IMG/VR virus record: IMGVR_UViG_2693429557_000011
Length of the DNA: 29,524 nt
Reading direction: 5' to 3' (one strand)
Origin: a virus
Lineage: Duplodnaviria; Heunggongvirae; Uroviricota; Caudoviricetes
Shown: piece after piece, positions 1 to 29,524 of the stretch
Position numbering within the stretch: position 1 is the first letter of the stretch
How the letters are laid out: the number at the start of each line of letters is the position of its first letter
Program-made: the position numbers and the translations under genes
Notes under the pieces: generated by a model
What the model was told of the DNA's origin: nothing
The model's database searches: none
The model's input: the letters and a program-made list of their open reading frames with translations, nothing else

Positions 1-29
1 CAAAGTGATCTACTATTCCGCGCAGCTAT

Positions 30-494
30 TTAGATTCGTCTCGCCTGCCAGAAATTTTTCTGCCAATAGACATTATCAAGTGAGGAACGCATCACTCCCT
101 TGCTGGTAGAGGCGTGGATAAATTGGTTGTTGGTATCGTAAATACCTACATGCAAACCATTTTGTCCGGAACCCGTTTTGAAAAAGACCAGGTCACCAGG
201 CAGCAACTCGTCTTTATCAATTTGCGTGCCGATAGAGGCTTGTTCTTTGGTTTCTCGGGGCAGCTGCAAATCGAAACGATCGCGCATCGTTACAACCACA
301 AATCCCGAACAGTCCACACCGCGCCGCGTCATGCCACCATAACGATACGGCGTGCCATGCCAGCTTTGTAGCTGGTCGTTCAAACCGGCAATAACGGTAA
401 TCGAATCAGAAAGTCTGGCATTTGGCGGCGGTGCTTTATGGTGGCTACACCCGGCCAGAAACAGTGCTGTGATCAAAATAAGGCAGAAACGCAT
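30..494 (-). CDS. nlpC: NlpC/P60-family lipoprotein (154 aa)
   Basis: The N-terminus MRFCLILITALFLAGC has a signal peptide and lipobox. The length and the position immediately downstream of btuD on the same strand match the E. coli btuCED-nlpC arrangement. Confidence 0.85.
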   Translation of the reverse strand: MRFCLILITALFLAGCSHHKAPPPNARLSDSITVIAGLNDQLQSWHGTPYRYGGMTRRGVDCSGFVVVTMRDRFDLQLPRETKEQASIGTQIDKDELLPGDLVFFKTGSGQNGLHVGIYDTNNQFIHASTSKGVMRSSLDNVYWQKNFWQARRI

Positions 495-571
495 TCCGTA
501 CGGTTCCTCTGTTTTTTATTCTTGCATTAATTTAGCGTCGTAATTACCCGATTTTCAAGATACTAATGAAA

Positions 572-1321
572 TCAGATGGTCGAAATCAGCATTCTGTGAC
601 CTTCGATATCCAGACGGCGAAAATTCATCCCATAGGCCTGCGCCAGATTTGGCGGCGTGAGCACCTCTTCTCTGCGTCCACTGGCCAGCATTTTTCCACC
701 TTTTAGCAACCACGCCCGATGCGCATGACGCAATGTGTGGTTGAGATCGTGACTGCTCATCACAATCGCCAGTCCTTGCTGACACAGAGCGCTCAGAATT
801 TTGTCTAACGCACTTTGTTGCGCAACATCAAGACTGTTCATCGGCTCATCAAGAAGCAGCAATTGGCCTGCGGGATTGGCTTGTGGTGTGATTTGCAGCA
901 CCACCGCAGCAAGACGTACGCGTTGCCATTCACCGCCGGAAAGTTGATTGGTGCTACGTCCGAGTTTGTCATCAAGAGCCAGCGCCCCTGCGACATCATT
1001 CAGTAGTTCGGTACGCGTTTTATCGTGCTGATGCAGTGTCAGATAGTGCCAGACCGGCATTGCAAACGGCGGCGTCTGCTGTTGTGAAAGATAGGCGCGA
1101 TGCAGCGCGAGTTTTGTTGCGGACCATGCTTCCAGTGGTTGCCCCGCGAACTGAATACTTCCCTTACCGCTGGTCATTCCGGCCATTCGTGCCAGTAAGG
1201 TACTCTTACCCGCGCCATTCGGCCCCACCAGGTGCAGGATCTCCCCAGCCCGAACCTCGCCAGAAAGTGGCCCCAGGCGGGTAGATTCCGCAACATCCTG
1301 TAACTGCATCACAATAGACAT
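572..1321 (-). CDS. btuD: Vitamin B12 ABC transporter ATP-binding protein (249 aa)
   Basis: Walker [13 protein letters not shown] signature LSGGEWQR and Walker B LLLLDEP are all present. The sequence matches my recall of E. coli BtuD, and synteny with btuE/btuC supports it. Confidence 0.95.
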
Positions 1322-1872
1322 TATTTTGCCAACGCCAGTTTAATGCTTTCCATCACAATGGGGTCTTCCGGCGTCATATCCGGGGAAAAACGCTGGATGA
1401 CCAATCCGTCCCTGCCAACTAAAAATTTCTCAAAATTCCATAAAATATCATCAGGGTACAGCGGTGCACGACCTTTGCTGACCATACGGGCATAGAATCC
1501 GCTCTCTTCCGGCGCGACTGCGGTCGGCGCTGCGGCAATCAATTTTTGATACAGCGGATGGCGTCCTTCGCCGTTAACTTCAATCTTACTGAACATCGGG
1601 AACGTCACCCCCCATGTGGTGGTACAGTAAGTTTTAATCTCTTCATCGCTGCCCGGTTCTTGTTCCAGAAACTGGTTGCACGGGAATCCCAGCACCACAA
1701 AACCTCGATCGGCCCAGGCTTTCTGAATATTCTCCAACTGCTCATATTGCGGCGTTAAGCCACACTTTGAGGCGACATTGACAATCAACAGCACATTACC
1801 GGCGTACTTCTCCAGCGTGGTCACTTCACCGTCGATATCTTTCACTACGGTCGTCAGAATGGAATCTTGCAT
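1321..1872 (-). CDS. btuE: Glutathione peroxidase-family protein BtuE (183 aa)
   Basis: The GPx active-site motif NVASKCGLT is present. The gene lies between btuC and btuD as in E. coli, with a 1-nt stop/start overlap with btuD. Confidence 0.95.
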
Positions 1873-1934
1873 CGTTTCTCCTGGGTGTGGTCAGTAAAAA
1901 TCTTAGCTTTTAATCATAGACCGTCTTTTTGCGG

Positions 1935-2915
1935 CTAACGTCCTGCTTTTAACAATAACCAGATAAACACCGGCGCACCCAACGTTGCGGTGACCACGCC
2001 AATAGGCAGCTCTGCGGCAGCTAATGCCAGGCGCGCTACAATATCGGCCAGCAGCACTGCGCTCGCCCCTGCCAGCGCGCAGCCGGGAAGTAATACGCGA
2101 TGATCGGTTAAACCACACAACCGAAGAATATGTGGGATCACCAGACCAATAAAGCCGATAGCACCCGCCAGCGCCACACTGACGCCAACCATCCAGCCGG
2201 TCGCTGCCACCAGCACATTGCGCCAGAACCACAGGGGTAAACCCAGTTGCCGCGCCGAGATCTCGCCAAGTGCTAACATATTCATCGGCCTGGACTGACA
2301 ACAGATCCACAACAACACGGGGATCAATGCCAGCATCAGCCAGCTTTGCCGCCAGTCTACGCCGCCAAAACCGCCCATCATCCAGTACATCAGCTGACGT
2401 AAATCAACAGAGGTGGAAAAGTAGATAGCCCACGTCATTAGTGCGCTACAGATAATCCCTAATGCAACGCCAGCCAGCAATAACCGACTGGTCGAAAGAT
2501 GACGACGGGCGAAACGTAAGAGTATTAAAGTGATGATAAGCGCGCCAGCAATCGCACACAGCCCTAGCGCCCAGTTGGGGAGTTGCCCTTGCCCAAGCAA
2601 TACCGCGGCGATAAGCCCCACGCCTGCGCCGTTAGAGACGCCAAGTAGTCCAGGTTCTGCCAGAGGATTTTCAAACAACGCCTGCATTACAGCGCCGGAT
2701 ATAGCCAGCGCCGCACCAACCAGCAATACAGCCAGCGTACGTGGCAGGCGAATTTGCCAGACGAACAGTTCGCCACGAGGAGTAAACCAGTCACCTGGCG
2801 AAATCCATTGTTCACCGGCGCAAAGGCTTAAGAGAAGCGCCAGCAGCATCAAAACTGACAGGCATAATAACCAGCGAATATTTTGTCGCTGTTGTTGGCG
2901 GGCAAGTGTCAGCAT
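1935..2915 (-). CDS. btuC: Vitamin B12 ABC transporter permease (326 aa)
   Basis: A polytopic hydrophobic protein of the FecCD permease family, 326 aa like E. coli BtuC, and first gene of the btuCED block. Confidence 0.95.
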
Positions 2916-2974
2916 GGTATCCGTTCTGCTGAAGTGTCATGGCGTTGATTTTACGGTGACTCTTCGACAGTGAA

Positions 2975-2998
2975 AAGAAAAAAGGCCGCAGAGCGGCC
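2975..2998 (-). terminator. Rho-independent terminator read on the minus strand
   Basis: On the plus strand an A-run (aagaaaaaa) is followed by ggccgc-aga-gcggcc. On the minus strand this is a 6-bp GC stem with a 3-nt loop followed by a U-run. It lies about 110 bp downstream of the moron pair and just upstream of btuC. Confidence 0.6.
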
Positions 2999-3107
2999 AT
3001 AAACACAAACAAAAATCAATAAGTTAGGTAATTATCAAAGACTTACAGACACACAAAAACACAGCCAACCACAACAAATAACAGAGATGTGGTCAATTTG
3101 TGGATCA

Positions 3108-3662
3108 TCAGCCAACAAATTTAGCAACAAATACAGCAACCGCCGCTGTGAAAATGGTTGTGCACACTGGCACAATAATGCCACTCCAACGCCACTTCGT
3201 ATTATCATCAACCTTGTCAAACCGCCGATTCATCTCATCCATAATCTTGTCAAAGCGTTTATCCATCGCTTCGGTAAGCTCACCCTTCAGGCTGTTAATG
3301 TCTGATTTGAGCTGCTCTTTCAGGTTAGCTGTATCAGATTTAAGCTCACCTTTCAGATTCGCAATATCGCATTCAAGATCACCTTTCAGATGTGCTATGT
3401 CTGCTTTGAGTTCACCTTTCACCTCACCAACATCGGCTTTAGTTGAGAGGTTTGTAGTGCGTTCAGCAAGCGTCGCAAGGTCGTTTCTTGTTAGCGATAA
3501 ATCACCTTCGAGCCGCTCAATTCGCCTTTCAAGTTTATCTGACATTCCGCCTCCACTACTGCCGCCATCGCCACCATGATAAAGCACATCACGCTCAGAA
3601 TGCGACACACTACCTGCTGAATTACCGAAAAGATTTCTTGCTACATTACCCATTATCACCAT
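3108..3662 (-). CDS. Coiled-coil, C-terminally membrane-anchored protein with five 11-residue repeats (184 aa as drawn; probably 145 aa from the internal ATG at 3545)
   Basis: The ORF contains five tandem 11-aa repeats (e.g. KGELKADIAHL, KGDLECDIANL, KGELKSDTANL), encoded by 33-bp DNA repeats. The C-terminus WRWSGIIVPVCTTIFTAAVAVFVAKFVG is a single hydrophobic helix. The internal ATG at 3545 has a GGAGG RBS (ggaggcggaATG), whereas the longer start overlaps the upstream gene by 17 nt. Its GC content is low relative to the phage backbone. Confidence 0.7.
   Translation of the reverse strand: MVIMGNVARNLFGNSAGSVSHSERDVLYHGGDGGSSGGGMSDKLERRIERLEGDLSLTRNDLATLAERTTNLSTKADVGEVKGELKADIAHLKGDLECDIANLKGELKSDTANLKEQLKSDINSLKGELTEAMDKRFDKIMDEMNRRFDKVDDNTKWRWSGIIVPVCTTIFTAAVAVFVAKFVG
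3284..3448. repeat. Five imperfect tandem 33-bp repeats (each starting ctttcag on the plus strand) inside the 3108-3662 ORF
   Basis: This is read directly from the sequence, e.g. ctttcaggttagctgtatcagatttaagctcac, ctttcagattcgcaatatcgcattcaagatcac and ctttcagatgtgctatgtctgctttgagttcac. They encode the 11-aa protein repeats. Confidence 0.85.
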
Positions 3663-4146
3663 CCTGCGCTTTGTCTTTCTCCAACCACTTCAGCACCGCA
3701 GACGTACGATAAAGGCTCAGGTAACCACAATTCAGGCAATGCAGCGTGTAATAAGTTTTGCGCATATCAGGTATGCTCTTAACATCACCCAAAAAAGCAT
3801 AAGATACATAATGCTTTATGTTCTCTTTAATTAACTCACTCTGTTCCTCCAGGGGTAGATTGTTAAAATTTTCTGGTTTCTTATTTTTATCCCAGCAAAG
3901 ATCCATACTTTCTGGAACAGATAATCGCGACGATCCACATGAAGGGCAGACACTGGAGACCCCCTTCTCAGACAAGAAACGGAAGAAGATTTCTGGCGTA
4001 ATCTCCATCAGCCGCTCTTTATGTTTTTTGACACGACTCATCGACTTCTTATTGATTTCATCAGCTTCTTCTTTGCATTTATCTTCTATATATTTCGATA
4101 GTAAATAGTCATATAACTCTTTTTTTGTAGGTTTTTTTATTTCCAT
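3646..4146 (-). CDS. Hypothetical zinc-binding protein (166 aa), very AT-rich
   Basis: Two CxxCG motifs (CPSCG and CLNCG) about 70 residues apart are compatible with a four-Cys zinc site, and the N-terminus is K/E-rich. The start ATG lies 2 nt after the int stop codon, with a GGGAGG RBS inside the int 3' end, so it is translationally coupled to int. GC is about 35 percent versus about 52 percent for the phage backbone. Confidence 0.75.
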   Translation of the reverse strand: MEIKKPTKKELYDYLLSKYIEDKCKEEADEINKKSMSRVKKHKERLMEITPEIFFRFLSEKGVSSVCPSCGSSRLSVPESMDLCWDKNKKPENFNNLPLEEQSELIKENIKHYVSYAFLGDVKSIPDMRKTYYTLHCLNCGYLSLYRTSAVLKWLEKDKAQDGDNG

Positions 4147-4148
4147 AG

Positions 4149-5126
4149 TTACATTCCTCCCAAGGGATTAAACCTCACCGCATCCTGCAAGTAATCCGGC
4201 GCAAGATGGGCATAAATCATCGTTGTCTGAATCTTTGCGTGCCCCAGAATTTTCTGGAGCGTCAGAATATTGCCGCCGTTCATCATGAAATGACTGGCGA
4301 AGGTGTGGCGCAGCGCATGAACAGCCTGGCCGTCAGGAACATCAGGTGCGACCGTTTTGATGACATCGCGAACCAATGAATAATCCAGCGTCGGAAACAC
4401 CAGTTTCCCGCCCCGTTTTTTGATCTTTTCAAACAGGCTTTCAGAAATAGGAACGGTACGGTTTTTGCTGTTCTTCGTTTTTGAAAAAGTGATTCGACAA
4501 TGAAGAACACGGCGCTGCTCCAGTGCCGCTACCTCGCCCCATCGCGCCCCGGTCGACAGAAGGATTTCGACGGCCAGCCGTTCATCGGGATTTTCAGCCA
4601 GTGCATCCAGCAACTGAACACATTCAGACTTACTCAGATATCCCATTTCACGCTCGTTAACCTTCATTCCTTTAAGGCCTTGAACGGGGTTATCGTTAAG
4701 AAAATGGCCGGATGAGATGAGTGCGGTAAACATCGCGCTTAACGCCCCAATCTCTCGATTTATGGTGCTGGGCTGTATCCCCTGCTCTATCCTGGACACA
4801 CGTAGCTCGGTGAGCATCGTTGTATTAAGTTTATGCACGCACGGGTCATCCATTGCCTCACTCAAGCGCAGCAATTTAAGGCGCGTGTTATGCCCTGACT
4901 TCATTAGCTGGCCGTGGTATTTCCACCACAAGTCAATAAGCACTGACAGCGGACGGCGATCAATGGAGTTTCCTTTCCACTCATTGTTATGCTGTTGCGC
5001 CAGCACCCACCGCTCATATAAAACTGCATCCGATTTCGTTTTAAATTTTTTGCGAATGCGTTTGCCTTTACGCCCCTCAGGACGCATGTCAAGAAGATAC
5101 CCTCCCGGAATTGATTTTATGCTCAT
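4149..5126 (-). CDS. int: P2-type tyrosine integrase (about 325 aa, starting at the internal Met MSIKSIPGGY)
   Basis: The sequence aligns along its length with my recall of P2 Int (MAIKKLDDGRYEVDIRPTGRNGKRIRRKF vs MSIKSIPGGYLLDMRPEGRKGKRIRKKF). The catalytic region carries ARWGE, HALRH and a Y in MIYAHL. The six-frame ORF extends to 5276, but the homology starts at 5126. Confidence 0.9.
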   Translation of the reverse strand: MSIKSIPGGYLLDMRPEGRKGKRIRKKFKTKSDAVLYERWVLAQQHNNEWKGNSIDRRPLSVLIDLWWKYHGQLMKSGHNTRLKLLRLSEAMDDPCVHKLNTTMLTELRVSRIEQGIQPSTINREIGALSAMFTALISSGHFLNDNPVQGLKGMKVNEREMGYLSKSECVQLLDALAENPDERLAVEILLSTGARWGEVAALEQRRVLHCRITFSKTKNSKNRTVPISESLFEKIKKRGGKLVFPTLDYSLVRDVIKTVAPDVPDGQAVHALRHTFASHFMMNGGNILTLQKILGHAKIQTTMIYAHLAPDYLQDAVRFNPLGGM

Positions 5127-5175
5127 TCGTGAAGCCCCAGCGTTACAAGACCACCATGCCCCCAGCGTTCCATGA

Positions 5176-5487
5176 TTAGCCGGGCTGTGTGCCAGTCTTG
5201 CGGGATTTTTGAGAAGACGATGTGTTTTCTGGCCCATCAGGGGAGAGAGAAGGACTGATCTGCCCAGCAGCCTCATTTGTTTCGTTACTCATCAACCACG
5301 TAGTGTATTTTTTAAATTCCGGGTGCATTGTGATTTTCAGTAAAACCTCCGTTCCCACACCTCGAATACCAGTCTCGTATTGCTTAACCGTACCAACCGC
5401 AATACCTATTGAATCCGCGAACTTTGCCTGACTAAGCCCCTCAGATTCTCGAATTGCTTTTAGCTTCTTTGATATCTCTATTGACAT
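5176..5487 (-). CDS. C: P2 C-type immunity repressor (103 aa, start MSIEISKK)
   Basis: An HTH_XRE-like N-terminus is present, and the C-terminal part (HPEFKKYTTWLMSNE..AGQISPSL) resembles P2 C as recalled (QFTKYTLWFMTNQ..SGQIAPAL). It sits directly upstream of int on the same strand, divergent from cox. Confidence 0.8.
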   Translation of the reverse strand: MSIEISKKLKAIRESEGLSQAKFADSIGIAVGTVKQYETGIRGVGTEVLLKITMHPEFKKYTTWLMSNETNEAAGQISPSLSPDGPENTSSSQKSRKTGTQPG

Positions 5488-5582
5488 GGTGTGCACCTGA
5501 ATACTATATTGGTTATCAGTTGAGTACCACTTGACGCTACAAAGAGCCACAAATAGCACCAGATTGAATAGGTTATCACACC
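5488..5582. promoter_or_regulatory. Lysis/lysogeny switch region with face-to-face Pc/Pe promoters and operators (inferred)
   Basis: This 95-bp divergent intergenic region lies between the C and cox start codons. It is flanked by the inverted repeat catggtgtg / cacaccatg and contains two copies of ggttatca (5511 and 5572) and a TTGACG hexamer at 5531. The assignment is by analogy with the P2 C-cox switch; exact promoters are not resolved. Confidence 0.5.
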
Positions 5583-5861
5583 ATGGCAAAAGTCCTTAAC
5601 ACATACGAACAAGCGGATTTTGAGCGTTTGGCGGCGTTCTACCCATACCGTAATGAACATGGGCTACCGGTACTTGAAGAAAGCCTAGAGGATTATGCGA
5701 AACGCACAAATCAAAGCATTCTCGCTGTAAGAAGGCAGGCTGATAGATCGGTAATTCCCGTTACTCAAGAAGGAAGAAACACAAAACGCAAAGTAAATCT
5801 CTTCGCAATTTTCCTGAAAACCATCAGAAACGCAGAGAAATACGTGCAGATGACAAAATAA
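5583..5861 (+). CDS. cox: Cox-like excisionase / early transcriptional regulator (92 aa)
   Basis: It is the first gene of the rightward early operon, divergent from C, and its size matches P2 Cox (91 aa). It is a small basic protein. The call rests on synteny. Confidence 0.65.
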   Translation: MAKVLNTYEQADFERLAAFYPYRNEHGLPVLEESLEDYAKRTNQSILAVRRQADRSVIPVTQEGRNTKRKVNLFAIFLKTIRNAEKYVQMTK

Positions 5862-5875
5862 CGAGGTGTCATTTT

Positions 5876-6214
5876 ATGCTGAAGCAACGCCGTAATTTTT
5901 GTACCGGAACAGAACGCCACGCTAACCGTTTCACTACCAGTGCATCACGCAGCAACATCCGCTACAGCCTGAGTGATACACACGCAACGCCGGATGGCTA
6001 CCCAGTAAAACAAATCGGCGAGCACGCCTGGCTGATTGAGAAAGCTGGAATCGTGATCCACAAATGCCCACGCAATCCGTTTACCGGAAACCGCATTTTT
6101 GCACTGAGCTGTGGCGACAATCAGTTCGGGCAGGATTTCACATTATACGAAGCACTTCGCACGGTTGATCGTCTGCTTCGCGGGCAAAGTTTTATTAAAC
6201 AGGCTGATTTATAA
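5876..6214 (+). CDS. Hypothetical early-operon protein (112 aa)
   Basis: The ORF is in the early operon after cox. I recognise no family; the start codon is uncertain. Confidence 0.45.
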   Translation: MLKQRRNFCTGTERHANRFTTSASRSNIRYSLSDTHATPDGYPVKQIGEHAWLIEKAGIVIHKCPRNPFTGNRIFALSCGDNQFGQDFTLYEALRTVDRLLRGQSFIKQADL

Positions 6215-6224
6215 CAGGTGCTTT

Positions 6225-6512
6225 ATGACCAAAGACAATGCACAAGGTGTATTTATCCGTTTTATTGATTTTCGCGGTGAACTGTTATTACGTGCATCCG
6301 CTATTGACGGAGTGACTCCGGCGGGTAAAAACGGAGCCGACGAAGCCACTTACGTTTATCTGAACGGCACGCGACTGCTTGTGGAACTTCCGTACCAGAC
6401 CGTACGAGAAATCATCAGCGAAGATGAAAAGGCACGCCAGGTTAATGGCGATGAACCCTATATCGAAATTATTTGTATGGATTCAGAAGCTGAAATACAG
6501 AAAGCAGATTAA
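6225..6512 (+). CDS. Hypothetical early-operon protein (95 aa, start MTKDNAQG)
   Basis: The reading frame occupies the position of P2 orf80. The ATG at 6225 sits in the long ORF 6111-6512. Confidence 0.5.
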   Translation: MTKDNAQGVFIRFIDFRGELLLRASAIDGVTPAGKNGADEATYVYLNGTRLLVELPYQTVREIISEDEKARQVNGDEPYIEIICMDSEAEIQKAD

Positions 6513-6520
6513 AGGGCGTT

Positions 6521-6766
6521 GTGATGGGCAAAGAATATAAAACTCTCATTAACAAAGCACTTGAGCGTTTTTATTTTCGCTTAAGTGCATCAGGCGCTCA
6601 TGCTGAACGTGCGGCCCGTGACTCATTGACCAGAGCAATCCGAAGTCTGTATGACGTGGCTTTTTACGCTGATGATCTGGATGCACTTAACGAACTTTCC
6701 GAGCTGATCTGTGCCGCAGAATGCGGGGAACATATTGAACCGTATAAGCTGGGAAATATCGCATGA
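6521..6766 (+). CDS. Hypothetical early-operon protein (81 aa)
   Basis: The ORF is densely packed with its neighbours. No family is recognised. Confidence 0.5.
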   Translation: MMGKEYKTLINKALERFYFRLSASGAHAERAARDSLTRAIRSLYDVAFYADDLDALNELSELICAAECGEHIEPYKLGNIA

Positions 6767-6876
6767 GTATATTTATTTCATGGCTTGTTCTGATTATTTC
6801 GGTGGTCTGCGCCATTGGGATTATGCGAATTATTAATTCAGTAAAAAAGATTGAACGCTTTTTCACTGAAGAATAA
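6763..6876 (+). CDS. Small predicted membrane peptide (37 aa, MSIFISWLVLIISVVCAIGIMRII...)
   Basis: Its start codon overlaps the stop of the upstream gene (ATGA). It has one hydrophobic helix and is not in the ORF track because it is under 60 aa. Confidence 0.35.
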   Translation: MSIFISWLVLIISVVCAIGIMRIINSVKKIERFFTEE

Positions 6877-6962
6877 CCGCGCAAATAAGACCCCAGGTTA
6901 AATAAGAAAATGTGAAAACAATCCGCATTCGCGGAGGTATTCGCACACGCCAAGGAGGCGTA

Positions 6963-7166
6963 ATGGCAATTAAGCATTTTCCTGTCGTTCGTTTCACCTC
7001 CAGAGGACGTGAATACGAAGTTGACGAACGCCTGATTACCACAATCGACAAACACCGTTCAGAAAAGGATGCACATCATATCTATCTCACTGACGGCACT
7101 TACTTCTGCGCCACCAACGTGGTGCAGGTGAATCTTATCAGACAGGTACAGGAGTCACGCAGATGA
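6963..7166 (+). CDS. Hypothetical early-operon protein (67 aa, start MAIKHFPVV)
   Basis: A strong AAGGAGG RBS sits 5 nt upstream of the ATG at 6963. The longer drawn ORF starts at 6912. Confidence 0.5.
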   Translation: MAIKHFPVVRFTSRGREYEVDERLITTIDKHRSEKDAHHIYLTDGTYFCATNVVQVNLIRQVQESRR

Positions 7167-7408
7167 CCATTCTGGACTACATCGCTGCCAATCCGGGTTG
7201 TAGCAGTGGAGAAATCGCCGCAGCACTGAATACACCAACCACAACCATTAATGCGGAGCTACGCCGTCTCTGGCGCAGCGGTTTAGTCACAAGAAAAGAG
7301 CGCAAAACAGGCGGTCGCTTTTCTTATCAGGTAAACCTGATGCCGTTTGGGTGTAGCAACCCACTAACCCAGATGTTCAACCAGCTACTGAGGGAAATCA
7401 GAGCATGA
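7163..7408 (+). CDS. Small winged-helix-like DNA-binding protein (81 aa)
   Basis: It overlaps the upstream gene by 4 nt. The segment SSGEIAAALNTPTTTINAELRRLWRSGLV resembles an HTH recognition region. Confidence 0.5.
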   Translation: MTILDYIAANPGCSSGEIAAALNTPTTTINAELRRLWRSGLVTRKERKTGGRFSYQVNLMPFGCSNPLTQMFNQLLREIRA

Positions 7409-7549
7409 GCACCTCCAACTGCCGGAAACCACGTCGGGCTTCAGCAGCTCATCCGGCAGCAAAACAAACTCCATTAATTCCTGTTCCGGGCCTTTCCTGC
7501 ACCTTGCGGCGGGAGGCCTTCGCACATCTGTAACAAGAGGATTGCCGCA

Positions 7550-7915
7550 ATGATTCTCGCCAACGACTTTCTTGAATACCTGCTCAACACAGAGCGTGAT
7601 CTTGCCGCTCGCGTGCGTGATCGTTATGACATGTACCTGAAATCCCTGCCTGTACCGCAGCTCGCTGACGGAAAGATTGTTATTGATGGTCGCTACATGA
7701 TTGACAGCCACGAGGGAAATTACAGGCTTTACCGCATTGAAGGTGGCACCCCGTCCGTTATTGGCATTTACCAGCGCCCATCCTCTGCAATCGTCGATGT
7801 GATTGCCGACAGCATCCGCATCACACATCGCCATGCCGACACAGAAGACACCGTGCTGGAAATTCAGCGGCTGGCTACAGTCTGCCGCGACACCCTGAAT
7901 GGCATGACGAAGTAA
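7550..7915 (+). CDS. Hypothetical protein (121 aa) immediately upstream of the replication gene
   Basis: The ORF has an RBS (aagagga). No family is recognised. P2 has gene B (helicase loader) in this region, but I cannot support that identity. Confidence 0.5.
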   Translation: MILANDFLEYLLNTERDLAARVRDRYDMYLKSLPVPQLADGKIVIDGRYMIDSHEGNYRLYRIEGGTPSVIGIYQRPSSAIVDVIADSIRITHRHADTEDTVLEIQRLATVCRDTLNGMTK

Positions 7916-7921
7916 ATCACT

Positions 7922-10744
7922 ATGACGGCAGAGTACATCAGGGACTGGCAACAACCGCGCCACGCAGTGGGGCGTGAAGGAACGGGGATCCCCGCTCCTG
8001 AATCCGCGCTTTCCTCCTGGCTGGATGCCCACCGGGCAGAGAACGAGCGCCGCCAGGAAATGGCTGATGCGGCGTTCTCCGCCACGCCACTGGGCAACCT
8101 GATTAATAAAAGCCTGGACGCACAGGAAAAACAGGACAAAACCATCACACTGGCAGGAGACGCCAGAAAACAGGCACGCGGCGCGGTGGATGAAGCCATG
8201 GCCTCGCTGCGCCTGCTGCCGTCCTATCTGCGCGATCCGCTTATTCGCCACCTCTCCTTCCTGCGCAAAAAACAGGAAGCCGATCGCCGGAAAGGCAAAA
8301 AGAGCTGGCAGGCGGAACGCTATGCACGCGGAACCCTGCGCAAAATATTCGAACGTCTGGATCGCACTGACGGACACTGGCTGACACCGGGTTATCGCTC
8401 CCTTGCCGGACGTGAACGCCTGGACGATTTGCTTTACCTGCCGCAACTCAACAAACACCAGATACAGACGCTGGCCACCATGACGGCGGCGATGTTCAGC
8501 AGCACCTTCGAAAAACTCTGCGATGGTTTTGGCGCGACTGATGGCGAGCTGACCATGGATGTAACGCTGAAGGCGTATCAGATGCTGGCCCGCATGGCGT
8601 TACACTTACACGCCATGCCTCCGCATTATGACGCACTGACAACAGACAAAGACCGGAGGCACGAACCGGACACAGAACTGCTGCCGGGCGCAATCCTTCG
8701 CCTGACCTGTGCGGAATGGTGGAAACGCAAACTGTGGCTGTTACGTTGCGAGTGGAGAGAAGAACAACTTCGCGCCGCCTGTCTGGTTTCCAGAAAAACA
8801 TCGCCCTATCTGAGCCAGGACGCGTTAAGCGAGTTTCGCGCACAGCGCGAGAAAACACGCGATTTCCTGAAAAGTTTCATGCTGGAAAATGAAGACGGGT
8901 TCACGATTGATCTCGAGACGGTGTATTACGCGGGAGTAAGTAACCCGGTTCACCGTAAGGCAGAAATGATGGCCACCATGAAGGGGCTGGAACTTCTGGC
9001 CGAAGCCCGTGGCGACAAAGCGGTGTTTCTGACTGTCACCTGCCCGTCAAAATACCACGCCACAACGGAGAACGGTCATCCGAATCCCAAATGGAACGGG
9101 GCCACAATGCGCGACTCCAGCGATTACCTGGTTAACACGTTTTTTGCGACGGTCCGCAAAAAACTGAACCGCGACGGCCTGCGCTGGTATGGCATCCGCA
9201 CGGCGGAGCCTCACCATGACGGCACCGTGCACTGGCATATGATGGTCTTTGCTCATCCGGAAGAAATCGACACCATTGTGTCCCACACCCGCGATATTGC
9301 CATTCAGGAAGATCGTCACGAGCTGGGCGATGACATAACTCCGCGCTTTAAGGCGGAGTATGTAGACGGCTCAAAAGGCACGCCAACCAGCTACATCGCC
9401 ACCTACATCGGGAAAAACCTGGACAGCCGCGCCGTGGATGGCATCGACCCGAAAACGGGCAAGCCACGCGTTGACCACGAAACCGGAAAATCAATGGCCG
9501 AGAGCGTGGAACGCGCCATCGGCTGGGCGCGCCTTCACCGGGTCCGCCAGTTCCAGTTCTTTGGCATCCCCTCCCGCCAGGTATGGCGTGAACTGCGCCG
9601 CCTTGCCAGCCAGATGGCACGCAACCCGGAAGGCCCGCAACGGCTGAAGGATGACGCAATGGATGCGGTTCTTGCCGCCGCTGATGCCGGATGTTTTGCC
9701 ACCTACATAGAGAAACAGGGCGGCGTACTTGTTCCACGCAAAGACTACCTGATTCGCACCGCCTACGACCTCGCCGATGAGCTGAACGATTACGGCGAAC
9801 AGAGCGTACAGATTTACGGGATCTGGTCACCACTCATCGGGGAATCCTCCCGTGTGTGCACGCATCCGGATAACTGGAAGCTGGTAAGACGCAAACCGGA
9901 AGCGGAAGACAGCGCCCGCGAAAATGGTTTTGACCTTCAGGGCGGCCCTGCCGCCCCTTGGACTCGTGGCAATAACTGTCCCCGTGTACAGGAAACGGAC
10001 AACAACGGGACAGAACAGCCGGAAGAACGGCCAGCACCGTGGCCGCAGCTCCCTGACGGCGTTGATGTGGATGAATGGATGCGCTCACTGAAACGGCACG
10101 AACGCCGGGCGCTGATGCGTTCGCTTCGTGACAAACAGGCAAAAAACAGCAGTGATGAAATGCAGAGCTGGACACAGAGCCGCAAACAGCAGCGGCCTTT
10201 GCCTGATAACCACGAATTACTCGCTAAAGAATGGCGGGAGTCTGCTGAATCTCTCGGCCTGCATATCGGTGAACAACAGATGCAGCACCTGTTACGGGGC
10301 GGCAGTCTGTACGTTGACGGCAGCATCATTGCACCGCAGGGATTTGAAATTGTACGCAAACCGGATACCCGCCCGGACAGCCGAATCACGCAGCTCTGGC
10401 AGCGCCTGAGCCGTAATCATGGCGTAAGCAGCACGGAGATCCGCCATAACCCGGTCGCCAGCTATCTGACACAGCTGGGGGCATCAGACCCTGAAGCCGC
10501 CGCACGCCTGGCATCCACACTTCAGCAGGACCAGAACACCATGAAAACACCCGTTACCGTGCTTTCTGACATGCTGCGCGCCATCCGCGACGCAGAGCAC
10601 GCACAGAGAATCAGTGAAACCACTGAACGCGCCCGCCGCAAAGCAGACCTGCTGCGGGGTGGCCTGACCAGTGGAAACAAAAAACAGACAGAAACGGGAC
10701 TCACGAATCCCGTAAATGAGCAAAAAACGCGCAGCGATATATGA
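7922..10744 (+). CDS. A: P2 A-type rolling-circle replication initiator (HUH endonuclease), 940 aa
   Basis: The HUH motif VHWHMMVFAHPEE is present, the protein is large, and it occupies the position of gene A in P2-like genomes. The C-terminal ~250 aa are R/Q/E-rich low complexity, and the protein is longer than my recollection of P2 A (~760 aa). Confidence 0.85.
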   Translation: MTAEYIRDWQQPRHAVGREGTGIPAPESALSSWLDAHRAENERRQEMADAAFSATPLGNLINKSLDAQEKQDKTITLAGDARKQARGAVDEAMASLRLLPSYLRDPLIRHLSFLRKKQEADRRKGKKSWQAERYARGTLRKIFERLDRTDGHWLTPGYRSLAGRERLDDLLYLPQLNKHQIQTLATMTAAMFSSTFEKLCDGFGATDGELTMDVTLKAYQMLARMALHLHAMPPHYDALTTDKDRRHEPDTELLPGAILRLTCAEWWKRKLWLLRCEWREEQLRAACLVSRKTSPYLSQDALSEFRAQREKTRDFLKSFMLENEDGFTIDLETVYYAGVSNPVHRKAEMMATMKGLELLAEARGDKAVFLTVTCPSKYHATTENGHPNPKWNGATMRDSSDYLVNTFFATVRKKLNRDGLRWYGIRTAEPHHDGTVHWHMMVFAHPEEIDTIVSHTRDIAIQEDRHELGDDITPRFKAEYVDGSKGTPTSYIATYIGKNLDSRAVDGIDPKTGKPRVDHETGKSMAESVERAIGWARLHRVRQFQFFGIPSRQVWRELRRLASQMARNPEGPQRLKDDAMDAVLAAADAGCFATYIEKQGGVLVPRKDYLIRTAYDLADELNDYGEQSVQIYGIWSPLIGESSRVCTHPDNWKLVRRKPEAEDSARENGFDLQGGPAAPWTRGNNCPRVQETDNNGTEQPEERPAPWPQLPDGVDVDEWMRSLKRHERRALMRSLRDKQAKNSSDEMQSWTQSRKQQRPLPDNHELLAKEWRESAESLGLHIGEQQMQHLLRGGSLYVDGSIIAPQGFEIVRKPDTRPDSRITQLWQRLSRNHGVSSTEIRHNPVASYLTQLGASDPEAAARLASTLQQDQNTMKTPVTVLSDMLRAIRDAEHAQRISETTERARRKADLLRGGLTSGNKKQTETGLTNPVNEQKTRSDI

Positions 10745-10794
10745 AGCGCGCACAAAACAGGCAAAAACGGGATTTCAGAATCCCGTAAACGATT
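10686..10794. promoter_or_regulatory. Two ~40-bp direct repeats, each containing a 6-bp-arm inverted repeat (acggga-N8-tcccgt), at the end of A and upstream of parM
   Basis: Copy 1 is aaaacagacagaaacgggactcacgaatcccgtaaatgag (10686-10720). Copy 2 is acaaaacaggcaaaaacgggatttcagaatcccgtaaacgatt (10752-10794). This is a candidate centromere/operator for the downstream ParR-like protein. Confidence 0.5.
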
Positions 10795-10820
10795 AATTAA
10801 TCAACATAAGGAAAAGCGAC

Positions 10821-11780
10821 ATGAAAATTTGTATCGACGACGGCTCCACCAACATCAAGCTGGCATGGACTGAGAACGGCGAACGCCGCAACGCCATCAG
10901 CCCGAACAGCTTCAAGTCGGAATGGTCTGCGCCGTTCGGTGGCATGCAGCCCGCGAACTACATGCTTGATGGCGTGCGCTATGGTTTTGATCCGGTCAGC
11001 GATCGCTTTGTCCAGACAACCGACACGCAATACCAGTACAGCGATGTAAATGTCATTGCCATTCATCACGCGCTGGTCAAATCAGGCATCACGCCACAGG
11101 AGGTGGATGTGGTTGTCACCCTGCCACTGAGCGAGTATTTCGACACAAACGCACAGCCGGACATGGCCAACATCAACCGCAAAAAAGCGAACGTTATGCG
11201 CCCGGTGGAGTACCAGAACGGCGAAGCATTCACTATCCGTAACGTGCGGGTTATGCCTGAATCCATTCCGGCTGGCTTTAAGGCACTGGCTGACATGAGT
11301 CCGTTTGAATCCCTGCTGATTGTGGATTTGGGCGGAACCACGCTGGATGTGGCAAAGGTTCAGGGGCAACTGGCAGGTATCAGCCAGGTGTTTTGCGATC
11401 CACACGTAGGCGTTTCTCTGATGGCCGATGCCGTACTGTCGGTGATGGCCACTAACGGTATGCGCACCAGTCACCACATCGCCAATACCATTATCGAACA
11501 TCGCCATGATGAAGCCTGGCTGCGCCAGCACATCCACAATGACGCGCATTACGCCAGCCTGATGGCGGTTATTCGTGAAAAGGAAGAAACACTGAAACAA
11601 CGCGTGATCCGCGCGCTGGCGGGTTTTTCGGGTTACGGGCGGGTGATGGTTGTCGGTGGAGGGGCGGAGATTGTGGCACCCGCTATCCGCGAAGCCTGCG
11701 GAGTTAATGCGACTTTCATCGCGGACGGGGTGCCACAGTTTGCTCTGGTTAATGGGCTGTACGCAATGGACAAGGAGTAA
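10821..11780 (+). CDS. parM: ParM/StbA-family actin-like segregation ATPase (319 aa)
   Basis: The N-terminus MKICIDDGSTNIKLAW matches my recall of the plasmid R1 ParM (StbA) N-terminus MLVFIDDGSTNIKLQW. Further actin-fold motifs LIVDLGGTTLDV and VMVVGGGAEIV are present, and the length matches ParM (~320 aa). Confidence 0.85.
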   Translation: MKICIDDGSTNIKLAWTENGERRNAISPNSFKSEWSAPFGGMQPANYMLDGVRYGFDPVSDRFVQTTDTQYQYSDVNVIAIHHALVKSGITPQEVDVVVTLPLSEYFDTNAQPDMANINRKKANVMRPVEYQNGEAFTIRNVRVMPESIPAGFKALADMSPFESLLIVDLGGTTLDVAKVQGQLAGISQVFCDPHVGVSLMADAVLSVMATNGMRTSHHIANTIIEHRHDEAWLRQHIHNDAHYASLMAVIREKEETLKQRVIRALAGFSGYGRVMVVGGGAEIVAPAIREACGVNATFIADGVPQFALVNGLYAMDKE

Positions 11781-11784
11781 ACCA

Positions 11785-12096
11785 ATGACGACACCAACCA
11801 GACGGATAAGTTTCTATCTGAAGCCTGCGGCCGTCAAGAACGAAAGCGAAGCATGCGCCTGGCTGGGCAGCCTTACACCAGAAGCCCGCAAAAGCGGCCA
11901 ACGCGTGGCTTTTCTGGCCGGGCTGGCACTTCTGAAAATGAATCCAGCAGAGGCTTACCGACTGGCTGCATGGGCTGACGATGAGGCGTTATCGGTGACA
12001 CAAACCAGGACAGAACGCCCCGTGCCACAGCCAGTACCAACCGCACAGATAACCAGTCAGATAGCAGGGAATATCCGGGCATTATTTCCTGAATGA
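11785..12096 (+). CDS. parR: ParR-like centromere-binding adaptor (103 aa, start MTTPTRRISF)
   Basis: It lies 4 nt after the parM stop with an AAGGAG RBS. Segments RISFYLKP, RVAFLAGLALLKMNP and IRALFPE resemble R1 ParR as recalled (RTIAFKLNP, RAALTAGLALYRQDP, ILRSLFPKE), and the gene order parM-parR matches R1. Confidence 0.65.
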   Translation: MTTPTRRISFYLKPAAVKNESEACAWLGSLTPEARKSGQRVAFLAGLALLKMNPAEAYRLAAWADDEALSVTQTRTERPVPQPVPTAQITSQIAGNIRALFPE

Positions 12097-12156
12097 CGAA
12101 TTTGACGGCTTTTAATTTTATCGGGGTGCACTGTCGCCCCGCACGAGGAAAACACG

Positions 12157-12681
12157 ATGAAAAAATACGAATACATGCTAATGAAAGAAGCACTGCGGGC
12201 TGGTCTGGCTCCCTGTCCTGTATCCGTAGAAGCTGTTGTTGGGAACACGATTTTCCGAACGCTGCGAAATCGCGTATCCGTGAAGATGGTTCACCAACCA
12301 CCCAAATCTACCAGCATGATCTATCTGCCGCTGCCCGAGGCTATCAAACTTATGCGTTCGCTGAAATTTGCGATTTGGATGCAGACACAAATCAACAAAG
12401 CGGTGCAAAACACCTTCGTTAAGAGACTAATACCGGAGCTTGCTGCCAGATGTGCAAAATGTACCAGACCCGCACTTCAATTTGATCTGTCATTGATTCA
12501 ACAAGCTACGGAGGCAGAACTGTACCGCCTGTCACCTATCCGTGATGCTCACACGGAAGCATCAGAAATGTTCCGGCTCATGTTTCAATTTAATTTTGCC
12601 GTTCGACGCACACGCGTTCAGGTCAATCGCATGATGCAGGAGCAGGAAGAGTTAACACAGTACAAAGGGGGCAGCCAGTGA
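12157..12681 (+). CDS. Hypothetical protein (174 aa), first gene of the hotspot cargo cassette
   Basis: The ORF has a GAGGA RBS. It is a basic protein with no motif I recognise. Its stop overlaps the next start (GTGA). Confidence 0.6.
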   Translation: MKKYEYMLMKEALRAGLAPCPVSVEAVVGNTIFRTLRNRVSVKMVHQPPKSTSMIYLPLPEAIKLMRSLKFAIWMQTQINKAVQNTFVKRLIPELAARCAKCTRPALQFDLSLIQQATEAELYRLSPIRDAHTEASEMFRLMFQFNFAVRRTRVQVNRMMQEQEELTQYKGGSQ

Positions 12682-12917
12682 GTAATTCAGCACGACTACA
12701 GCTTGGTTTTTCACCGCTATCAAAAACCATCGTATTGGCAAAAATGCGTGACTTAGGAGACGGAACAAAACGCCGCGTAGGAAATGATCGCGGTCGCGAT
12801 GTAACCAACGAGGCCGCTCAACTCGTTTGGCATCTAGTCATGGCAGAAGGCGGTGAAATTAATTGGGAGCTGGATGATGGTTCTCGTATGATTTTGAGGG
12901 CCGAGAAGAGTAAATAG
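12678..12917 (+). CDS. Hypothetical protein (79 aa), translationally coupled to the 174-aa gene
   Basis: A GTG start overlaps the upstream TGA stop. The protein is acidic and contains a W-rich segment EAAQLVWHLVMAEGGEINWELDDGS. Confidence 0.5.
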   Translation: MSNSARLQLGFSPLSKTIVLAKMRDLGDGTKRRVGNDRGRDVTNEAAQLVWHLVMAEGGEINWELDDGSRMILRAEKSK

Positions 12918-12931
12918 CTCAAGGGGGATTA

Positions 12932-13117
12932 ATGCTAAATGATGATGAAGAAGAGCTGCTTATGCAGGAATGGTCGCTCGGTGATTATGATAATGGTGAA
13001 AATGGGTGCCCGCATTGTGGCCGTTATCGTTTATGTATCTGCCAGAATGGAAAACACAGATGTGAAAAGTGCAATTGGTCTCCGGAACTTAATGACTACG
13101 TGCCGATCGAGTGGTAG
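12932..13117 (+). CDS. Small Cys-rich zinc-ribbon protein (61 aa)
   Basis: CPHCGRYRLCICQNGKHRCEKC gives six Cys residues, including two CxxC pairs 14 residues apart. An AAGGGGGA RBS is present. It is the last gene before the non-coding cos region. Confidence 0.5.
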   Translation: MLNDDEEELLMQEWSLGDYDNGENGCPHCGRYRLCICQNGKHRCEKCNWSPELNDYVPIEW

Positions 13118-13608
13118 AGGTAAGTCACACTAGGTGTTTTTTAGTTGATTTTATAAATGCACAATAGTGCACAAATTTGCACAATTTTTTTGAACGACTT
13201 TTTGCCCTTCCGGCCCGCGTGGCGGCTGGATCCGTCAAGGATCCGTGCATGCACAAAAAAACGCGTTTTTTCTGCGCGCAGGTGACGGGGGAACAGCCCG
13301 CGTTTCAGGGGGTAAATAGCATTCCCTGAACGATGTCGCAGAGATACAACAGAATGGCTGTATTTCTCACGCTGAGCGTGAAAAAGACGTGAGGGCTTTT
13401 GATTTGATGGGGTGAAAGGTAAGGCCGTCAAAATCGCACTGAGACGGCGAGAATATGCAGTCAACGAGGTGGGATTGCGTAAGAGTCTGACTGTCGATGA
13501 TGGCAATCAGCAGGAAAGCGTCGTGAAATTATCTGACTGATACAGGAGCTGGAGAGTCGGGGCATAAATTTTTTATGCCCCGGCGAAGCAGCAGACAAGC
13601 GAAGCGCG
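13118..13608. other. Non-coding region expected to contain the phage cos site (inferred by synteny)
   Basis: This 490-bp gap sits between the hotspot genes and portal Q, where P2-like phages have cos. It contains GC-rich candidate motifs gcgtggcgg (13218) and gacgggggaacagc (13281) resembling the 186/P2 cohesive ends as recalled. A direct repeat ggatccgt-caag-gatccgt (13229) and a perfect palindrome ggggcataaa-ttt-tttatgcccc (13557-13582) are also present. Confidence 0.4.
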
Positions 13609-14655
13609 TCAGGATGTGGGCTGGGTGTCTAACAGTGCGTAAGGGTTAAAGCGGATCACCTCTTCGCCAAGCCAGTCATTGATGTGCTTCATGGCCTCCA
13701 TGACGGGCATCAGCTCGTTAATTGCGTAAACCCGCGCGGCCTTCTCCACATCACCAAACGCACTTTTTTCGCCCGGCATCGCCCCCATCAGTTGCGGCGG
13801 AACGCGGTGCGCAGCCAGCACATCATCACGGGATGCCGCCTTAACATTCATGAACTCATCCTTTGCGGTGATCTGCTGGAACGGCAAAATTTGCACCCCC
13901 TCTTTGCCCCCGTTGGGCGCATGAATGAGCACGTTTTTAAACGCACCACCACCACGTGCCCCCTGTAGCGTTTCTTTCAGGGAGTCCATGCTTTCGCGGT
14001 TTACCTGCGCTGCACCGATGTAGATGATGCACCCGGCGTGGGATCCGTTGTCGTAGTACAGTTTTCTGAACATGTCCGCCGAATGAGAAAGGCTGGCCGA
14101 GAGTAATGCGCCAAGATATTCCGGCATGCCGTAGATTTCCTGGTTAATATCCGGATTCATCAGGTGGCACACTTTGCCAGGACGAAACTGAAACGCATCC
14201 TTGCCATCCTGCACATACCACCATGATTCAAGATCGCTTCCGCGTCGCATGTATTTCGCCAGGGCGTGCCGTAATTTAAGCGGTTCGCCGAGCATATTGC
14301 TCCGAAGCTCAAGGAATGCGTTACCGAACACAAACCAGTCCAGCGCCAGCGCCGAGAAATCCTGCCGGGAAAGCAGCGGGTGCGGAATATAGCAGCCGAG
14401 CAATACATTGCGCTTAAAGTAAAGCGCAGACTGATGCCAGGACGTTTGCCGGGCAGCTCTTGCCAGACCGTACCAGTCCACCGGGGTTTCATACCACCGC
14501 CCGTTATCAGCACAGTACATATTGTCCAGCAGGTCATGCCCGGTCAGGCGGTAAGGACCATCAAATGTGAATGCACTGAGCGACGATTCTTTCCTGAGCG
14601 CATCAGCGAGATCAATGCGTGAACTCATGCGCACTTTTTTATTTTTTCTGCTCAT
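13609..14655 (-). CDS. Q: Portal protein (P2 Q-like, 348 aa)
   Basis: The size matches, it is co-oriented and overlaps terminase P (ATGA), and it is divergent from the O-N-M-L block exactly as in P2. Confidence 0.9.
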   Translation of the reverse strand: MSRKNKKVRMSSRIDLADALRKESSLSAFTFDGPYRLTGHDLLDNMYCADNGRWYETPVDWYGLARAARQTSWHQSALYFKRNVLLGCYIPHPLLSRQDFSALALDWFVFGNAFLELRSNMLGEPLKLRHALAKYMRRGSDLESWWYVQDGKDAFQFRPGKVCHLMNPDINQEIYGMPEYLGALLSASLSHSADMFRKLYYDNGSHAGCIIYIGAAQVNRESMDSLKETLQGARGGGAFKNVLIHAPNGGKEGVQILPFQQITAKDEFMNVKAASRDDVLAAHRVPPQLMGAMPGEKSAFGDVEKAARVYAINELMPVMEAMKHINDWLGEEVIRFNPYALLDTQPTS

Positions 14656-16406
14656 CAGAACTCCATAACCGTGAAACGCTCGTTTTCTCCTTCGCCGCCA
14701 ATCGGTTCGTTAATGACAGCAAGCATGGTTGCCCACGCAAGGTCGCCGTGGCTGATCCCCCTCGCGCGGTCCGTTTCGTAAGTGATAAAACCGCCCGGTG
14801 TTTTCACCTTACGCACGGCGTTAAAGGCCGCAACCAGCTCGCGTTCGGCGCGATCGTATTCCCACCGCCCGGCACGCATTATTTGCAGCATTTTCAGTAC
14901 CAGCGACCGTTTTGATGACAGCGTGAAGGTGTAAGGGATGGCGGCGGGAAAAAACCGTTTCACTATCTGATAGACGGCATCCCCGTGCCCGCCCGTCGCA
15001 TCAATGCCGATGTGTTCCACGTTGTAGCGATACGTGAACTCTTCAATAACTCTGGCCTGCTCTTCAAATTCCAGCCCCTGAACGCGTCGCGTCTCCACCG
15101 TTCTGAAACGACCACCAGGAACAGCCGGAGGAACCACCACGGACACAGCGCCGCTGTCGCCGTTACCACTGCTGCCGTTTGCGTCATACCCAATCCATAC
15201 CGGACGATTCCCCATCGGGCGGGGGGCAAAGGGTTTCCAGTCTTTCCAGTCGTCGTATCCGTCAACACCGCAGCCAATCAGGATATTCAGGTTAAATGCC
15301 GATTCCCCTTCGCGGACAAACTCACACATATAGAGATTGCGGAACTCGTCTTCGGTGTTTTCATCACGAATTTCATCAATATCGGTGTGTTTCCAGCCGT
15401 GATTAACCACATCTTCCAGCGTGACAATTTGCCGCCACGTCCGGTCAGGGCAGATAAGCCCGTTATGCAGCGTTTTCCAGTCCACAGAAAAACGCTGGCG
15501 TTTATGCGCGGCCTTTTTCTCGTTCCAGCGGTCGCCGTTCCAGTAGGCGTATGCCTCGTGCGTTTCGGTGGATGGCGTGGAGAAGCAGGTGCGCCGCAGT
15601 CCGCTGAGGGTTGCCATAGCGCCAGCCACCTTGCGCAGTTCAGCAAAGCGACTGACCCAGAAAAATTCATCAAAATAAAAATTGCCCGTGTAAGATTGCG
15701 CCGTCGCAGCAGAAGTGCCGAGAAAATGCATCTCTGCGCCGTTGGAGAGGATGATTTTATCGCCCCCTTTCAGCTCCACATCGACTTCAGCCGCGGCCTT
15801 CTGAATAATGCTTTTAAACTGGAACGCCTGACGACGCGACGCAGACAAAAAAATCTGGTTACGCTGGTAAGGTTGTGCCACATCGTCACGCAGCGCCATC
15901 AGCAGTGCTTCCTGTGCAAAATACCAGGTCGCCCCAATCTGTCGGGATTTCAGGATCATCCTGTTACGTATCCCGGCTTCCCTGCAAAGCGTCAGGGAGT
16001 CAAACCAGCCCCGCTGATGCCACTCCAGCCTGCTGATGATTTTTTCCCGCAGTGCGGCAATCTGTTCCGGCGTGAAATGATTTTTGAGTTTTTTCGCCCG
16101 GCCTTTCTTTCCTGTGGCCGTCGCATCCGGCTGGCCATCATGCAGTTTTTTAAGCTGCCGGGTCAGCAGGTCTATTTCCTTAAAGTCACCACCTGTTTTA
16201 TTCTGTTTTTCAGTAAGCTGGATGAGGCGCGCATCGATGGACTGCGTGACACGCTGCACGGGTGGCGTTTCATCCCACTGGTCGCGTTTTTTCCACGCAT
16301 AAATCGTGTTCGGGTTTATTCCCATCAGACGTGATATTTCTGCGGGCGGATAACCCTGCCAGTAAAGTTGCCGCGCACGCTGGCGCACAAAAGCGTCCTG
16401 AATCAT
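14655..16406 (-). CDS. P: Terminase large (ATPase) subunit (P2 P-like, 583 aa)
   Basis: The size matches P2 P. The position is divergent from the scaffold gene O. The C-terminal half is nuclease-like (DANGSSGNGDSGAVSVV). Confidence 0.9.
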   Translation of the reverse strand: MIQDAFVRQRARQLYWQGYPPAEISRLMGINPNTIYAWKKRDQWDETPPVQRVTQSIDARLIQLTEKQNKTGGDFKEIDLLTRQLKKLHDGQPDATATGKKGRAKKLKNHFTPEQIAALREKIISRLEWHQRGWFDSLTLCREAGIRNRMILKSRQIGATWYFAQEALLMALRDDVAQPYQRNQIFLSASRRQAFQFKSIIQKAAAEVDVELKGGDKIILSNGAEMHFLGTSAATAQSYTGNFYFDEFFWVSRFAELRKVAGAMATLSGLRRTCFSTPSTETHEAYAYWNGDRWNEKKAAHKRQRFSVDWKTLHNGLICPDRTWRQIVTLEDVVNHGWKHTDIDEIRDENTEDEFRNLYMCEFVREGESAFNLNILIGCGVDGYDDWKDWKPFAPRPMGNRPVWIGYDANGSSGNGDSGAVSVVVPPAVPGGRFRTVETRRVQGLEFEEQARVIEEFTYRYNVEHIGIDATGGHGDAVYQIVKRFFPAAIPYTFTLSSKRSLVLKMLQIMRAGRWEYDRAERELVAAFNAVRKVKTPGGFITYETDRARGISHGDLAWATMLAVINEPIGGEGENERFTVMEF

Positions 16407-16560
16407 TGCTCCCCCTGAGTAATTACAGGAAGATTACCCGCGCGCGAAACCGTTCTCCTTAACCCCCTGTTCTGGCCGTTTTCTTACAACAAAAGCCCTT
16501 TGTATCAGCCTGTTACGCTTTGCCATCATGACTGAAGAACCAGTCAGAGGGGCAAAAACT
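16407..16560. promoter_or_regulatory. Divergent late-promoter region (PP leftward, PO rightward), inferred
   Basis: This 154-bp divergent intergenic region between P and O is where Ogr-dependent late promoters lie in P2. It contains the partial dyad tgttctggccgttttcttacaaca. Exact elements are not resolved. Confidence 0.4.
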
Positions 16561-17397
16561 ATGGCTAATGAAAAAAAGACATCCCGCAAAAAGTTTCGCG
16601 TGGCTGTCTCCGGATCAACTGTTGATGGCCGTGAAATCAGTCCGGTGCATCTGCGTGAAGCCGCCGAGAACTTCAACCCGGATGTTTACGCTGCCCGCGT
16701 GAACGTTGAGCACTATCTCTCGCCATGCCCGTCAAGCGAATTTTCCGCAATGGGCGATGTCACCGCACTGAGTACGGAAGACATTACGGAAGGTCCGCTG
16801 GCCGGACGTACTGCGCTGTATGCAGAAATCGAACCGACCGAGCGCATGAAGCAGCTTGTCGCGGACGGCAAGAAAATCTATTCCAGTATCGAACTGCACC
16901 CGCAGTTCTCCGTTAACGGGCGCGCCTATCTGGTCGGGCTGGCGATGACCGACACCCCGGCAAGCCTGGGCACTGAGCGCCTGAAATTCACGGCACAGCA
17001 ACGTCAGGCGGTGATGACGTTCAACAGTATCCAGGGTGAAGCACCGCTTATCTCCGAAGCCATCGAGTCTGAAATCATCGAAATGGCAGAACAACGCCAG
17101 GAAGAAGGCACCCAGTGGTTTAACCGCGTAATGGGGATTATTGGTCGTGGCCGCAAAGCGGATGACGCCAGTTTCTCCCGTATTCAGGAAGCGGTGGAAA
17201 GCGTCGCAACGTCACAGGCCGACATTATCGACCGTTTTAATGCGCTGGAAACACGCCATCAGCAGGACAGCCAGAAAATCACTTTACTGACCACGGAGCT
17301 GACAGCACTGAAGGAAAAACTGCGCACGCAGGACGGCGATCCGCAGAACCGGTTCACCGCAACGGGCGCAGCCTCCGACCAGCTGGCTGACTTCTGA
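16561..17397 (+). CDS. O: Capsid scaffolding protein (P2 O-like, about 278 aa from MANEKK)
   Basis: The N-terminus aligns with P2 O as recalled (MAKKVSKFFRIGVEGDTCDGRVIS vs MANEKKTSRKKFRVAVSGSTVDGREIS), and YLVGLAMTDTPASLGTE is conserved. The six-frame ORF starts earlier, at 16528. Confidence 0.85.
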   Translation: MANEKKTSRKKFRVAVSGSTVDGREISPVHLREAAENFNPDVYAARVNVEHYLSPCPSSEFSAMGDVTALSTEDITEGPLAGRTALYAEIEPTERMKQLVADGKKIYSSIELHPQFSVNGRAYLVGLAMTDTPASLGTERLKFTAQQRQAVMTFNSIQGEAPLISEAIESEIIEMAEQRQEEGTQWFNRVMGIIGRGRKADDASFSRIQEAVESVATSQADIIDRFNALETRHQQDSQKITLLTTELTALKEKLRTQDGDPQNRFTATGAASDQLADF

Positions 17398-17420
17398 TAA
17401 GACAAAGGAGCAAATTTTTT

Positions 17421-18473
17421 ATGAATCTGGTGATGTCAGATATTACCCGCAACAAGCTGGGTTGCTATATGGCGCAGCAGGCGTCGCTTAACAATATCCC
17501 GGTTTCTGCACTGGTATCGCGATTTACCGTGGAACCTGCGGTGCAGCAACGTTTTGAAAACGCCTCAAAGGATAGCACCGAACTTACAAAAAAAATTAAC
17601 GTGATCGGCGTGACCGACCAGAAAGGCGAAAAAATCCTCCTGGACACCACAGGACCGATTGCACGCACAAATACCAGTTATGACGGAACAAAACGCCGTA
17701 ACCCGAATAACGTGGTTGATCTGAAAAACCGCAAATACCAGTGCGAACAGGTGAACTACGACACGTTTATTTCGTATCCGCAGCTTGATGCCTGGTCGGC
17801 ACACAGCGATTTTCAGTCCCGCATCAGCGCACAGATTGCCCGACAGGTGGCACTTGACCGCATCATGATCGGTTTCAACGGCACATCTCACGCGGATGAG
17901 TCCAACTTCAGCACCAACAAGCTGCTTCAGGACGTTAACGTGGGGTGGCTGGAGCACATCAGAACCAATGCCAGCGAGCGCGTAATGAATGACGTGACGC
18001 TGACTTCCCGCAACATGGACAACACCGTGGCGCACGCGGGTAAATACGCGAACCCTGATGCACTGGTACAGGACGCGCGCTCATCTCTGCTGGATGAATG
18101 GCACAAGGAAGCTGACGACCTCGTGGTGATTATGGGGCGCAACCTGTTTAACTCGCTGCGTCTGCCAGTGCTGAACAGCATCAGCGGCCAGAATCCCAAT
18201 GCGGAATTACTTGCCGGGCAGCTCATCCTGTCATCGCGCACCATTGGCGGGCTGGGTGTGTTCCTTGCACCGTTCTTCCCGGATGCAACGATGCTGATCA
18301 CCTCATTCAACAACCTGTCGATTTACTGGCAGAAAGGTTCAATGCGTCGTCTGATGAAAGACGAACCGGAATACAACCGCATCGCCACCTACCAGTCCAT
18401 CAATGACGCTTATGTCGTTGAAGACTATGGCAAGTGCGCGATGGTCACTGGCCTGAAGTTCGCCGACAGCTAA
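17421..18473 (+). CDS. N: Major capsid protein (P2 N-like, 350 aa)
   Basis: It is similar throughout to P2 N as recalled (KFTVEPSV, YECDQINFD, FNGVKRAE, VGWLQ, YVVEDYA versus the corresponding segments here). A strong AAGGAG RBS is present. Confidence 0.9.
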   Translation: MNLVMSDITRNKLGCYMAQQASLNNIPVSALVSRFTVEPAVQQRFENASKDSTELTKKINVIGVTDQKGEKILLDTTGPIARTNTSYDGTKRRNPNNVVDLKNRKYQCEQVNYDTFISYPQLDAWSAHSDFQSRISAQIARQVALDRIMIGFNGTSHADESNFSTNKLLQDVNVGWLEHIRTNASERVMNDVTLTSRNMDNTVAHAGKYANPDALVQDARSSLLDEWHKEADDLVVIMGRNLFNSLRLPVLNSISGQNPNAELLAGQLILSSRTIGGLGVFLAPFFPDATMLITSFNNLSIYWQKGSMRRLMKDEPEYNRIATYQSINDAYVVEDYGKCAMVTGLKFADS

Positions 18474-18482
18474 TCAACTCAC

Positions 18483-18501
18483 GGCGGGCATCATGCCCGC
18501 C
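18483..18501 (+). promoter_or_regulatory. Perfect GC-rich hairpin between N and M
   Basis: The sequence ggcgggcat-c-atgcccgcc forms a hairpin immediately after the N stop codon. No T-run follows, so it may modulate N:M expression or transcript stability. Confidence 0.4.
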
Positions 18502-18518
18502 TGTAACGGAGAGAAAAA

Positions 18519-19319
18519 ATGATTACTCCTGCACAGCAACACTGGCAGAACGTGATGGCACAGCGCGCAGGCCGGGCGAATGAAGGTGTGGACCACGCCG
18601 CGCGTACCGCGCATGAAGAGGTGCTGTATCGTCTGCGTCTGGCACAGGCCCGGCTTAAGGGCGTACAGGCCAGAAGCGCGAAAGCCGACATCAAAAAAGC
18701 GTTGTTGCCGGACTTTTCCGGCTGGATTGAGGGAACGCTGGAGGCTGACGGCGGGCAACAGGACGAAGTGATTGCCACGCTGATGGTGTGGGCGATTGAC
18801 TGCGGCGATCTTCCGCTTGCGCTGCGTATTGGTGCGTATGCGGTCCGTCACAACCTCATCATGCCGGATAACTTTGGCCGTACTGCTGCCACAGTGCTGA
18901 CCGAAGAAATCTGCAATCCGGTACTGACGCAGGCCGGGACGGATGCCGACGCGGATTTGTCCGTCTTTATCGAACCACTGGACACACTTTGGGAAATTGT
19001 CGCCAACCAGGATATGCCGGACGAAGTGCGCGCCAAATTATGCAAGGCGTGCGCCTTTGCCCGCCGTGGCCTGAGCGATGCGGACAGCATGGCCTCATCA
19101 CTGAAGCTGCTGCGCGAAGCGATGCATCTGAACCAGAACGCAGGTGTGAAACGCGAGATTGCAACCCTTTCCCGCGCCCTGAAAAAAGCCGATTCCGCAG
19201 CCGCACCAGAAGACGCCAGCGCACAGCAGGCGCAGGACGAAAGCAGCGAAAGTAAAAAGACAACGCGGAAGCCTGCAACACGAAAAACCACCGCGACGCA
19301 GAAGGCGAAGCGCGGTTAA
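18519..19319 (+). CDS. M: Terminase small / endonuclease subunit (P2 M-like, 266 aa)
   Basis: The position after N and the size fit. The C-terminus is basic (KKTTRKPATRKTTATQKAKRG). Confidence 0.8.
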   Translation: MITPAQQHWQNVMAQRAGRANEGVDHAARTAHEEVLYRLRLAQARLKGVQARSAKADIKKALLPDFSGWIEGTLEADGGQQDEVIATLMVWAIDCGDLPLALRIGAYAVRHNLIMPDNFGRTAATVLTEEICNPVLTQAGTDADADLSVFIEPLDTLWEIVANQDMPDEVRAKLCKACAFARRGLSDADSMASSLKLLREAMHLNQNAGVKREIATLSRALKKADSAAAPEDASAQQAQDESSESKKTTRKPATRKTTATQKAKRG

Positions 19320-19335
19320 CGACTGACCCCGTCAG

Positions 19336-19407
19336 CGGGCGGCGTGCGCGGTGTTCCGGTTTGGCTCCGTGACCGTTTACACCGCGCACCCACCGCCCGA
19401 TTTTTTC
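19336..19407 (+). terminator. Long imperfect hairpin followed by a T-run after M (candidate rho-independent terminator or attenuator)
   Basis: The arm cgggcggcgtgcgcggtg pairs with caccgcgcacccaccgcccg and is followed by attttttc. It lies between the M stop and the L start. Confidence 0.5.
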
Positions 19408-19420
19408 AGGAGTGAACCCC

Positions 19421-19915
19421 ATGAGTATGGTTGCCAGAACTGAACCCGGACCCGCAGAGGACGACATCACCGACACCGAAGATGGCGATACCCGTATTTC
19501 AGCGAGTGCATTCTGGCCGGATATTGTGCTGCGCGAGCTGCGTCTGGCGGTACGACTGCCGGGCCGCGTGACCACCTCCCGCCTGCTGCATACCGCCACC
19601 GGGGCCGTGGCACACGTTACCCGCGAGCTGGAAGCATGGCAGCAGGAACAGCAGGCGGCTGGCCATCAGACGCTGGCCGATGTTCCGGCACCTGTAATTA
19701 ACGGAGAAAGCGTCAATCTCTGGCACTGGCGCAATGCTGTTTATACCGCCACACGCGCCCTGATTCTGGAGCGTTACCGCGATGCGGACACAACGGACAA
19801 GGGCGACCGCCGGGCGGACGCACTGGATATACAGACATCGGATTTGTGGCGCGATGTGAGCTGGGCCATCTCTGACATTCTGTGCCGCCCGCGAATCTTT
19901 GCGGAGTTGTGCTGA
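19421..19915 (+). CDS. L: Head completion / capsid-stabilising protein (P2 L-like, 164 aa from ATG 19421)
   Basis: The protein aligns with P2 L as recalled (RLADVPADDIDGESI, ERYRGVDAS.KGDKKADSID, ELWRDMRWAV). A CAGGAG RBS sits 9 nt upstream of the ATG; the track ORF uses the GTG at 19412. Confidence 0.8.
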   Translation: MSMVARTEPGPAEDDITDTEDGDTRISASAFWPDIVLRELRLAVRLPGRVTTSRLLHTATGAVAHVTRELEAWQQEQQAAGHQTLADVPAPVINGESVNLWHWRNAVYTATRALILERYRDADTTDKGDRRADALDIQTSDLWRDVSWAISDILCRPRIFAELC

Positions 19916-20112
19916 TGAAAGTGAAGACACTGGAAGGCGACACCGTGGATTCGCTCTGTTTCCGGTACTACGGCACGACGCAGGGCGTCACCGAAAAGGT
20001 GCTGGATGCCAACCCCGGACTCTGCCGACAGGTATTTCTGGAAGCCGGACAGGAGGTGGAAATGCCGGAGCCGGAGAAGAAAAAACAACGAGAGATGATA
20101 CAGCTATGGTAA
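19915..20112 (+). CDS. X: Tail protein X-like (65 aa)
   Basis: An ATGA start/stop overlap with L, the size and the position match P2 X (67 aa). Confidence 0.7.
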   Translation: MKVKTLEGDTVDSLCFRYYGTTQGVTEKVLDANPGLCRQVFLEAGQEVEMPEPEKKKQREMIQLW

Positions 20113-20408
20113 CAGGTTTTTTTCAGCGGGTGAGTGACTGGATCACCTTCTGGGCATCAGTCACAGCCACCACAATAGGCGTGATGACCATCAGTGAAAA
20201 AATCGCCCTTGCCGGGTTGTTACTCGGTTCTCTGTCTGCATTACATGCCTGGCGACATCGCCGCCTGATGGAAACCGCCATGCAGCGTCGCAATGAACTC
20301 ATCGCCAGTATCCTGGCGCAGTCAGACGCACGGCCACTTCACGACAGTGAGCGTCAGGCTCTGAACATTCTGCGGGATAACGATACACATGATAAAGCTG
20401 CCCGTTAA
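20106..20408 (+). CDS. Putative holin (100 aa, two hydrophobic segments)
   Basis: It sits directly upstream of the endolysin. It has two predicted TM helices (WITFWASVTATTIGVMTI and IALAGLLLGSLSALHAW) and a charged C-terminus. It is not similar to P2 Y as I recall it. Confidence 0.5.
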   Translation: MVTGFFQRVSDWITFWASVTATTIGVMTISEKIALAGLLLGSLSALHAWRHRRLMETAMQRRNELIASILAQSDARPLHDSERQALNILRDNDTHDKAAR

Positions 20409-20937
20409 ACGTTACGCCGTAGCCGCCATTGTGGCGCTGGGGTTCTCCATTGCCCCTCACAAACTCCGGACCAGCCCGGAAGCGCAAATCCGCATTGCCA
20501 CATGGGAGGACTGTCGCGCAACGCCTTACCGGGATATTGCCGGGGTAATGACCGTGGGGTGCGGCTCGACCGGGCATGTGGAAAATCGTCTGTACACCGA
20601 AACGGAAGTCGCCGGGCGCTGGGTTAATGATATGCAACATGCAGAAAACTGCATAAATCAGAACTTCAGCGGCAACGCCATGCCACAGTCCGCGTTTGAG
20701 GCAATGACAGATGCCGCCTTTAATCTTGGATGCAGAAATCTTATGTGGTTCAGGGATAAGAACCGTAACTACCACCGCACCACTATCTGGAAACATGCAC
20801 AGGCGCACAACTGGCCTGACATGTGCAACAGACTGACTGACTTCGTGAACAGCGGCGGCGAACGCTCACAGGGACTGGTTAACCGTCGTACTGATTTTCG
20901 TGCATGGTGCTTACGTGACACCGGAGGCCAGTCATGA
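20389..20937 (+). CDS. SAR-endolysin, T4-lysozyme-like muramidase with N-terminal signal-anchor-release domain (182 aa)
   Basis: An N-terminal weakly hydrophobic Gly/Ala-rich segment (YAVAAIVALGFSIAP) is followed by an E-x8-D/C-x5-T catalytic arrangement (ATWEDCRATPYRDIAGVMTVGCGSTGH), as in phage P21 R-type SAR lysozymes. It differs from the P2 K lysozyme as recalled. Confidence 0.75.
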   Translation: MIKLPVKRYAVAAIVALGFSIAPHKLRTSPEAQIRIATWEDCRATPYRDIAGVMTVGCGSTGHVENRLYTETEVAGRWVNDMQHAENCINQNFSGNAMPQSAFEAMTDAAFNLGCRNLMWFRDKNRNYHRTTIWKHAQAHNWPDMCNRLTDFVNSGGERSQGLVNRRTDFRAWCLRDTGGQS

Positions 20938-21407
20938 AAGTGCGTTACATCCTGATGATGGCACTGACCGTCCTCACGCTGCTGACCATAACACTCTGGC
21001 AGACATTCAGACTGGGGCAGGAAGACGGACACAACCGTTATACACAGGCGCAACTGGACGATTACAGCCGGACCCTGAAAGAGGCCGGCACCATCATCAG
21101 CACCGCATCCGGTGTACTGCGTGACGTCATGACAGCGCGCCAGAACCGACAACAGGAAGGGGAAATCCGACGTGAACAGCTACGCAACGATATCACGACA
21201 GATGCATGTGCCCGCGCTGTTCCTGACGCTCGCTTTACTGAGCGGTTGCACCAGCACGCAGAACGCGTCCGCGCCGCCGCCGTCGTTCCGTTTCATCCCG
21301 GAAGGGCTGACCGCCCCCGTACTTCCCCCGCCGTTTCCGGTGACGCCATCATGGGGAAACATCGGGATATGGAGCGACAGCCTCATGGACGCACTGGAAA
21401 CCTGTAA
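20934..21407 (+). CDS. lysB: i-spanin (Rz / P2 LysB-like, 157 aa)
   Basis: It has an N-terminal TM helix and a coiled-coil periplasmic part. The C-terminal region resembles P2 LysB as recalled (AVPDARFTERLHQ vs LPDAVRRLHQ). An o-spanin ORF is nested in the +1 frame. Confidence 0.6.
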   Translation: MKVRYILMMALTVLTLLTITLWQTFRLGQEDGHNRYTQAQLDDYSRTLKEAGTIISTASGVLRDVMTARQNRQQEGEIRREQLRNDITTDACARAVPDARFTERLHQHAERVRAAAVVPFHPGRADRPRTSPAVSGDAIMGKHRDMERQPHGRTGNL

Positions 21408-21492
21408 CGCCGATAAGCGGGCCATTGAATTACTGGAACAGCGCAGGCTGCAACGACTGAACAACGAGGACAACAACCATGCTGAAAACTGA
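21202..21492 (+). CDS. lysC: o-spanin lipoprotein (Rz1 / LysC-like, about 96 aa), nested and overlapping lysB
   Basis: MHVPALFLTLALLSGCTS has a lipobox, and the protein is Pro-rich (PPPSFRFIPEGLTAPVLPPPFP). The ORF begins inside lysB in another frame and extends past it, which is the classic spanin architecture. Confidence 0.6.
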   Translation: MHVPALFLTLALLSGCTSTQNASAPPPSFRFIPEGLTAPVLPPPFPVTPSWGNIGIWSDSLMDALETCNADKRAIELLEQRRLQRLNNEDNNHAEN

Positions 21493-21946
21493 TTCCCTGC
21501 GTGAAGCCATGACCCGTTCATGCCGGTGGTGTCATGCCAACCCGGAAAAATTCACCATTTTCGTGGAGAGCGGCAACATTGAAACGACCGGAGAAACCCC
21601 ATCGTTTGTTTACCGCTATCAGATAGTGATGTTTGTCATGGATTACGCCGGAGAGCTGGACGACCTCACGCTGCCGCTGCTGGCGTGGTTATCCGAAAAT
21701 CAGCCACAGTTGTTGCTCAATCCGGAGCGTAATCAGGACATCAAATTTTCCGCCGTTATCAATGACGATGACAGCGCCGATCTCCTGTTTACGCTCCCCC
21801 TGCGGGAACGCGTTCGCATCACGCGCAGCAGTCAGGGCACACCGCAGGCAGAACACCTGCCGGAGCCAAAACCCCGCCTGCCCTCTTCCGAAGGCGACTG
21901 GTCGCATGTATTCCAGGATGTGACGTGGGGGGAAAGCGATGGATAA
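21479..21946 (+). CDS. R: Tail completion protein R-like (155 aa)
   Basis: It matches the size of P2 R (155 aa) and is similar as recalled (MLKPDSLRRALT vs MLKTDSLREAMT; LAWLRENQPD vs LAWLSENQPQ). Confidence 0.8.
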   Translation: MLKTDSLREAMTRSCRWCHANPEKFTIFVESGNIETTGETPSFVYRYQIVMFVMDYAGELDDLTLPLLAWLSENQPQLLLNPERNQDIKFSAVINDDDSADLLFTLPLRERVRITRSSQGTPQAEHLPEPKPRLPSSEGDWSHVFQDVTWGESDG

Positions 21947-22574
21947 GGCATTCACCCGCGTGGATGAAACCTTTGAGGCTATCCGCGACAGCCTGAATCA
22001 GCAGGCCATTAATAACATCGCCAGAAAGCTGGCACAGGATTTACGCCGCGCCCAGCAGGCGCGTATCCGGTCACAGAAAGCGCCGGACGGGACCGCATGG
22101 ACACCACGCAGACGCCGCGTAACCCGGATACAGGAGCGCATTCGCTTTATCTGGAATAACGAAGCACGCACGCTGAAAAACTGGCATCACGACACGGGGA
22201 AATACGGGCGAACCATCACCGGGTGGGATGAGGATAAAAACAATATCCGCACGTTTTACCGGGATGACATCGACCGTTTTCTGGAAATACGCACCCGGCG
22301 CATCAACCAGGACAGCACCAGGCGCGTCTCCATGTTCGTAAAACTGCGCACCGCCCGCTACCTGAAAGCCCGTGCAGATGCTTCCGGTGTGACGGTGGGT
22401 TACAGCGGCGTGGCCGCACGTATTGCACGCGTTCATCAGTTCGGTGAGCGCGATCAGGTTGCGCCGGGCATTTTCACCGATTACCCGGTACGTGAGCTGC
22501 TGGGTATCAGCCAGGCAGATGAGCGCCTGATTTATAACACGGTGCTGGGCCGGATTGCGGAGGCTGTACGATGA
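21939..22574 (+). CDS. S: Tail completion / virion morphogenesis protein S-like (211 aa)
   Basis: The position between R and V fits, and it overlaps both neighbours. It is longer than P2 S (150 aa). Confidence 0.65.
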   Translation: MDKAFTRVDETFEAIRDSLNQQAINNIARKLAQDLRRAQQARIRSQKAPDGTAWTPRRRRVTRIQERIRFIWNNEARTLKNWHHDTGKYGRTITGWDEDKNNIRTFYRDDIDRFLEIRTRRINQDSTRRVSMFVKLRTARYLKARADASGVTVGYSGVAARIARVHQFGERDQVAPGIFTDYPVRELLGISQADERLIYNTVLGRIAEAVR

Positions 22575-23152
22575 GCGCAGAACTCATGCGACTGCTGAGC
22601 AATATCATCCGCACCGGGATCATCTCTGAAGTTGATGAGGAATCCTGGTGCGTGCGCGTTCGCAGCGGCGAACTGGAAACAGGCTGGCTGCGCTGGAACA
22701 CCACGCGCGCGGGAGACTTCAACGTGTGGTTTCCGCCATCACCAGGCGAACAGGTGGCAATTGCCTGCATCGGCGGCAACCCGGAAACCGCCATGATAAT
22801 CGGCAGCCTGTGGAGTGATGCCATTCCGGCACCCGGCAAAAGCCTGAAAGAAATCGTGGTCAGCGCGCCGGACGGCGCGGTGTTCCGCTACGACGCGGAC
22901 GCAGGCGCACTGAGCGCAAGCGGCATGAAAACGGCCACTTTGCAGGCATCCATCAGCGTGACACTGAACACGCCTGTCGTGGAATGCACAGACCTTCTGA
23001 GAACAGCGACGCTTGACGTCACAAAAGGGGGAACGATGAGCGGCAATATCACGCACAGCGGCGGCGATTTCACCTCAAACGGCATCACAGTGCATACGCA
23101 TAAGCACGGTGGCGTTAAAGGTGGCAGCGATTCGACAGGAGGCCCGCAGTGA
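22571..23152 (+). CDS. V: Baseplate spike / assembly protein V-like (193 aa)
   Basis: This is the gene V position. The fold signature (WLRWNTTRAGDFNVWFPPSPGEQV) resembles the gp5/V spike OB-fold region. Confidence 0.75.
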   Translation: MSAELMRLLSNIIRTGIISEVDEESWCVRVRSGELETGWLRWNTTRAGDFNVWFPPSPGEQVAIACIGGNPETAMIIGSLWSDAIPAPGKSLKEIVVSAPDGAVFRYDADAGALSASGMKTATLQASISVTLNTPVVECTDLLRTATLDVTKGGTMSGNITHSGGDFTSNGITVHTHKHGGVKGGSDSTGGPQ

Positions 23153-23499
23153 CAACCCGCTACACAGGAATGAACCCGGACGGGACGGGAAACCTGAACG
23201 ATATGGCGCACCTGAAACAGTCAGTCAGGGACATCCTGACCACCCCGCTGGCAAGCCGGGTTATGCGACGGGAATATGGCAGCCTTGTGCCTGATTTGAT
23301 TGACGAACCCATGAATAACACCACGCGTCTGCAATGCATGAGTGCTACCGTGATTGCACTGACACGATGGGAACCACGCATTGCCCTGAACGCCATCGAC
23401 GTTGTCTGGAAGGCAGGAGGCCACGCCGGGGTGACGCTGTCGGGCACTGTCATGCAGACCATGCAGAATGTTGAATTAACCATCACGCTGAGGGAGTAA
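23149..23499 (+). CDS. W: Baseplate wedge protein W-like (gp25 family, 116 aa)
   Basis: The size matches P2 W (115 aa), it lies between V and J, and it overlaps V by 4 nt. Confidence 0.8.
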   Translation: MTTRYTGMNPDGTGNLNDMAHLKQSVRDILTTPLASRVMRREYGSLVPDLIDEPMNNTTRLQCMSATVIALTRWEPRIALNAIDVVWKAGGHAGVTLSGTVMQTMQNVELTITLRE

Positions 23500-23502
23500 A
23501 TC

Positions 23503-24399
23503 ATGCCTGCCGTTGACCTTTCCCAGTTACCGGAACCCGCCATCATCGCGGAGCCTGACTTTGAGGCAATTCTGGCTGACACAAAGGCCATGATGATTGC
23601 AGCTTATCCCGCCGAACAGCGTGAAGTCGTCTCCGCCGCACTGGAACTGGAATCGGAACCCCTGAACGTTATCGCTCAAACCATGTCGTTTCGTGAAATG
23701 CTGTTACGCCAGCGGGTCAATGAGGCCGCACGCGCCTGCATGTTGAGCCACAGCGCCGGAACAGACCTGGACAACCTCGCGGGCAATATGAACACAAAGC
23801 GCCTGGTTATCACTCCGGCAACGGATACCACCGACGTGGTGATGGAGAACGACACCTCGCTGAGACTGCGGGCGCAGCGGGCGTATGACGGCCTGAGTGT
23901 TGCAGGCCCGTCAGGCGCATACGAGTATTTTGCCCGCAGCGCCAGCGGTCTGGTGCGCGATGCGCGGGCCATCAGTCCGTCTCCGGCAAATGTGACGGTT
24001 TCCATCCTGTCCACTGAGGGCGACGGCACAGCAACGGAGGCGTTGCTTAATACCGTTCGCGCCGTTCTGAATGCAGAGGATACCCGCCCGGTGGCCGACC
24101 GCCTGACCGTACAGAGTGCCAGAATCGTGACATGGCGGCTGAATGCAAAACTGTACTTTTACCCCGGTCCGGAATCCGAACCTATTCTGGCTGCGGCTGA
24201 ATCGTCGTTCAGGAAGTGGCTGGCTGAGCAGGGGCTTATCGGTCAGGACGTGGCGTTGTCCGCCATTGCTGCCGCACTGCATGTGCACGGTGTGCAACGC
24301 GTGGAGATAATCGAACCCACACAGAATATGGCCATCAGCGACATACAGGCGGCGCGCTGTGAGTCATTCACCATCAGCGAAGGTGGGCGTAATGAGTAA
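23503..24399 (+). CDS. J: Baseplate protein J-like (298 aa)
   Basis: The size matches P2 J (302 aa) and the gene order W-J-I-H is preserved. Confidence 0.8.
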   Translation: MPAVDLSQLPEPAIIAEPDFEAILADTKAMMIAAYPAEQREVVSAALELESEPLNVIAQTMSFREMLLRQRVNEAARACMLSHSAGTDLDNLAGNMNTKRLVITPATDTTDVVMENDTSLRLRAQRAYDGLSVAGPSGAYEYFARSASGLVRDARAISPSPANVTVSILSTEGDGTATEALLNTVRAVLNAEDTRPVADRLTVQSARIVTWRLNAKLYFYPGPESEPILAAAESSFRKWLAEQGLIGQDVALSAIAAALHVHGVQRVEIIEPTQNMAISDIQAARCESFTISEGGRNE

Positions 24400-24922
24400 T
24401 TCACTGTTACCACCATCAGCCAGCAATTTCATGCGTTGTGCCGAAGCCGTCGGAACACGCATTACAGACATTCCGGCAGACCTCAACACGCTGTGGTCGC
24501 CGGACACCTGCCCGGTGCATCTGCTGCCTTATCTCGCCTGGGCGTTTTCCGTTGACCGCTGGGATCGCAACTGGCCGGAAGAGACAAAGCGACAGGTGAT
24601 TCGTGATGCATGGCTGATACACCGACACAAAGGAACCATCAGCGCCCTGCGACGGGCCATTGAGCCGCTGGGATACCTCATTCGCGTGTCTGAGTGGTGG
24701 GAGTTCAACGGCGAACCCGGAACATTCAAGATTGATGTTGGCACGCTGGACAGTGGCGTGACGGAGGAAATGTATCTGGAAATGGAGCGGTTGATTGCTG
24801 ATGCCCGCCCGGTCAGCCGCCACATGACAGGGCTGAATATCATTCAGGAGATTCAGGGAGATATTTTCGCGGCAGCAGCAACTTACGACGGTGAAGTCAT
24901 TACCATTTATCCGGACGATTAA
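24392..24922 (+). CDS. I: Baseplate protein I-like (176 aa, start MSNSLLPP)
   Basis: The size matches P2 I (176 aa). Its start overlaps the J stop. Confidence 0.75.
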   Translation: MSNSLLPPSASNFMRCAEAVGTRITDIPADLNTLWSPDTCPVHLLPYLAWAFSVDRWDRNWPEETKRQVIRDAWLIHRHKGTISALRRAIEPLGYLIRVSEWWEFNGEPGTFKIDVGTLDSGVTEEMYLEMERLIADARPVSRHMTGLNIIQEIQGDIFAAAATYDGEVITIYPDD

Positions 24923-24924
24923 GC

Positions 24925-25848
24925 ATGAGTACCACAACACGAAAATTTAAAACCATTATCACCGATACGGGTGCAAAAAAATTAGCGCAGGCAACCGCGC
25001 CAGATGGGAAACCTGTCCGCCTGACACATATGGCCGTGGGTGACGGCGGCGGTACTTTACCCACGCCAGACAGTAAGCAGACCCGTCTTGTGCATGAGGT
25101 GTGGCGACATACCGTTAATCGCGTCACCCTGGACGCAACACATCAGAACCACATTATTGCGGAGCTGGTTATTCCTCCTGAAACGGGCGGATTCTGGATC
25201 CGGGAAATTGGTGTGTTTGATGAGCACGGCGATTTGATCGCGGTAGGCAATACTGCCGAAAGTTACAAGCCAACCGTTGCCGAAGGATCCGGACGTGCAC
25301 AAACATTTCGCACCATTCTGACCGTATCCAGCACTGCCACTGTGGCGCTTACCGTGGATAACACCATGGTGATGGCCACAGTGAATTACGTGGATGACAA
25401 ACTGAAAGAGCATGAACAGTCACGACGTCACCCGGACGCCTCGCTGACCGCAAAAGGCCTTGTCCAGCTCAGCAACGCCACCAACAGCACGTCTGAAACG
25501 CTGGCAGCGACACCAAAAGCCGTTAAGGCAGTAATGGATGAAACGAACAAGAAAGCCCCATTAAACAGCCCGGCACTGACCGGAACGCCAACAACACCAA
25601 CTGCGCGACAGGGAACGAATAATACCCAAATCGCAAGCACGGCTTTCGTTATGGCTGCGATTGCCGCCCTTGTAGATTCGTCACCTGATGCACTGAACAC
25701 GCTGAACGAGCTGGCTGCGGCGCTGGGCAACGACCCGAATTTTGCGACCACCATGACTAACGCGCTTGCGGGTAAGCAACCGAAAGATGCCACTCTGACG
25801 GCGCTGGCGGGGCTTGCTACTGCGGCAGACAGGTTTCCGTATTTTACN
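24925..25848 (+). CDS. H: Tail fibre protein H-like, N-terminal ~308 codons only (truncated at the 'nn' at 25849)
   Basis: It follows baseplate I as in P2. The conserved tail-fibre segment GLVQLSNATNSTSETLAATPKAVKAVMDETNKKAPLNSPALTGTPTTPTA...NELAAALG is shared with lambda Stf, which is known P2 H / lambda Stf homology. The reading frame is lost after the nn. Confidence 0.8.
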
Positions 25849-25850
25849 NC
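25849..25850. other. Two ambiguous bases (nn): probable contig/scaffold junction
   Basis: The nn is seen directly. The sequence to the left is P2-like H, and the sequence to the right is the in-frame C-terminus of a lambda J-type protein, with no stop or start in between. Confidence 0.6.
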
Positions 25851-26962
25851 GCAGTGTGAACACCGTTGGCAAATCGGCATTCGTGGAGGCTGTCGGTCGG
25901 GCGAGCGATGATGCGGAAGGTTACTTGGATTTTTTCAAAGGAGAGATAGGGAAAACACATCTGGCTCAGGAGCTGTGGACGCAGATTGATAACGGTCAGC
26001 TTGCGCCTGACCTGGCTGAAATCAGGACGTCCATTACGGATGTCAGCAATGAAATCACGCAGACCGTCAATAAGAAACTGGAAGACCAGAGTGCGGCAAT
26101 TCAGCAGATACAGAAGGTTCAGGTTGATACAAATAATAATCTGAACAGCATGTGGGCTGTGAAGCTGCAACAGATGAAGGACGGACGCCTTTATATTGCG
26201 GGTATCGGTGCCGGTATTGAGAATACGCCAGCAGGAATGCAGAGTCAGGTGCTGCTGGCGGCAGACAGGATTGCGATGATTAATCCTGCGAATGGCAACA
26301 CAAAGCCGATGTTTGTTGGTCAGGGCGATCAGATATTCATGAACGACGTGTTCCTGAAACGCCTGACGGCTCCCACCATTACCAGCGGCGGTAATCCTCC
26401 GGCATTTTCCCTGACACCGGACGGAAAACTGACCGCTAAAAATGCAGATATCAGTGGCAGTGTGAATGCGAACGCCGGGACGCTCAACAATGTCACAATT
26501 AATGAGAACTGTCAGATTAAGGGGAAACTGTCAGCCAACCAGATTGAAGGCGATATAGTCAAAACAGTGGGTAAGGCTTTTCCGCGGGACTCCCGGGCAC
26601 CGGAGCGGTGGCCATCAGGGACCATTACCGTCAGGATTTATGACGATCAGCCTTTTGACAGGCAAATTGTTATTCCGGCGGTGGCATTCAGCGGCGCTAA
26701 ACATGAGCGGGAGAATAACGATATTTATTCGTCATGCCGCCTGATAGTACGGAAAAACGGTGCTGAAATTTATAACCGTACCGCGCTGGATAATACGCTG
26801 ATTTACAGTGGTGTTATTGATATGCCAGCTGGTCGCGGCCACATGACGCTGGAGTTTTCGGTGTCAGCATGGCTGGTGAATAACTGGTATCCCACAGCAA
26901 GTATCAGCGATTTGCTGGTTGTGGTGATGAAGAAAGCCACCGCAGGCATCAGTATCAGCTGA
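25851..26962 (+). CDS. J: C-terminal ~370 aa of a lambda J-type central tail fibre / host-specificity protein (receptor-binding end)
   Basis: [29 protein letters not shown] ... [26 protein letters not shown] ... [44 protein letters not shown] ... MPAGRG ... [10 protein letters not shown] closely follows my recollection of the lambda gpJ C-terminus. It is followed by lom and stf as in lambda. It has no start codon (partial, 5' truncated). Confidence 0.8.
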
Positions 26963-26980
26963 ATTTTATAACCCATATAC

Positions 26981-27006
26981 GGGCGCCAGAAATGGCGCCT
27001 TTTTTA
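26981..27006 (+). terminator. Rho-independent terminator after J
   Basis: The hairpin gggcgcc-agaaat-ggcgcc is followed by tttttt. Confidence 0.7.
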
Positions 27007-27029
27007 TTGCAGAAAAGCGAGAGGTAATT

Positions 27030-27661
27030 ATGCGTAAAGTTTGTGCAGCCATTTTGTCCGCAGCCATTTGCCTGGCCGTATCCGGTGCGCCTGCATGGGC
27101 GTCTGAACATCAGTCCACACTGAGCGCGGGGTATCTTCATGCCCGTACGAACGCTCCCGGCAGCGATAATCTGAACGGGATTAACGTGAAATACCGTTAT
27201 GAGTTTACGGACGCGCTGGGGCTGNNNNNNNNNNNNNNNNNNNNNNNNNNNNNNNNNNNNNNNNNNNNNNNNNNNNNNNNNNNNNNNNNNNNNNNNNNNN
27301 NNNNTACAGCGATACCCGCTGGCATGAAGATTCCGTGCGTAACCGCTGGTTCAGCGTGATGGCGGGGCCGTCTGTACGCGTGAATGAATGGTTCAGCGCG
27401 TATGCGATGGTGGGTGTGGCTTACAGCCGTGTGTCGACTTTCTCCGGGGATTATCTCCGCGTAACTGACAACAAGGGGAAAACGCACGATGTGCTGACCG
27501 GAAGTGATGACGGTCGCCACAGCAACACGTCTCTGGCGTGGGGGGCTGGCGTGCAGTTTAACCCGACCGAATCCGTGACCATTGACCTTGCTTATGAAGG
27601 TTCCGGTAGTGGTGACTGGCGAACGGATGCATTTATTGTTGGTATCGGATACCGTATCTGA
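27030..27661 (+). CDS. lom: Lom-family outer-membrane beta-barrel protein (Ail/OmpX/PagC family), interrupted by an 80-N gap
   Basis: MRKVCAAILSAAICLAVSGAPAWASEHQSTLSAGYLHARTNAPGSDNLNGINVKYRYEFTD on one side and ...RWFSVMAGPSVRVNEWFSAYAMVGVAYSRVSTF...GIGYRI on the other are near-identical to lambda Lom as recalled. The apparent frame change is caused by the N-run at 27225-27304. Confidence 0.85.
27225..27304. other. Assembly gap (80 N) inside lom
   Basis: The run of n characters is seen directly. Confidence 0.99.
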
Positions 27662-27766
27662 CAACAGACGCCGATTTATCTTCTGTAAATATTGTTATGA
27701 TACGCAGGTTCATCCACCTTATGGGGTGAACTGCGTTTGAGGAAACGTAAAGTTACACTGTCCTGA

Positions 27767-27800
27767 AGCCCGTGGCGTCACTGCTGCGGGCTTTTTTTAT
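27767..27800 (+). terminator. Rho-independent terminator after lom
   Basis: The arm aagcccg pairs with cgggctt across tggcgtcactgctg and is followed by a T7 run. Confidence 0.65.
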
Positions 27801-27812
27801 TGGTGGAAAAGT

Positions 27813-29524
27813 ATGACAGTAAAAATTTCTGGCGTGCTTAAAGATGGCACAGGAAAACCAGTACAGAACTGCACCATTGTGCTGAAGGCCAGACGAACCA
27901 GCAGCACGATGGTGGTGAACACGGTGGCCTCTGAAAATCCGGATGAAGCCGGACGTTACAGCATGGATGTTGAGCATGGTCAGTACAGCGTCACCCTGCT
28001 GGTTGAAGGTTTTCCGCCTTCACATGCCGGGACCATTACCGTCTATGAAGGTTCCAGACCAGGTACGCTGAATGATTTTCTCGGTGCCATGACGGAGGAT
28101 GATGTCCGACCGGAGGCACTGCGCCGCTTTGAGCAGATGGTGGAAGAGGTGTCACGTAACGCCTCCGCGGTTGCACAGAATACGGCAGCCGCGAAAAAAT
28201 CAGCCAGCGAGGCGGCAACTCATGCAACCGATGCTGCAGCCTCAGCACGTGCCGCCAGCACGTCAGCCGGACAGGCCGCGTCGTCGGCTCAGTCAGCGTC
28301 TTCCAGCGCAGGAACGGCATCGACAAAGGCCCGTGAAGCAGCAAAAAGTGCTGCTGCAGAGTCATCAAAAAGCGCGGCAGCTACCAGCGCCAGTGCCGCG
28401 AAAACGTCAGAAACGAATGCCGCAGCATCACAAAAATCGGCAGCCACTTCTGCATCCACAGCGACCACGAAGGCGTCAGAAGCTGCCACCTCGGCACGGG
28501 GTGCGGCGGCCTCAAAAGAGGCAGCGAAATCTTCAGAAACGAATGCATCATCAAGTGCCAGTAGTGCAGCTTCCTCGGCAACGGCGGCAGGAAATTCCGC
28601 GAAGGCGGCAAAAACGTCCGAGACGAACGCTAAGTCTTCTGAAACAGCAGCGGGACAGAGCGCCTCAGCTGCGGCAGGTTCAAAAACAGCGGCTGCATTA
28701 TCTGCCAGTGCCGCGTCAACAAGTGCCGGGCAGGCCTCAGCCAGTGCCACCGCCGCCGGAAAATCGGCAGAAAGCGCCGCATCATCCGCTTCAACAGCCA
28801 CAACGAAGGCTGGCAAAGCCACTGAGCAAGCCACTGCAGCAGCGAGGTCTGCTTCTGCAGCAAAAACCTCTGAAACAAATGCAAAGACTTCAGCAGACAA
28901 TGCTGCTTCCTCTAAGGCAGCAGCCGCATCGTCAGCCAGTTCAGCGGCGTCATCGGCATCATCTGCGTCTGCTTCAAAAGATGAGGCGACCAGACAAGCG
29001 TCAGCAGCGAAAGGTAGTGCCACGACAGCAACAACGAAAGCATCAGAGGCGGCAGGCAGTGCGACGGCTGCATCTCAGAGCAAAGTTGCTGCTGAATCCG
29101 CGGCAACGCGCGCCGAGACAGCAGCAAAACGGGCAGAGGATATTGCATCCGCCGTGGCGCTTGAGGATGCGAGCACGACGAAAAAGGGGATAGTACAGCT
29201 CAGCAGTGCGACCAACAGCACTTCCGAGTCACTGGCGGCAACGCCAAAAGCGGTTAAGGCGGTAATGGGTGAAACGAACAAGAAAGCGCCCTTAAATAGT
29301 CCTGCACTGACCGGAACGCCAACAACACCAACTGCGCGACAGGGAACGAATAATACCCAAATCGCAAGCACGGCTTTCGTTATGGCTGCGATTGCCGCAC
29401 TTGTAGACTCTTCGCCTGATGCACTGAACACACTGAACGAGCTGGCGGCGGCGCTGGGCAACGACCCGAATTTTGCGACCACCATGACTAACGCGCTTGC
29501 GGGTAAGCAACCGAAAGATGCCAC
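27813..29524 (+). CDS. stf: Lambda Stf-type side tail fibre, N-terminal ~570 codons (open at the window end)
   Basis: The N-terminus MTVKISGVLKDGTGKPVQNCTIVLKARR...YSMDVEHGQYSVTLLVEGFPPSHAGTITVYE is near-identical to lambda Stf as recalled (MAVKISGVLKDGTGKPVQNCTIQLKARR...). A long Ala/Ser-rich repeat region follows, then the conserved KKGIVQLSSATNSTSESLAATPKAV...NELAAALGNDPNFATTMTNALAGKQPKDA segment. There is no stop within the window, so the six-frame track omits it; the track shows only out-of-frame artefacts there. Confidence 0.85.
   Translation, partial: MTVKISGVLKDGTGKPVQNCTIVLKARRTSSTMVVNTVASENPDEAGRYSMDVEHGQYSVTLLVEGFPPSHAGTITVYEGSRPGTLNDFLGAMTEDDVRPEALRRFEQMVEEVSRNASAVAQNTAAAKKSASEAATHATDAAASARAASTSAGQAASSAQSASSSAGTASTKAREAAKSAAAESSKSAAATSASAAKTSETNAAASQKSAATSASTATTKASEAATSARGAAASKEAAKSSETNASSSASSAASSATAAGNSAKAAKTSETNAKSSETAAGQSASAAAGSKTAAALSASAASTSAGQASASATAAGKSAESAASSASTATTKAGKATEQATAAARSASAAKTSETNAKTSADNAASSKAAAASSASSAASSASSASASKDEATRQASAAKGSATTATTKASEAAGSATAASQSKVAAESAATRAETAAKRAEDIASAVALEDASTTKKGIVQLSSATNSTSESLAATPKAVKAVMGETNKKAPLNSPALTGTPTTPTARQGTNNTQIASTAFVMAAIAALVDSSPDALNTLNELAAALGNDPNFATTMTNALAGKQPKDA

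Follow-up and report, generated by a model that had tools for sequence, protein, structure and literature searches.

Two small overlapping genes beside the integrase gene of an E. coli prophage are, as comparison of related loci indicates, a conserved, always-paired and translationally coupled cargo cassette in the lysogeny region of Enterobacterales temperate phages. Gene 1 encodes a predicted zinc-ribbon protein and gene 2 a predicted membrane-anchored coiled coil. We tentatively favor the view that the pair forms a membrane-tethered module, expressed in the lysogen, that serves phage exclusion or abortive infection. All positions refer to the window, the whole stretch of 29,524 nucleotides that was analysed, and features lie on its minus strand unless stated otherwise.

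Locus, coupling and transcription signals

The carrier of the pair is a P2-like prophage of Shiga-toxin-type E. coli, inserted in the ihfA terminator upstream of btuC. Its edge is a 25-bp att core (2974..2998; AAAGAAAAAAGGCCGCAGAGCGGCC on the + strand), which on the minus strand forms a GC hairpin with a T-run, the duplicated ihfA terminator. An identical copy of the core adjoins ihfA at the opposite prophage end (L025 14424-14448), and the match to prophage-free E. coli genomes stops at window position 2998. Both ORFs of the pair, 3646-4146(-) and 3108-3662(-), fall between the int stop codon (TAA 4149-4151) and btuC (1935-2915), confirming the two overlapping minus-strand genes described by the first-pass annotation. 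That annotation had also set the pair between int and the chromosomal junction. The genes do lie inside the att-bounded element as phage cargo, but an untranslated phage-side stretch of 109 nt, from the gene 2 stop to the att core (2999..3107), and the 25-bp core itself intervene before the chromosome.

Upstream of the pair lie the gene for a P2-type tyrosine integrase (4149..5126; 325 aa as annotated; Pfam Int_N and Phage_integrase, PGAP on an identical locus) and that for a C-type HTH immunity repressor (5176..5487; Pfam HTH_3, PGAP), with which the presumed lysogenic operon begins. The holin, endolysin and spanin genes of this prophage sit away from the pair. A hok/gef gene is found at the far end of the same prophage.

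Gene 1 follows int very closely, as had been noted. Its ATG (4144-4146) starts 2 nt past the int stop, and a Shine-Dalgarno sequence, GGAGGA (4155..4160), read from the sequence 8 nt upstream of the ATG, lies within the last int codons. No promoter-like site is present upstream of gene 1 in the window, because gene 1 is fused to int, and a promoter scan of the window gave no match for Pc. The terminator scan found a sole strong hairpin after int, the att-core/ihfA hairpin past gene 2 (6 GC pairs followed by T7); two further candidates after int are weak and lie in coding sequence. Fusion of the pair to the 3' end of int, also proposed earlier, agrees with this arrangement, and int is presumed to be the upstream gene in a transcription unit shared with the pair. 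In the mechanism that we propose, a transcript starting at the lysogenic promoter would span C, int and the pair and end at the att-core (ihfA) terminator.

The start of gene 2 lies within gene 1. An overlap of 17 nt had been reported, which applies only to the longest gene 2 ORF (3108-3662(-), 184 aa). The start conserved among homologues, ATG 3651-3653, reduces the overlap to 8 nt (ATGGGTAA); this is most likely the true start as judged from the alignment, giving a protein of 181 aa (3108..3653). A Shine-Dalgarno-like AGGA (3662..3665), read from the sequence, lies within gene 1, 8 nt upstream of this ATG. The 145-aa version called by PGAP was rejected as probably truncated, since the preceding 36 residues keep their architecture in distant homologues. 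Of the 145-184 aa range given previously, the upper value stands as the maximal ORF, the lower one is probably too short, and 181 aa is favored. ORFs on the + strand antisense to gene 2 (e.g. 3100-3579) were likewise set aside as repeat-driven shadows of the coiled-coil frame; a similar shadow ORF lies opposite the Klebsiella homologue of gene 2.

Base composition sets the pair apart from its carrier. GC content is 38.5% in gene 1, 45.2% in gene 2 and 42.1% in the pair, compared with ~54% in the remaining prophage. The cassette is therefore AT-richer than the backbone, as the first-pass annotation had it, but the value of ~35% given there for the pair does not hold. Low GC is shared by the cassette in 13 of the 13 loci examined, which come from six genera. 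Being a property of the whole family, it gives no ground for recent horizontal acquisition, and the earlier claim of such an acquisition on the basis of GC is rejected. A moron is an autonomous insert, with a promoter and a terminator of its own and a base composition unlike its flanks, that is expressed from the prophage. In the window, the pair shows the deviating composition (GC of 42% against 54%), with the att core as its terminator. Separate signals are seen in the Morganella copy, a promoter-like TTGACT-17-TATTAT ~50 nt upstream and a terminator with a 13-bp stem downstream.

A zinc-ribbon protein and a tail-anchored coiled coil

Gene 1 (3646..4146) encodes a 166-aa protein that is predicted to be soluble and matches the profile of PHROG 4293 (E 8.1e-23), a family annotated as 'unknown function'. 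It carries two CxxC knuckles, C67-P-S-C70 (3937..3948) and C137-L-N-C140 (3727..3738); all 32 homologues compared share C67, C70, C137, C140 and G141 without variation. The AF2 model (pLDDT 86.5) places beta-strands either side of both knuckles, and Zn_ribbon_13 is weakly matched by 13 of the 32 family members. By alignment and model, gene 1 is a Cys4 zinc ribbon with its two knuckles on beta-hairpins, kept across the family, in line with the zinc-ribbon type first assigned to it. Searches of the model against PDB and BFVD gave no structural match, and the resemblance to zinc ribbons is only generic. Furthermore, its charge is near-neutral (29 K+R against 27 D+E); together with the generic resemblance, this lends no support to the DNA-binding sensor that had been suggested.

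Gene 2 appears to have four parts. Residues 1-36 (3546..3653) comprise a variable N-terminal peptide (ending SERDVLY) and a Gly-rich linker, HGGDGGSSGGG, and are predicted to be disordered because AF2 pLDDT is <50 there. Peptide and linker are kept as an architecture in all gene 1 partners compared. A long helix follows (residues 38-147 in the AF2 model), giving a stalk of ~110 residues. The base of the stalk carries a beta-layer-type motif, L-S-T-K-A-D (residues 69-74; 3432..3449); T71, K72 and D74 are invariant among 26 homologues. The stalk itself includes 11-residue repeats LKGELKxDIAx, encoded by a 33-bp tandem repeat of 3.2 copies (3317..3421; tandem repeat finder), with a hydrophobic periodicity of 3.67 and a repeat copy number that differs among close alleles. 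A conserved W154 lies ahead of the membrane segment. The C-terminus forms a predicted transmembrane helix (residues 150-180 by AF2 and hydropathy; 3114..3206), the single strong hydrophobic helix of the protein, with a Kyte-Doolittle 19-residue maximum of 2.43 at residues 159-177. One residue follows this helix, which makes it a tail anchor. The coiled-coil, membrane-anchored character ascribed to gene 2 from the start is supported by these predictions.

The statement that neither protein is recognisable was too strong. By motif and profile comparison, gene 2 belongs to, or adjoins, the described DUF1640/CCDC90 family of beta-layer coiled coils (PF07798: MCUR1, CCDC90B and prokaryotic homologues; PMC4786415; 6h9l). 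The published beta-layer consensus is [aliphatic]-A-T-K-[polar]-[DE] (PMC4786415); gene 2 fits it with S for A, and other alleles read F-A-T-K-S-D. As in that family, the stalk opens with (L/F)-(S/A)-T-K-x-D and closes in a C-terminal membrane helix. PF07798 itself scores 24.1 bits on the window protein against a gathering cut-off of 33.5, precomputed PF07798 matches exist on close homologues (P0019, P0020, P0025 and others), and NCBI/PGAP names the identical protein DUF1640/CCDC90. The profile of PHROG 9415, also annotated as 'unknown function', matches with E 6.5e-15. Profile matches in the PDB are beta-layer coiled coils (6h9l, 7o92 and 5apz, some of them engineered), and the best sequence matches, 6h9l and 7o92, were deposited as three chains; the AF2 monomer model of gene 2 has a pLDDT of 60.9. 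Gene 2 departs from the family in three respects: it has a disordered N-terminal peptide and a glycine linker instead of a folded head, its stalk is built of hendecad LKGELKxDIAx repeats in variable number, and it has an obligate zinc-ribbon partner gene. In the proposed mechanism, the gene 2 product would form trimers held by the anchor in the inner membrane, most of each chain lying in the cytoplasm.

Small, overlapping, co-inherited genes with one membrane product could also be read as a toxin-antitoxin module, or addiction cassette, by which the prophage would be kept stable, with gene 2 as membrane toxin and gene 1 as zinc-ribbon antitoxin. The MqsA antitoxin has a zinc ribbon, with a faint structural resemblance to gene 1 (rank 44 among the matches listed), and the hok/gef gene at the prophage's other end points the same way. 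However, searches of Pfam, NCBIfam and PADLOC matched no toxin or antitoxin family, the presumed antitoxin has no DNA-binding domain, and small membrane toxins do not typically have a stalk as long as ~110 residues in which the number of repeats varies. We regard such a cassette as very unlikely.

Distribution, allele exchange and selection

The two genes are always adjacent and in constant order, and their starts overlap or adjoin the stop codon before them. This pairing is kept in E. coli, Salmonella, Klebsiella, Serratia, Morganella, Providencia, Pectobacterium and uncultured relatives. Among P2-like prophages, comparison bore out the expected position downstream of int and added two other gene orders around C, int and att. 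The three arrangements are C-int-g1-g2-att, C-g1-g2-int, and one with att between int and g1. Siphophages, SPN3UB of Salmonella and ST101-KPC2phi6.1 of Klebsiella, also carry the coupled pair; in SPN3UB it sits beside an immI-like Arc/Ant region, away from int. Every sampled context of the pair is a prophage, with 0 chromosomal defence islands. The cassette has long accompanied the lysogeny modules of P2-like phages.

Tblastn with gene 1 of the window gave no match in 50,697 phage records, nor in plasmids; phage matches appeared only when more distant gene 1 alleles served as queries. When genome contigs, sampled as one genome per species, were searched by means of the gene 1 alignment, a single locus was returned, in Providencia stuartii, so that gene 1 is accessory and rare at this sampling. 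The window allele occurs in 23-37 of 5426 complete E. coli genomes, and its carriers are Shiga-toxin-type lineages O26, O145, O103 and O157.

The pair is exchanged between otherwise similar prophages. Integrases are 98-100% identical between E. coli prophages whose pairs are only 30-74% identical. The L016 prophage has a wholly different pair allele, yet its counterpart of the 2999..3107 stretch is 95% identical, which makes this stretch the downstream recombination flank. In STEC388, gene 1 and the N-terminal peptide of gene 2 have been replaced together while the remaining gene 2 is ~99% identical. This joint exchange on an unchanged stalk suggests, on grounds of co-inheritance only, that the peptide docks gene 1. 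Such docking would hold the zinc-ribbon protein at a fixed distance from the membrane. All sampled variants at this att site are alleles of one two-gene family, with no unrelated system among them. Constant pairing, overlapping or abutting starts and the joint swap of gene 1 with the gene 2 peptide agree with the two-component unit envisaged by the first-pass annotation.

The linkage of the pair to C and int in three P2-like gene orders raises the question of whether it serves the phage's own cycle, as a membrane-tethered accessory for lysogeny establishment or maintenance, for the control of how the prophage integrates and excises, or for a step related to lysis, like that of XhlA-type tail-anchored proteins. 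The siphophage pair beside the immI-like Arc/Ant region is in keeping with such a role, as are the unpaired DUF1640 genes that adjoin replication genes in Liberibacter SC2 and APSE-1. Furthermore, weak matches link the C-terminal portion of gene 2 to PHROGs of the holin and XhlA types (phrog_689, E 0.004; phrog_1193, E 0.023). Like XhlA-type lysis proteins (PF10779; PHROG 1193), gene 2 has a short coiled coil, then a conserved W, then a C-terminal membrane helix. In contrast to them, its PHROG matches reach only E 0.004-0.023, it has a zinc-ribbon partner that XhlA lacks, and it is encoded in the lysogeny operon rather than in a lysis cassette. Against a part in the phage's own cycle, the pair is not core, as the tblastn result and the frequency of the allele in E. 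coli show, and the SPN3UB pair does not adjoin int. In addition, pair alleles and the alleles of the C immunity gene reassort independently of each other while int remains constant, which makes it less likely that the pair is matched allele by allele to the switch of its own phage. A role in the phage cycle seems unlikely to us.

A further rival reading is lysogenic conversion, in which the pair would alter host physiology (envelope, stress, division or virulence) for a benefit unrelated to phages. The moron-typical position, the lower GC and the Shiga-toxin-type hosts would suit such a module. MCUR1 and CCDC90B, the eukaryotic relatives, are membrane scaffolds for other membrane complexes, and this also counts for it. 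However, the pair lacks a signal peptide and any secreted or surface part, the bulk being predicted to be cytoplasmic; neither protein matches a virulence or metabolic family in Pfam or NCBIfam; and allele swaps that affect a part resembling a specificity determinant are seen more typically in conflict systems. We consider a conversion module improbable.

Both genes are under purifying selection, with pN/pS of 0.07-0.24 for gene 1 and 0.13-0.35 for gene 2. PGAP calls one of the genes a 'hypothetical protein' and truncates the other, which could be taken to mean that the ORFs are chance or decaying frames devoid of function. The invariant cysteines, the architecture conserved across genera and the pN/pS values effectively refute this reading on the sequence evidence, and the confident AF2 model of gene 1 and the PHROG families of both genes likewise oppose it; we find it scarcely credible.

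Defence setting and proposed function

The site of the pair is one at which defence cargo is known, as had been anticipated. In P2-like phages, the interval from int to att is reported to be a minor defence hotspot, with 3% of P2 defence systems (PMC13586616). Likewise, the C-int interval is reported as a hotspot in K139-like phages (PMC9122126), and the tail-to-CI interval of P2-like phages as a defence or variability hotspot (bioRxiv 10.1101/2024.10.15.618418). Like the cargo of the P2-like hotspots (old/tin, Z/fun, int-att and C-int), the pair occupies int-att and, in relatives, C-int, and is replaced between conserved flanks. Unlike that cargo, it consists at its site of alleles of one family, and its proteins match no catalogued defence system.

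The check for a known system that had been proposed gave no convincing match. With PADLOC-DB v2.0.0, the window proteins gave only coiled-coil-type matches to LmuB and ZorA, which are noise (E 4e-5 or weaker), and a single match to DUF3800 (E 0.005). Among gene 1 homologues, 9 of 32 have weak matches to a portion of PDC-S64, an unvalidated candidate (best E 2.8e-6), and the short-form alleles matched nothing in PADLOC. We found no experimental or homology tie between the pair and any validated defence or exclusion system, nor functional literature on DUF1640 in phages, on tail-anchored proteins in superinfection exclusion or on PDC-S64.

A parallel is offered by rexA/rexB of phage lambda, a pair that is co-transcribed with the repressor, acts in abortive infection and encodes one soluble and one membrane product. 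In both cases two genes have been added to a lysogenic repressor operon and specify one soluble and one membrane protein. Our pair differs in that its comparison with RexA/RexB showed no similarity in sequence or fold. Moreover, RexB is polytopic and channel-like, and gene 2 spans the membrane with one tail-anchor helix only. A lone tail-anchor helix is not an obvious killing effector, and this counts against a defence function, as do the confinement of the sampled pairs to prophages and the presence of unpaired DUF1640 proteins near lytic and replication genes in other phages.

The recurrence of the pair as swappable versions in related prophages suggests a role in phage-phage conflict. In the exclusion or abortive infection module that we tentatively favor, the task of the pair would be inter-phage conflict, by superinfection exclusion or abortive infection. 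Gene 1 with the docking peptide may act as the exchangeable specificity or sensor part, and the gene 2 stalk with its membrane helix as the constant scaffold or effector. A more specific proposal, which we hold to be somewhat doubtful, is that the pair constitutes a previously undescribed two-component anti-phage system, in which a constant, membrane-anchored trimeric DUF1640 stalk displays an exchangeable specificity cartridge, the zinc-ribbon protein with its docking peptide, a defined distance beneath the inner membrane. Because gene 1 and the docking peptide are exchanged on an identical stalk, the natural allele swaps are ready-made specificity-swap experiments.

Should defence not be its function, the pair is one among many uncharacterised cargo pairs of prophages. 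If it does act in defence or exclusion, it would add a new architecture to the catalogue, a small zinc-ribbon sensor flexibly docked by a peptide to a tail-anchored coiled coil, and would bear out that new systems can be found in two intervals of P2-like phages, int-att and C-int, that have received little study. Such a role would also be the first function for the prokaryotic branch of DUF1640/CCDC90, in bacteria and phages.

Genomic setting and transcription of the pair

The window holds the E. coli chromosomal genes nlpC-btuD-btuE-btuC followed by a P2-like prophage, whose gene order, taken from the annotation of an identical locus, is C (immunity repressor), int (integrase), cox-like, A, then Q, P, O, N, M, L and the remainder. 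The ORF table bears out that two minus-strand genes lie between int, which ends at 4149, and btuC (1935-2915), which flanks the pair on the side opposite int. Gene 1 (3646-4146, 166 aa) encodes a Cys4 zinc-ribbon protein, and gene 2 (maximal ORF 3108-3662, 184 aa) a coiled-coil protein. At the int/gene 1 junction (...TTG GGA GGA ATG TAA CT ATG GAA...), the gene 1 ATG is located 2 nt past the int stop and GGAGGA lies within int, 8 nt upstream of that ATG, as the first-pass annotation had stated for the start codon and its ribosome binding site.

The match to prophage-free genomes ends at 2998, and a 25-bp direct repeat, AAAGAAAAAAGGCCGCAGAGCGGCC, is found at 2974-2998, its second copy adjoining ihfA at the opposite prophage end (14424-14448 in L025, which is this prophage in E. 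coli O26 RM8426). Together these data place both genes inside the att-bounded element. Read on the minus strand, the 25-bp core corresponds to the GC hairpin and T-run of the ihfA terminator. The phage integrates in this rho-independent terminator and duplicates it, so that one copy ends ihfA and the other lies between the lysogeny operon and btuC. Among 5426 complete E. coli genomes, 23 carry this exact region, with serotypes O26, O145, O103 and O157:H7.

A promoter scan of the window revealed no promoter-like site upstream of gene 1. Because gene 1 is only 2 nt away from int, the simplest reading would be co-transcription of the pair with int and, as the precedent of P2 suggests, with C from Pc. 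Downstream of the pair, the duplicated ihfA terminator at the att core is the first strong terminator; the interiors of int and gene 2 contain only weak in-coding terminator-like hairpins. In Morganella, where the pair is apart from int, TTGACT-17-TATTAT is found ~50 nt upstream and a 13-bp-stem terminator after gene 2, both as consensus matches only. The pair would be expressed in the lysogen; that it serves lysogenic conversion of host physiology is unlikely.

The two proteins and the start of gene 2

Gene 1 gave no above-threshold family in Pfam, NCBIfam or PADLOC, only weak zinc-ribbon matches, and it matches PHROG 4293, of unknown function, with an E value of 8e-23. Its homologues are scarce and all small: 42 clusters were retrieved from 5.8 billion proteins by a word-indexed search, and 181 clusters at 50% identity, all of 57-180 aa, from 1.84 billion representatives by an exhaustive HMM search. 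Homologues with a named source come from Enterobacterales only (Escherichia, Shigella, Salmonella, Klebsiella, Serratia, Yersinia, Morganella, Providencia, Pectobacterium, Dickeya and Sodalis). An alignment of 32 homologues shows C67, C70, C137, C140 and W154 to be invariant, while the N-terminal helix and the insert separating the two knuckles vary. The AF2 model is confident (pLDDT 86.5) and starts with a long helix (8-46) at the N-terminus, followed by a short helix, a small beta domain with both knuckles and a C-terminal helix. Foldseek found no significant structural neighbour (best E 0.46 in PDB and 3.6e-3 in BFVD). The protein is without a hydrophobic segment and its charge balance is near-neutral.

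The gene 2 protein carries the NCBI name DUF1640/CCDC90 and matches PHROG 9415 (E 6.5e-15); the window copy scores below the threshold of PF07798 (CCDC90-like/DUF1640), a family recorded for close homologues. AF2 predicts residues 1-36 to be disordered, with a variable peptide followed by HGGDGGSSGGG, and residues 38-147 to form a continuous helix. A second helix (150-180) holds the sole strongly hydrophobic stretch and is followed by one residue. The stalk motif L-S-T-K-A-D, whose T, K and D are invariant among homologues, matches the DUF1640 beta-layer consensus (PMC4786415) except for S in place of A. The family profile matches 6h9l and the engineered beta-layer coiled coils 7o92 and 5apz in the PDB, with marginal E values (1e-4 to 0.02). 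In its centre the stalk consists of LKGELKxDIAx units encoded by a 33-bp tandem repeat; its hydrophobic period of 3.67 indicates hendecads, and the copy number of the repeat varies between close gene 2 alleles. We found no functional study of bacterial or phage DUF1640 proteins in the literature.

A 17-nt overlap had been claimed for the two genes. They do overlap, but 17 nt applies only to the maximal ORF, and the start conserved among homologues gives 8 nt. In the window, the ATG at 3651-3653 yields this 8-nt overlap (ATGGGTAA) with AGGA 8 nt upstream, and an 8-nt overlap recurs in Salmonella, E. coli, Providencia, Morganella, Pectobacterium and an uncultured relative; in Serratia, Klebsiella, E. 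coli STEC388 and others the genes overlap by 1-4 nt or abut directly. The layout of peptide plus glycine linker was found in all examined partners except the distant ones of loci L019 and L020, which are without a glycine run. Given the overlap, the AGGA and the shared layout, we take the gene 2 product to be 181 aa, and the 145-aa PGAP call (3108-3545 versus 3108-3653) is probably truncated. That RefSeq/PGAP model omits 36 N-terminal codons, whose architecture is conserved and which overlap gene 1; the homologue in Klebsiella phage ST101-KPC2phi6.1 is likewise annotated from an internal start. Long antisense ORFs opposite the coiled-coil gene (3100-3579 (+) in the window; 3874-4308 (-) in Klebsiella locus L010) are most likely shadows of its repetitive frame rather than genes.

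A movable cassette with exchangeable alleles

The order C-int-gene 1-gene 2-att is seen in P2-like prophages of E. coli, Salmonella, Klebsiella and Serratia, whereas two uncultured P2-like contigs have C-gene 1-gene 2-int and a Pectobacterium P2-like prophage has gene 1-gene 2-int. In P2-like prophages of Morganella and Providencia the order is host, gene 1-gene 2 ... ogr-D, with attP between int and gene 1. Two siphophages, Salmonella SPN3UB (gp24/gp25, 8-nt overlap) and Klebsiella ST101-KPC2phi6.1, carry distant alleles of the pair, within an accessory region that is flanked by an Arc/Ant immI-like block and the tape-measure gene. By this comparison the two genes make up a conserved cassette whose position can shift. 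The comparative data also support the earlier idea of a two-component module, as pairing is obligate and the start of gene 2 overlaps or abuts the gene 1 stop; the DUF1640 genes of Liberibacter SC2 and APSE-1 are without a gene 1-type partner. We regard a toxin-antitoxin or addiction module as quite improbable.

The pair was described as having ~35% GC, taken to indicate recent horizontal acquisition. Its GC content is indeed lower than that of its flanks, but amounts to 42.1% (gene 1 38.5%, gene 2 45.2%), against 49% for int and 54% for the remaining prophage. The cassette lies 2-13 points under its surroundings in 13/13 loci; low GC thus characterises the whole family and is no sign of a recent event in the window, and recent acquisition is not supported.

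Comparison of the window with E. coli locus L005 shows int to be 98-100% identical, gene 1 55-74% identical in nucleotides and 54% in protein, and gene 2 95-100% identical from ~3620 downwards. At the same att site in E. coli 2014C-4587, int is again 98-100% identical while the entire pair is 30-46% identical (gene 1 120 aa, gene 2 145 aa), and a 109-nt att-proximal stretch is 95% identical. STEC388 has a short-type gene 1 (132 aa annotated, 137 aa from the first TTG), and its gene 2, near-identical to that of the window all the way from the glycine linker to the C-terminus, has an unrelated N-terminal peptide. Together these alignments indicate that gene 1 and the gene 2 N-terminal peptide are passed on as a single unit, while stalk and anchor stay constant. 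The alleles of the C repressor reassort independently of those of the pair, and a role of the pair in the phage's own lysogeny or lysis seems doubtful.

In comparisons of alleles that are 97-98% identical, gene 1 has a pN/pS of 0.07-0.24 and gene 2 one of 0.13-0.35; int, for comparison, has 0.00-0.12. These ratios point to maintained protein-coding genes under purifying selection, and the reading as non-functional ORFs is effectively refuted.

Prophage cargo and a possible role of the pair

Other positions of these prophages also carry cargo. According to ORFs and the annotation of the identical locus, the classical old/tin hotspot between A and the portal gene Q (10821-12096 (+)) contains a segregation gene of the plasmid ParM type (319 aa, 10821-11780), then a gene annotated as 'plasmid partitioning/stability' and two hypothetical genes; such cargo is unusual in an integrating P2-like phage. 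The gpA-type replication endonuclease (7922-10744 (+)) has 940 aa, with an extra C-terminal part, compared with ~776-947 aa in the other P2-like loci examined, and PGAP marks an 'ash family' pseudogene fragment at ~7434-7553, in the early region of the prophage at the identical locus. At the other prophage end, past the end of the window, E. coli O26 RM8426 has further cargo: a 500-aa PIN-domain protein is encoded between D and ogr (11822-13324 in L025), and ogr and attR are separated by a Hok/Gef family toxin gene (14019-14159 in L025). A serine O-acetyltransferase gene occupies the Z/fun position in this strain, from which the window differs in the tail-fibre region. L019 is another P2-like prophage, whose pair is located between C and int; there the int-att interval carries a 359-aa PIN_12 protein (5687-6766 in L019), so this interval accepts unrelated cargo elsewhere.

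The int-att interval of P2-like phages holds 3% of P2 defence systems (PMC13586616), cI-int is a variable/defence hotspot in K139-like phages (PMC9122126), and tail-to-CI is one of P2-like phages (bioRxiv 10.1101/2024.10.15.618418). The pair sits in the lysogeny region, at a location that coincides with published P2-like variable or defence hotspots, and it belongs, as an uncharacterised member, to the familiar cargo of prophage hotspots. Neither protein matches catalogued defence systems in PADLOC. Nine of 32 gene 1 homologues, the window copy not among them, align weakly (best E 2.8e-6) to positions 155-282 of PDC-S64, an unvalidated PADLOC candidate model of 339 positions; the matches of P0005, P0009, P0014, P0075 and P0077, to positions ~155-282, are weak and co-linear. 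A gene 1-like domain could thus form part of a larger candidate defence protein. We found no mention of PDC-S64 in the literature.

We suspect that the gene 2 stalk would form a trimer, tail-anchored with a cytoplasmic N-terminus. Mainly on the basis of their co-inheritance, the N-terminal peptide is proposed to dock the zinc-ribbon protein; this protein and its docking peptide would be the exchangeable specificity part, and stalk and anchor the scaffold or effector. A defence function is plausible, and inter-phage conflict, by exclusion or abortive infection, is tentatively the most likely role. The unusually clean modular allele structure of the pair makes it easy to test by experiment.

What the first reader, a model, noticed from the sequence alone, without database searches (positions are those of the whole stretch)
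3108..3662. Tail-anchored protein built from five 11-residue repeats encoded by 33-bp tandem DNA repeats
The DNA at 3284-3448 is an imperfect 5x33-bp tandem array encoding 11-mers of the form K-G-[ED]-L-[KE]-x-D-[IT]-A-x-L. An 11-residue periodicity (rather than heptads) is characteristic of right-handed coiled coils and amphipathic lipid-binding helices of the apolipoprotein/LEA type. Combined with a single C-terminal TM helix this gives a membrane-anchored rod. The overall architecture is reminiscent of the E. coli ElaB/YqjD/YgaM C-tail-anchored family, but with an expanded repeat region. The 33-bp repeats are also a substrate for repeat-number variation by slippage or recombination.
Basis: seen in the sequence. 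Interest (0 to 1): 0.55.

Follow-up and report, generated by a model that had tools for sequence, protein, structure and literature searches.

The report
Prophage Bdr-like membrane-anchored coiled-coil stalk
This is a real gene in a P2-like E. coli prophage for a small membrane-anchored rod built from 11-residue repeats; it belongs to the known but functionally unexplained DUF1640/CCDC90/Bdr family and is always paired with a small zinc-ribbon protein.

Summary
A minus-strand gene ending at 3108 has four clear 33-bp (11-residue) units at 3419-3288, a degenerate unit on each side, and one C-terminal TM helix. At offset 33, 69 of 99 bases match; none of 20,000 codon-resampled arrays reached this.

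The ElaB/YqjD reading is not supported. The protein is a DUF1640/CCDC90-like, Bdr-like protein, as RefSeq already labels it. The only invariant residues in 25 homologues are the T, K and D of L-S-T-K-A-D, the beta-layer motif of trimeric coiled coils, and a Trp before the TM helix. After that motif the rod has hendecad periodicity (3.67).

Repeat number does vary: 0 to 6 core units among relatives, including DNA-identical recent duplications and a hybrid 33-bp duplication.

The likely start is ATG 3653 (181 aa).

New here: the gene is always translationally coupled to an uncharacterised four-Cys zinc-ribbon gene (3646-4146). The pair sits in the cI-int lysogeny operon of P2-like prophages, either between int and att or between cI and int.

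Function is unknown. My best guess is a cytoplasmic membrane scaffold that holds the zinc-ribbon partner, possibly for exclusion of or defence against other phages. It is a new member of a known kind, of modest interest.

The parts
3108..3653 (-). Coding sequence of the DUF1640/CCDC90-like (Bdr-like) tail-anchored stalk protein, 181 aa, stop codon at 3108-3110; preferred start ATG 3653
   Evidence: ORF. The same 181-aa call is the dominant cluster, P0001. An AGGA lies 8 nt upstream of the ATG, and there is an 8-nt overlap (ATGGGTAA) with the upstream gene's stop. The N-terminal extension stays open and conserved in distant homologues, and its indels are in frame.
3546..3653 (-). N-terminal variable peptide (aa 1-27, includes ERDVLYH) plus Gly-rich linker GGDGGSSGGG (aa 28-36)
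   Evidence: pLDDT is below 50 for residues 1-35, predicted disordered. A Gly-rich linker followed by Met is conserved in remote homologues. L035 carries an in-frame GGD expansion. The type of N-terminus covaries with the type of upstream zinc-ribbon gene.
3543..3545 (-). Internal ATG (Met37), the RefSeq start; GGAGG lies 4 nt upstream; possible second initiation site
   Evidence: The RefSeq CDS at locus 20209-20646 corresponds to window 3108-3545. Sequence. This Met is conserved after the linker across the family. Its use as a start was not tested.
3453..3545 (-). N-terminal helix MSDKLERRIERLEGDLSLTRNDLATLAERTT with heptad-like hydrophobic spacing
   Evidence: For the segment aa 37-70, which includes this helix, hydrophobic power peaks at 3.5-3.6 residues; 0.5% of shuffles reach it. 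L41, E42, R44, R47 and E49 are nearly invariant.
3420..3452 (-). First 11-residue unit, NLSTKADVGEV, carrying the beta-layer motif L-S-T-K-A-D
   Evidence: T71, K72 and D74 are three of only four invariant columns in 25 homologues. They match [aliphatic]-A-T-K-[polar]-[DE], described for DUF1640 stalks in PMC4786415. The family profile aligns this unit with the ATKxD units of PDB 6h9l and 5apz.
3288..3419 (-). Four core hendecad units encoded by four 33-bp tandem repeats (aa 79-122)
   Evidence: Similarity is concentrated in codon positions 1-2 (about 82-86% for the three most similar pairs) against 45-55% at third positions, so the constraint is on the protein. A 13-nt exact junction repeat, ATCTGAAAGGTGA, recurs at offset 33.
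3255..3287 (-). Degenerate sixth unit, KGELTEAMDKR
   Evidence: it shares 15-19 of 33 nt with the core units and keeps the 11-residue frame.
3189..3254 (-). Two further 11-residue units, FDKIMDEMNRR and FDKVDDNTKWR, ending in the invariant Trp154
   Evidence: W154 invariant. The segment aa 123-155, which contains them, has hydrophobic period 3.67-3.75; no shuffle reached it.
3123..3179 (-). Single C-terminal transmembrane helix IIVPVCTTIFTAAVAVFVA, followed by KFVG
   Evidence: Best 19-residue Kyte-Doolittle window 2.43, against a maximum of 0.17 in residues 1-140. AF2 places a helix at 153-180.
3646..4146 (-). Partner gene: uncharacterised four-Cys zinc-ribbon protein (166 aa, phrog_4293), translationally coupled to the stalk gene
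4149..5126 (-). Tyrosine integrase of the P2-like prophage
   Evidence: Pfam Int_N 2e-28 and Phage_integrase 6e-20. RefSeq CDS.
5176..5487 (-). cI-type HTH repressor, first gene of the leftward lysogeny operon
   Evidence: RefSeq annotation. The same HTH_3 gene precedes int in all related loci.
2984..2998 (-). GC-rich hairpin plus T-run terminator downstream of the stalk gene; the prophage/host junction (attL side) is at about 2998
   Evidence: Terminator scan. In prophage-free E. coli genomes, homology to the window stops at 2998.

Best explanation
What it is. The gene encodes a 181-aa tail-anchored inner-membrane protein of the DUF1640/CCDC90-like family, the family of the Borrelia Bdr proteins and of mitochondrial MCUR1/CCDC90B.

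Anatomy, N to C:
- a roughly 27-residue variable, disordered peptide
- a Gly-rich hinge
- a roughly 30-residue heptad-like helix
- one beta-layer motif (L-S-T-K-A-D)
- about eight 11-residue units (hendecads)
- an invariant Trp
- one TM helix, with only four residues beyond it

Inferred structure.
- It is a parallel homotrimer, because beta-layers are a feature of trimeric coiled coils.
- It forms a rod of about 16 nm that stands on the cytoplasmic face of the inner membrane. Its three flexible N-terminal peptides are at the far end.
- Each 33-bp unit adds about 1.6 nm.
- Units are gained and lost by slippage or unequal recombination.

Genomic setting. The gene is the last gene of the cI-int lysogeny operon of a P2-like prophage inserted at the ihfA/btuC intergenic terminator. 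It is translationally coupled to a conserved four-Cys zinc-ribbon protein.

Proposed role, inferred and not shown.
- The rod is a membrane scaffold whose N-terminal peptides dock the zinc-ribbon partner and hold it at the membrane in the lysogen.
- The pair acts in conflict between mobile elements, either as superinfection exclusion or as a sensor plus membrane-effector defence.

My confidence is about 0.85 for identity and architecture, about 0.5 for the complex with the zinc-ribbon protein, and about 0.25-0.3 for the exclusion or defence role.
For: Family.
- RefSeq names the gene 'DUF1640 domain-containing protein' or 'CCDC90 family protein'.
- Pfam CCDC90-like matches 20 of 25 homologues, best E = 6e-12.
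- The invariant columns are T71, K72, D74 and W154. T-K-x-D matches the beta-layer motif reported for DUF1640 stalks (PMC4786415).
- The family profile hits PDB 6h9l, which is deposited with three chains and has 11-residue ATKEDIEALRK repeats, and 5apz, Tcar0761.
- tblastn against plasmids finds mainly Borrelia 'Bdr family repetitive protein'.
- hhalign against a Bdr protein gives probability 97.3%, E = 2e-11, and the alignment includes the K-W + TM end. The Bdr sequence has VKSDLKSDIMS 11-mers.
- There are 4,178 cluster representatives at E <= 1e-3. Of the 134 small ones among the 143 listed hits not already in hand, 113 have a C-terminal hydrophobic segment, 108 have 11 as their strongest autocorrelation offset, and 94 have the motif.

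Architecture.
- The N-helix has period 3.5-3.6. The repeats have 3.63-3.67. The whole rod has 3.67, and 0.1% of shuffles reach that.
- There is a single TM segment.
- AF2 gives disorder at 1-35, a helix at 37-147 and a helix at 153-180.

Repeat dynamics.

Operon and partner.
- The order cI-int-ZnR-stalk-att is seen in E. coli, Salmonella and Klebsiella, at different att sites.
- The pair is kept but lies between cI and int in L058 and L059.
- The junctions show an SD sequence, then a stop, then an immediate GTG/ATG, or an 8-nt overlap.
- The N-terminal type of the stalk covaries with the zinc-ribbon type.

Hotspot. The int-att interval of P2-like prophages has been reported as a minor defence hotspot (PMC13586616).
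Against: - The window protein itself scores 24.5 bits on Pfam CCDC90-like, below the 33.5-bit gathering cut-off. Membership therefore rests on its homologues and on motifs.
- Coiled-coil and repeat composition inflates HMM and hhalign scores. The PDB hits are marginal (E = 0.004).
- The AF2 monomer is low-confidence (pLDDT 60.5) and shows no break at the beta-layer motif.
- Trimer state, topology, expression in the lysogen and any contact with the zinc-ribbon protein are all inferred.
- PADLOC gives only weak coiled-coil matches.
- No member of the prokaryotic family has a known function. Bdr functions 'have yet to be discovered' (PMC10016077).
- The pair is conserved rather than swapped, which is less typical of a defence hotspot cargo.
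Confidence: 0.75

Rival explanations
1. It is an ElaB/YqjD/YgaM-type (DUF883) C-tail-anchored protein with an expanded repeat region, tethering ribosomes or other stress factors to the membrane.
For: The gross architecture is the same: a small, helical, charged cytoplasmic part and one C-terminal TM helix.
Against: At E <= 0.01 the window protein matches five Pfam families, and DUF883 is not one of them. DUF883 is also absent from the 25 families most often matched by the 25 homologues. The conserved signature (TKxD beta-layer motif, 11-mers, Trp before the TM helix) is that of DUF1640/Bdr. The gene is prophage cargo found in 39 of 5,426 complete E. coli genomes, not a core stress gene.
Confidence: 0.04
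2. The 11-mers form an amphipathic, lipid-binding 3-11 helix of the apolipoprotein / LEA / synuclein type that lies on the membrane surface rather than forming a coiled-coil rod.
For: Pfam Apolipoprotein gives a sub-threshold match: 25.9 bits against a cut-off of 90, and 18 of 25 homologues match. The 11-residue periodicity is shared. Each unit has a Gly.
Against: On a 3.67-residue wheel the hydrophobic stripe is only three residues wide (L, I/T, L). Lys lies on one flank and Asp/Glu on the other, which is the pattern for inter-helix salt bridges in a parallel bundle and not the class-A lipid-binding pattern (read from the sequence). The invariant trimer-specific beta-layer motif precedes the repeats. 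The closest solved relatives are trimeric fibres.
Confidence: 0.06
3. It is an XhlA- or holin-like membrane-lesion protein. It would be either a lysis accessory factor or the toxic TM effector of an abortive-infection pair, with the zinc-ribbon protein as sensor or antitoxin.
For: There are weak matches of the C-terminal half to phrog_689 'holin' (E = 0.004) and phrog_1193 'hemolysin' (E = 0.023). XhlA matches 1 of 25 homologues at E = 0.0014. The pair has a two-gene architecture with a TM protein, in an interval reported as a minor defence hotspot. TM proteins are common effectors in such systems (PMC9122126).
Against: The gene lies in the lysogeny operon, far from the phage's own holin, endolysin and spanin genes. 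The matches are near noise. One TM helix per chain and a long rigid stalk are not typical of holins. There is no PADLOC hit.
Confidence: 0.15
4. The 33-bp repeats act at the DNA level, as integrase arm sites, iterons or other protein-binding sites next to att, and the ORF is incidental.
For: The array lies only about 300-420 bp from the prophage end.
Against: Similarity between units is concentrated in codon positions 1-2 (about 82-86% for the most similar pairs) against 45-55% at third positions. The same 11-mers recur in proteins of Borrelia, Aliivibrio and Liberibacter phages with unrelated DNA. The pair also occurs away from att, between cI and int. The ORF is kept open, with its TM helix, in all homologues.
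Confidence: 0.02

Closest known systems
Borrelia Bdr ('Borrelia direct repeat') proteins of cp32 prophage-plasmids and linear plasmids
   Same: - Both are small proteins carried on mobile elements.
- Both have a run of 11-residue repeats of nearly the same form (Bdr VKSDLKSDIMS against KGELKSDTANL here).
- Both end in K-W plus one C-terminal TM helix.
- tblastn gives E = 1e-5 and hhalign gives 97.3% probability.
- The B. miyamotoi proteomics paper (PMC6856195) lists a plasmid-encoded 18-kDa 'DUF1640 domain-containing protein'; I did not check whether it is a Bdr.
[quoted passage not shown]
   Different: The Bdr protein examined has L-T-F-K-D-L where this family has the invariant S/A-T-K-x-D. 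It has no Gly-rich linker and no zinc-ribbon partner in the one locus examined. It has a longer N-terminal domain and comes from a different phylum. Homology rests on repeat-rich alignments and may be overstated.
DUF1640 / CCDC90-like family (Pfam PF07798): human MCUR1 and CCDC90B, yeast Put6/Put7, and many prokaryotic members
   Same: Both have the beta-layer motif [aliphatic]-A-T-K-x-[DE] at the start of a C-terminal coiled-coil stalk followed by a TM anchor (PMC4786415). The Pfam match covers model positions 68-170 of 175. The eukaryotic members are matrix-facing membrane scaffolds (PMC7519068).
   Different: The Pfam match starts at model position 68, so the N-terminal part of the model is not matched. 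Instead there is a roughly 27-residue peptide, a Gly hinge and a short heptad helix. The window protein scores below the Pfam cut-off (24.5 against 33.5 bits). The stalk here is made of a variable number of near-identical hendecads.
PDB 6h9l ('uncharacterized protein', three chains) and Tcar0761 (PDB 5apz), the alpha/beta coiled coils of Hartmann et al. 2016
   Same: The family profile aligns LSTKADVGEV-KGELKADIAHL with MATKEDIEALR-KATKEDIEDLR of 6h9l, in 11-residue register. The first unit has all the residues of an N-capping beta-layer: hydrophobic beta1, beta3 = T, e = K, g = D.
   Different: In 6h9l and Tcar0761 every repeat carries A-T-K-x-D. Here only the first unit does. The later units have E-L-K-x-D, where beta3 would be Leu, which is not one of D/N/T/S, so I infer they are ordinary helical hendecads. 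The E-values are marginal (0.004).
ElaB/YqjD/YgaM (DUF883) and XhlA (PF10779)
   Same: Both are C-tail-anchored, mostly helical small proteins. XhlA also has a Trp-containing segment before its TM helix; this last point is from my own knowledge and was not tested here.
   Different: There is no DUF883 match. XhlA matches only 1 of 25 homologues, at E = 0.0014.

Membership tests
DUF1640 / CCDC90-like (PF07798) | Match to the Pfam model above its gathering score | tested here: inconclusive
   The window protein scores 24.5 bits against a cut-off of 33.5 (E = 2.7e-5). 20 of 25 homologues match at E <= 0.01, best 6.4e-12. RefSeq assigns this name.
DUF1640 / CCDC90-like (PF07798) | Beta-layer motif [aliphatic]-A-T-K-[polar]-[DE] at the start of the C-terminal stalk (PMC4786415) | tested here: met
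   L69-S-T-K-A-D74 is present. T, K and D are invariant in 25 homologues.
DUF1640 / CCDC90-like (PF07798) | C-terminal transmembrane anchor after the stalk | tested here: met
   Residues 159-177, Kyte-Doolittle 2.43, with four residues after them. 113 of the 134 small relatives examined also have a C-terminal hydrophobic segment.
DUF1640 / CCDC90-like (PF07798) | Region N-terminal to the beta-layer motif matching the first third of the Pfam model (where a globular head would lie) | tested here: not met
   The Pfam match starts at model position 68 of 175. Residues 1-35 are predicted disordered, and 37-67 form a single helix.
DUF1640 / CCDC90-like (PF07798) | Homotrimeric parallel coiled coil | not testable with these tools
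   Only monomer prediction is available. The trimer is inferred from the beta-layer motif, which is specific to trimers, and from the three chains deposited for 6h9l.
Borrelia Bdr family | Central tandem 11-residue repeats, variable in number, plus a C-terminal hydrophobic anchor | tested here: met
   The Bdr sequence shows 11-mers and K-W + TM. Copy-number variation in this family is shown. That Bdr copy number also varies is from my own knowledge.
Borrelia Bdr family | Match to an NCBI 'Bdr family repetitive protein' model, and spirochaete origin | tested here: not met
   NCBIfam lists no Bdr family for this protein at E <= 1. The host is E. coli.
ElaB/YqjD/YgaM (DUF883) | Match to Pfam DUF883 | tested here: not met
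   DUF883 is not among the five families matched at E <= 0.01 by the window protein, nor among the 25 families most often matched by the 25 homologues.
XhlA (PF10779) | Match to the Pfam XhlA model and a position in a lysis cassette | tested here: not met
   The window protein has no match at E <= 0.01, and 1 of 25 homologues matches at 0.0014. The gene is in the cI-int operon, while the holin and endolysin genes lie about 17 kb away.
Known anti-phage defence systems (PADLOC-DB v2) | Significant match of either protein of the pair to a defence-system model | tested here: not met
   There are only coiled-coil-type matches to parts of LmuB, ZorA and LeoBC (E = 4e-5 to 1e-2), and for the zinc-ribbon protein one match at E = 0.005.

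The most novel reading that the evidence does not exclude
The zinc-ribbon protein and the DUF1640-like stalk together form an undescribed two-gene superinfection-exclusion or anti-phage module of the lysogeny operon of P2-like prophages.

In this reading the trimeric rod holds the zinc-ribbon sensor or effector at a set distance under the inner membrane, by way of its N-terminal docking peptides. Gain and loss of hendecads, together with swapping of the N-terminal peptide and its partner as a cassette, would tune or diversify specificity.

If true, this would give a first function to a prokaryotic member of the DUF1640 family, to which the long-unexplained Borrelia Bdr proteins appear to belong.
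Probability: 0.25. Interest if true: 0.65.

Novelty: new member of a known kind. Interest (0 to 1): 0.35.

Why it matters
- Prokaryotic DUF1640/Bdr-like proteins are numerous: 4,178 cluster representatives at E <= 1e-3. Those whose context was examined here were mostly on prophages, phages or plasmids. None has a known function.
- This enterobacterial subgroup is genetically tractable. It comes with a fixed partner gene, a defined operon that is probably expressed in the lysogen, and natural alleles that differ only in rod length.
- That makes it a convenient system for asking what these membrane-anchored rods do, and whether hendecad number acts as a molecular ruler.
- Practical points for annotation: the RefSeq start is probably 36 codons too short, and the partner zinc-ribbon gene is left unannotated in several genomes.

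Tried and rejected
- Structure prediction of the stalk as a monomer gave a low-confidence single long helix (pLDDT 60.5). It cannot show a trimer or a beta-layer, so I did not run a fold search on it.
- A trimer or complex prediction is not possible with the tool.
- The zinc-ribbon family has only 37 relatives, all unnamed or labelled hypothetical/uncharacterised, with no Pfam domain.
- The search for related loci with the alignment failed for lack of a conserved stretch. The genome-contig scan with the single protein gave only two loci.
- The paper that probably describes 6h9l and the prokaryotic DUF1640 members (Adlakha et al. 2019, Structure 27:464) is not held. The Bdr paper PMC116504 is not held either.
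- Considered and rejected: ElaB/DUF883 kinship, an apolipoprotein-like lipid-binding helix, a DNA-level function for the repeats, and the plus-strand shadow ORF 3100-3579 (it mirrors the repeats, while all homologues are conserved in the minus-strand frame).
- The idea that the 121-aa ORF seen in some loci is a different middle gene was wrong. It is the alternative frame of an intact but unannotated zinc-ribbon gene.
Full report
**Setting**

The window is E. coli chromosome, 100% identical to O26 strain RM8426 over the part searched. The genes nlpC, btuD, btuE and btuC occupy 30-2915 on the minus strand.

A P2-like prophage begins at about 2998. In prophage-free genomes, homology to the window stops there, inside a GC-rich terminator hairpin at 2984-2998.

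Reading inwards from that end, all on the minus strand, the prophage carries:
- the gene under study, 3108-3653
- a 166-aa gene, 3646-4146
- a tyrosine integrase, 4149-5126
- a cI-type HTH repressor, 5176-5487

After these come the rightward early operon, gpA, ParM and the P2-type morphogenesis and lysis genes.

Only 39 of 5,426 complete E. coli genomes carry the gene. In the loci inspected it lies at this same chromosomal site.

**The observation**

The ORF, the repeats and the anchor are all real.
- In 33-nt register there are four clear units at 3419-3288: KGELKADIAHL, KGDLECDIANL, KGELKSDTANL and KEQLKSDINSL.
- A degenerate unit lies on each side: NLSTKADVGEV at 3452-3420 and KGELTEAMDKR at 3287-3255.
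- Two more 11-mers of another type follow: FDKIMDEMNRR and FDKVDDNTKWR.
- Tandem Repeats Finder reports period 33.
- At offset 33, 69 of 99 bases match. None of 20,000 codon-resampled arrays reached this; the maximum seen was 46.
- Similarity between units sits in codon positions 1-2 (about 82-86% for the most similar pairs). Third positions are only 45-55% identical. The units in this allele are therefore old and are kept alike by selection on the protein, not on the DNA.
- The only hydrophobic segment is residues 159-177, and four residues follow it.

**Start codon**

I prefer ATG 3653 (181 aa), for four reasons.
- The dominant database cluster is called at this start (P0001, 181 aa).
- It has an AGGA 8 nt upstream and overlaps the stop of the upstream gene by 8 nt, as ATGGGTAA.
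- In relatives with a different N-terminus, the upstream gene ends GGGAGG(N8)-stop, and a GTG or ATG that opens the long form follows at once.
- The N-terminal extension stays open and ends in a conserved Gly-rich linker even in remote homologues. Its length differences are all in frame; L035, for example, has nine extra residues, a tripled GGD.

The Met at 3545 is itself conserved and has a GGAGG 4 nt upstream. A second, internal start cannot be excluded.

**What the protein is**

Family scans.
- Pfam gives only sub-threshold matches for this sequence: Apolipoprotein 25.9 bits, Mer2 25.2 bits and CCDC90-like 24.5 bits against a cut-off of 33.5.
- Across 25 homologues, CCDC90-like (formerly DUF1640) is the most consistent family: 20 of 25 match, best E = 6e-12.
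- DUF883, the ElaB family, does not appear. XhlA appears once, weakly.

The alignment of homologues.
- It has only four invariant columns: T71, K72, D74 and W154.
- L-S-T-K-A-D fits the motif [aliphatic]-A-T-K-[polar]-[DE], which Hartmann et al. described as the beta-layer of parallel trimeric coiled coils. They noted that it stands 'prominently at the beginning of the C-terminal stalk' of DUF1640 membrane proteins (PMC4786415).
- All the residues of their N-capping network are present: a hydrophobic beta1, beta3 = T, e = K and g = D.

Solved structures. A profile of the family finds two marginal matches (E = 0.004), and both carry this motif:
- 6h9l, deposited with three chains, has 11-residue ATKEDIEALRK repeats.
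- 5apz is Tcar0761.

Borrelia Bdr.
- tblastn against plasmids returns mostly Borrelia 'Bdr family repetitive protein'.
- A B. miyamotoi Bdr has VKSDLKSDIMS 11-mers and ends in K-W plus a TM helix.
- hhalign gives 97.3% probability.
- These scores are helped by repeat composition, so I treat them as support and not as proof.

Size of the family.
- An exhaustive profile search finds 4,178 cluster representatives at E <= 1e-3.
- Of the 134 small ones among the 143 listed hits not already in hand, 113 have a C-terminal hydrophobic segment, 108 have 11 as their strongest autocorrelation offset, and 94 have the motif.
- The architecture is therefore common and already has a name.

**Architecture and likely structure**

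- Hydrophobic periodicity is 3.5-3.6 in the helix before the motif, 3.63-3.67 in the repeats, and 3.67 over the whole rod. Only 0.1% of shuffles reach the last value, and there is no signal at 3.5.
- Within a unit the core positions are L4, I/T8 and L11, a spacing of 4-3-4.
- On a 3.67-residue wheel, Lys lies on one flank of this stripe and Asp/Glu on the other. That is what a parallel bundle with inter-helix salt bridges needs, and it is not the pattern of a lipid-binding class-A helix.
- The later units read E-L-K-x-D, so the would-be beta3 residue is Leu. I infer that only the first unit forms a beta-layer and that the rest are helical hendecads.
- The AF2 monomer is low-confidence. It shows disorder at 1-35, one long helix at 37-147 and a TM helix at 153-180.
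- The protein has no signal peptide and a highly charged body. The side of the TM helix facing the body carries a net positive charge, and only KFVG follows the helix. The rod should therefore be cytoplasmic. This is an inference.
- About 110 helical residues give a rod of roughly 16 nm, and each unit adds about 1.6 nm.

**Repeat dynamics**

Close homologues differ by whole units.
- Protein lengths run 192/181/170/159/148 for long-form gene calls and 156/145/134/123/112 for short-form calls.
- L019 and L041 carry an extra unit whose 5' part equals unit 3 and whose 3' part equals unit 2. This is a 33-bp tandem duplication with breakpoints inside the units.
- P0003 lacks unit 2 exactly.
- L006 has three KGELKADIAHL units, the first two 33/33 identical in DNA and the third differing by one base, where its sister allele L003 has one. 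Both alleles have two identical KSEFKCDIANL units.
- In this window a 13-nt exact repeat, ATCTGAAAGGTGA, recurs at the unit junctions.
- A Providencia relative has no hendecads at all.
- Most E. coli alleles nevertheless have the same number as this window, so changes are occasional.

**The partner gene**

The 166-aa upstream gene matches phrog_4293 (unknown function).
- It has four invariant Cys in two CxxC pairs and folds confidently, with pLDDT 86.6.
- It has 37 database relatives, all enterobacterial and all unnamed or labelled hypothetical/uncharacterised.

A homologue of 129-166 aa lies directly upstream of the stalk gene in every enterobacterial locus I examined.
- This includes loci where RefSeq shows a gap (L002, L004) but an intact gene is present.
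- It also includes remote relatives, in loci L051 and L052.
- In L058 and L059 the pair lies between cI and int instead of between int and att. It therefore moves as a unit within the lysogeny operon.
- One more distant relative (L053) has a different upstream gene. Members lacking the Gly linker, such as L056, show other contexts.

The N-terminal peptide of the stalk changes together with the type of zinc-ribbon protein: MGNVARN... goes with the 166-aa form, and M/V-AYAK..GxTxI.. goes with the roughly 130-aa form. The exchange point is at the Gly-rich linker.

**Function**

Nothing here shows a function, and none is known for Bdr.

These points are shown:
- the position in the cI-int operon
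- the tight translational coupling to a conserved partner
- a variable tip and a variable rod length

These points are inferred:
- expression in the lysogen
- a complex between the rod's N-terminal peptides and the zinc-ribbon protein
- a role in competition between mobile elements

The int-att interval of P2-like prophages has been reported as a minor defence hotspot, holding 3% of P2 systems (PMC13586616). Against that, PADLOC finds nothing convincing, and the pair is conserved rather than swapped. I put the exclusion or defence reading at about 0.25-0.3.

**Verdict**

The ElaB comparison is not supported.

The protein is a new member, lacking the head region, of the known DUF1640/CCDC90/Bdr kind, and it is already labelled as such in RefSeq.

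The added value here is the corrected start, the beta-layer plus hendecad anatomy, the direct evidence for unit gain and loss, and the conserved zinc-ribbon partner.

Noticed in passing
window 3646-4146 (-); also L002:3521-3925, L004, L007:5599-6000, L011:5611-6000, L058:3501-3896, L059:3501-3896: An uncharacterised four-Cys zinc-ribbon protein (phrog_4293) lies directly upstream of the stalk gene and is translationally coupled to it. The model is confident but has no PDB neighbour. RefSeq leaves the gene unannotated in several genomes where it is intact.
   Followed up: yes
L002 around 3926-3931; L007 and L011 at 5998-6003: In many loci the zinc-ribbon ORF and the stalk ORF are in the same reading frame, separated by a single stop codon (TGA or TAA) that is followed at once by GTG. 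This fits termination-reinitiation. Stop-codon readthrough giving a fusion protein is not excluded.
   Followed up: partly
window 3543-3545 (-): The Met right after the Gly-rich linker is conserved across the family and has a GGAGG 4 nt upstream. Long and short isoforms from two start sites are possible.
   Followed up: no
window about 3575-3595 (-), peptide ERDVLYH; the same region in L057-L059: The otherwise variable N-terminal peptide contains a short conserved motif, roughly [RH]-[GD]-[VI]-[TL]-x-[LIY]. It is a candidate docking motif.
   Followed up: partly
L035, linker region of the stalk gene: The linker has an in-frame tripling of GGD (GGDGGDGGDGGSSGGG). This is a second, smaller repeat that expands and contracts within the same gene.
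   Followed up: partly
window 2984-2998: The prophage/host junction falls inside the terminator hairpin between the stalk gene and btuC. The att core therefore seems to include or rebuild this terminator.
   Followed up: partly
window about 10821-12100 (+) (L001 27922-29197): This P2-like prophage carries ParM and a plasmid partition/stability protein just after gpA. Separately, according to PMC10016077, one bdr copy on Borrelia cp32 lies next to the replication locus. Any link between the two facts is speculative.
   Followed up: no
L005 (E. coli M1/5) 2823-4337; L049 3' end of the gene: Damaged alleles exist. An ISEc52 insertion removes the 5' part of the stalk gene together with int. In L049 the reading frame changes before the TM helix.
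   Followed up: partly
P0056 (3006 aa), P0057, P0076, P0096 and others: Giant proteins of 1,200-3,000 aa contain many stretches that match the same 11-mer profile. Their strongest autocorrelation offset is 22 or 25, and they have no C-terminal TM segment.
   Followed up: no
window 3100-3579 (+): A 159-aa plus-strand ORF mirrors the repeat array (SPFR... units). It is very probably a shadow of the minus-strand gene.
   Followed up: partly

Follow-up and report, generated by a model that had tools for sequence, protein, structure and literature searches.

An exchangeable zinc-ribbon gene and its tail-anchored coiled-coil partner as a candidate phage-exclusion module of P2-like Escherichia coli prophages

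The λ RexA/RexB pair, one of the described counterparts of the locus analysed here, consists of two co-oriented genes directly downstream of the prophage repressor that encode a cytoplasmic and a membrane component, RexB being polytopic in the membrane. Hotspots of P2 and P4 have yielded defence systems of two genes whose effectors are transmembrane proteins (Rousset et al. 2022, PMC9122126), and in P2 the interval between int and att is documented as a minor hotspot for defence genes (PMC13586616). Two protein families bear on the membrane component: XhlA (PF10779), a small, membrane-associated lysis protein of the Bacillus PBSX/SPβ type, and the DUF1640 or CCDC90-like proteins (PF07798; MCUR1/CCDC90B relatives), in which a β-layer motif, [aliphatic]-A/S-T-K-x-[DE] (PMC4786415), leads into a coiled-coil stalk that ends in a transmembrane helix at the C-terminus.

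The present locus belongs to a P2/186-like E. coli prophage and was analysed within a window of 29,524 nucleotides, the whole stretch of DNA under study. It occupies the slot between int and attL, adjoining btuC, and comprises the following features.

5176-5487, minus strand: CI-like HTH repressor gene (HTH_3, 2e-9), upstream of int in the same orientation and probably marking the lysogenic operon
4149-5126, minus strand: P2/186-like tyrosine integrase gene, int (Int_N 2e-28, Phage_integrase 6e-20, RefSeq), immediately upstream of ORF166 in the same orientation
4156-4160, minus strand: ribosome-binding site GGAGG of ORF166 read from the sequence, within the 3' end of int, 9 nt upstream of the start
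3646-4146, minus strand: ORF166, zinc-ribbon-like protein gene, type i allele (166 aa; ORF call and phrog_4293 match)
3934-3948, minus strand: first knuckle of ORF166, CPSCG, residues 67-71, with C67 and C70 invariant
3724-3738, minus strand: second knuckle, CLNCG, residues 137-141, at a β-hairpin turn with H136 just before it
3108-3653, minus strand: partner gene for a tail-anchored coiled-coil membrane protein, DUF1640/CCDC90-like (181 aa from the ATG at 3653)
3576-3653, minus strand: partner N-terminal peptide, residues 1-26, co-varying with zinc-ribbon type; putative docking element
3546-3575, minus strand: Gly-rich linker GGDGGSSGGG, residues 27-36; inter-module exchange point
3222-3419, minus strand: six 11-residue segments, residues 79-144, from the repeat register and a 33-bp tandem repeat
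3117-3185, minus strand: C-terminal transmembrane anchor, approximately residues 157-179, with DDNTKW ahead of it and just 2-4 residues after it
2984-2998, minus strand: terminator-like hairpin, GGCCGCTCTGCGGCC then a T-run, at the prophage/host junction on the attL side

Matches to the window were found in all 5,426 E. coli genomes; host homology stops at approximately position 2998, and the prophage-free E. coli among the matches listed align only up to 2998. A gap of 2 nt separates the int stop codon from the ATG of ORF166, a similarly tight spacing being found at four other loci (L002, L005, L012 and L014), and since no terminator lies between them ORF166 is presumably co-transcribed with int. 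The overlap of the partner ATG with the ORF166 stop codon (ATGGGTAATG) suggests translational coupling. This arrangement agrees with a prior, sequence-only reading of the same DNA, in which ORF166 was described as the upstream member of an int-linked pair. A second in-frame ATG for the partner is present at 3662, and RefSeq places the start later, at MSDKLERR (145 aa). In some RefSeq genomes the zinc-ribbon gene is left unannotated and the N-terminus of the partner is shortened.

The GC content of ORF166 is 38.5% against a window value of 53.3%, and nowhere in the window is GC lower than in its region, in line with the AT-richness that had been remarked upon. The rare codons claimed alongside it are not borne out, as codons rare in E. 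coli make up 6.0% of ORF166, within the 4.6-10.7% of neighbouring genes. Among alleles of its own type, ORF166 evolves under purifying selection, with a pN/pS of 0-0.19 in 11 comparisons and of 0.08-0.19 in every comparison containing a nonsynonymous change. This selection, together with its conservation, rules out a chance-ORF or pseudogene reading. ORF166 is thus a real, conserved, uncharacterised prophage gene, and searches by accession, family and function found no literature, including any phenotype, on it or its partner.

The two motifs read directly from the sequence, CPSCG and CLNCG, supply the most conserved residues of the protein: across an alignment of 83 diverse homologues, C67, C70, C137 and C140 are the sole invariant columns, G141 is conserved in at least 90%, and the other cysteines of ORF166 (C24 and C84) are not conserved. 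An AlphaFold (AF2) model with a pLDDT of 82.8 over the full length and 94.2 over the core places a helix at residues 8-46, an α/β zinc-ribbon-like core at 47-147 and a C-terminal helix at 148-163. The first helix is K/E-rich as proposed, with 12 K and 7 E among residues 1-46, which are 52% charged. In the model, the turn that links strand 131-137 to strand 143-147 carries C137 and C140, and C67 and C70 lie in a loop ahead of strand 75-83. ORF166 thus has the hallmarks of a zinc ribbon, namely two CxxC knuckles giving four cysteines that are kept across the 83 homologues, and knuckles modelled at β-hairpin turns. The invariant cysteines and the confident model make the single predicted four-Cys zinc site of the sequence-only reading well supported.

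ORF166 matches phrog_4293, annotated as of unknown function, at E=8.1e-23, with residues 39-163 aligned to profile positions 4-121 of 124. Its best score against Pfam zinc-ribbon families was 17.3 bits versus a 23-bit cut-off (e.g. Zn_ribbon_13, PF09855), and only 1-2 of the 83 family members matched any zinc-ribbon family at E<1e-3. PDB sequence searches with ORF166 and with the partner gave no match, nor did tblastn of ORF166 against a phage collection, in which shorter family members matched SPN3UB-like phages and Klebsiella and Enterobacter phages; a scan of genome contigs with one of the alignments returned only two loci. The protein had been put forward as a candidate sensor or nucleic-acid-binding component. 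The first role is plausible for the hypervariable member of a pair; the second is unsupported by any match, no nucleic-acid-binding domain having been detected in ORF166 using Pfam, and the zinc-ribbon knuckle matches that appeared being all sub-threshold.

The partner has the DUF1640-like order of features, with a β-layer-like motif (L-S-T-K-A-D, residues 69-74) ahead of the 11-residue repeats of its coiled-coil stalk and a transmembrane helix at its C-terminus, where the 19-residue Kyte-Doolittle maximum of 2.43 is reached at residue 159. The first four segments are clear repeat copies (KGELKADIAHL, KGDLECDIANL, KGELKSDTANL and KEQLKSDINSL), encoded in part by a 33-bp tandem repeat of 3.2 copies at 3317-3421, and copy number varies among partner alleles, giving proteins of 192, 181, 170, 159 and 148 aa. 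The C-terminal anchor is also present in other partners sampled and in intact viral-contig pairs (L091 is truncated), and in the allele of locus L096 the linker is expanded to GGDGGDGGDGGDGGSSGGG. The Pfam CCDC90-like score of the partner is 24.1 bits, below the 33.5-bit cut-off; a protein 97% identical to it (P0105) carries a precomputed PF07798 match, and RefSeq gives the partner the name DUF1640/CCDC90.

Comparison of prophages sharing nearly the same integrase indicates that ORF166 belongs to an exchangeable cassette. Between the window and locus L005, int is ~100% identical and the partner body 98-100% identical, but ORF166 only 53-72% at the nucleotide level. Prophages whose int is at least 98% identical have no fewer than three zinc-ribbon types in complete genomes, all very different, and a fourth on a metagenomic contig, and some carry an unrelated gene in the slot, as do ~55% of an evenly spaced sample of 60 prophages sharing this int. 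Low GC and the swapping of cassettes between near-identical-int prophages make it well supported that ORF166 is a laterally exchanged moron, as the sequence-only reading had supposed. The identity of the partner N-peptide follows that of the zinc-ribbon protein and not that of the partner's own body: on average it is 71% where partner bodies differ, and 32% where different zinc-ribbon proteins accompany identical bodies. Recombination, or exchange, between the modules takes place at the Gly-rich linker. Mere adjacency, combined with a recombination-prone repeat of Gly codons, could also cause the co-inheritance of N-peptide and zinc-ribbon type.

The association of the two genes is close to constant. 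A partner of the same architecture was present at all sampled loci, overlapping or closely trailing the zinc-ribbon gene wherever an intact copy of the latter exists, and among 80 loci on viral contigs both genes were intact in 76, so that loss of the ORF with the partner persisting alone, an outcome that, like unconserved cysteines, would have counted against the sequence-only reading, is rare (at locus L104 the zinc-ribbon gene is truncated and the partner intact). In P2-like prophages the pair lies directly downstream of int. At L111 (lambdoid, with the order cro<- ->cI->ZnR->partner), L016 and L110 it lies directly downstream of a cI-type or S24 repressor, a RexAB-type location in the repressor operon, and in SPN3UB it is found beside arc/ant; the window copy follows cI and int, with which it is probably co-transcribed. 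The zinc-ribbon family is phage-restricted and carried by temperate phages only, searches of 72,556 plasmids having returned 0 and 1 matches. Of the complete genomes of E. coli, ~2% carry the pair, and the STEC lineages O26, O103, O145 and O157 are among the carriers.

We tentatively propose, at somewhat less than an even chance, that the pair is a lysogen-expressed phage-exclusion module in which an exchangeable specificity subunit docks on a membrane effector. ORF166 would be the cytoplasmic, exchangeable subunit of this two-gene accessory module, with the partner N-peptide as its docking site, so that the complex would hang under the inner membrane. Like λ rexAB, the pair would be expressed during lysogeny, here as part of the operon of repressor and integrase, and would act in phage exclusion or abortive infection: the hypervariable zinc-ribbon subunit may recognise some part of an invading phage, upon which the tail-anchored stalk protein would perturb the membrane. 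Obligatory pairing, position in the int-att hotspot, zinc-ribbon hypervariability, modularity, phage restriction, the weak XhlA and holin similarity of a partner homologue and purifying selection within allele types all lean towards exclusion; a variable cassette in a lysogenic operon would suit other moron functions too. A more specific version, which we regard as doubtful, is a new class of prophage immunity in which interchangeable zinc-ribbon heads of a new fold sit on the Gly-linked peptide of a stalk, the head sensing the phage and the stalk disrupting the membrane in an XhlA- or holin-like manner. The stalk could then form a trimer, as the analogy to β-layer proteins of the DUF1640 family suggests, and gain or loss of 11-residue repeats might tune stalk length and the distance of the head beneath the inner membrane. 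In PADLOC-DB v2.0.0 no defence model is homologous to ORF166 (best E=0.0054) and the partner gives coiled-coil-type matches to LmuB and ZorA only; three of the 83 zinc-ribbon family members match the candidate PDC-S64 at 2.6e-4.

Of the alternatives, lysogenic conversion fares best, though we consider it unlikely. The pair would alter host envelope or membrane physiology to the benefit of the lysogen (stress tolerance, colonisation) with no anti-phage role, the zinc-ribbon protein being a subunit that regulates or chaperones the tail-anchored membrane protein. A lysogenic-operon position and a tail-anchored coiled-coil product would suit such a function, as would the occurrence of DUF1640/CCDC90 relatives with other N-termini commonly outside phages and the ability of the slot to hold an unrelated small gene instead. 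The confinement of the zinc-ribbon family to temperate phages and its near absence from plasmids are, however, harder to accommodate, and arms-race genes, more often than housekeeping-like conversion genes, show such extreme allele replacement in one subunit of prophages that are identical elsewhere.

A role in the phage's own life cycle, either as an XhlA-like lysis-timing accessory or as a membrane-tethered modulator of lysis-lysogeny or induction, is less likely still. It would explain the constant place of the pair beside immunity genes (cI, int, arc/ant), and a partner homologue, SPN3UB gp25, matches XhlA at E=7.7e-6 (26.4 bits, below the 34.7 threshold) and the PHROG 'holin' family 689 at E=1.8e-6. 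The window partner itself has weak PHROG matches (phrog_689, E=0.004; phrog_1193, E=0.023), and XhlA is absent among the Pfam families listed for it (25 of 26). Against this role, the pair of P2-like phages lies in the lysogenic and not the late lysis transcription unit, and it is dispensable, because an unrelated gene fills the slot in more than half of the sampled prophages. Zinc-ribbon type also varies independently of int and of the repressor allele, one such allele (WP_000094527.1) being found with zinc-ribbon types iii and iv and with unrelated cargo; because type does not track repressor allele, ORF166 is also unlikely to be a regulator matched to its own repressor.

A toxin-antitoxin-like addiction pair, with the membrane partner as toxin and the upstream zinc-ribbon protein as antitoxin stabilising the prophage (or effecting abortive infection), is improbable and the weakest of these alternatives: two small, co-oriented genes with overlapping stop and start form the canonical type II layout, the partner is related to holin/XhlA-like proteins and direct binding via the N-peptide is plausible, but ORF166 has no recognisable domain for DNA binding or autoregulation, its family lacks the wide plasmid and chromosome spread of antitoxins and is virtually missing from plasmids, where addiction modules abound, and loci such as L104 would be lethal under a strict pair.

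The pair is a good candidate for a new phage-exclusion module. If it does exclude phages, it would represent a defence family missed by current tools (PADLOC, Pfam), with a sensor of new zinc-binding fold and an unusually simple, modular architecture of head, docking peptide, stalk and anchor. Heads have been swapped in nature between prophages that are identical in other respects, which provides a ready-made specificity experiment. Given its presence in ~2% of complete genomes, STEC included, and in a rexAB-equivalent slot (one lambdoid example, L111), the pair may influence the phage susceptibility of clinically relevant strains. It also exposes systematic annotation gaps, in the form of missed zinc-ribbon genes and partner N-termini that are cut off.

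Set against known systems, the ORF166 family shares with zinc-ribbon or rubredoxin-knuckle proteins of the CPxCG type two CxxC(G) knuckles ~45-70 residues apart, which in ORF166 precede a β-strand or sit at a β-hairpin turn. The partner resembles DUF1640 proteins in its β-layer-type motif, repeat-rich stalk and C-terminal transmembrane helix, and ELKxDIANL repeats are common to it and to generic members; it differs in falling below the Pfam cut-off, in its own N-terminal peptide and Gly-rich linker, and in its obligatory pairing with a zinc-ribbon gene. Like XhlA it is small, with the coiled coil towards the N-terminus and, behind a K-W motif, a transmembrane helix at the C-terminus, whereas matches of the partner family are under the curated threshold, its gene lies outside any lysis cassette, and it has a zinc-ribbon companion and a Gly-linked N-peptide. 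Like the P2/P4 hotspot systems (PMC9122126), the pair is prophage-borne, fills a slot whose cargo varies and joins a cytoplasmic to a membrane protein, but it is unrelated in sequence to all of them (PADLOC). No homology to RexA or RexB was found in Pfam, PHROGs, NCBIfam or PADLOC; the cytoplasmic subunit is a small four-Cys zinc-ribbon protein and its partner, unlike RexB, a single-pass tail-anchored coiled coil. The parallel with λ RexA/RexB lies instead in organisation, with a co-oriented pair directly downstream of the prophage repressor at L111 that joins a cytoplasmic to a membrane component and, by analogy, may exclude other phages through the membrane.

The analysed DNA opens with the host genes nlpC-btuD-btuE-btuC, next to which lies a P2/186-like prophage whose genes include a cI-like repressor, int and a replication endonuclease (gpA), together with further ORFs that, judged by size, resemble portal, terminase and tail genes. 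E. coli O26 RM8426 is 100% identical to the window over the 2.3 kb tested. A junction query matched all 5,426 of 5,426 complete E. coli genomes and, among those listed, the alignment of prophage-free genomes stops at window position 2998. As both ORF166, the zinc-ribbon-like protein under study, and its partner gene lie between int and this junction, they are prophage cargo, and the moron label of the sequence-only reading was appropriate. The relevant features are:

2984-2998, minus strand, terminator-like hairpin at the host/prophage junction
3222-3419, 11-residue repeat region of the coiled coil in the window partner gene
3646-4146, minus strand, ORF166, 166 aa, with CPSCG at residues 67-71 and CLNCG at residues 137-141

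Both motifs are read directly in the sequence, as described earlier. ORF166 starts 2 nt past the int stop codon, with a GGAGG 9 nt 5' of its start codon, and its stop codon is overlapped by the partner ATG (ATGGGTAATG), confirming it as the upstream member of an int-linked pair. The gene is AT-rich as claimed (38.5% GC versus 53.3% for the window); the accompanying claim of rare codons was wrong, their frequency (6.0%) falling inside the range of neighbouring genes. Within its own allele type, pN/pS was 0-0.19 (11 comparisons), or 0.08-0.19 in comparisons with any nonsynonymous change, and ORF166 is thus under purifying selection.

No significant family was found for ORF166 in Pfam, NCBIfam or PADLOC, and the sole real family match across these and PHROG was to PHROG 4293 (E=8e-23), annotated as function unknown. 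A word-indexed search returned 18 relatives, with E. coli, Shigella, Salmonella and Providencia as named sources. When 1.84 billion representatives were searched exhaustively with a profile, no more than 90 turned up, and many of these are shorter proteins (100-135 aa) devoid of the N-terminal helix. Across 83 full-length members (mean column identity 21%), C67, C70, C137 and C140 are the only invariant columns, with G141 and W154 following at 90% conservation or more; the proposal of a single four-Cys site bridging the protein is therefore well supported. AlphaFold modelled the full-length protein with a pLDDT of 82.8 and the core (residues 47-166, 83-sequence alignment) with a pLDDT of 94.2 and pTM of 0.80. 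The expected K/E-rich helix is borne out, the first 46 residues (12 K and 7 E, 52% charged) being predicted helical. The modelled core, a zinc-ribbon-like α/β unit, opens with a helix, after which the first CxxC occupies a loop that runs into a β-strand; the insert that follows is variable, a β-hairpin carries the second CxxC at its turn, and another helix closes the C-terminus. The evidence points strongly to zinc binding, and the putative zinc-binding domain has no solved structural relative.

Every examined locus with an intact zinc-ribbon gene has a partner gene after it, and 76 of 80 IMG/VR loci carry an intact pair. The partner start overlaps or abuts the zinc-ribbon stop in most loci, lying up to ~95 nt past it in a few gene calls; in the window, 3653 is taken as the start and the in-frame ATG at 3662 as a possible alternative. 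All partners share one layout: an N-terminal peptide of 15-30 residues, a Gly-rich linker (GGDGGSSGGG in the window, expanded to GGDGGDGGDGGDGG in the L096 allele), a coiled coil opening with an L-E-x-R-V-E-x-L-E segment, and a transmembrane helix near the C-terminus, beyond which most loci have no more than ~17 residues (2-4 in the window; locus L016 has ~35). Most carry a β-layer-type motif (L-S-T-K-A-D in the window) known from DUF1640 (PMC4786415), and a K-W motif is usual; the window partner fell below threshold for Pfam CCDC90-like. Its stalk consists of 11-residue repeats (e.g. KGELKADIAHL, KGDLECDIANL), of which a 33-bp tandem repeat at 3317-3421 is the DNA trace, and close alleles (P0105-P0131) differ by whole repeats (192, 181, 170, 159 and 148 aa). 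In RefSeq/PGAP the annotated partner begins at an internal Met and so lacks the N-peptide and Gly linker (window 3546-3653), both of which are conserved. In some genomes (L022 ~2440-2850 and L024; NZ_CP059003.1 and NZ_CP038389.1) the 132-135-aa zinc-ribbon gene carries no annotation at all. Surveys that rely on annotation therefore under-count the family.

Comparison of the window with locus L005 reveals exchange of one subunit: int is ~100% identical and the partner 98-100% identical from the Gly linker onward, with ORF166 at only 53-72% nucleotide and 54% protein identity. This int occurs in ~299 complete E. coli genomes, of which an evenly spaced sample of 60 was scored for the contents of the int-attL slot:

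Unrelated 131-aa gene, 33 of 60
120-aa zinc-ribbon type with its own partner, 19 of 60
Window zinc-ribbon type, 5 of 60 (23 genomes overall)
132-135-aa zinc-ribbon type, 3 of 60

The commonest alternative cargo, which stands alone in the slot, encodes the hypothetical protein WP_000416308.1 (L106 3082-3477 in E. coli HUSEC2011; also in E2348/69 and O111:H8 strains). Ribbon type is independent of the repressor allele, WP_000094527.1 occurring with two ribbon types and with unrelated cargo.

The partner N-peptide varies together with the zinc-ribbon type. Among 57 distinct pairs (1,596 comparisons), N-peptide identity averages 71% where ribbons are at least 85% but partner bodies <40% identical, and only 32% where bodies are at least 85% but ribbons <60% identical; none of the 1,596 comparisons combined ribbon identity of at least 85% with N-peptide identity <50%. 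N-peptide identity tracks the ribbon protein, so ribbon gene and N-peptide together make up the unit that is exchanged; stalk and anchor form the constant unit, with the Gly linker as the joint. This pattern fits a putative docking site for the ribbon protein in the N-peptide. Alternatively, physical adjacency and a recombination-prone Gly-codon repeat may account for the co-variation without docking.

The pair lies directly 3' of int in P2-like prophages of Salmonella and of other hosts, and adjoins ogr at the opposite prophage end in Providencia. It directly follows an S24-type repressor in L016, lies downstream of one in L110, and occupies a tail-region locus in a Klebsiella phage. The Salmonella siphovirus SPN3UB carries a short form:

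NC_019545.1 4998-5667 (L018), gp24 and gp25, short-form zinc-ribbon and partner

These genes belong to a moron island flanked by the genes for the major tail protein and the tape measure, with arc-like regulators and the anti-repressor gene ant as neighbours. The same zinc-ribbon allele occurs with three different partner bodies (100, 125 and 96 aa) in related viral contigs.

Other features were observed in the window. Between gpA and portal, the main cargo hotspot of P2 holds ParM (10821-11780, plus strand; StbA_N 3e-82 and ParM C-terminal domain) paired with a StbB-like 'plasmid stability' gene (11650-12096, plus strand), which suggests a plasmid-type partition module within an integrated P2-like prophage; small ORFs 3' of it (12093-12917, one with DUF7446) had no PADLOC match. 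A low-GC patch (46-50%) in the tail region holds a 109-aa ORF (27030-27359, plus strand) matching the Ail/Lom outer-membrane protein profile (1.5e-35) over only positions 1-66 of 199, suggesting a lom-like gene that has been truncated or frameshifted.

ORF166 and its partner form a genuine, uncharacterised two-gene module of phages that has been shuffled widely. The module deserves experimental work as a candidate, but it is not an established novelty. Our leading interpretation, held at slightly less than even confidence, is a lysogen-expressed module against other phages, in which the zinc-ribbon protein would be the specificity subunit and the tail-anchored membrane protein the effector. 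This is argued from its place in the presumed repressor/integrase transcription unit and in a minor P2 defence hotspot interval (PMC13586616), its restriction to temperate phages, the replacement of one subunit among otherwise identical prophages, its independence of the prophage's own immunity type, and the coupling of a small cytoplasmic protein to a tail-anchored XhlA/holin-like membrane protein. Of the roles raised by the sequence-only reading, a sensor is plausible and nucleic-acid binding unsupported. A conversion function other than defence is an unlikely alternative. A function for the phage itself, in lysis or in lysis-lysogeny control, is somewhat less probable again; the shorter partner homologue SPN3UB gp25 matches the PHROG 'holin' family, with a sub-threshold XhlA match. 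Least probable is a toxin-antitoxin-like addiction module, the zinc-ribbon family being all but missing from plasmids (72,556 searched). A small share of the probability is given to none of these readings. For the proposed anti-phage module, the functional analogue would be λ RexAB, to which the pair is unrelated; in the lambdoid prophage L111 the pair directly follows the repressor (cro in one direction; cI, zinc-ribbon gene and partner in the other), a position equivalent to that of λ rexAB.

Follow-up and report, generated by a model that had tools for sequence, protein, structure and literature searches.

A candidate type II partition centromere upstream of parM in a P2-like prophage

Background

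Type II partition centromeres lie upstream of parM (PMC5016525; PMC2241845). The parC site of plasmid R1 is composed of two arrays of five tandem 11-bp iterons placed around a 39-bp promoter core (PMC2241845). A locus of the same type, srpMRC, is carried by the SXT/R391 elements; its centromere srpC contains four repeats of 13 bp, in direct and in inverted orientation, bound as pairs, upstream of a ParM homologue (PMC4489591). Phage D6, a P1-like plasmid prophage, encodes the ParM and ParR proteins StbA/StbB and also has repeats upstream of parM.

We report on a pair of repeats in a 29.5-kb stretch of DNA (hereafter the window), which is a P88-like (Xuanwuvirus, P2-like) prophage. The repeats lie at the junction of the replication gene A and a parM-parR pair, and an earlier note on the window had read them as a parC centromere doubling as ParR operator. 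In our analysis, a centromere is the explanation that the sequence comparisons support best, and the repeats are most likely the ParR-binding site. More precisely, the two 42-bp units, probably with a CAAAAAAC core between them, would form the parC-like cis site of a type II ParM-ParR module of the prophage, a reading to which we give a probability of about 60%.

The site resembles R1/R100 parC in its position directly upstream of a homologous parM and of a parR coding for a ribbon-helix-helix protein, in the arrangement of its repeats in two sets and in its similar distance to the start codon. The earlier note had considered the repeats to be of another type than the R1 11-bp iterons. This needs qualifying for their A/C-rich half, in which the same CAAAAC-type cores occur as in the A/C-rich 11-mers of R1/R100 parC. 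Phased A-tracts are a further likeness, R1 parC being reported as strongly curved (PMC2241845). In contrast to R1 parC, each unit of the prophage site contains a 20-bp palindrome, no promoter was detected, and a coding sequence encloses one of the units. Where R1 and pSK41 line up 8-10 iterons in tandem, the prophage has only two large units, with only about 4-7 recognisable cores, and lacks a clear tandem array of that size; the G/C triplet which follows the A-tract is GGG in the prophage and CCC in R1. The prophage and SXT/R391 both carry a type II partition locus on an element that is normally integrated in the chromosome. They differ in that SrpR has no recognisable ParR similarity, whereas the prophage ParR belongs to Pfam Plasmid_stab_B, and in that the repeat sequences have nothing in common; for srpC, validation came from EMSA and from a stabilisation assay (PMC4489591), whereas the prophage site is a candidate. 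The ParM of D6 is 48% identical to that of the prophage, but its upstream region is a ~260-bp AT-rich stretch with TCTCA-type iterons and without an AAACGG box, and its ParR strand reads RKKVMIYLRP.

Results

Genes around the repeats

Gene A (7922-10744, plus strand) encodes a P2-type rolling-circle replication endonuclease of 940 aa (Pfam Phage_GPA, 6.6e-131), which has 30% identity to P2 A. It is a neighbour of the repeat element and lies outside it, only its 3' tail overlapping unit 1. Scans of phage, plasmid and GTDB sequences for distant A relatives showed a C-terminal domain confined to this lineage, with 4 GTDB loci only. The gap between A and parM (10745-10820, 76 bp) contains the second repeat copy and the parM Shine-Dalgarno sequence AAGGA (10808-10812, plus strand), which was read from the sequence and is kept in Salmonella and Hafnia. 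The product of parM (10821-11780, plus strand) is an actin-like segregation ATPase (Pfam StbA_N, 2.7e-82; ParM_N, 1.3e-68) that matches the R1 ParM structure 1MWK (E 8.5e-93). The adjacent parR (11785-12096, plus strand) codes for a centromere-binding adaptor of 103 aa (Pfam Plasmid_stab_B, PF10784, 5e-23), a ribbon-helix-helix protein homologous to R1/R100 ParR. A phmmer search of ParR against the PDB gave no match, and only a profile reached the ParR of pB171 (2JD3, E 1.3e-3). In the ParR alignment the N-terminal strand TRRISFYLKP is invariant and the C-terminal tail NIRALFPE is conserved; the AlphaFold2 model of ParR had a mean pLDDT of 53, too low for use.

No sigma-70-like promoter passed the scan threshold in 10300-12800, in or around the repeats, and candidates read by hand were weak and unconserved (for example TGAACA-N16-TATAAG, in Hafnia only). 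On this ground the operator half of the earlier proposal is not supported, although a repressor role of the repeats is possible, as is a weak or non-canonical promoter at the repeats. parMR may be transcribed by read-through from A.

Structure and significance of the repeats

A repeat finder returned one family of two 42-nt direct copies, at 10678-10719 and 10751-10792, with 81% identity and a start-to-start spacing of 73 bp. The pair of ~40-bp direct repeats ~70 bp apart described by the earlier note is thus real and rightly placed, except that its start had been put at 10686, some 8 bases too far to the right. Repeat unit 1 (10678-10719, no strand assigned) joins an A/C-rich left half, CAAAAAACAGACAGAAAC, to the 20-bp palindrome ACGGGACTCACGAATCCCGT (10694-10713), and falls within the final 22 codons of gene A. 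Repeat unit 2 (10751-10792, no strand assigned), in the A-parM gap, joins CACAAAACAGGCAAAAAC to a palindrome at 10767-10786, ACGGGATTTCAGAATCCCGT; 29 bp separate the end of the unit from the start codon of parM, both units together spanning 29-143 bp upstream of parM. The location of one copy in the 3' end of A and of the other in the 76-bp gap agrees with what had been noted, as do the A/C-rich acag(a/g)ca(a/g)aaa motif and the ACGGGA-N8-TCCCGT of each copy. The latter two are the sole exact matches to this pattern in the whole window and supply four ACGGGA half-sites across both units. Within the spacer (10720-10750, no strand assigned) lie a third CAAAAAAC core, at 10721-10728, and the A stop codon, at 10742-10744. 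The spacer is little conserved, with 48% identity to Hafnia, and is polymorphic among E. coli relatives.

Significance was evaluated with dinucleotide shuffles of 10600-10830. The best direct-repeat score was 22, a value that none of 500 shuffles reached (mean 8.5, sd 1.1, maximum 13); two palindromes of the 6+8+6 form were observed where 0.033 were expected. The direct-repeat pair is far beyond chance. Cores of the form CA(4-7)C are also in excess (4 in 141 nt, 0.105 expected), and the AAA tracts near the repeats have a 10.5-bp periodicity that was matched in 1 of 1000 shuffles. No other repeats were found within 230 bp upstream of parM or downstream of parR. Elsewhere in the window, a second cluster of CA(4-7)C cores occurs on the minus strand (~4343-4484); it falls within a long ORF and was attributed to coding composition.

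Inheritance of the repeats with parMR

The repeats and parM are contiguous in 1290 of 5426 complete E. coli genomes. The earlier note had named repeats in P2-like phages lacking parMR as the observation that would point to gene A instead; the opposite was found, near-identical prophages without parMR having no repeats. In 40 E. coli genomes (L180 and 39 more) the same A (95% identical) is followed by an AAA-ATPase/S8-peptidase cargo and no repeats are present, and in these L180-type prophages the homology stops at ~10633-10645, just left of repeat 1. Other genes stand between A and parM in loci L262, L263 and L333-L336, where the box-bearing block described below remains with parM. In all, the repeat motif accompanies parMR in four or more distinct settings on its upstream side, and these comparisons indicate that repeats and parMR are inherited as one module. 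Integration in a chromosome was recorded in 1441 of 1443 places; a plasmid-type centromere has no obvious job in such chromosome-integrated copies.

Identity between the window and Hafnia is 54% for the 3' end of A and 50% for 10645-10677, and then 81% for unit 1, 86% for unit 2 and 88% for parM (70% at parM third codon positions, E. coli against Hafnia). The A gene of Hafnia stops within the loop of palindrome 1, in a different frame, yet a palindrome (GGGATT-N4-AATCCC) and the 73-bp spacing are retained, which argues that the repeats are constrained as nucleotides, independently of the reading frame of A. Among E. coli relatives, A-run indels move the frame of the A tail; the repeat cores are nearly invariant across 81 distinct E. 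coli junctions.

Three coding interpretations of the region were examined and rejected. Duplication of the A C-terminus as coding sequence is contradicted by the Hafnia stop in another frame and by the A-run indels that shift the tail. Of 92 distinct junctions, 85 keep a 26-aa mini-ORF (10716-10796) open, but the ratio of polymorphic sites at its first, second and third codon positions, 10:15:14, shows no bias, and the frameshift present in Hafnia is compensated. For a programmed -1 frameshift at the A-run, with the hairpin downstream of it, the zero-frame heptamer C AAA AAA is non-canonical and the tail is unconserved in any frame.

Boxes and ParR strand type

AAACGG(G) boxes occur upstream of parM in 11 of the 11 loci read in which the ParR strand is (R/K)ISFYLKP: E. 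coli, Salmonella, Hafnia and eight Serratia/Enterobacter-type loci (L177, L261-L263, L333-L336), of which L177 has a ParM 58% and a ParR 38% identical to those of the window. Two exact direct boxes are found in eight of the 11, at ~-121 to -129 and at -56 or ~-40, with a spacing of 73 or 83-84 bp; in Salmonella, Hafnia and L335 a single box is exact and the other deviates by one base (AAGCGG or AAATGG). Iterons of other kinds, and no AAACGG, were seen at three loci with other ParR strands (D6, L264 and an IncFII plasmid). The match of box to ParR strand is a correlation across two independent clades only. The left part of unit 2, ACAGGCAAAAACGGGA, is identical at 16 of 16 positions in the Serratia-type locus L179/L261. 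Serratia-type relatives keep AAAAACGGGA and not the short palindrome, with GGGAAC and GTTCCC arms ~60 bp apart, so the hairpin-like part is not what is conserved across clades. This recurrence of AAACGG in a second clade whose ParR shares the strand, the co-inheritance described above and the conservation of the repeats in either frame of A support the centromere half of the earlier proposal.

A co-variation of the repeats with parR at related A-parM junctions, which had also been suggested, is not visible. The repeats do not differ where ParR is at 54% identity, and among close relatives ParR drops to 40% identity with the repeats unchanged. Since the N-terminal strand that would read the DNA is invariant, the comparison is without power among close relatives, and it is only because of this invariance that the unchanged repeats fit a centromere.

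Alternative explanations

The earlier note had offered the origin or nick site of gene A as an alternative, and the repeats could be conceived as part of that origin or as a single-strand priming signal for rolling-circle replication. The P2 ori does sit inside A. The P2 nick site, GCGCC^TCGGAGTCCTGTCAATAACTGT, has an annotated position to which the predicted ori nick-site region of the window, GCCGCCCCTTGGACTCGTGGCAATAACTGT (9950-9981, plus strand), is homologous. This region is only ~740 bp upstream of the repeats, but it is away from them, and the origin reading was rejected because of that position. The same A and ori are moreover found without repeats in the 40 E. coli genomes, and in other clades the element stays by parM where genes intervene between A and parM; we therefore regard this explanation as extremely improbable. 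A pair of tandem Rho-independent terminators on the minus strand, stopping antisense read-through (for example from the leftward portal-terminase late operon) before A, would account for a terminator scan that flags both units on that strand (8 pairs, 4 G-C, T-rich tails), for hairpin folding energies of -10.2 and -10.4 kcal/mol and for the recurrence of an AAAAAC-plus-palindrome grammar in Serratia loci with different palindrome sequences. Such terminators would have no client: no minus-strand gene was found over the 2.8 kb between parM and the portal gene, and the gene preceding the element shares the strand of parM in each of the contexts read (A, methylase, small ORFs). Prophages with the same A and other cargo have no equivalent structure. 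The stem sequences are conserved and do not co-vary, although the 0 compensatory pairs in 35 distinct units are uninformative at such low divergence; the common variants A10767G and C10784T give A-C mismatches in the minus-strand hairpin, and ACAGRCA is conserved where a terminator needs no specific tail. Terminators are thus unlikely. Stem-loops in a plus-strand A-parM-parR mRNA, acting in processing or stability or tuning parM translation, are another possibility: on the plus strand, pairing is kept in 95% of stem cells, frequent variants become G-U wobbles, and the 131-nt plus strand folds at z = -5.6. Co-transcription is likely, no plus-strand terminator having been found between A and parM. 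Hairpin 1, however, lies within translated A codons in E. coli, the stems do not co-vary, no known RNA family matched in Rfam at E <= 1, and it is the AAACGGGA box, not a hairpin, that the clades have in common, all of which leaves an mRNA element very unlikely.

Palindromes beside phased A-tracts are typical of protein sites, and a promoter-operator logic for ParR was not found, so that another protein (a host nucleoid protein, or a phage regulator like Cox, C or the MarR-like protein encoded at 7163-7408) could be imagined to bind here and regulate the cargo without any centromere function. Against this, the motif is present nowhere else in the window, the immunity region included; it moves with parMR from one upstream context to another and follows the ParR strand type, and we hold such a site to be quite improbable. 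Lastly, the repeats might be a functionless scar, the upstream 3' end having been duplicated when the parMR cargo recombined in, with the copies kept by descent. The cargo slot to the right of A is indeed a recombination hotspot, and a single codon register gives a reading of both copies, as KKQTETGLTNPVNE and TKQAKTGFQNPVND. Mere descent fits poorly with units that are 81-86% identical between E. coli and Hafnia while the spacer is at 48% and parM third positions are at 70%, with the near-invariance of the cores in the 81 junctions, and with box pairs at similar spacing in the second clade. A scar is accordingly a very doubtful explanation.

Proposed mechanism

If the repeats are a centromere, the N-terminal beta-ribbon (TRRISFYLKP) of ParR dimers would enter boxes that have AAACGGGA as their basis, two direct and two inverted, which would make up both palindromes, and the flanking CAAAAC-type cores would perhaps also be bound by ParR. 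The boxes would share one face of the DNA in a stretch of ~115 bp that is A-tract-phased and probably bent, with 7 helical turns between the units. Clustered in this way, ParR would offer its conserved C-terminal tails (NIRALFPE) to ParM filaments at their growing end, and the filaments would separate DNA copies by pushing, as they do for plasmid R1. What is partitioned would be phage genomes in the form of excised or episomal circles.

Implications for the prophage family

The prophage family is found in 1304-1372 of 5426 complete E. coli genomes, about a quarter, O157:H7 included. Judged from the comparisons made here, its repeats are most likely an ordinary kind of element, a type II centromere, in an unusual host, a P2-like prophage. 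The compact candidate centromere overlaps the end of a replication gene; the nick site predicted for rolling-circle replication is ~740 bp away. By analogy with SXT/R391, integrating P2-like prophages might keep a working ParMRC to partition excised or not-yet-integrated circles during a transient phage-plasmid phase; we put this forward tentatively, as a rather unlikely account. A whole phage genome is recorded as a 34.5-kb circular 'plasmid', which, if true, would be a glimpse of an episomal state.

Should ParR bind the repeats, a centromere would be defined for the ParMRC of one of the commonest E. coli prophages, and a compact natural type II centromere, two units partly within coding sequence, would be available for comparison with the 10-iteron R1 model. 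Interference of the chromosomal centromere copy, or of its ParR, with plasmids using a related ParR/parC would then become testable, as would an episomal phase of the phage and the question of why an integrating, rolling-circle phage retains a plasmid segregation machine.

Prophage context and repeat structure

The window is a P2-like prophage of the P88 / Xuanwuvirus group; its gene order is the same as in the P88 annotation, and 10300-11300 is matched by fourteen phage records at 96-99% identity. Gene A (7922-10744; 940 aa, Pfam Phage_GPA) is followed by genes for the actin-like ParM (10821-11780) and for ParR (11785-12096, Plasmid_stab_B). The solved R1 ParM structure was matched by the window ParM (E 8.5e-93), and the solved pB171 ParR (2JD3) was reached by a profile of ParR relatives (E 1.3e-3). 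An 81-aa winged-helix ORF (MarR/HTH_24-like) is located at 7163-7408, in the early region upstream of A.

A single repeat family was returned by the repeat finder: two 42-nt copies, at 10678-10719 (unit 1, within the last 22 codons of A) and 10751-10792 (unit 2, in the 76-bp gap ahead of parM), 81% identical and 73 bp apart. Each contains ACGGGA-N8-TCCCGT, a pattern with no other exact match in the window. Against dinucleotide shuffles, the direct-repeat score of 22 was reached in 0 of 500 (mean 8.5 +/- 1.1, maximum 13), and two palindromes were observed vs 0.033 expected. The earlier note describes the repeats correctly. The palindromes (10694-10786) have one common sequence and are mutually complementary; in a 131-nt single strand, pairing of one unit with the other in a long-range duplex (-38.7 kcal/mol, z about -5) is favoured over a local hairpin in each.

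One codon register accommodates both copies, and a 26-codon ORF (10716-10796), uninterrupted in 85 of 92 distinct junctions, spans unit 2. A coding role in the shared register was rejected: in a Hafnia relative (L164), the stop codon of A falls, in another frame, within the loop of palindrome 1, and GGGATT-N4-AATCCC and the 73-bp spacing are kept nonetheless. The mini-ORF was also rejected, its polymorphic sites being distributed 10:15:14 over codon positions 1, 2 and 3, with a compensated frameshift in Hafnia. Among relatives, including those in E. coli, one-base indels in an A-run (10679-10684) shift the frame of the last ~20 codons of A. The Hafnia frame change, these indels and the mini-ORF site pattern place the constraint on the repeats at the nucleic acid level and not on protein. 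Judging by the frame changes, the C-terminal tail of A (10676-10744) is apparently dispensable.

Association of the repeats with parMR

The prophage family is very common: of 5426 complete E. coli genomes, 1372 match 10200-11400 and 1304-1372 are counted as carriers (O157:H7 EDL933 included), nearly every copy being chromosomal (two plasmid places); the repeats and the 5' end of parM are contiguous in 1290 of those genomes. The earlier note, which proposed that the repeats are the parC centromere, held that their presence in P2-like phages without parMR would contradict this. The reverse was seen. In 40 genomes the same A gene is followed by an AAA-ATPase/S8-peptidase cargo in place of parMR; L180, the one of these that was read completely, has the A 3' stretch in common with the window at 95% identity and lacks both the palindromes and the A/C-rich motif; its homology to the window ends near 10633-10645, immediately to the left of unit 1. 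In one genome (L332), unit 2 and parMR are replaced by an ead/Ea22 gene and unit 1 is retained, as would be expected if the deletion had to preserve A.

Identity between the window and Hafnia is 54% at the A 3' end, 50% over 10645-10677, 81% in unit 1, 48% in the spacer, 86% in unit 2, 78% over 10793-10820 and 88% in parM (70% at third codon positions). Together with the L180 break, this profile places the left edge of the parMR module at that of unit 1, and both units are conserved above the near-neutral rate. An origin or nick site of A, the alternative offered for the repeats, is rejected on the evidence of the existence of A without repeats and of the position of the homologue of the annotated P2 nick site (GCGCC^TCGGAGTCCTGTCAATAACTGT), at 9950-9981, about 740 bp upstream. 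This predicted rolling-circle nick site, assigned by homology to the P2 ori, sits in a conserved GPAAPWTRGNNCP coding stretch of A.

The slot right of A (about 10645-13150) is a cargo hotspot, occupied in different relatives (L180, L332, L177, L263, L336) by parMR with small ORFs, by the pair of AAA-ATPase and S8 peptidase, or by an ead/Ea22 gene; parMR may have a D12-type methylase before it, and parR a Fic protein after it. A terminator-like site on the plus strand (13167-13182), running into a T-run, lies at its right edge. One record, a circular "plasmid" of 34,461 bp from an E. coli isolate (NZ_CP148288.1), is a whole P88-like phage genome that spans integrase, A, parM, parR, terminase and tail genes; it could reflect an episomal state, or else an excised circle captured by assembly.

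Conservation across ParR types

Serratia/Enterobacter-type P2-like prophages encode ParM and ParR 58% and 38% identical to those of the window (measured in L177), with a ParR strand (NRKISFYLKP) nearly the same as the N-terminal strand of the window protein. In L179/L261 parM comes directly after A; in L177, L262, L263 and L333-L336 a methylase gene or small ORFs, all in the same orientation, lie between the two. A conserved upstream block starting at AAAAACGGGAAC always accompanies parM in this clade, and 16/16 bases of ACAGGCAAAAACGGGA are common to L179/L261 and the left part of window unit 2. Every one of the 11 loci read whose ParR has this type of strand shows AAACGG(G) boxes upstream of parM. 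In eight, the box is present as two exact direct copies, the first at about -121 to -129 and the second at -56 (window) or about -40, with a spacing of 73 or 83-84 bp, equal to 7 or 8 turns of the helix; in Salmonella, Hafnia and L335, one box is exact and the other differs by one base. AAACGG was not found in D6 phage (RKKVMIYLRP), L264 (RRKIQFYINP) or an IncFII plasmid (NRKCSFYIYP), which have their own short iterons instead.

Within the E. coli family, ParR identity goes down to 40% with the repeats unchanged; since the first 30 residues and the C-terminal tail NIRALFPE are constant, this variation neither supports nor contradicts the parC reading. The gene (11785-12096) is mosaic amid otherwise 99%-identical neighbours, the middle going down to about 54% between these constant ends, which implies recombination breakpoints within parR.

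The Serratia/Enterobacter-type upstream region is a more elaborate version of that of the window. In L261-L263 and L333-L336, the stretch from about -120 to -50 relative to parM contains a 19-bp inverted repeat, GGGAACGAAACAGAAAAAT (perfect in L335, imperfect in the other such loci read). About 28 bp separate the two arms, between which lies a small hairpin that differs in sequence between clades (GCCG/CGGC vs AGCC/GGCT), and conserved TTTAAACGGC and TTTCATRACC follow. Between A and the methylase gene of L177 (Serratia quinivorans, 4632-4710), there are two identical CACAGACAAAAACA motifs with a palindrome after each, GCCACCtGGTGGC in one case and GGCTGTAgTACAGCC in the other; this A/C-rich plus palindrome grammar is that of the window repeats, with different sequences.

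Alternative functions and comparison with known centromeres

Each unit looks like an intrinsic terminator on the minus strand. Against this reading, none of the relatives has a minus-strand gene that ends at the units, nothing equivalent is present in prophages with another cargo, the stems are conserved in sequence with zero compensatory changes, and common variants would mismatch the minus-strand hairpin. The units might instead form a structure in plus-strand mRNA, but E. coli translates hairpin 1, and both covariation and an Rfam match are absent. The operator role also suggested for the repeats is unsupported because the promoter scan found no sigma-70-like promoter around them; parMR may be transcribed by read-through from A.

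In type II systems the centromere is found upstream of the operon, in continuous or split form (PMC5016525). R1 parC (159 bp), a strongly curved site, has five 11-bp iterons on either side of a promoter core of 39 bp, and each iteron takes up roughly one ParR dimer (PMC2241845); R100 iterons, as read from sequence, are A/C-rich 11-mers with CAAAAC cores. The window has four cores of this type in 141 nt (CAAAAAAC at 10678 and 10721, CAAAAC at 10753, CAAAAAC at 10762) vs 0.105 expected, and its AAA tracts are periodic at 10.5 bp (1/1000 shuffles). In its A/C-rich half, each unit is therefore similar to R1 iterons, so that the "different repeat type" of the earlier note does not wholly apply; the palindrome contributes further, inverted copies of the ACGGGA box. 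The SXT/R391 elements provide a precedent for ParMRC on a chromosomally integrated element; their centromere consists of no more than four repeats, direct and inverted, which are bound as pairs (PMC4489591).

Judged by where it lies, its inheritance with parMR as one module, the conservation of its boxes across clades and its likeness to R1 parC, the element is most likely, with a probability of roughly 60%, the parC-like centromere of the prophage ParMR system, with ParR binding and partition activity as its predicted functions.

Follow-up and report, generated by a model that had tools for sequence, protein, structure and literature searches.

A conserved R1-type parM-parR cassette beside the replication gene of P88-like prophages, with a candidate centromere

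Why should an integrated prophage carry an actin-type plasmid partition system? The question is raised by a 29,524-nucleotide stretch of viral DNA (IMG/VR record IMGVR_UViG_2693429557_000011), here called the window, in which a P2-like prophage encodes homologues of ParM and ParR. The initial annotation, made from the sequence alone, offered three answers: the element could also be maintained as an episome, the cassette could exclude incompatible plasmids, or the filament could position replicating phage DNA.

The genes as such are a confirmation and not a discovery, since parM and parR of a P88-like prophage are already annotated and published. A putative plasmid partitioning system was reported at the gpA-gpQ locus of about a fourth of the P2-like phages of E. 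coli; the same interval was described as a hotspot for anti-phage systems (Rousset 2022, PMC9122126). Phage P88 was flagged as a possible phage-plasmid (Pfeifer 2021, PMC7969092). A plasmid state supported by the partition cassette is a published speculation (PMC9122126; PMC7969092). Added here are the near-core status of the cassette, its dN/dS, its deep synteny, a candidate parC with two palindromes, and counts of its chromosomal location.

Genomic setting and protein families

The first ~3000 nucleotides of the window are host DNA (nlpC, btuD, btuE and btuC), and the prophage is integrated beside btuC. Its integrated state, recognized from the start, is evident because the integrase gene (4149-5276, minus strand) adjoins the host btu genes. 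The prophage and Escherichia phage P88 (Xuanwuvirus) share ~97% identity. The same genes (97% DNA identity, 99-100% ParM identity) occur in P88, in Citrobacter phage phiSM and in further Xuanwuvirus phages, where they are annotated as ParM and partition protein; the window differs from these phages only in the cargo 3' of parR.

Gene A (7922-10744, plus strand) encodes a 940-aa P2-type rolling-circle replication endonuclease, gpA (Pfam Phage_GPA PF05840, 6.6e-131). It is followed on the same strand by parM (10821-11780), parR (11785-12096) and three small ORFs (12157-13117), one of 174 aa without a family, one of 79 aa assigned to DUF7446, and one of 61 aa that is zinc-ribbon-like. The portal gene, a gpQ homologue (13609-14655, minus strand; Pfam Phage_portal, 4.4e-18), lies beyond these ORFs and is annotated as portal protein in P88. 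P88-like phages match this prophage on both sides of 12157-13117 and not within it, and the truly variable segment of the hotspot begins after parR. Within the gpA-portal interval, the parMR pair itself lies next to gpA and is conserved in the P88 lineage, unlike variable cargo such as tin and old. A 19-nt P2 cos query had no match within 3 mismatches.

ParM, with 319 aa and the N-terminus MKICIDDGSTNIKLAW, belongs to the R1 ParM/StbA family of actin-fold ATPases. It spans two Pfam profiles end to end, StbA_N (PF06406, E 2.7e-82) and PF21523, the ParM C-terminal domain (E 1.3e-68). The comparison with the solved R1 ParM (PDB 1mwk) gave E 8.5e-93, and that with PHROG 691, 'partition protein', 3.4e-90. 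A search of NCBIfam returned only sub-threshold matches for ParM and none for ParR. ATP-dependent polymerisation requires the phosphate- and adenosine-binding motifs. In a HMMER alignment, these motifs (IDDGSTNIKL, MPESIPAG, DLGGTTLD and GGGAE) were identical to those of R1 ParM. The gene is under strong purifying selection, with a dN/dS of 0.05 and 32, 21 and 146 variable sites at codon positions 1, 2 and 3, respectively. None of the 71 haplotypes had a disrupted parM or an internal stop codon.

ParR, an adaptor of 103 aa, belongs to the StbB/ParR family, and its gene starts 4 nt past the parM stop. It matched Pfam Plasmid_stab_B (PF10784, E 2e-23) and PHROG 2515 (2.3e-56), and a sequence profile that included it recovered the solved pB171 ParR (2jd3, 'STBB PROTEIN') with 3.6e-15. 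With these profile matches, the proposed family memberships of both proteins hold, as do the R1-like gene order and the tight spacing.

From its N-terminus, the protein has a DNA-binding part, then a linker that varies, and at the C-terminus the conserved motif NIRALFPE. The N-terminus, MTTPTRRISFYLKP, was identical or near-identical in almost all of 50 distinct ParRs. Across 18 alleles, the motif NI[RQ]A[LF]FP was kept and the linker was hypervariable. ParR has at least two classes of alleles. NIRALFPE aligned with the tail of R1 ParR (KKNAMKLIN), and N96 was invariant in eight phage and plasmid ParRs. A helix was predicted at residues 86-100 with low confidence. The AlphaFold2 monomer, for which 18 sequences were aligned, was too poor (pLDDT 58, with the N-terminus and linker <50) to bear out the ribbon-helix-helix fold of such adaptors, and the best Foldseek match of this low-confidence model in the PDB was not below E = 3.8. 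Judged by its sequence motif, ParR appears to have the C-terminal ParM-binding helix, and conserved ends joined by a variable linker are what one would expect if the adaptor works.

Compared with the ParMRC system of R1/R100 (StbA/StbB), both proteins belong to the same Pfam families. R1-type ParM is ~47% identical to the prophage ParM, and other plasmid ParMs reach 52%. The prophage ParR is shorter than the 116-aa R1 ParR and only 23% identical to it. Both systems have the order repeats, parM, parR, with adjacent genes. In contrast to R1, a plasmid, the prophage cassette sits in an integrating phage and has no predicted promoter of its own.

Conservation and distribution of the cassette

The cassette was found in about a quarter of the complete E. 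coli genomes (1307 of 5426), inside an integrated prophage. Genomes with parMR numbered 1278, compared to 1319 with this type of gpA (~97%). All but two of the 1455 cassette copies were chromosomal; the remaining two were on plasmids. In P88-like phages, the cassette is close to lineage-core.

In a search of 5.8 billion proteins, the closest ParM homologues were 54-63% identical, and all of them were encoded in P2-like prophages in the order gpA-ParM-ParR-variable-portal. The position of parMR was kept in P2-like prophages of Hafnia, Plesiomonas, Serratia and Enterobacter. ParM was more conserved than the portal, terminase and capsid of these divergent prophages, which were only 27-47% identical. 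The cassette had been placed initially in the tin/old accessory hotspot. This was right as to the location, between gpA and the portal/cos side, but the cassette is not swappable cargo of that slot, as seen from the genome counts and from its retention in divergent genera.

A scan of a contig collection with a single protein query found three near-identical loci only. By tblastn of a phage collection (50,697 records), ParM was detected only in P88-like phages and in the phage-plasmid D6. Other sequenced P2-like phages were without ParM, and any benefit that it brings is therefore not essential. D6 is P1-like, with a StbA-type partition system and a ParM homologue of 47.8% identity; being a 91-kb element that is kept as a plasmid, it has an obvious need for partition.

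The ParM tree was rooted on R1-type ParM, because midpoint rooting was misleading. The grouping of all phage-borne ParMs in one clade had a bootstrap of only 55/100, so that repeated exchange of ParM between plasmids and phages is possible. The closest non-phage relatives were ParMs of plasmids and ICEs.

Repeats upstream of parM

The upstream repeats mentioned in the initial annotation are real. Two 42-nt direct repeats are present on the plus strand, the first (10678-10719) inside the last codons of gene A, and the second (10751-10792) in the intergenic space between gene A and parM, ending ~28 nt before the parM start codon. Each has a palindrome, CGGGACTCACGAATCCCG (10695-10712) and CGGGATTTCAGAATCCCG (10768-10785), and the two palindromes are 73 bp apart. 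The pattern CGGGAyTnnnnAATCCCG occurs at two sites only in the whole window, one per repeat. In 83 related loci, the palindrome arms were conserved and the loops were variable. The half-site, AATCCCGTAAA, is similar to the iteron of R1 parC, AACCCATAAAA.

From these features we infer that ParR binds here, and we regard the two palindromes as a candidate minimal parC. R1 parC consists of 2 x 5 direct 11-bp iterons around the promoter. The candidate is in the right place, but it has only two elements, these are inverted, one of them lies inside the end of gene A, and no sigma-70 promoter is predicted.

Alternatively, the two hairpins could be terminators or RNA structures that halt leftward (antisense) transcription into gene A, and not a centromere; in that case, the binding site of ParR would be elsewhere, or its role would be regulatory only. 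Both hairpins score as minus-strand intrinsic terminators, with an 8-bp stem and then a T-rich tail, and conserved arms with variable loops also suit a hairpin. The plus-strand RNA of 10660-10830 folds better than shuffled sequences (z = -3.46). However, the window has no minus-strand gene upstream of the hairpins, as the plus strand encodes parM, parR and the cargo alike. C-to-T changes in the arms (TCCTG) would give A-C mismatches in the minus-strand RNA, and the likeness of the half-site to the R1 iterons also counts against a role in termination only. A Plesiomonas homologue (locus L088; ParM 63% identical) has two direct repeats at the two equivalent positions, 72 bp apart, with weak or broken palindromes. 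This arrangement favours protein binding over a hairpin. We consider it unlikely that the repeats serve transcription termination or RNA structure instead of partition. The centromere part of our reading has two points against it, the presence of two palindromes where R1 has ten iterons, and the minus-strand terminator-like character of each hairpin.

Possible roles in the phage life cycle

The explanation that we favour, giving it about as much credence as doubt, is that the cassette forms a complete type II (ParMRC-like) segrosome of the P88-like lineage, which selection maintains and which would act on transient phage circles. ParR dimers would occupy the two palindromic repeats 5' of parM (candidate parC, 10678-10792). 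With its conserved C-terminal helix, ParR would catch the ends of ATP-ParM filaments, and filament growth would drive paired circular phage genomes apart. The cassette would most likely be transcribed with the early (lytic/establishment) operon and be silent in the repressed lysogen, because it follows directly after gene A on the same strand, with no plus-strand terminator or sigma-70 promoter predicted between gene A and parM. The promoter scan was crude, so an autoregulated promoter active in the lysogen is possible.

P2-type phages form extrachromosomal circles after infection or excision. With early-operon expression, the substrate of the segrosome would thus be these transient circles, and during infection or induction we find them a better reading than a stable plasmid state. 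The segrosome would spread the circles through the cell and into both daughters. The outcome could be a higher efficiency of replication and packaging, or a better inheritance before integration. Among the three answers offered initially, the positioning or segregation of replicating phage DNA thus seems to fit best, as we infer from the gene context and by analogy. On the other side, partition is normally useful to low-copy replicons, and the products of lytic rolling-circle replication are numerous.

In two other kinds of integrated element, a partition system does this job. The best functional analogy is the AlpC/AlpA/alpS system of prophage CGP3 in Corynebacterium glutamicum. It is also carried by an integrated prophage and combines an actin-like filament former with a DNA-binding adaptor, whose sites are upstream of the operon, as are the candidate sites here. 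Induction of AlpAC comes early after excision, and efficient replication of the circular phage DNA depends on it (PMC4446434). AlpC differs in belonging to another actin-like family, and its host is an actinobacterium. The second case is srpMRC of the SXT/R391 ICEs, a type II, ParM-related system which stabilises the transient excised ICE circle, replicated by rolling circle through a relaxase (PMC4489591). Like the prophage, these ICEs are normally chromosomal, and P2 gpA is likewise a rolling-circle initiator. Whereas srpMRC belongs to an ICE and is distantly related to R1 ParMR (PMC4489591), the prophage proteins are close members of the R1 family.

Somewhat more tentatively, we suggest that a wide and old P2-like group (Peduoviridae) took up an actin segrosome of R1 type, which became lineage-core and serves the phages' own life cycle. 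Its centromere would be minimal, with two palindromes, and would overlap the end of the replication gene; the system would be co-expressed with gpA, and it would separate and position monomeric circles, or carry them into both daughters before integration. If true, this would be the first case of an integrating Gram-negative tailed phage with a demonstrated role for type II partition in its infection cycle; in one ICE family and in one actinobacterial prophage, a role in an episomal phase has already been demonstrated. Both P88 and phiSM can be cultured and induced and have a genetically easy host, which makes them a simple system for studying actin-like segregation in a transient episomal phase. 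A literature search found no reports of expression, binding or phenotype for ParMR of P2-like phages, and the transcriptome and proteome papers on the O157 prophage CP-933T held no usable expression information on parM and parR.

A dual lifestyle, in which P88-like phages use the cassette to alternate between a low-copy plasmid and the integrated state, has been guessed at in both Rousset 2022 (PMC9122126) and Pfeifer 2021 (PMC7969092). The P2-like Burkholderia phage KS-14 falls into the same phage-plasmid community (Pfeifer 2021, PMC7969092). In PLSDB, one circular record of 34,461 bp (NZ_CP148288.1) is a P88-like genome in its entirety, with int, A, parM and parR. However, this record could be an excised, replicating phage caught by the assembly, and the remaining PLSDB matches were prophages carried by large plasmids, or linear fragments without a placement. 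Extrachromosomal maintenance, which marks a phage-plasmid, was not what we observed: this copy lies beside btuC, and in complete E. coli genomes 1453 chromosomal places stand against 2 on plasmids. An integrase is present, no replication gene other than the rolling-circle gpA of the lytic cycle was recognised near the cassette, and no plasmid replicon was seen. Furthermore, co-resident prophages can share identical ParM and ParR and near-identical repeats. As plasmids, elements with identical cassettes would be incompatible, and their coexistence in one genome is expected if the par system is idle when integrated. The episomal lifestyle proposed initially is thus a poor fit, and we judge it a little less probable still than the terminator reading of the repeats. 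As a practical point for annotation, a ParM/ParR match is no marker of a plasmid or phage-plasmid contig.

Less probable again is that the cassette is a 'moron' expressed in the lysogen like tin and old, which excludes or destabilises plasmids or phages sharing its ParR/parC specificity, or which provides another defence. The location in the gpA-gpQ anti-phage hotspot (PMC9122126) and the allelic diversification of ParR are consistent with such a role. The cassette, however, is conserved and not swapped, has no predicted promoter of its own, and shows purifying and not diversifying selection on ParM. The diversity of ParR is in the linker, and the DNA-reading N-terminus is nearly invariant. 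No plasmid ParM exceeds 52% identity, and the compared plasmid ParRs show only 18-26%, so cross-talk is unlikely. The suggested exclusion of plasmids found no supporting result. PADLOC matched neither ParM nor ParR, nor any of the three ORFs downstream, and a defence system was accordingly rejected. The cassette shares its location with the variable cargo of the tin/old type, and was not assigned to that class, as it showed neither presence/absence variation nor defence families.

That the cassette was left behind by an old recombination between plasmid and phage, and is carried passively without serving either phage or host, is scarcely credible: its closest non-phage relatives are indeed plasmid and ICE ParMs, but the selection data (dN/dS and intact parM in all haplotypes) make it unlikely, the ParM-binding and DNA-binding ends of ParR are conserved, and the layout is kept across genera despite far more divergent structural genes.

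Identity and setting of the cassette

Two adjacent plus-strand genes, parM (10821-11780) and parR (11785-12096), were confirmed where the initial annotation had placed a ParM/ParR partition system, and profile searches showed that it had assigned both proteins to the right families. The 319-aa parM product, which starts with MKICIDDGSTNIKLAW, spanned the entire Pfam StbA_N (PF06406, E 2.7e-82) and ParM C-terminal (PF21523, E 1.3e-68) domains and matched PHROG 691, 'partition protein' (3.4e-90). Compared with the solved R1 ParM structure 1mwk (E 8.5e-93), the aligned nucleotide-binding motifs IDDGSTNIKL, MPESIPAG, DLGGTTLD and GGGAE were identical. parR begins four bases past the parM stop codon. 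Its 103-aa product matched Plasmid_stab_B (PF10784, 2e-23) and PHROG 2515 (2.3e-56), and a profile of the window ParR with its phage and plasmid homologues matched the pB171 ParR structure 2jd3 ('STBB PROTEIN') at 3.6e-15.

The surrounding prophage is integrated, as had been proposed: host nlpC, btuD, btuE and btuC occupy window positions 1 to ~3000, and two small genes, an integrase gene (4149-5276, minus strand) and a repressor gene come next. One of the two small genes (3108-4146, minus strand) encodes a DUF1640 protein and the other a hypothetical protein; both are possible att-end cargo of the prophage. Upstream of parM lies the gene for gpA, a P2-type replication endonuclease of 940 aa (7922-10744, plus strand; PF05840, 6.6e-131), and on the other side the portal gene (13609-14655, minus strand), recognized by a Pfam profile. 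Homologues of gpA in other ParMR-carrying prophages measure 785 to 907 aa; alignments to them end near residue 700-810, so the C-terminal part of the window gpA is lineage-specific.

The cassette is already known from P88-like phages. The region shares ~97% identity with Escherichia phage P88 (Xuanwuvirus, Peduoviridae) and with Citrobacter phage phiSM, whose annotations already name the two genes ParM and partition protein. A search of 50,697 phage records found a ParM homologue only in the P88 group and in the P1-like phage-plasmid D6. The gene is listed among fitness factors in the phiSM paper (PMC6456863); we found no published experiments addressing its function.

Conservation and descent

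The initial annotation described the cassette as hotspot cargo, a framing that needs correcting. The gpA-gpQ interval is indeed defined as a hotspot by Rousset et al. 2022 (PMC9122126), who reported a putative partitioning system there in about a fourth of E. coli P2-like phages. However, the parC-parMR stretch occurred in 1307 of 5426 complete E. coli genomes (1278 at ≥80% coverage) and P88-type gene A, at ≥80% coverage, in 1319, so the cassette accompanies this replication gene in ~97%. P88-like phages match the window on either side of 12100-13150, but not across it, and swappable cargo therefore begins after parR. In the window, this cargo comprises three small ORFs with no assigned function. 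Only one part of it, the DUF7446 ORF (12678-12917), had DNA matches (80-91%, 12663-12908) in unrelated phages, including a Yersinia phage, lambdoid phages and ~108-kb phage records (CMS-2020a, PhiR41_1), indicating a widely shuttled gene. The slot directly after parR holds a HicA/HicB toxin-antitoxin pair in a Serratia prophage (L089, 9450-10084) and a KAP-family NTPase in an Enterobacter prophage (L090, 9411-10757), which fits a hotspot starting downstream of parR.

Across 71 distinct parM haplotypes from 83 loci there were no stop codons and no gaps; variable sites by codon position numbered 32/21/146, and dN/dS was 0.05. ParR was far more varied: its 50 distinct proteins fell into at least two allele classes. 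The N-terminus MTTPTRRISFYLKP, presumed to be the DNA-reading strand, was intact or nearly so in almost all 50, and the last residues NI[RQ]A[LF]FP were retained, while the linker was hypervariable. The C-terminus aligned with the R1 ParR tail KKNAMKLIN, one Asn being invariant; in R1 this tail is the ParM-binding helix, as reported by Gayathri et al. 2012 (PDB 4a62). Judged by sequence, kept ends and a hypervariable linker are the pattern expected of a working adaptor. parR is also mosaic: many related prophages (L003-L085) match the window to ~11930 and then carry a different parR 3' half, with parM remaining 99-100% identical (dS 0.3-0.5 in parR vs 0.08 in parM).

Searching 5.8 billion proteins placed the closest ParM relatives beyond the E. 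coli clade in Hafnia (62%), Plesiomonas (63%), Serratia (58%) and Enterobacter (54%). All four lie in P2-like prophages, in the order gpA, zero to two small genes, ParM, Plasmid_stab_B protein, variable genes, portal. Between the window and these prophages, ParM was more conserved than portal (30-47%), large terminase (35-43%), capsid (27-28%) and gpA (29-55%). Where the context of homologues at ≤52% identity was inspected, it was a plasmid, an integrated plasmid or an ICE-like element. Neighbour-joining grouped the ParMs of E. coli, Hafnia and Plesiomonas into one clade in 60/60 bootstraps, and all 15 phage-context ParMs in 55/100. A single old capture of ParM by phages is plausible from these sequences.

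Two further loci were observed. On a Dickeya chromosome (CM001975.1; L097, 7001-8373), a ParM/ParR pair whose ParM is 49% identical shares an element with an integrase and with TraG_N and TraU genes. The element resembles an ICE equipped for type II partition and recalls srpMRC. The 226-kb contig NZ_JBQPOM010000071.1 (L004), filed under a Firmicute name ('Vagococcus sp. WN89Y'), encodes a ParM that shares 98% identity with its E. coli prophage counterpart, most likely through contamination or mislabelling of the assembly.

Candidate centromere and transcription

Two 42-nt direct repeats with a spacing of 73 bp precede parM, repeat 1 (10678-10719) overlapping the last codons of gene A and repeat 2 (10751-10792) being intergenic. 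Each contains the palindrome CGGGAyTnnnnAATCCCG, which has only two matches in the window and likewise in the fetched 14.6-kb stretch of P88; in related loci its arms are conserved and its loops variable. The repeats are a candidate centromere (parC), inferred to bind ParR. Their half-site AATCCCGTAAA is similar to AACCCATAAAA, the R1 iteron, but the window has two sites and R1 ten. In the Plesiomonas prophage, a pair of weakly palindromic direct repeats occupies the corresponding two sites with a spacing of 72 bp, whereas the Serratia and Enterobacter prophages carry a single long inverted repeat ahead of parM. Both palindromes (10694-10713, 10767-10786) also score, on the minus strand, as intrinsic terminators (8-bp stem, T-rich tail), and no minus-strand gene lies upstream of them in the window.

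A crude consensus scan between gene A and parM detected neither a sigma-70 promoter nor a plus-strand terminator. Taken with general knowledge of P2 and 186 early operons, the simplest reading is that parMR would be co-transcribed with the early operon ending in A. In a repressed lysogen, such an operon would be silent.

Possible functions

We favour, at about an even chance, a segrosome whose substrate would be the short-lived phage circles present after infection or excision, which it would either disperse as they replicate or deliver to both daughter cells. Experiments on two systems of integrated elements show likewise an action on the excised form: AlpAC of CGP3 is required for the excised prophage to replicate efficiently (PMC4446434), and srpMRC of SXT/R391 stabilises the excised ICE replicating by rolling circle (PMC4489591).

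Stable plasmid maintenance fits poorly. The episomal lifestyle suggested by the initial annotation is already in print, P88 having been picked up in the phage-plasmid screen of Pfeifer et al. 2021 (PMC7969092), and of the functions then suggested it agrees least with the observed distribution. Copies in complete E. coli genomes were nearly all chromosomal (1453 places vs 2 on plasmids), an integrase is present, and the only replication gene seen is a lytic rolling-circle initiator. Moreover, two prophages in one genome can share identical ParM/ParR and near-identical repeats, and would thus be incompatible as plasmids. The one item in favour is the circular PLSDB 'plasmid' NZ_CP148288.1 (34,461 bp; L002, 1-34461), which comes from an E. 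coli isolate of a cat. It is a complete P88-like genome with int, A, parM and parR and may be either a genuine episome or an excised phage that the assembly picked up. Its gene table lacks several structural genes, with a gap, for example, at the expected portal position.

A defence or exclusion role found no support: the cassette had no PADLOC match, is conserved rather than turned over, and encodes a ParR of low similarity (18-26%) to plasmid ParR.

Follow-up and report, generated by a model that had tools for sequence, protein, structure and literature searches.

A two-N gap between a P2-like tail-fibre gene and a lambda-type J gene is almost certainly a scaffold join

Several described systems bear on a stretch of DNA in which the tail-fibre gene H of a P2-like prophage is followed directly by the tip attachment gene J of a lambda-like one. 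A tail-fibre block is reportedly common to P2 H, lambda Stf and Mu/P1 S, and Haggard-Ljungquist and colleagues are said to have linked it, in 1992, to the horizontal exchange of fibre modules. Natural fibre mosaics of this kind recombine a fibre with a fibre, within the block and in frame. Tail fibres are also varied by invertible segments, as in the Mu Gin, P1 Cin and e14 Pin type, and rearrangements between prophages occur in E. coli and Shigella. Chimeras of P2 gpH have been engineered as in-frame fusions to the S16 gp37 fibre, expressed with the matching chaperone (PMC9594776). The last system is a technical one, i.e., the misjoins that repeats induce in short-read assemblies.

The locus described here touches each of these systems to a different degree. 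With natural mosaics it shares the fibre block, since the break lies inside that block and the H and stf copies in the window are 90-96% identical. In contrast to such mosaics, the partner is the middle of J, a sequence without homology to the block: the H/stf block and J have only a 6-nt string in common, and the junction does not fall in sequence homologous between the two parents. Finished relatives carry an invertible tail-fibre segment, with the attendant graph branching just past the break, although the segment itself is outside the window. The engineered gpH chimeras likewise combine an N-terminal gpH with a foreign receptor-binding C-terminus, whereas here the two parts are out of frame and the partner is a tail-tip protein. 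From short-read misjoins we find no difference in kind, the very short gap of two N's being unusual. The likenesses are N's at a non-collinear point, near-identical flanks, ends within multi-copy tail genes, a second gap of the wrong length, a probable phase swap and tiny-N joins in the middle of J (in the records L076 and L100).

The window, by which we mean the whole 29,524-nt stretch of DNA that was analysed, contains exactly two runs of N's, and the sequence before, between and after them is referred to below as contigs A, B and C:

25848-25849, unstranded: NN gap, from contig A (P2-like prophage) to contig B (lambda-like tail genes)
27225-27304, unstranded: 80-N scaffold gap in lom, of wrong length, standing for 48 bases of VR50 (L002 7376-7423)

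The 80-N run alters the lom reading frame, leaving the two lom halves in different frames. With 80 N's in place of 48 real bases and a broken lom frame, the N runs of this record are to be taken as estimated gaps and not as masked sequence of true length. The join across the lom gap is nevertheless collinear with VR50 and many other genomes. At the first gap, all comparative alignments end at 25847 and resume at 25850, so that the only non-collinear point of the record coincides exactly with the NN.

To the left of this gap, the window carries E. coli chromosome followed by a P2-like prophage, whose relevant features are as follows:

30-2915: E. coli chromosome with nlpC, btuD, btuE and btuC
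4149-5276: integrase of the P2-like prophage
22571-23152, + strand: V (PHROGs, Pfam)
23149-23499, + strand: W (PHROGs, Pfam)
23503-24399, + strand: J of the P2 type (PHROGs, Pfam Baseplate_J)
24392-24922, + strand: I, immediately upstream of H (PHROGs, Pfam Tail_P2_I)
24925-25847, + strand: first 307 codons of H (Phage_tail_fib PF12571, E 2e-55; Phage_fiber_2 PF03406; phrog_381, tail fibre)

Besides the integrase, the P2-like prophage contains replication and ParM-like genes as well as portal, terminase, capsid, lysis, tail and baseplate genes. An earlier note on this DNA, made from the letters alone, had described a coherent P2-like late operon in the order V, W, J, I, H, and PHROGs and Pfam agree. 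The V-W-J-I block (22571-24922, + strand) falls into PHROGs baseplate and tail families and is 99.9% collinear with finished genomes; as context, these four genes mark the left side as a P2-like late operon of the normal kind. H follows gpI in that operon and has the N-terminal tail-collar/fibre domain of a P2 gpH-type protein. It is cut at ...ADRFPYF(T), the end of contig A, with 307 of its 678 codons kept. Neither a complete H with its receptor-binding C-terminus nor the downstream tail-fibre assembly gene (tfa) is in the window, and both are found in finished relatives. The same applies to the rest of the P2-like prophage (D, ogr, the attR side and so on), which the earlier note had rightly listed as missing.

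Two further observations concern the left side. The stretch from the replication gene to the portal gene includes, at 10821-12096, a ParM-like gene (StbA_N/ParM_N) and a Plasmid_stab_B gene, a pair that amounts to a plasmid-type segregation module within an integrated P2-like prophage. At the extreme left, bases 1-30, downstream of nlpC, are continued in none of the complete E. coli genomes, a few of which match from base 20. A search of these 30 bases for the edge of an IS element gave no match in any retrieved locus; they may mark the border of an insertion peculiar to the strain, or be a further effect of a contig end.

To the right of the NN gap the window changes to tail genes of a lambda-like prophage:

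25850-26962, + strand: last 370 codons and stop codon (26960-26962) of a lambda-type tip attachment gene J (Pfam, PDB)
27030-27661, + strand: lom, encoding an Ail/Lom outer-membrane protein, interrupted by the 80-N gap (Pfam Ail_Lom, E 9e-71, for the 3' part)
27813-29524, + strand: stf side tail fibre, N-terminal 570 codons, open at the window end (phage_tail_N, E 2e-69; phrog_8713)

The earlier reading of this side as a lambda-like J-lom-stf block is borne out by the lambda J structure in the PDB, by Pfam and by PHROGs. The J fragment, which lacks a start codon, retrieves lambda J at E 8e-117 and A8 gpJ at E 3e-140 in the PDB, and in Pfam it matches part of Ig_J_second followed by Phage_Tail_Tip (PF09327) and Ig_GpJ_C (PF12421). 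A C-terminus with Phage_Tail_Tip and Ig_GpJ_C, with lom and stf coming next, is the arrangement of a lambda-type J. Position 25850 of the window corresponds to base 2362 of the 3,474-bp J of VR50, and the fragment is 98.3% identical to VR50 J from codon ~787 onwards; the start codon and the N-terminal ~790 residues of a full-length J are not in the window. The loss of ~760 codons given in the earlier note is thus too small, the figure being ~787 by VR50's 1,157-aa J. That note had also called the C-terminal part LamB-binding, which is unproven: the receptor-binding domain in the last 131 residues (26567-26959) scores 90 bits to lambda J versus 140 bits to A8 gpJ (PDB 9wca), and by this similarity the receptor of the lambdoid prophage may differ from LamB.

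The stf gene aligns with that of VR50, whose start is at L002 7932. A 364-aa ORF at 28099-29193 was considered as stf and rejected as an alternative frame in an Ala-rich repeat region, the true stf frame running from 27813. Within stf, the region 28188-28889 holds six copies of a 33-nt repeat, 63-82% identical to the reference copy.

We then consider the junction as it is written. The earlier note had stated that the H frame runs into the N's and that the sequence continues as the middle of J without a start codon. Both statements hold; the frames, however, are not continuous, as H and J are out of register by one base across the literal 2-nt spacer. Read past the NN, the H frame gives 21 further codons before a stop at 25909-25911, and there is no continuous in-frame ORF over the junction. 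The J fragment begins at profile position 76 of 105 of Pfam Ig_J_second, inside a folded Ig-like domain and at no module boundary.

A 2-kb query spanning the junction was compared with 5,426 complete E. coli genomes. Matches were found in 4,668 of them, with every J-side match beginning exactly at 25850, and in none of the 5,426 were both flanks found at one place. A search for the final 16 bases of the left flank separated by 0-30 nt from the initial 20 bases of the right flank gave no match in genome, metagenome or viral contig collections, although literal N's in stored records may escape such a search. Each flank alone occurs in at least 120 viral contigs. Among the matches listed for the left flank, all 120 copies go on with GGGGAATGA..., which is the continuation of the tail fibre; past 25847, H continues as GGGGAATGATGTCGCCAGCC.... 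Upstream of 25850, J reads ...TTATTTTTAC(G/A)T(T/C), and among the matches listed for the right flank 131 of 132 copies are preceded by J sequence (...TATTTTTACGTT or ...CTTTTATATC), the remaining contig starting 3 nt before the flank. Contigs in other assemblies also end close to these points, six of them stopping 97-196 nt past the left-flank motif and four starting 3-120 nt ahead of the right-flank motif.

Finished genomes run through the break. The closest relative found, CP026836.1 (L243/L251), lies outside the complete E. coli RefSeq collection that we used, as does CP032523.1 (L244/L252), and the source organism may therefore belong to a lineage that does not bear the E. coli label. CP026836.1 is collinear with window positions 2157-22681 at 99.98% (4 mismatches) and with positions 14392-25847 at 99.94% (7 mismatches). 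Beyond the break it has an H of 678 aa, tfa, an inverted second tfa with an alternative fibre C-terminus and a Resolvase-family invertase, after which come gpU, the tape measure gene (T), gpE and the tube gene (FII). The layout in FDAARGOS_943 (99.89%) is as in CP026836.1, with an H of 678 aa. Among the retrieved loci, L001 and L251 hold the 3' part of H, the tail-fibre assembly gene and tail genes, while L003 holds D, ogr and the attR side by ihfA; in O26 RM8426 the btuC-ihfA site is again occupied by a complete prophage, at whose end ogr and hok are followed by ihfA. We observed IS3-family insertions in the tail-fibre region of both CP026836.1 and CP032523.1.

With the two flanks never contiguous elsewhere, each continuing as its own gene, and a 99.9%-identical prophage running straight through, the scaffold join that the earlier note had suspected becomes the preferred reading. 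On these alignments, 25848-25849 is almost certainly a scaffold gap that glues two unrelated prophages together, an assembly artefact with no hybrid phage protein. The apparent feature at this position is not biological, and its components are all ordinary, namely a P2-type prophage at btuC-ihfA, a lambdoid J-lom-stf block and a long-known shared fibre block. A repeat-induced join of contigs A and B that is false, or at least unsupported, would explain the record, a reading to which we give a probability of roughly 0.87.

The repeat in question is the tail-fibre block shared by H and stf, which the window holds in two copies:

25452-25847, + strand: H copy of the block common to stf (direct repeat with 29183-29482)
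29183-29524, + strand: stf copy of the shared tail-fibre block, inside which the window ends (repeat comparison)

Over 300 nt (25452-25751 against 29183-29482) the copies are 90% identical, and 25563-25793 matches 29294-29524 at 222 of 231 positions, including uninterrupted stretches of 95 and 77 bp. The ~220-bp stf-like repeat reported earlier is therefore real, whereas its placement is not: the break lies inside the shared block and not immediately after it. In contigs with the stf context, the block (~515 bp) covers H from nt ~528 to nt ~1033-1055, and the break at H nt 923 leaves some 110-130 nt of it still to come. Within the window the repeat seems to end earlier because the window itself stops at 29524. 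Projected onto the H copy, that end falls at 25793, and contig A reaches 54 nt further into the block. The final ~230 nt of the window, although part of the stf copy, match the H of FDAARGOS_943 at 100% identity. The position of the right end within the same tail-fibre block fits a record that is a whole scaffold and whose end is repeat-induced too.

From H nt ~995, i.e., 72 nt beyond the break, homology is also seen inverted in other contigs. Judged from these contigs, the crossover of an invertible segment lies here, which gives the assembly graph a second reason to branch. Near-identical finished prophages do have an invertible tail-fibre segment shortly downstream of the break (L001 12464-15168; L251 12572-16543). 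Its content is tfa, an inverted tfa', an alternative fibre C-terminus and a Resolvase-family invertase, with IS3-family insertions in some genomes. The source strain probably carries such a segment as well, to go by relatives that are 99.9% identical, the segment being outside the window.

How far copy number accounts for the two contig ends was assessed at both breaks. In FDAARGOS_943, the 300 bp before the H break match one place and the 300 bp past it match four. Across the population the left and right sides of the H break are similar (1,521 versus 1,848 places), and the clear one-to-four step is confined to this closest E. coli genome. At the J break, 600 bp to the left and right in VR50 J match 15,136 versus 11,313 places, with medians of 3 versus 2 per genome. 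As a reason for contig B starting exactly at 25850, this step was rejected; it goes in the right direction and is too modest. Contig A and the window itself both stop within the H/stf block; for the start of contig B, in J, the evidence of repeated sequence is modest. The suggestion of a repeat-induced break in the earlier note agrees with the position of the contig A end in a multi-copy tail-fibre block and with the wrong length of the record's other gap.

The block also contains a cluster of differences from the finished relatives:

25668-25716, + strand: six clustered differences from finished relatives (25668, 25677, 25680, 25683, 25701 and 25716)

These six positions differ from the window in 8 of 8 related finished or large genomes that are otherwise ~99.9% identical, and in the comparison with CP026836.1, which covers 11,456 bp, they account for 6 of the 7 mismatches. 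The bases that the relatives have in H at the six sites occur in the window's stf copy (29399-29447), and exact repeats of 95 and at least 77 bp lie on either side of the patch. A clustered patch between exact repeats is what would be expected of a short-read assembler that fails to phase a variant bubble, and the patch is probably such a swap between the two repeat copies. It could instead have come about by natural gene conversion, as the block is a mosaic across phages. In the contexts of the variants in 120 viral contigs, the window's stf variant appears in 4 H contexts and 0 stf contexts, a suggestive distribution that is compatible with an assembler swap and with gene conversion alike.

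Under the preferred reading, the window would be a short-read draft scaffold made from at least three contigs: A (1-25847) with the chromosome and the P2-like prophage to the middle of H, B (25850-27224) with the final third of a lambda-type J and the beginning of lom, and C (27305-29524) with the remainder of lom and the 5' portion of stf. The N runs would be size-estimated gaps of 2 and 80 introduced by a paired-read scaffolder or gap closer, an assembler behaviour that we infer. Contig A would end where a de Bruijn-type graph branches, in the H/stf block and shortly before the crossover of the invertible segment, and contig B would start in J, a multi-copy gene in most E. coli genomes. The B-C join is correct, whereas the A-B join would be false, or at any rate without a counterpart in any other genome. 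As a speculation, the A-B link may have come from spurious reads out of the shared block, which recurs ~3.3 kb downstream of the contig B start. In the real genome, H would most probably be intact at 678 aa and followed by the rest of its prophage, and the J fragment would belong to a separate lambdoid prophage.

Breaks of this type are not confined to the present record. In L076 (IMGVR_UViG_2700989365_000006), four mid-J fragments are chained head to tail by single N's at 158-4836, and in L100 J is broken at NNN (2537-2539); in both, lambdoid tail genes seem to have suffered the same kind of scaffolding error. For the present prophage, the longest contig is only 20-50 kb in 934 of 1,373 index blocks.

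Among the alternatives, the one that fares best holds that the order and orientation of the contigs are right and the size of the gap is wrong. The lambdoid contig would then have been placed downstream of the P2-like contig, perhaps in a reference-guided manner or through long-insert pairs, and the two N's would stand for many kb of unassembled, repeat-rich DNA: what is left of the P2-like prophage, then chromosome, and the head and tail genes of the lambdoid prophage. The lom gap does show that gap lengths here are unreliable, and the repeats in which both contigs end would leave intervening contigs unplaced. However, the differing lengths of 2 and 80 suggest insert-size estimates and not placeholders, and the missing DNA (at least ~12 kb of the P2-like prophage plus most of the lambdoid one) is beyond the reach of short-insert pairs. 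In addition, a lambdoid prophage beside this site was seen in none of the loci examined, which show ihfA or tail genes instead. We consider this explanation unlikely.

Less likely again is that the adjacency is real, having arisen by microhomology-mediated illegitimate recombination between the P2-like prophage at btuC-ihfA and a lambdoid prophage. Here the NN would represent ambiguous base calls, H codon 307 would be fused to the middle of J, and the intervening DNA would have been deleted or inverted. If true, the window would hold two dead prophage remnants, with H a truncated pseudogene unless the true spacer is 3n+1. Two N's are unusually short for a gap, rearrangements between prophages are known in E. 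coli and Shigella, and a microhomology, TATTTT(T)AC, closes contig A and in other J genes lies 3 nt ahead of the point where contig B starts. Nevertheless, the 6-nt match (TTTTAC / TATTTT) that adjoins both ends is too weak as support, since a shared 6-mer is found in ~2% of random junction pairs (p ~0.02). The junction is absent from the 5,426 complete genomes and from the three contig collections, the N's fall exactly at the sole non-collinear point of a record whose other gap is demonstrably wrong in length, both junction ends lie in multi-copy sequence, and a near-identical prophage is intact in 8 of 8 finished or large relatives. Taken at this weight, real recombination is very improbable.

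A functional chimeric fibre, in which the baseplate-attachment domain of H is fused in frame to the receptor-binding region of J (in the earlier note, an extraordinary fibre if real), has in its favour only the juxtaposition itself and the existence of P2 gpH chimeras, natural as well as engineered, that carry the C-termini of other fibres (PMC9594776), and is effectively excluded by the one-base frame difference across a 2-nt gap with the H stop at 25911 (in frame only if the spacer were 3n+1), by a J part that would begin inside an Ig-like domain, by the missing tail-fibre assembly and tail genes of the P2-like prophage, by gpH being a baseplate fibre of a contractile, myovirus-type tail and J the central tip of a non-contractile, siphovirus-type tail, and by a junction not seen elsewhere in the 5,426 genomes and three collections.

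The scaffold join therefore remains our preferred reading, and it matters for how the record is used. An annotator who accepted the join as it stands would record a hybrid prophage or a novel H-J fusion fibre and would count the P2-like prophage as truncated and defective. In the source strain that prophage is most probably intact, since finished genomes contain it whole at 99.9% identity. The practical lesson is that no hybrid prophage and no truncated H should be annotated here and that the SNP cluster at 25668-25716 should be distrusted; as such, the value of the case is one of data hygiene. For tail-fibre loci of this kind, it shows the H/stf block and the adjacent invertible segment breaking short-read assemblies, and patches swapped between the H and stf copies may give false SNP clusters in host-range genes.
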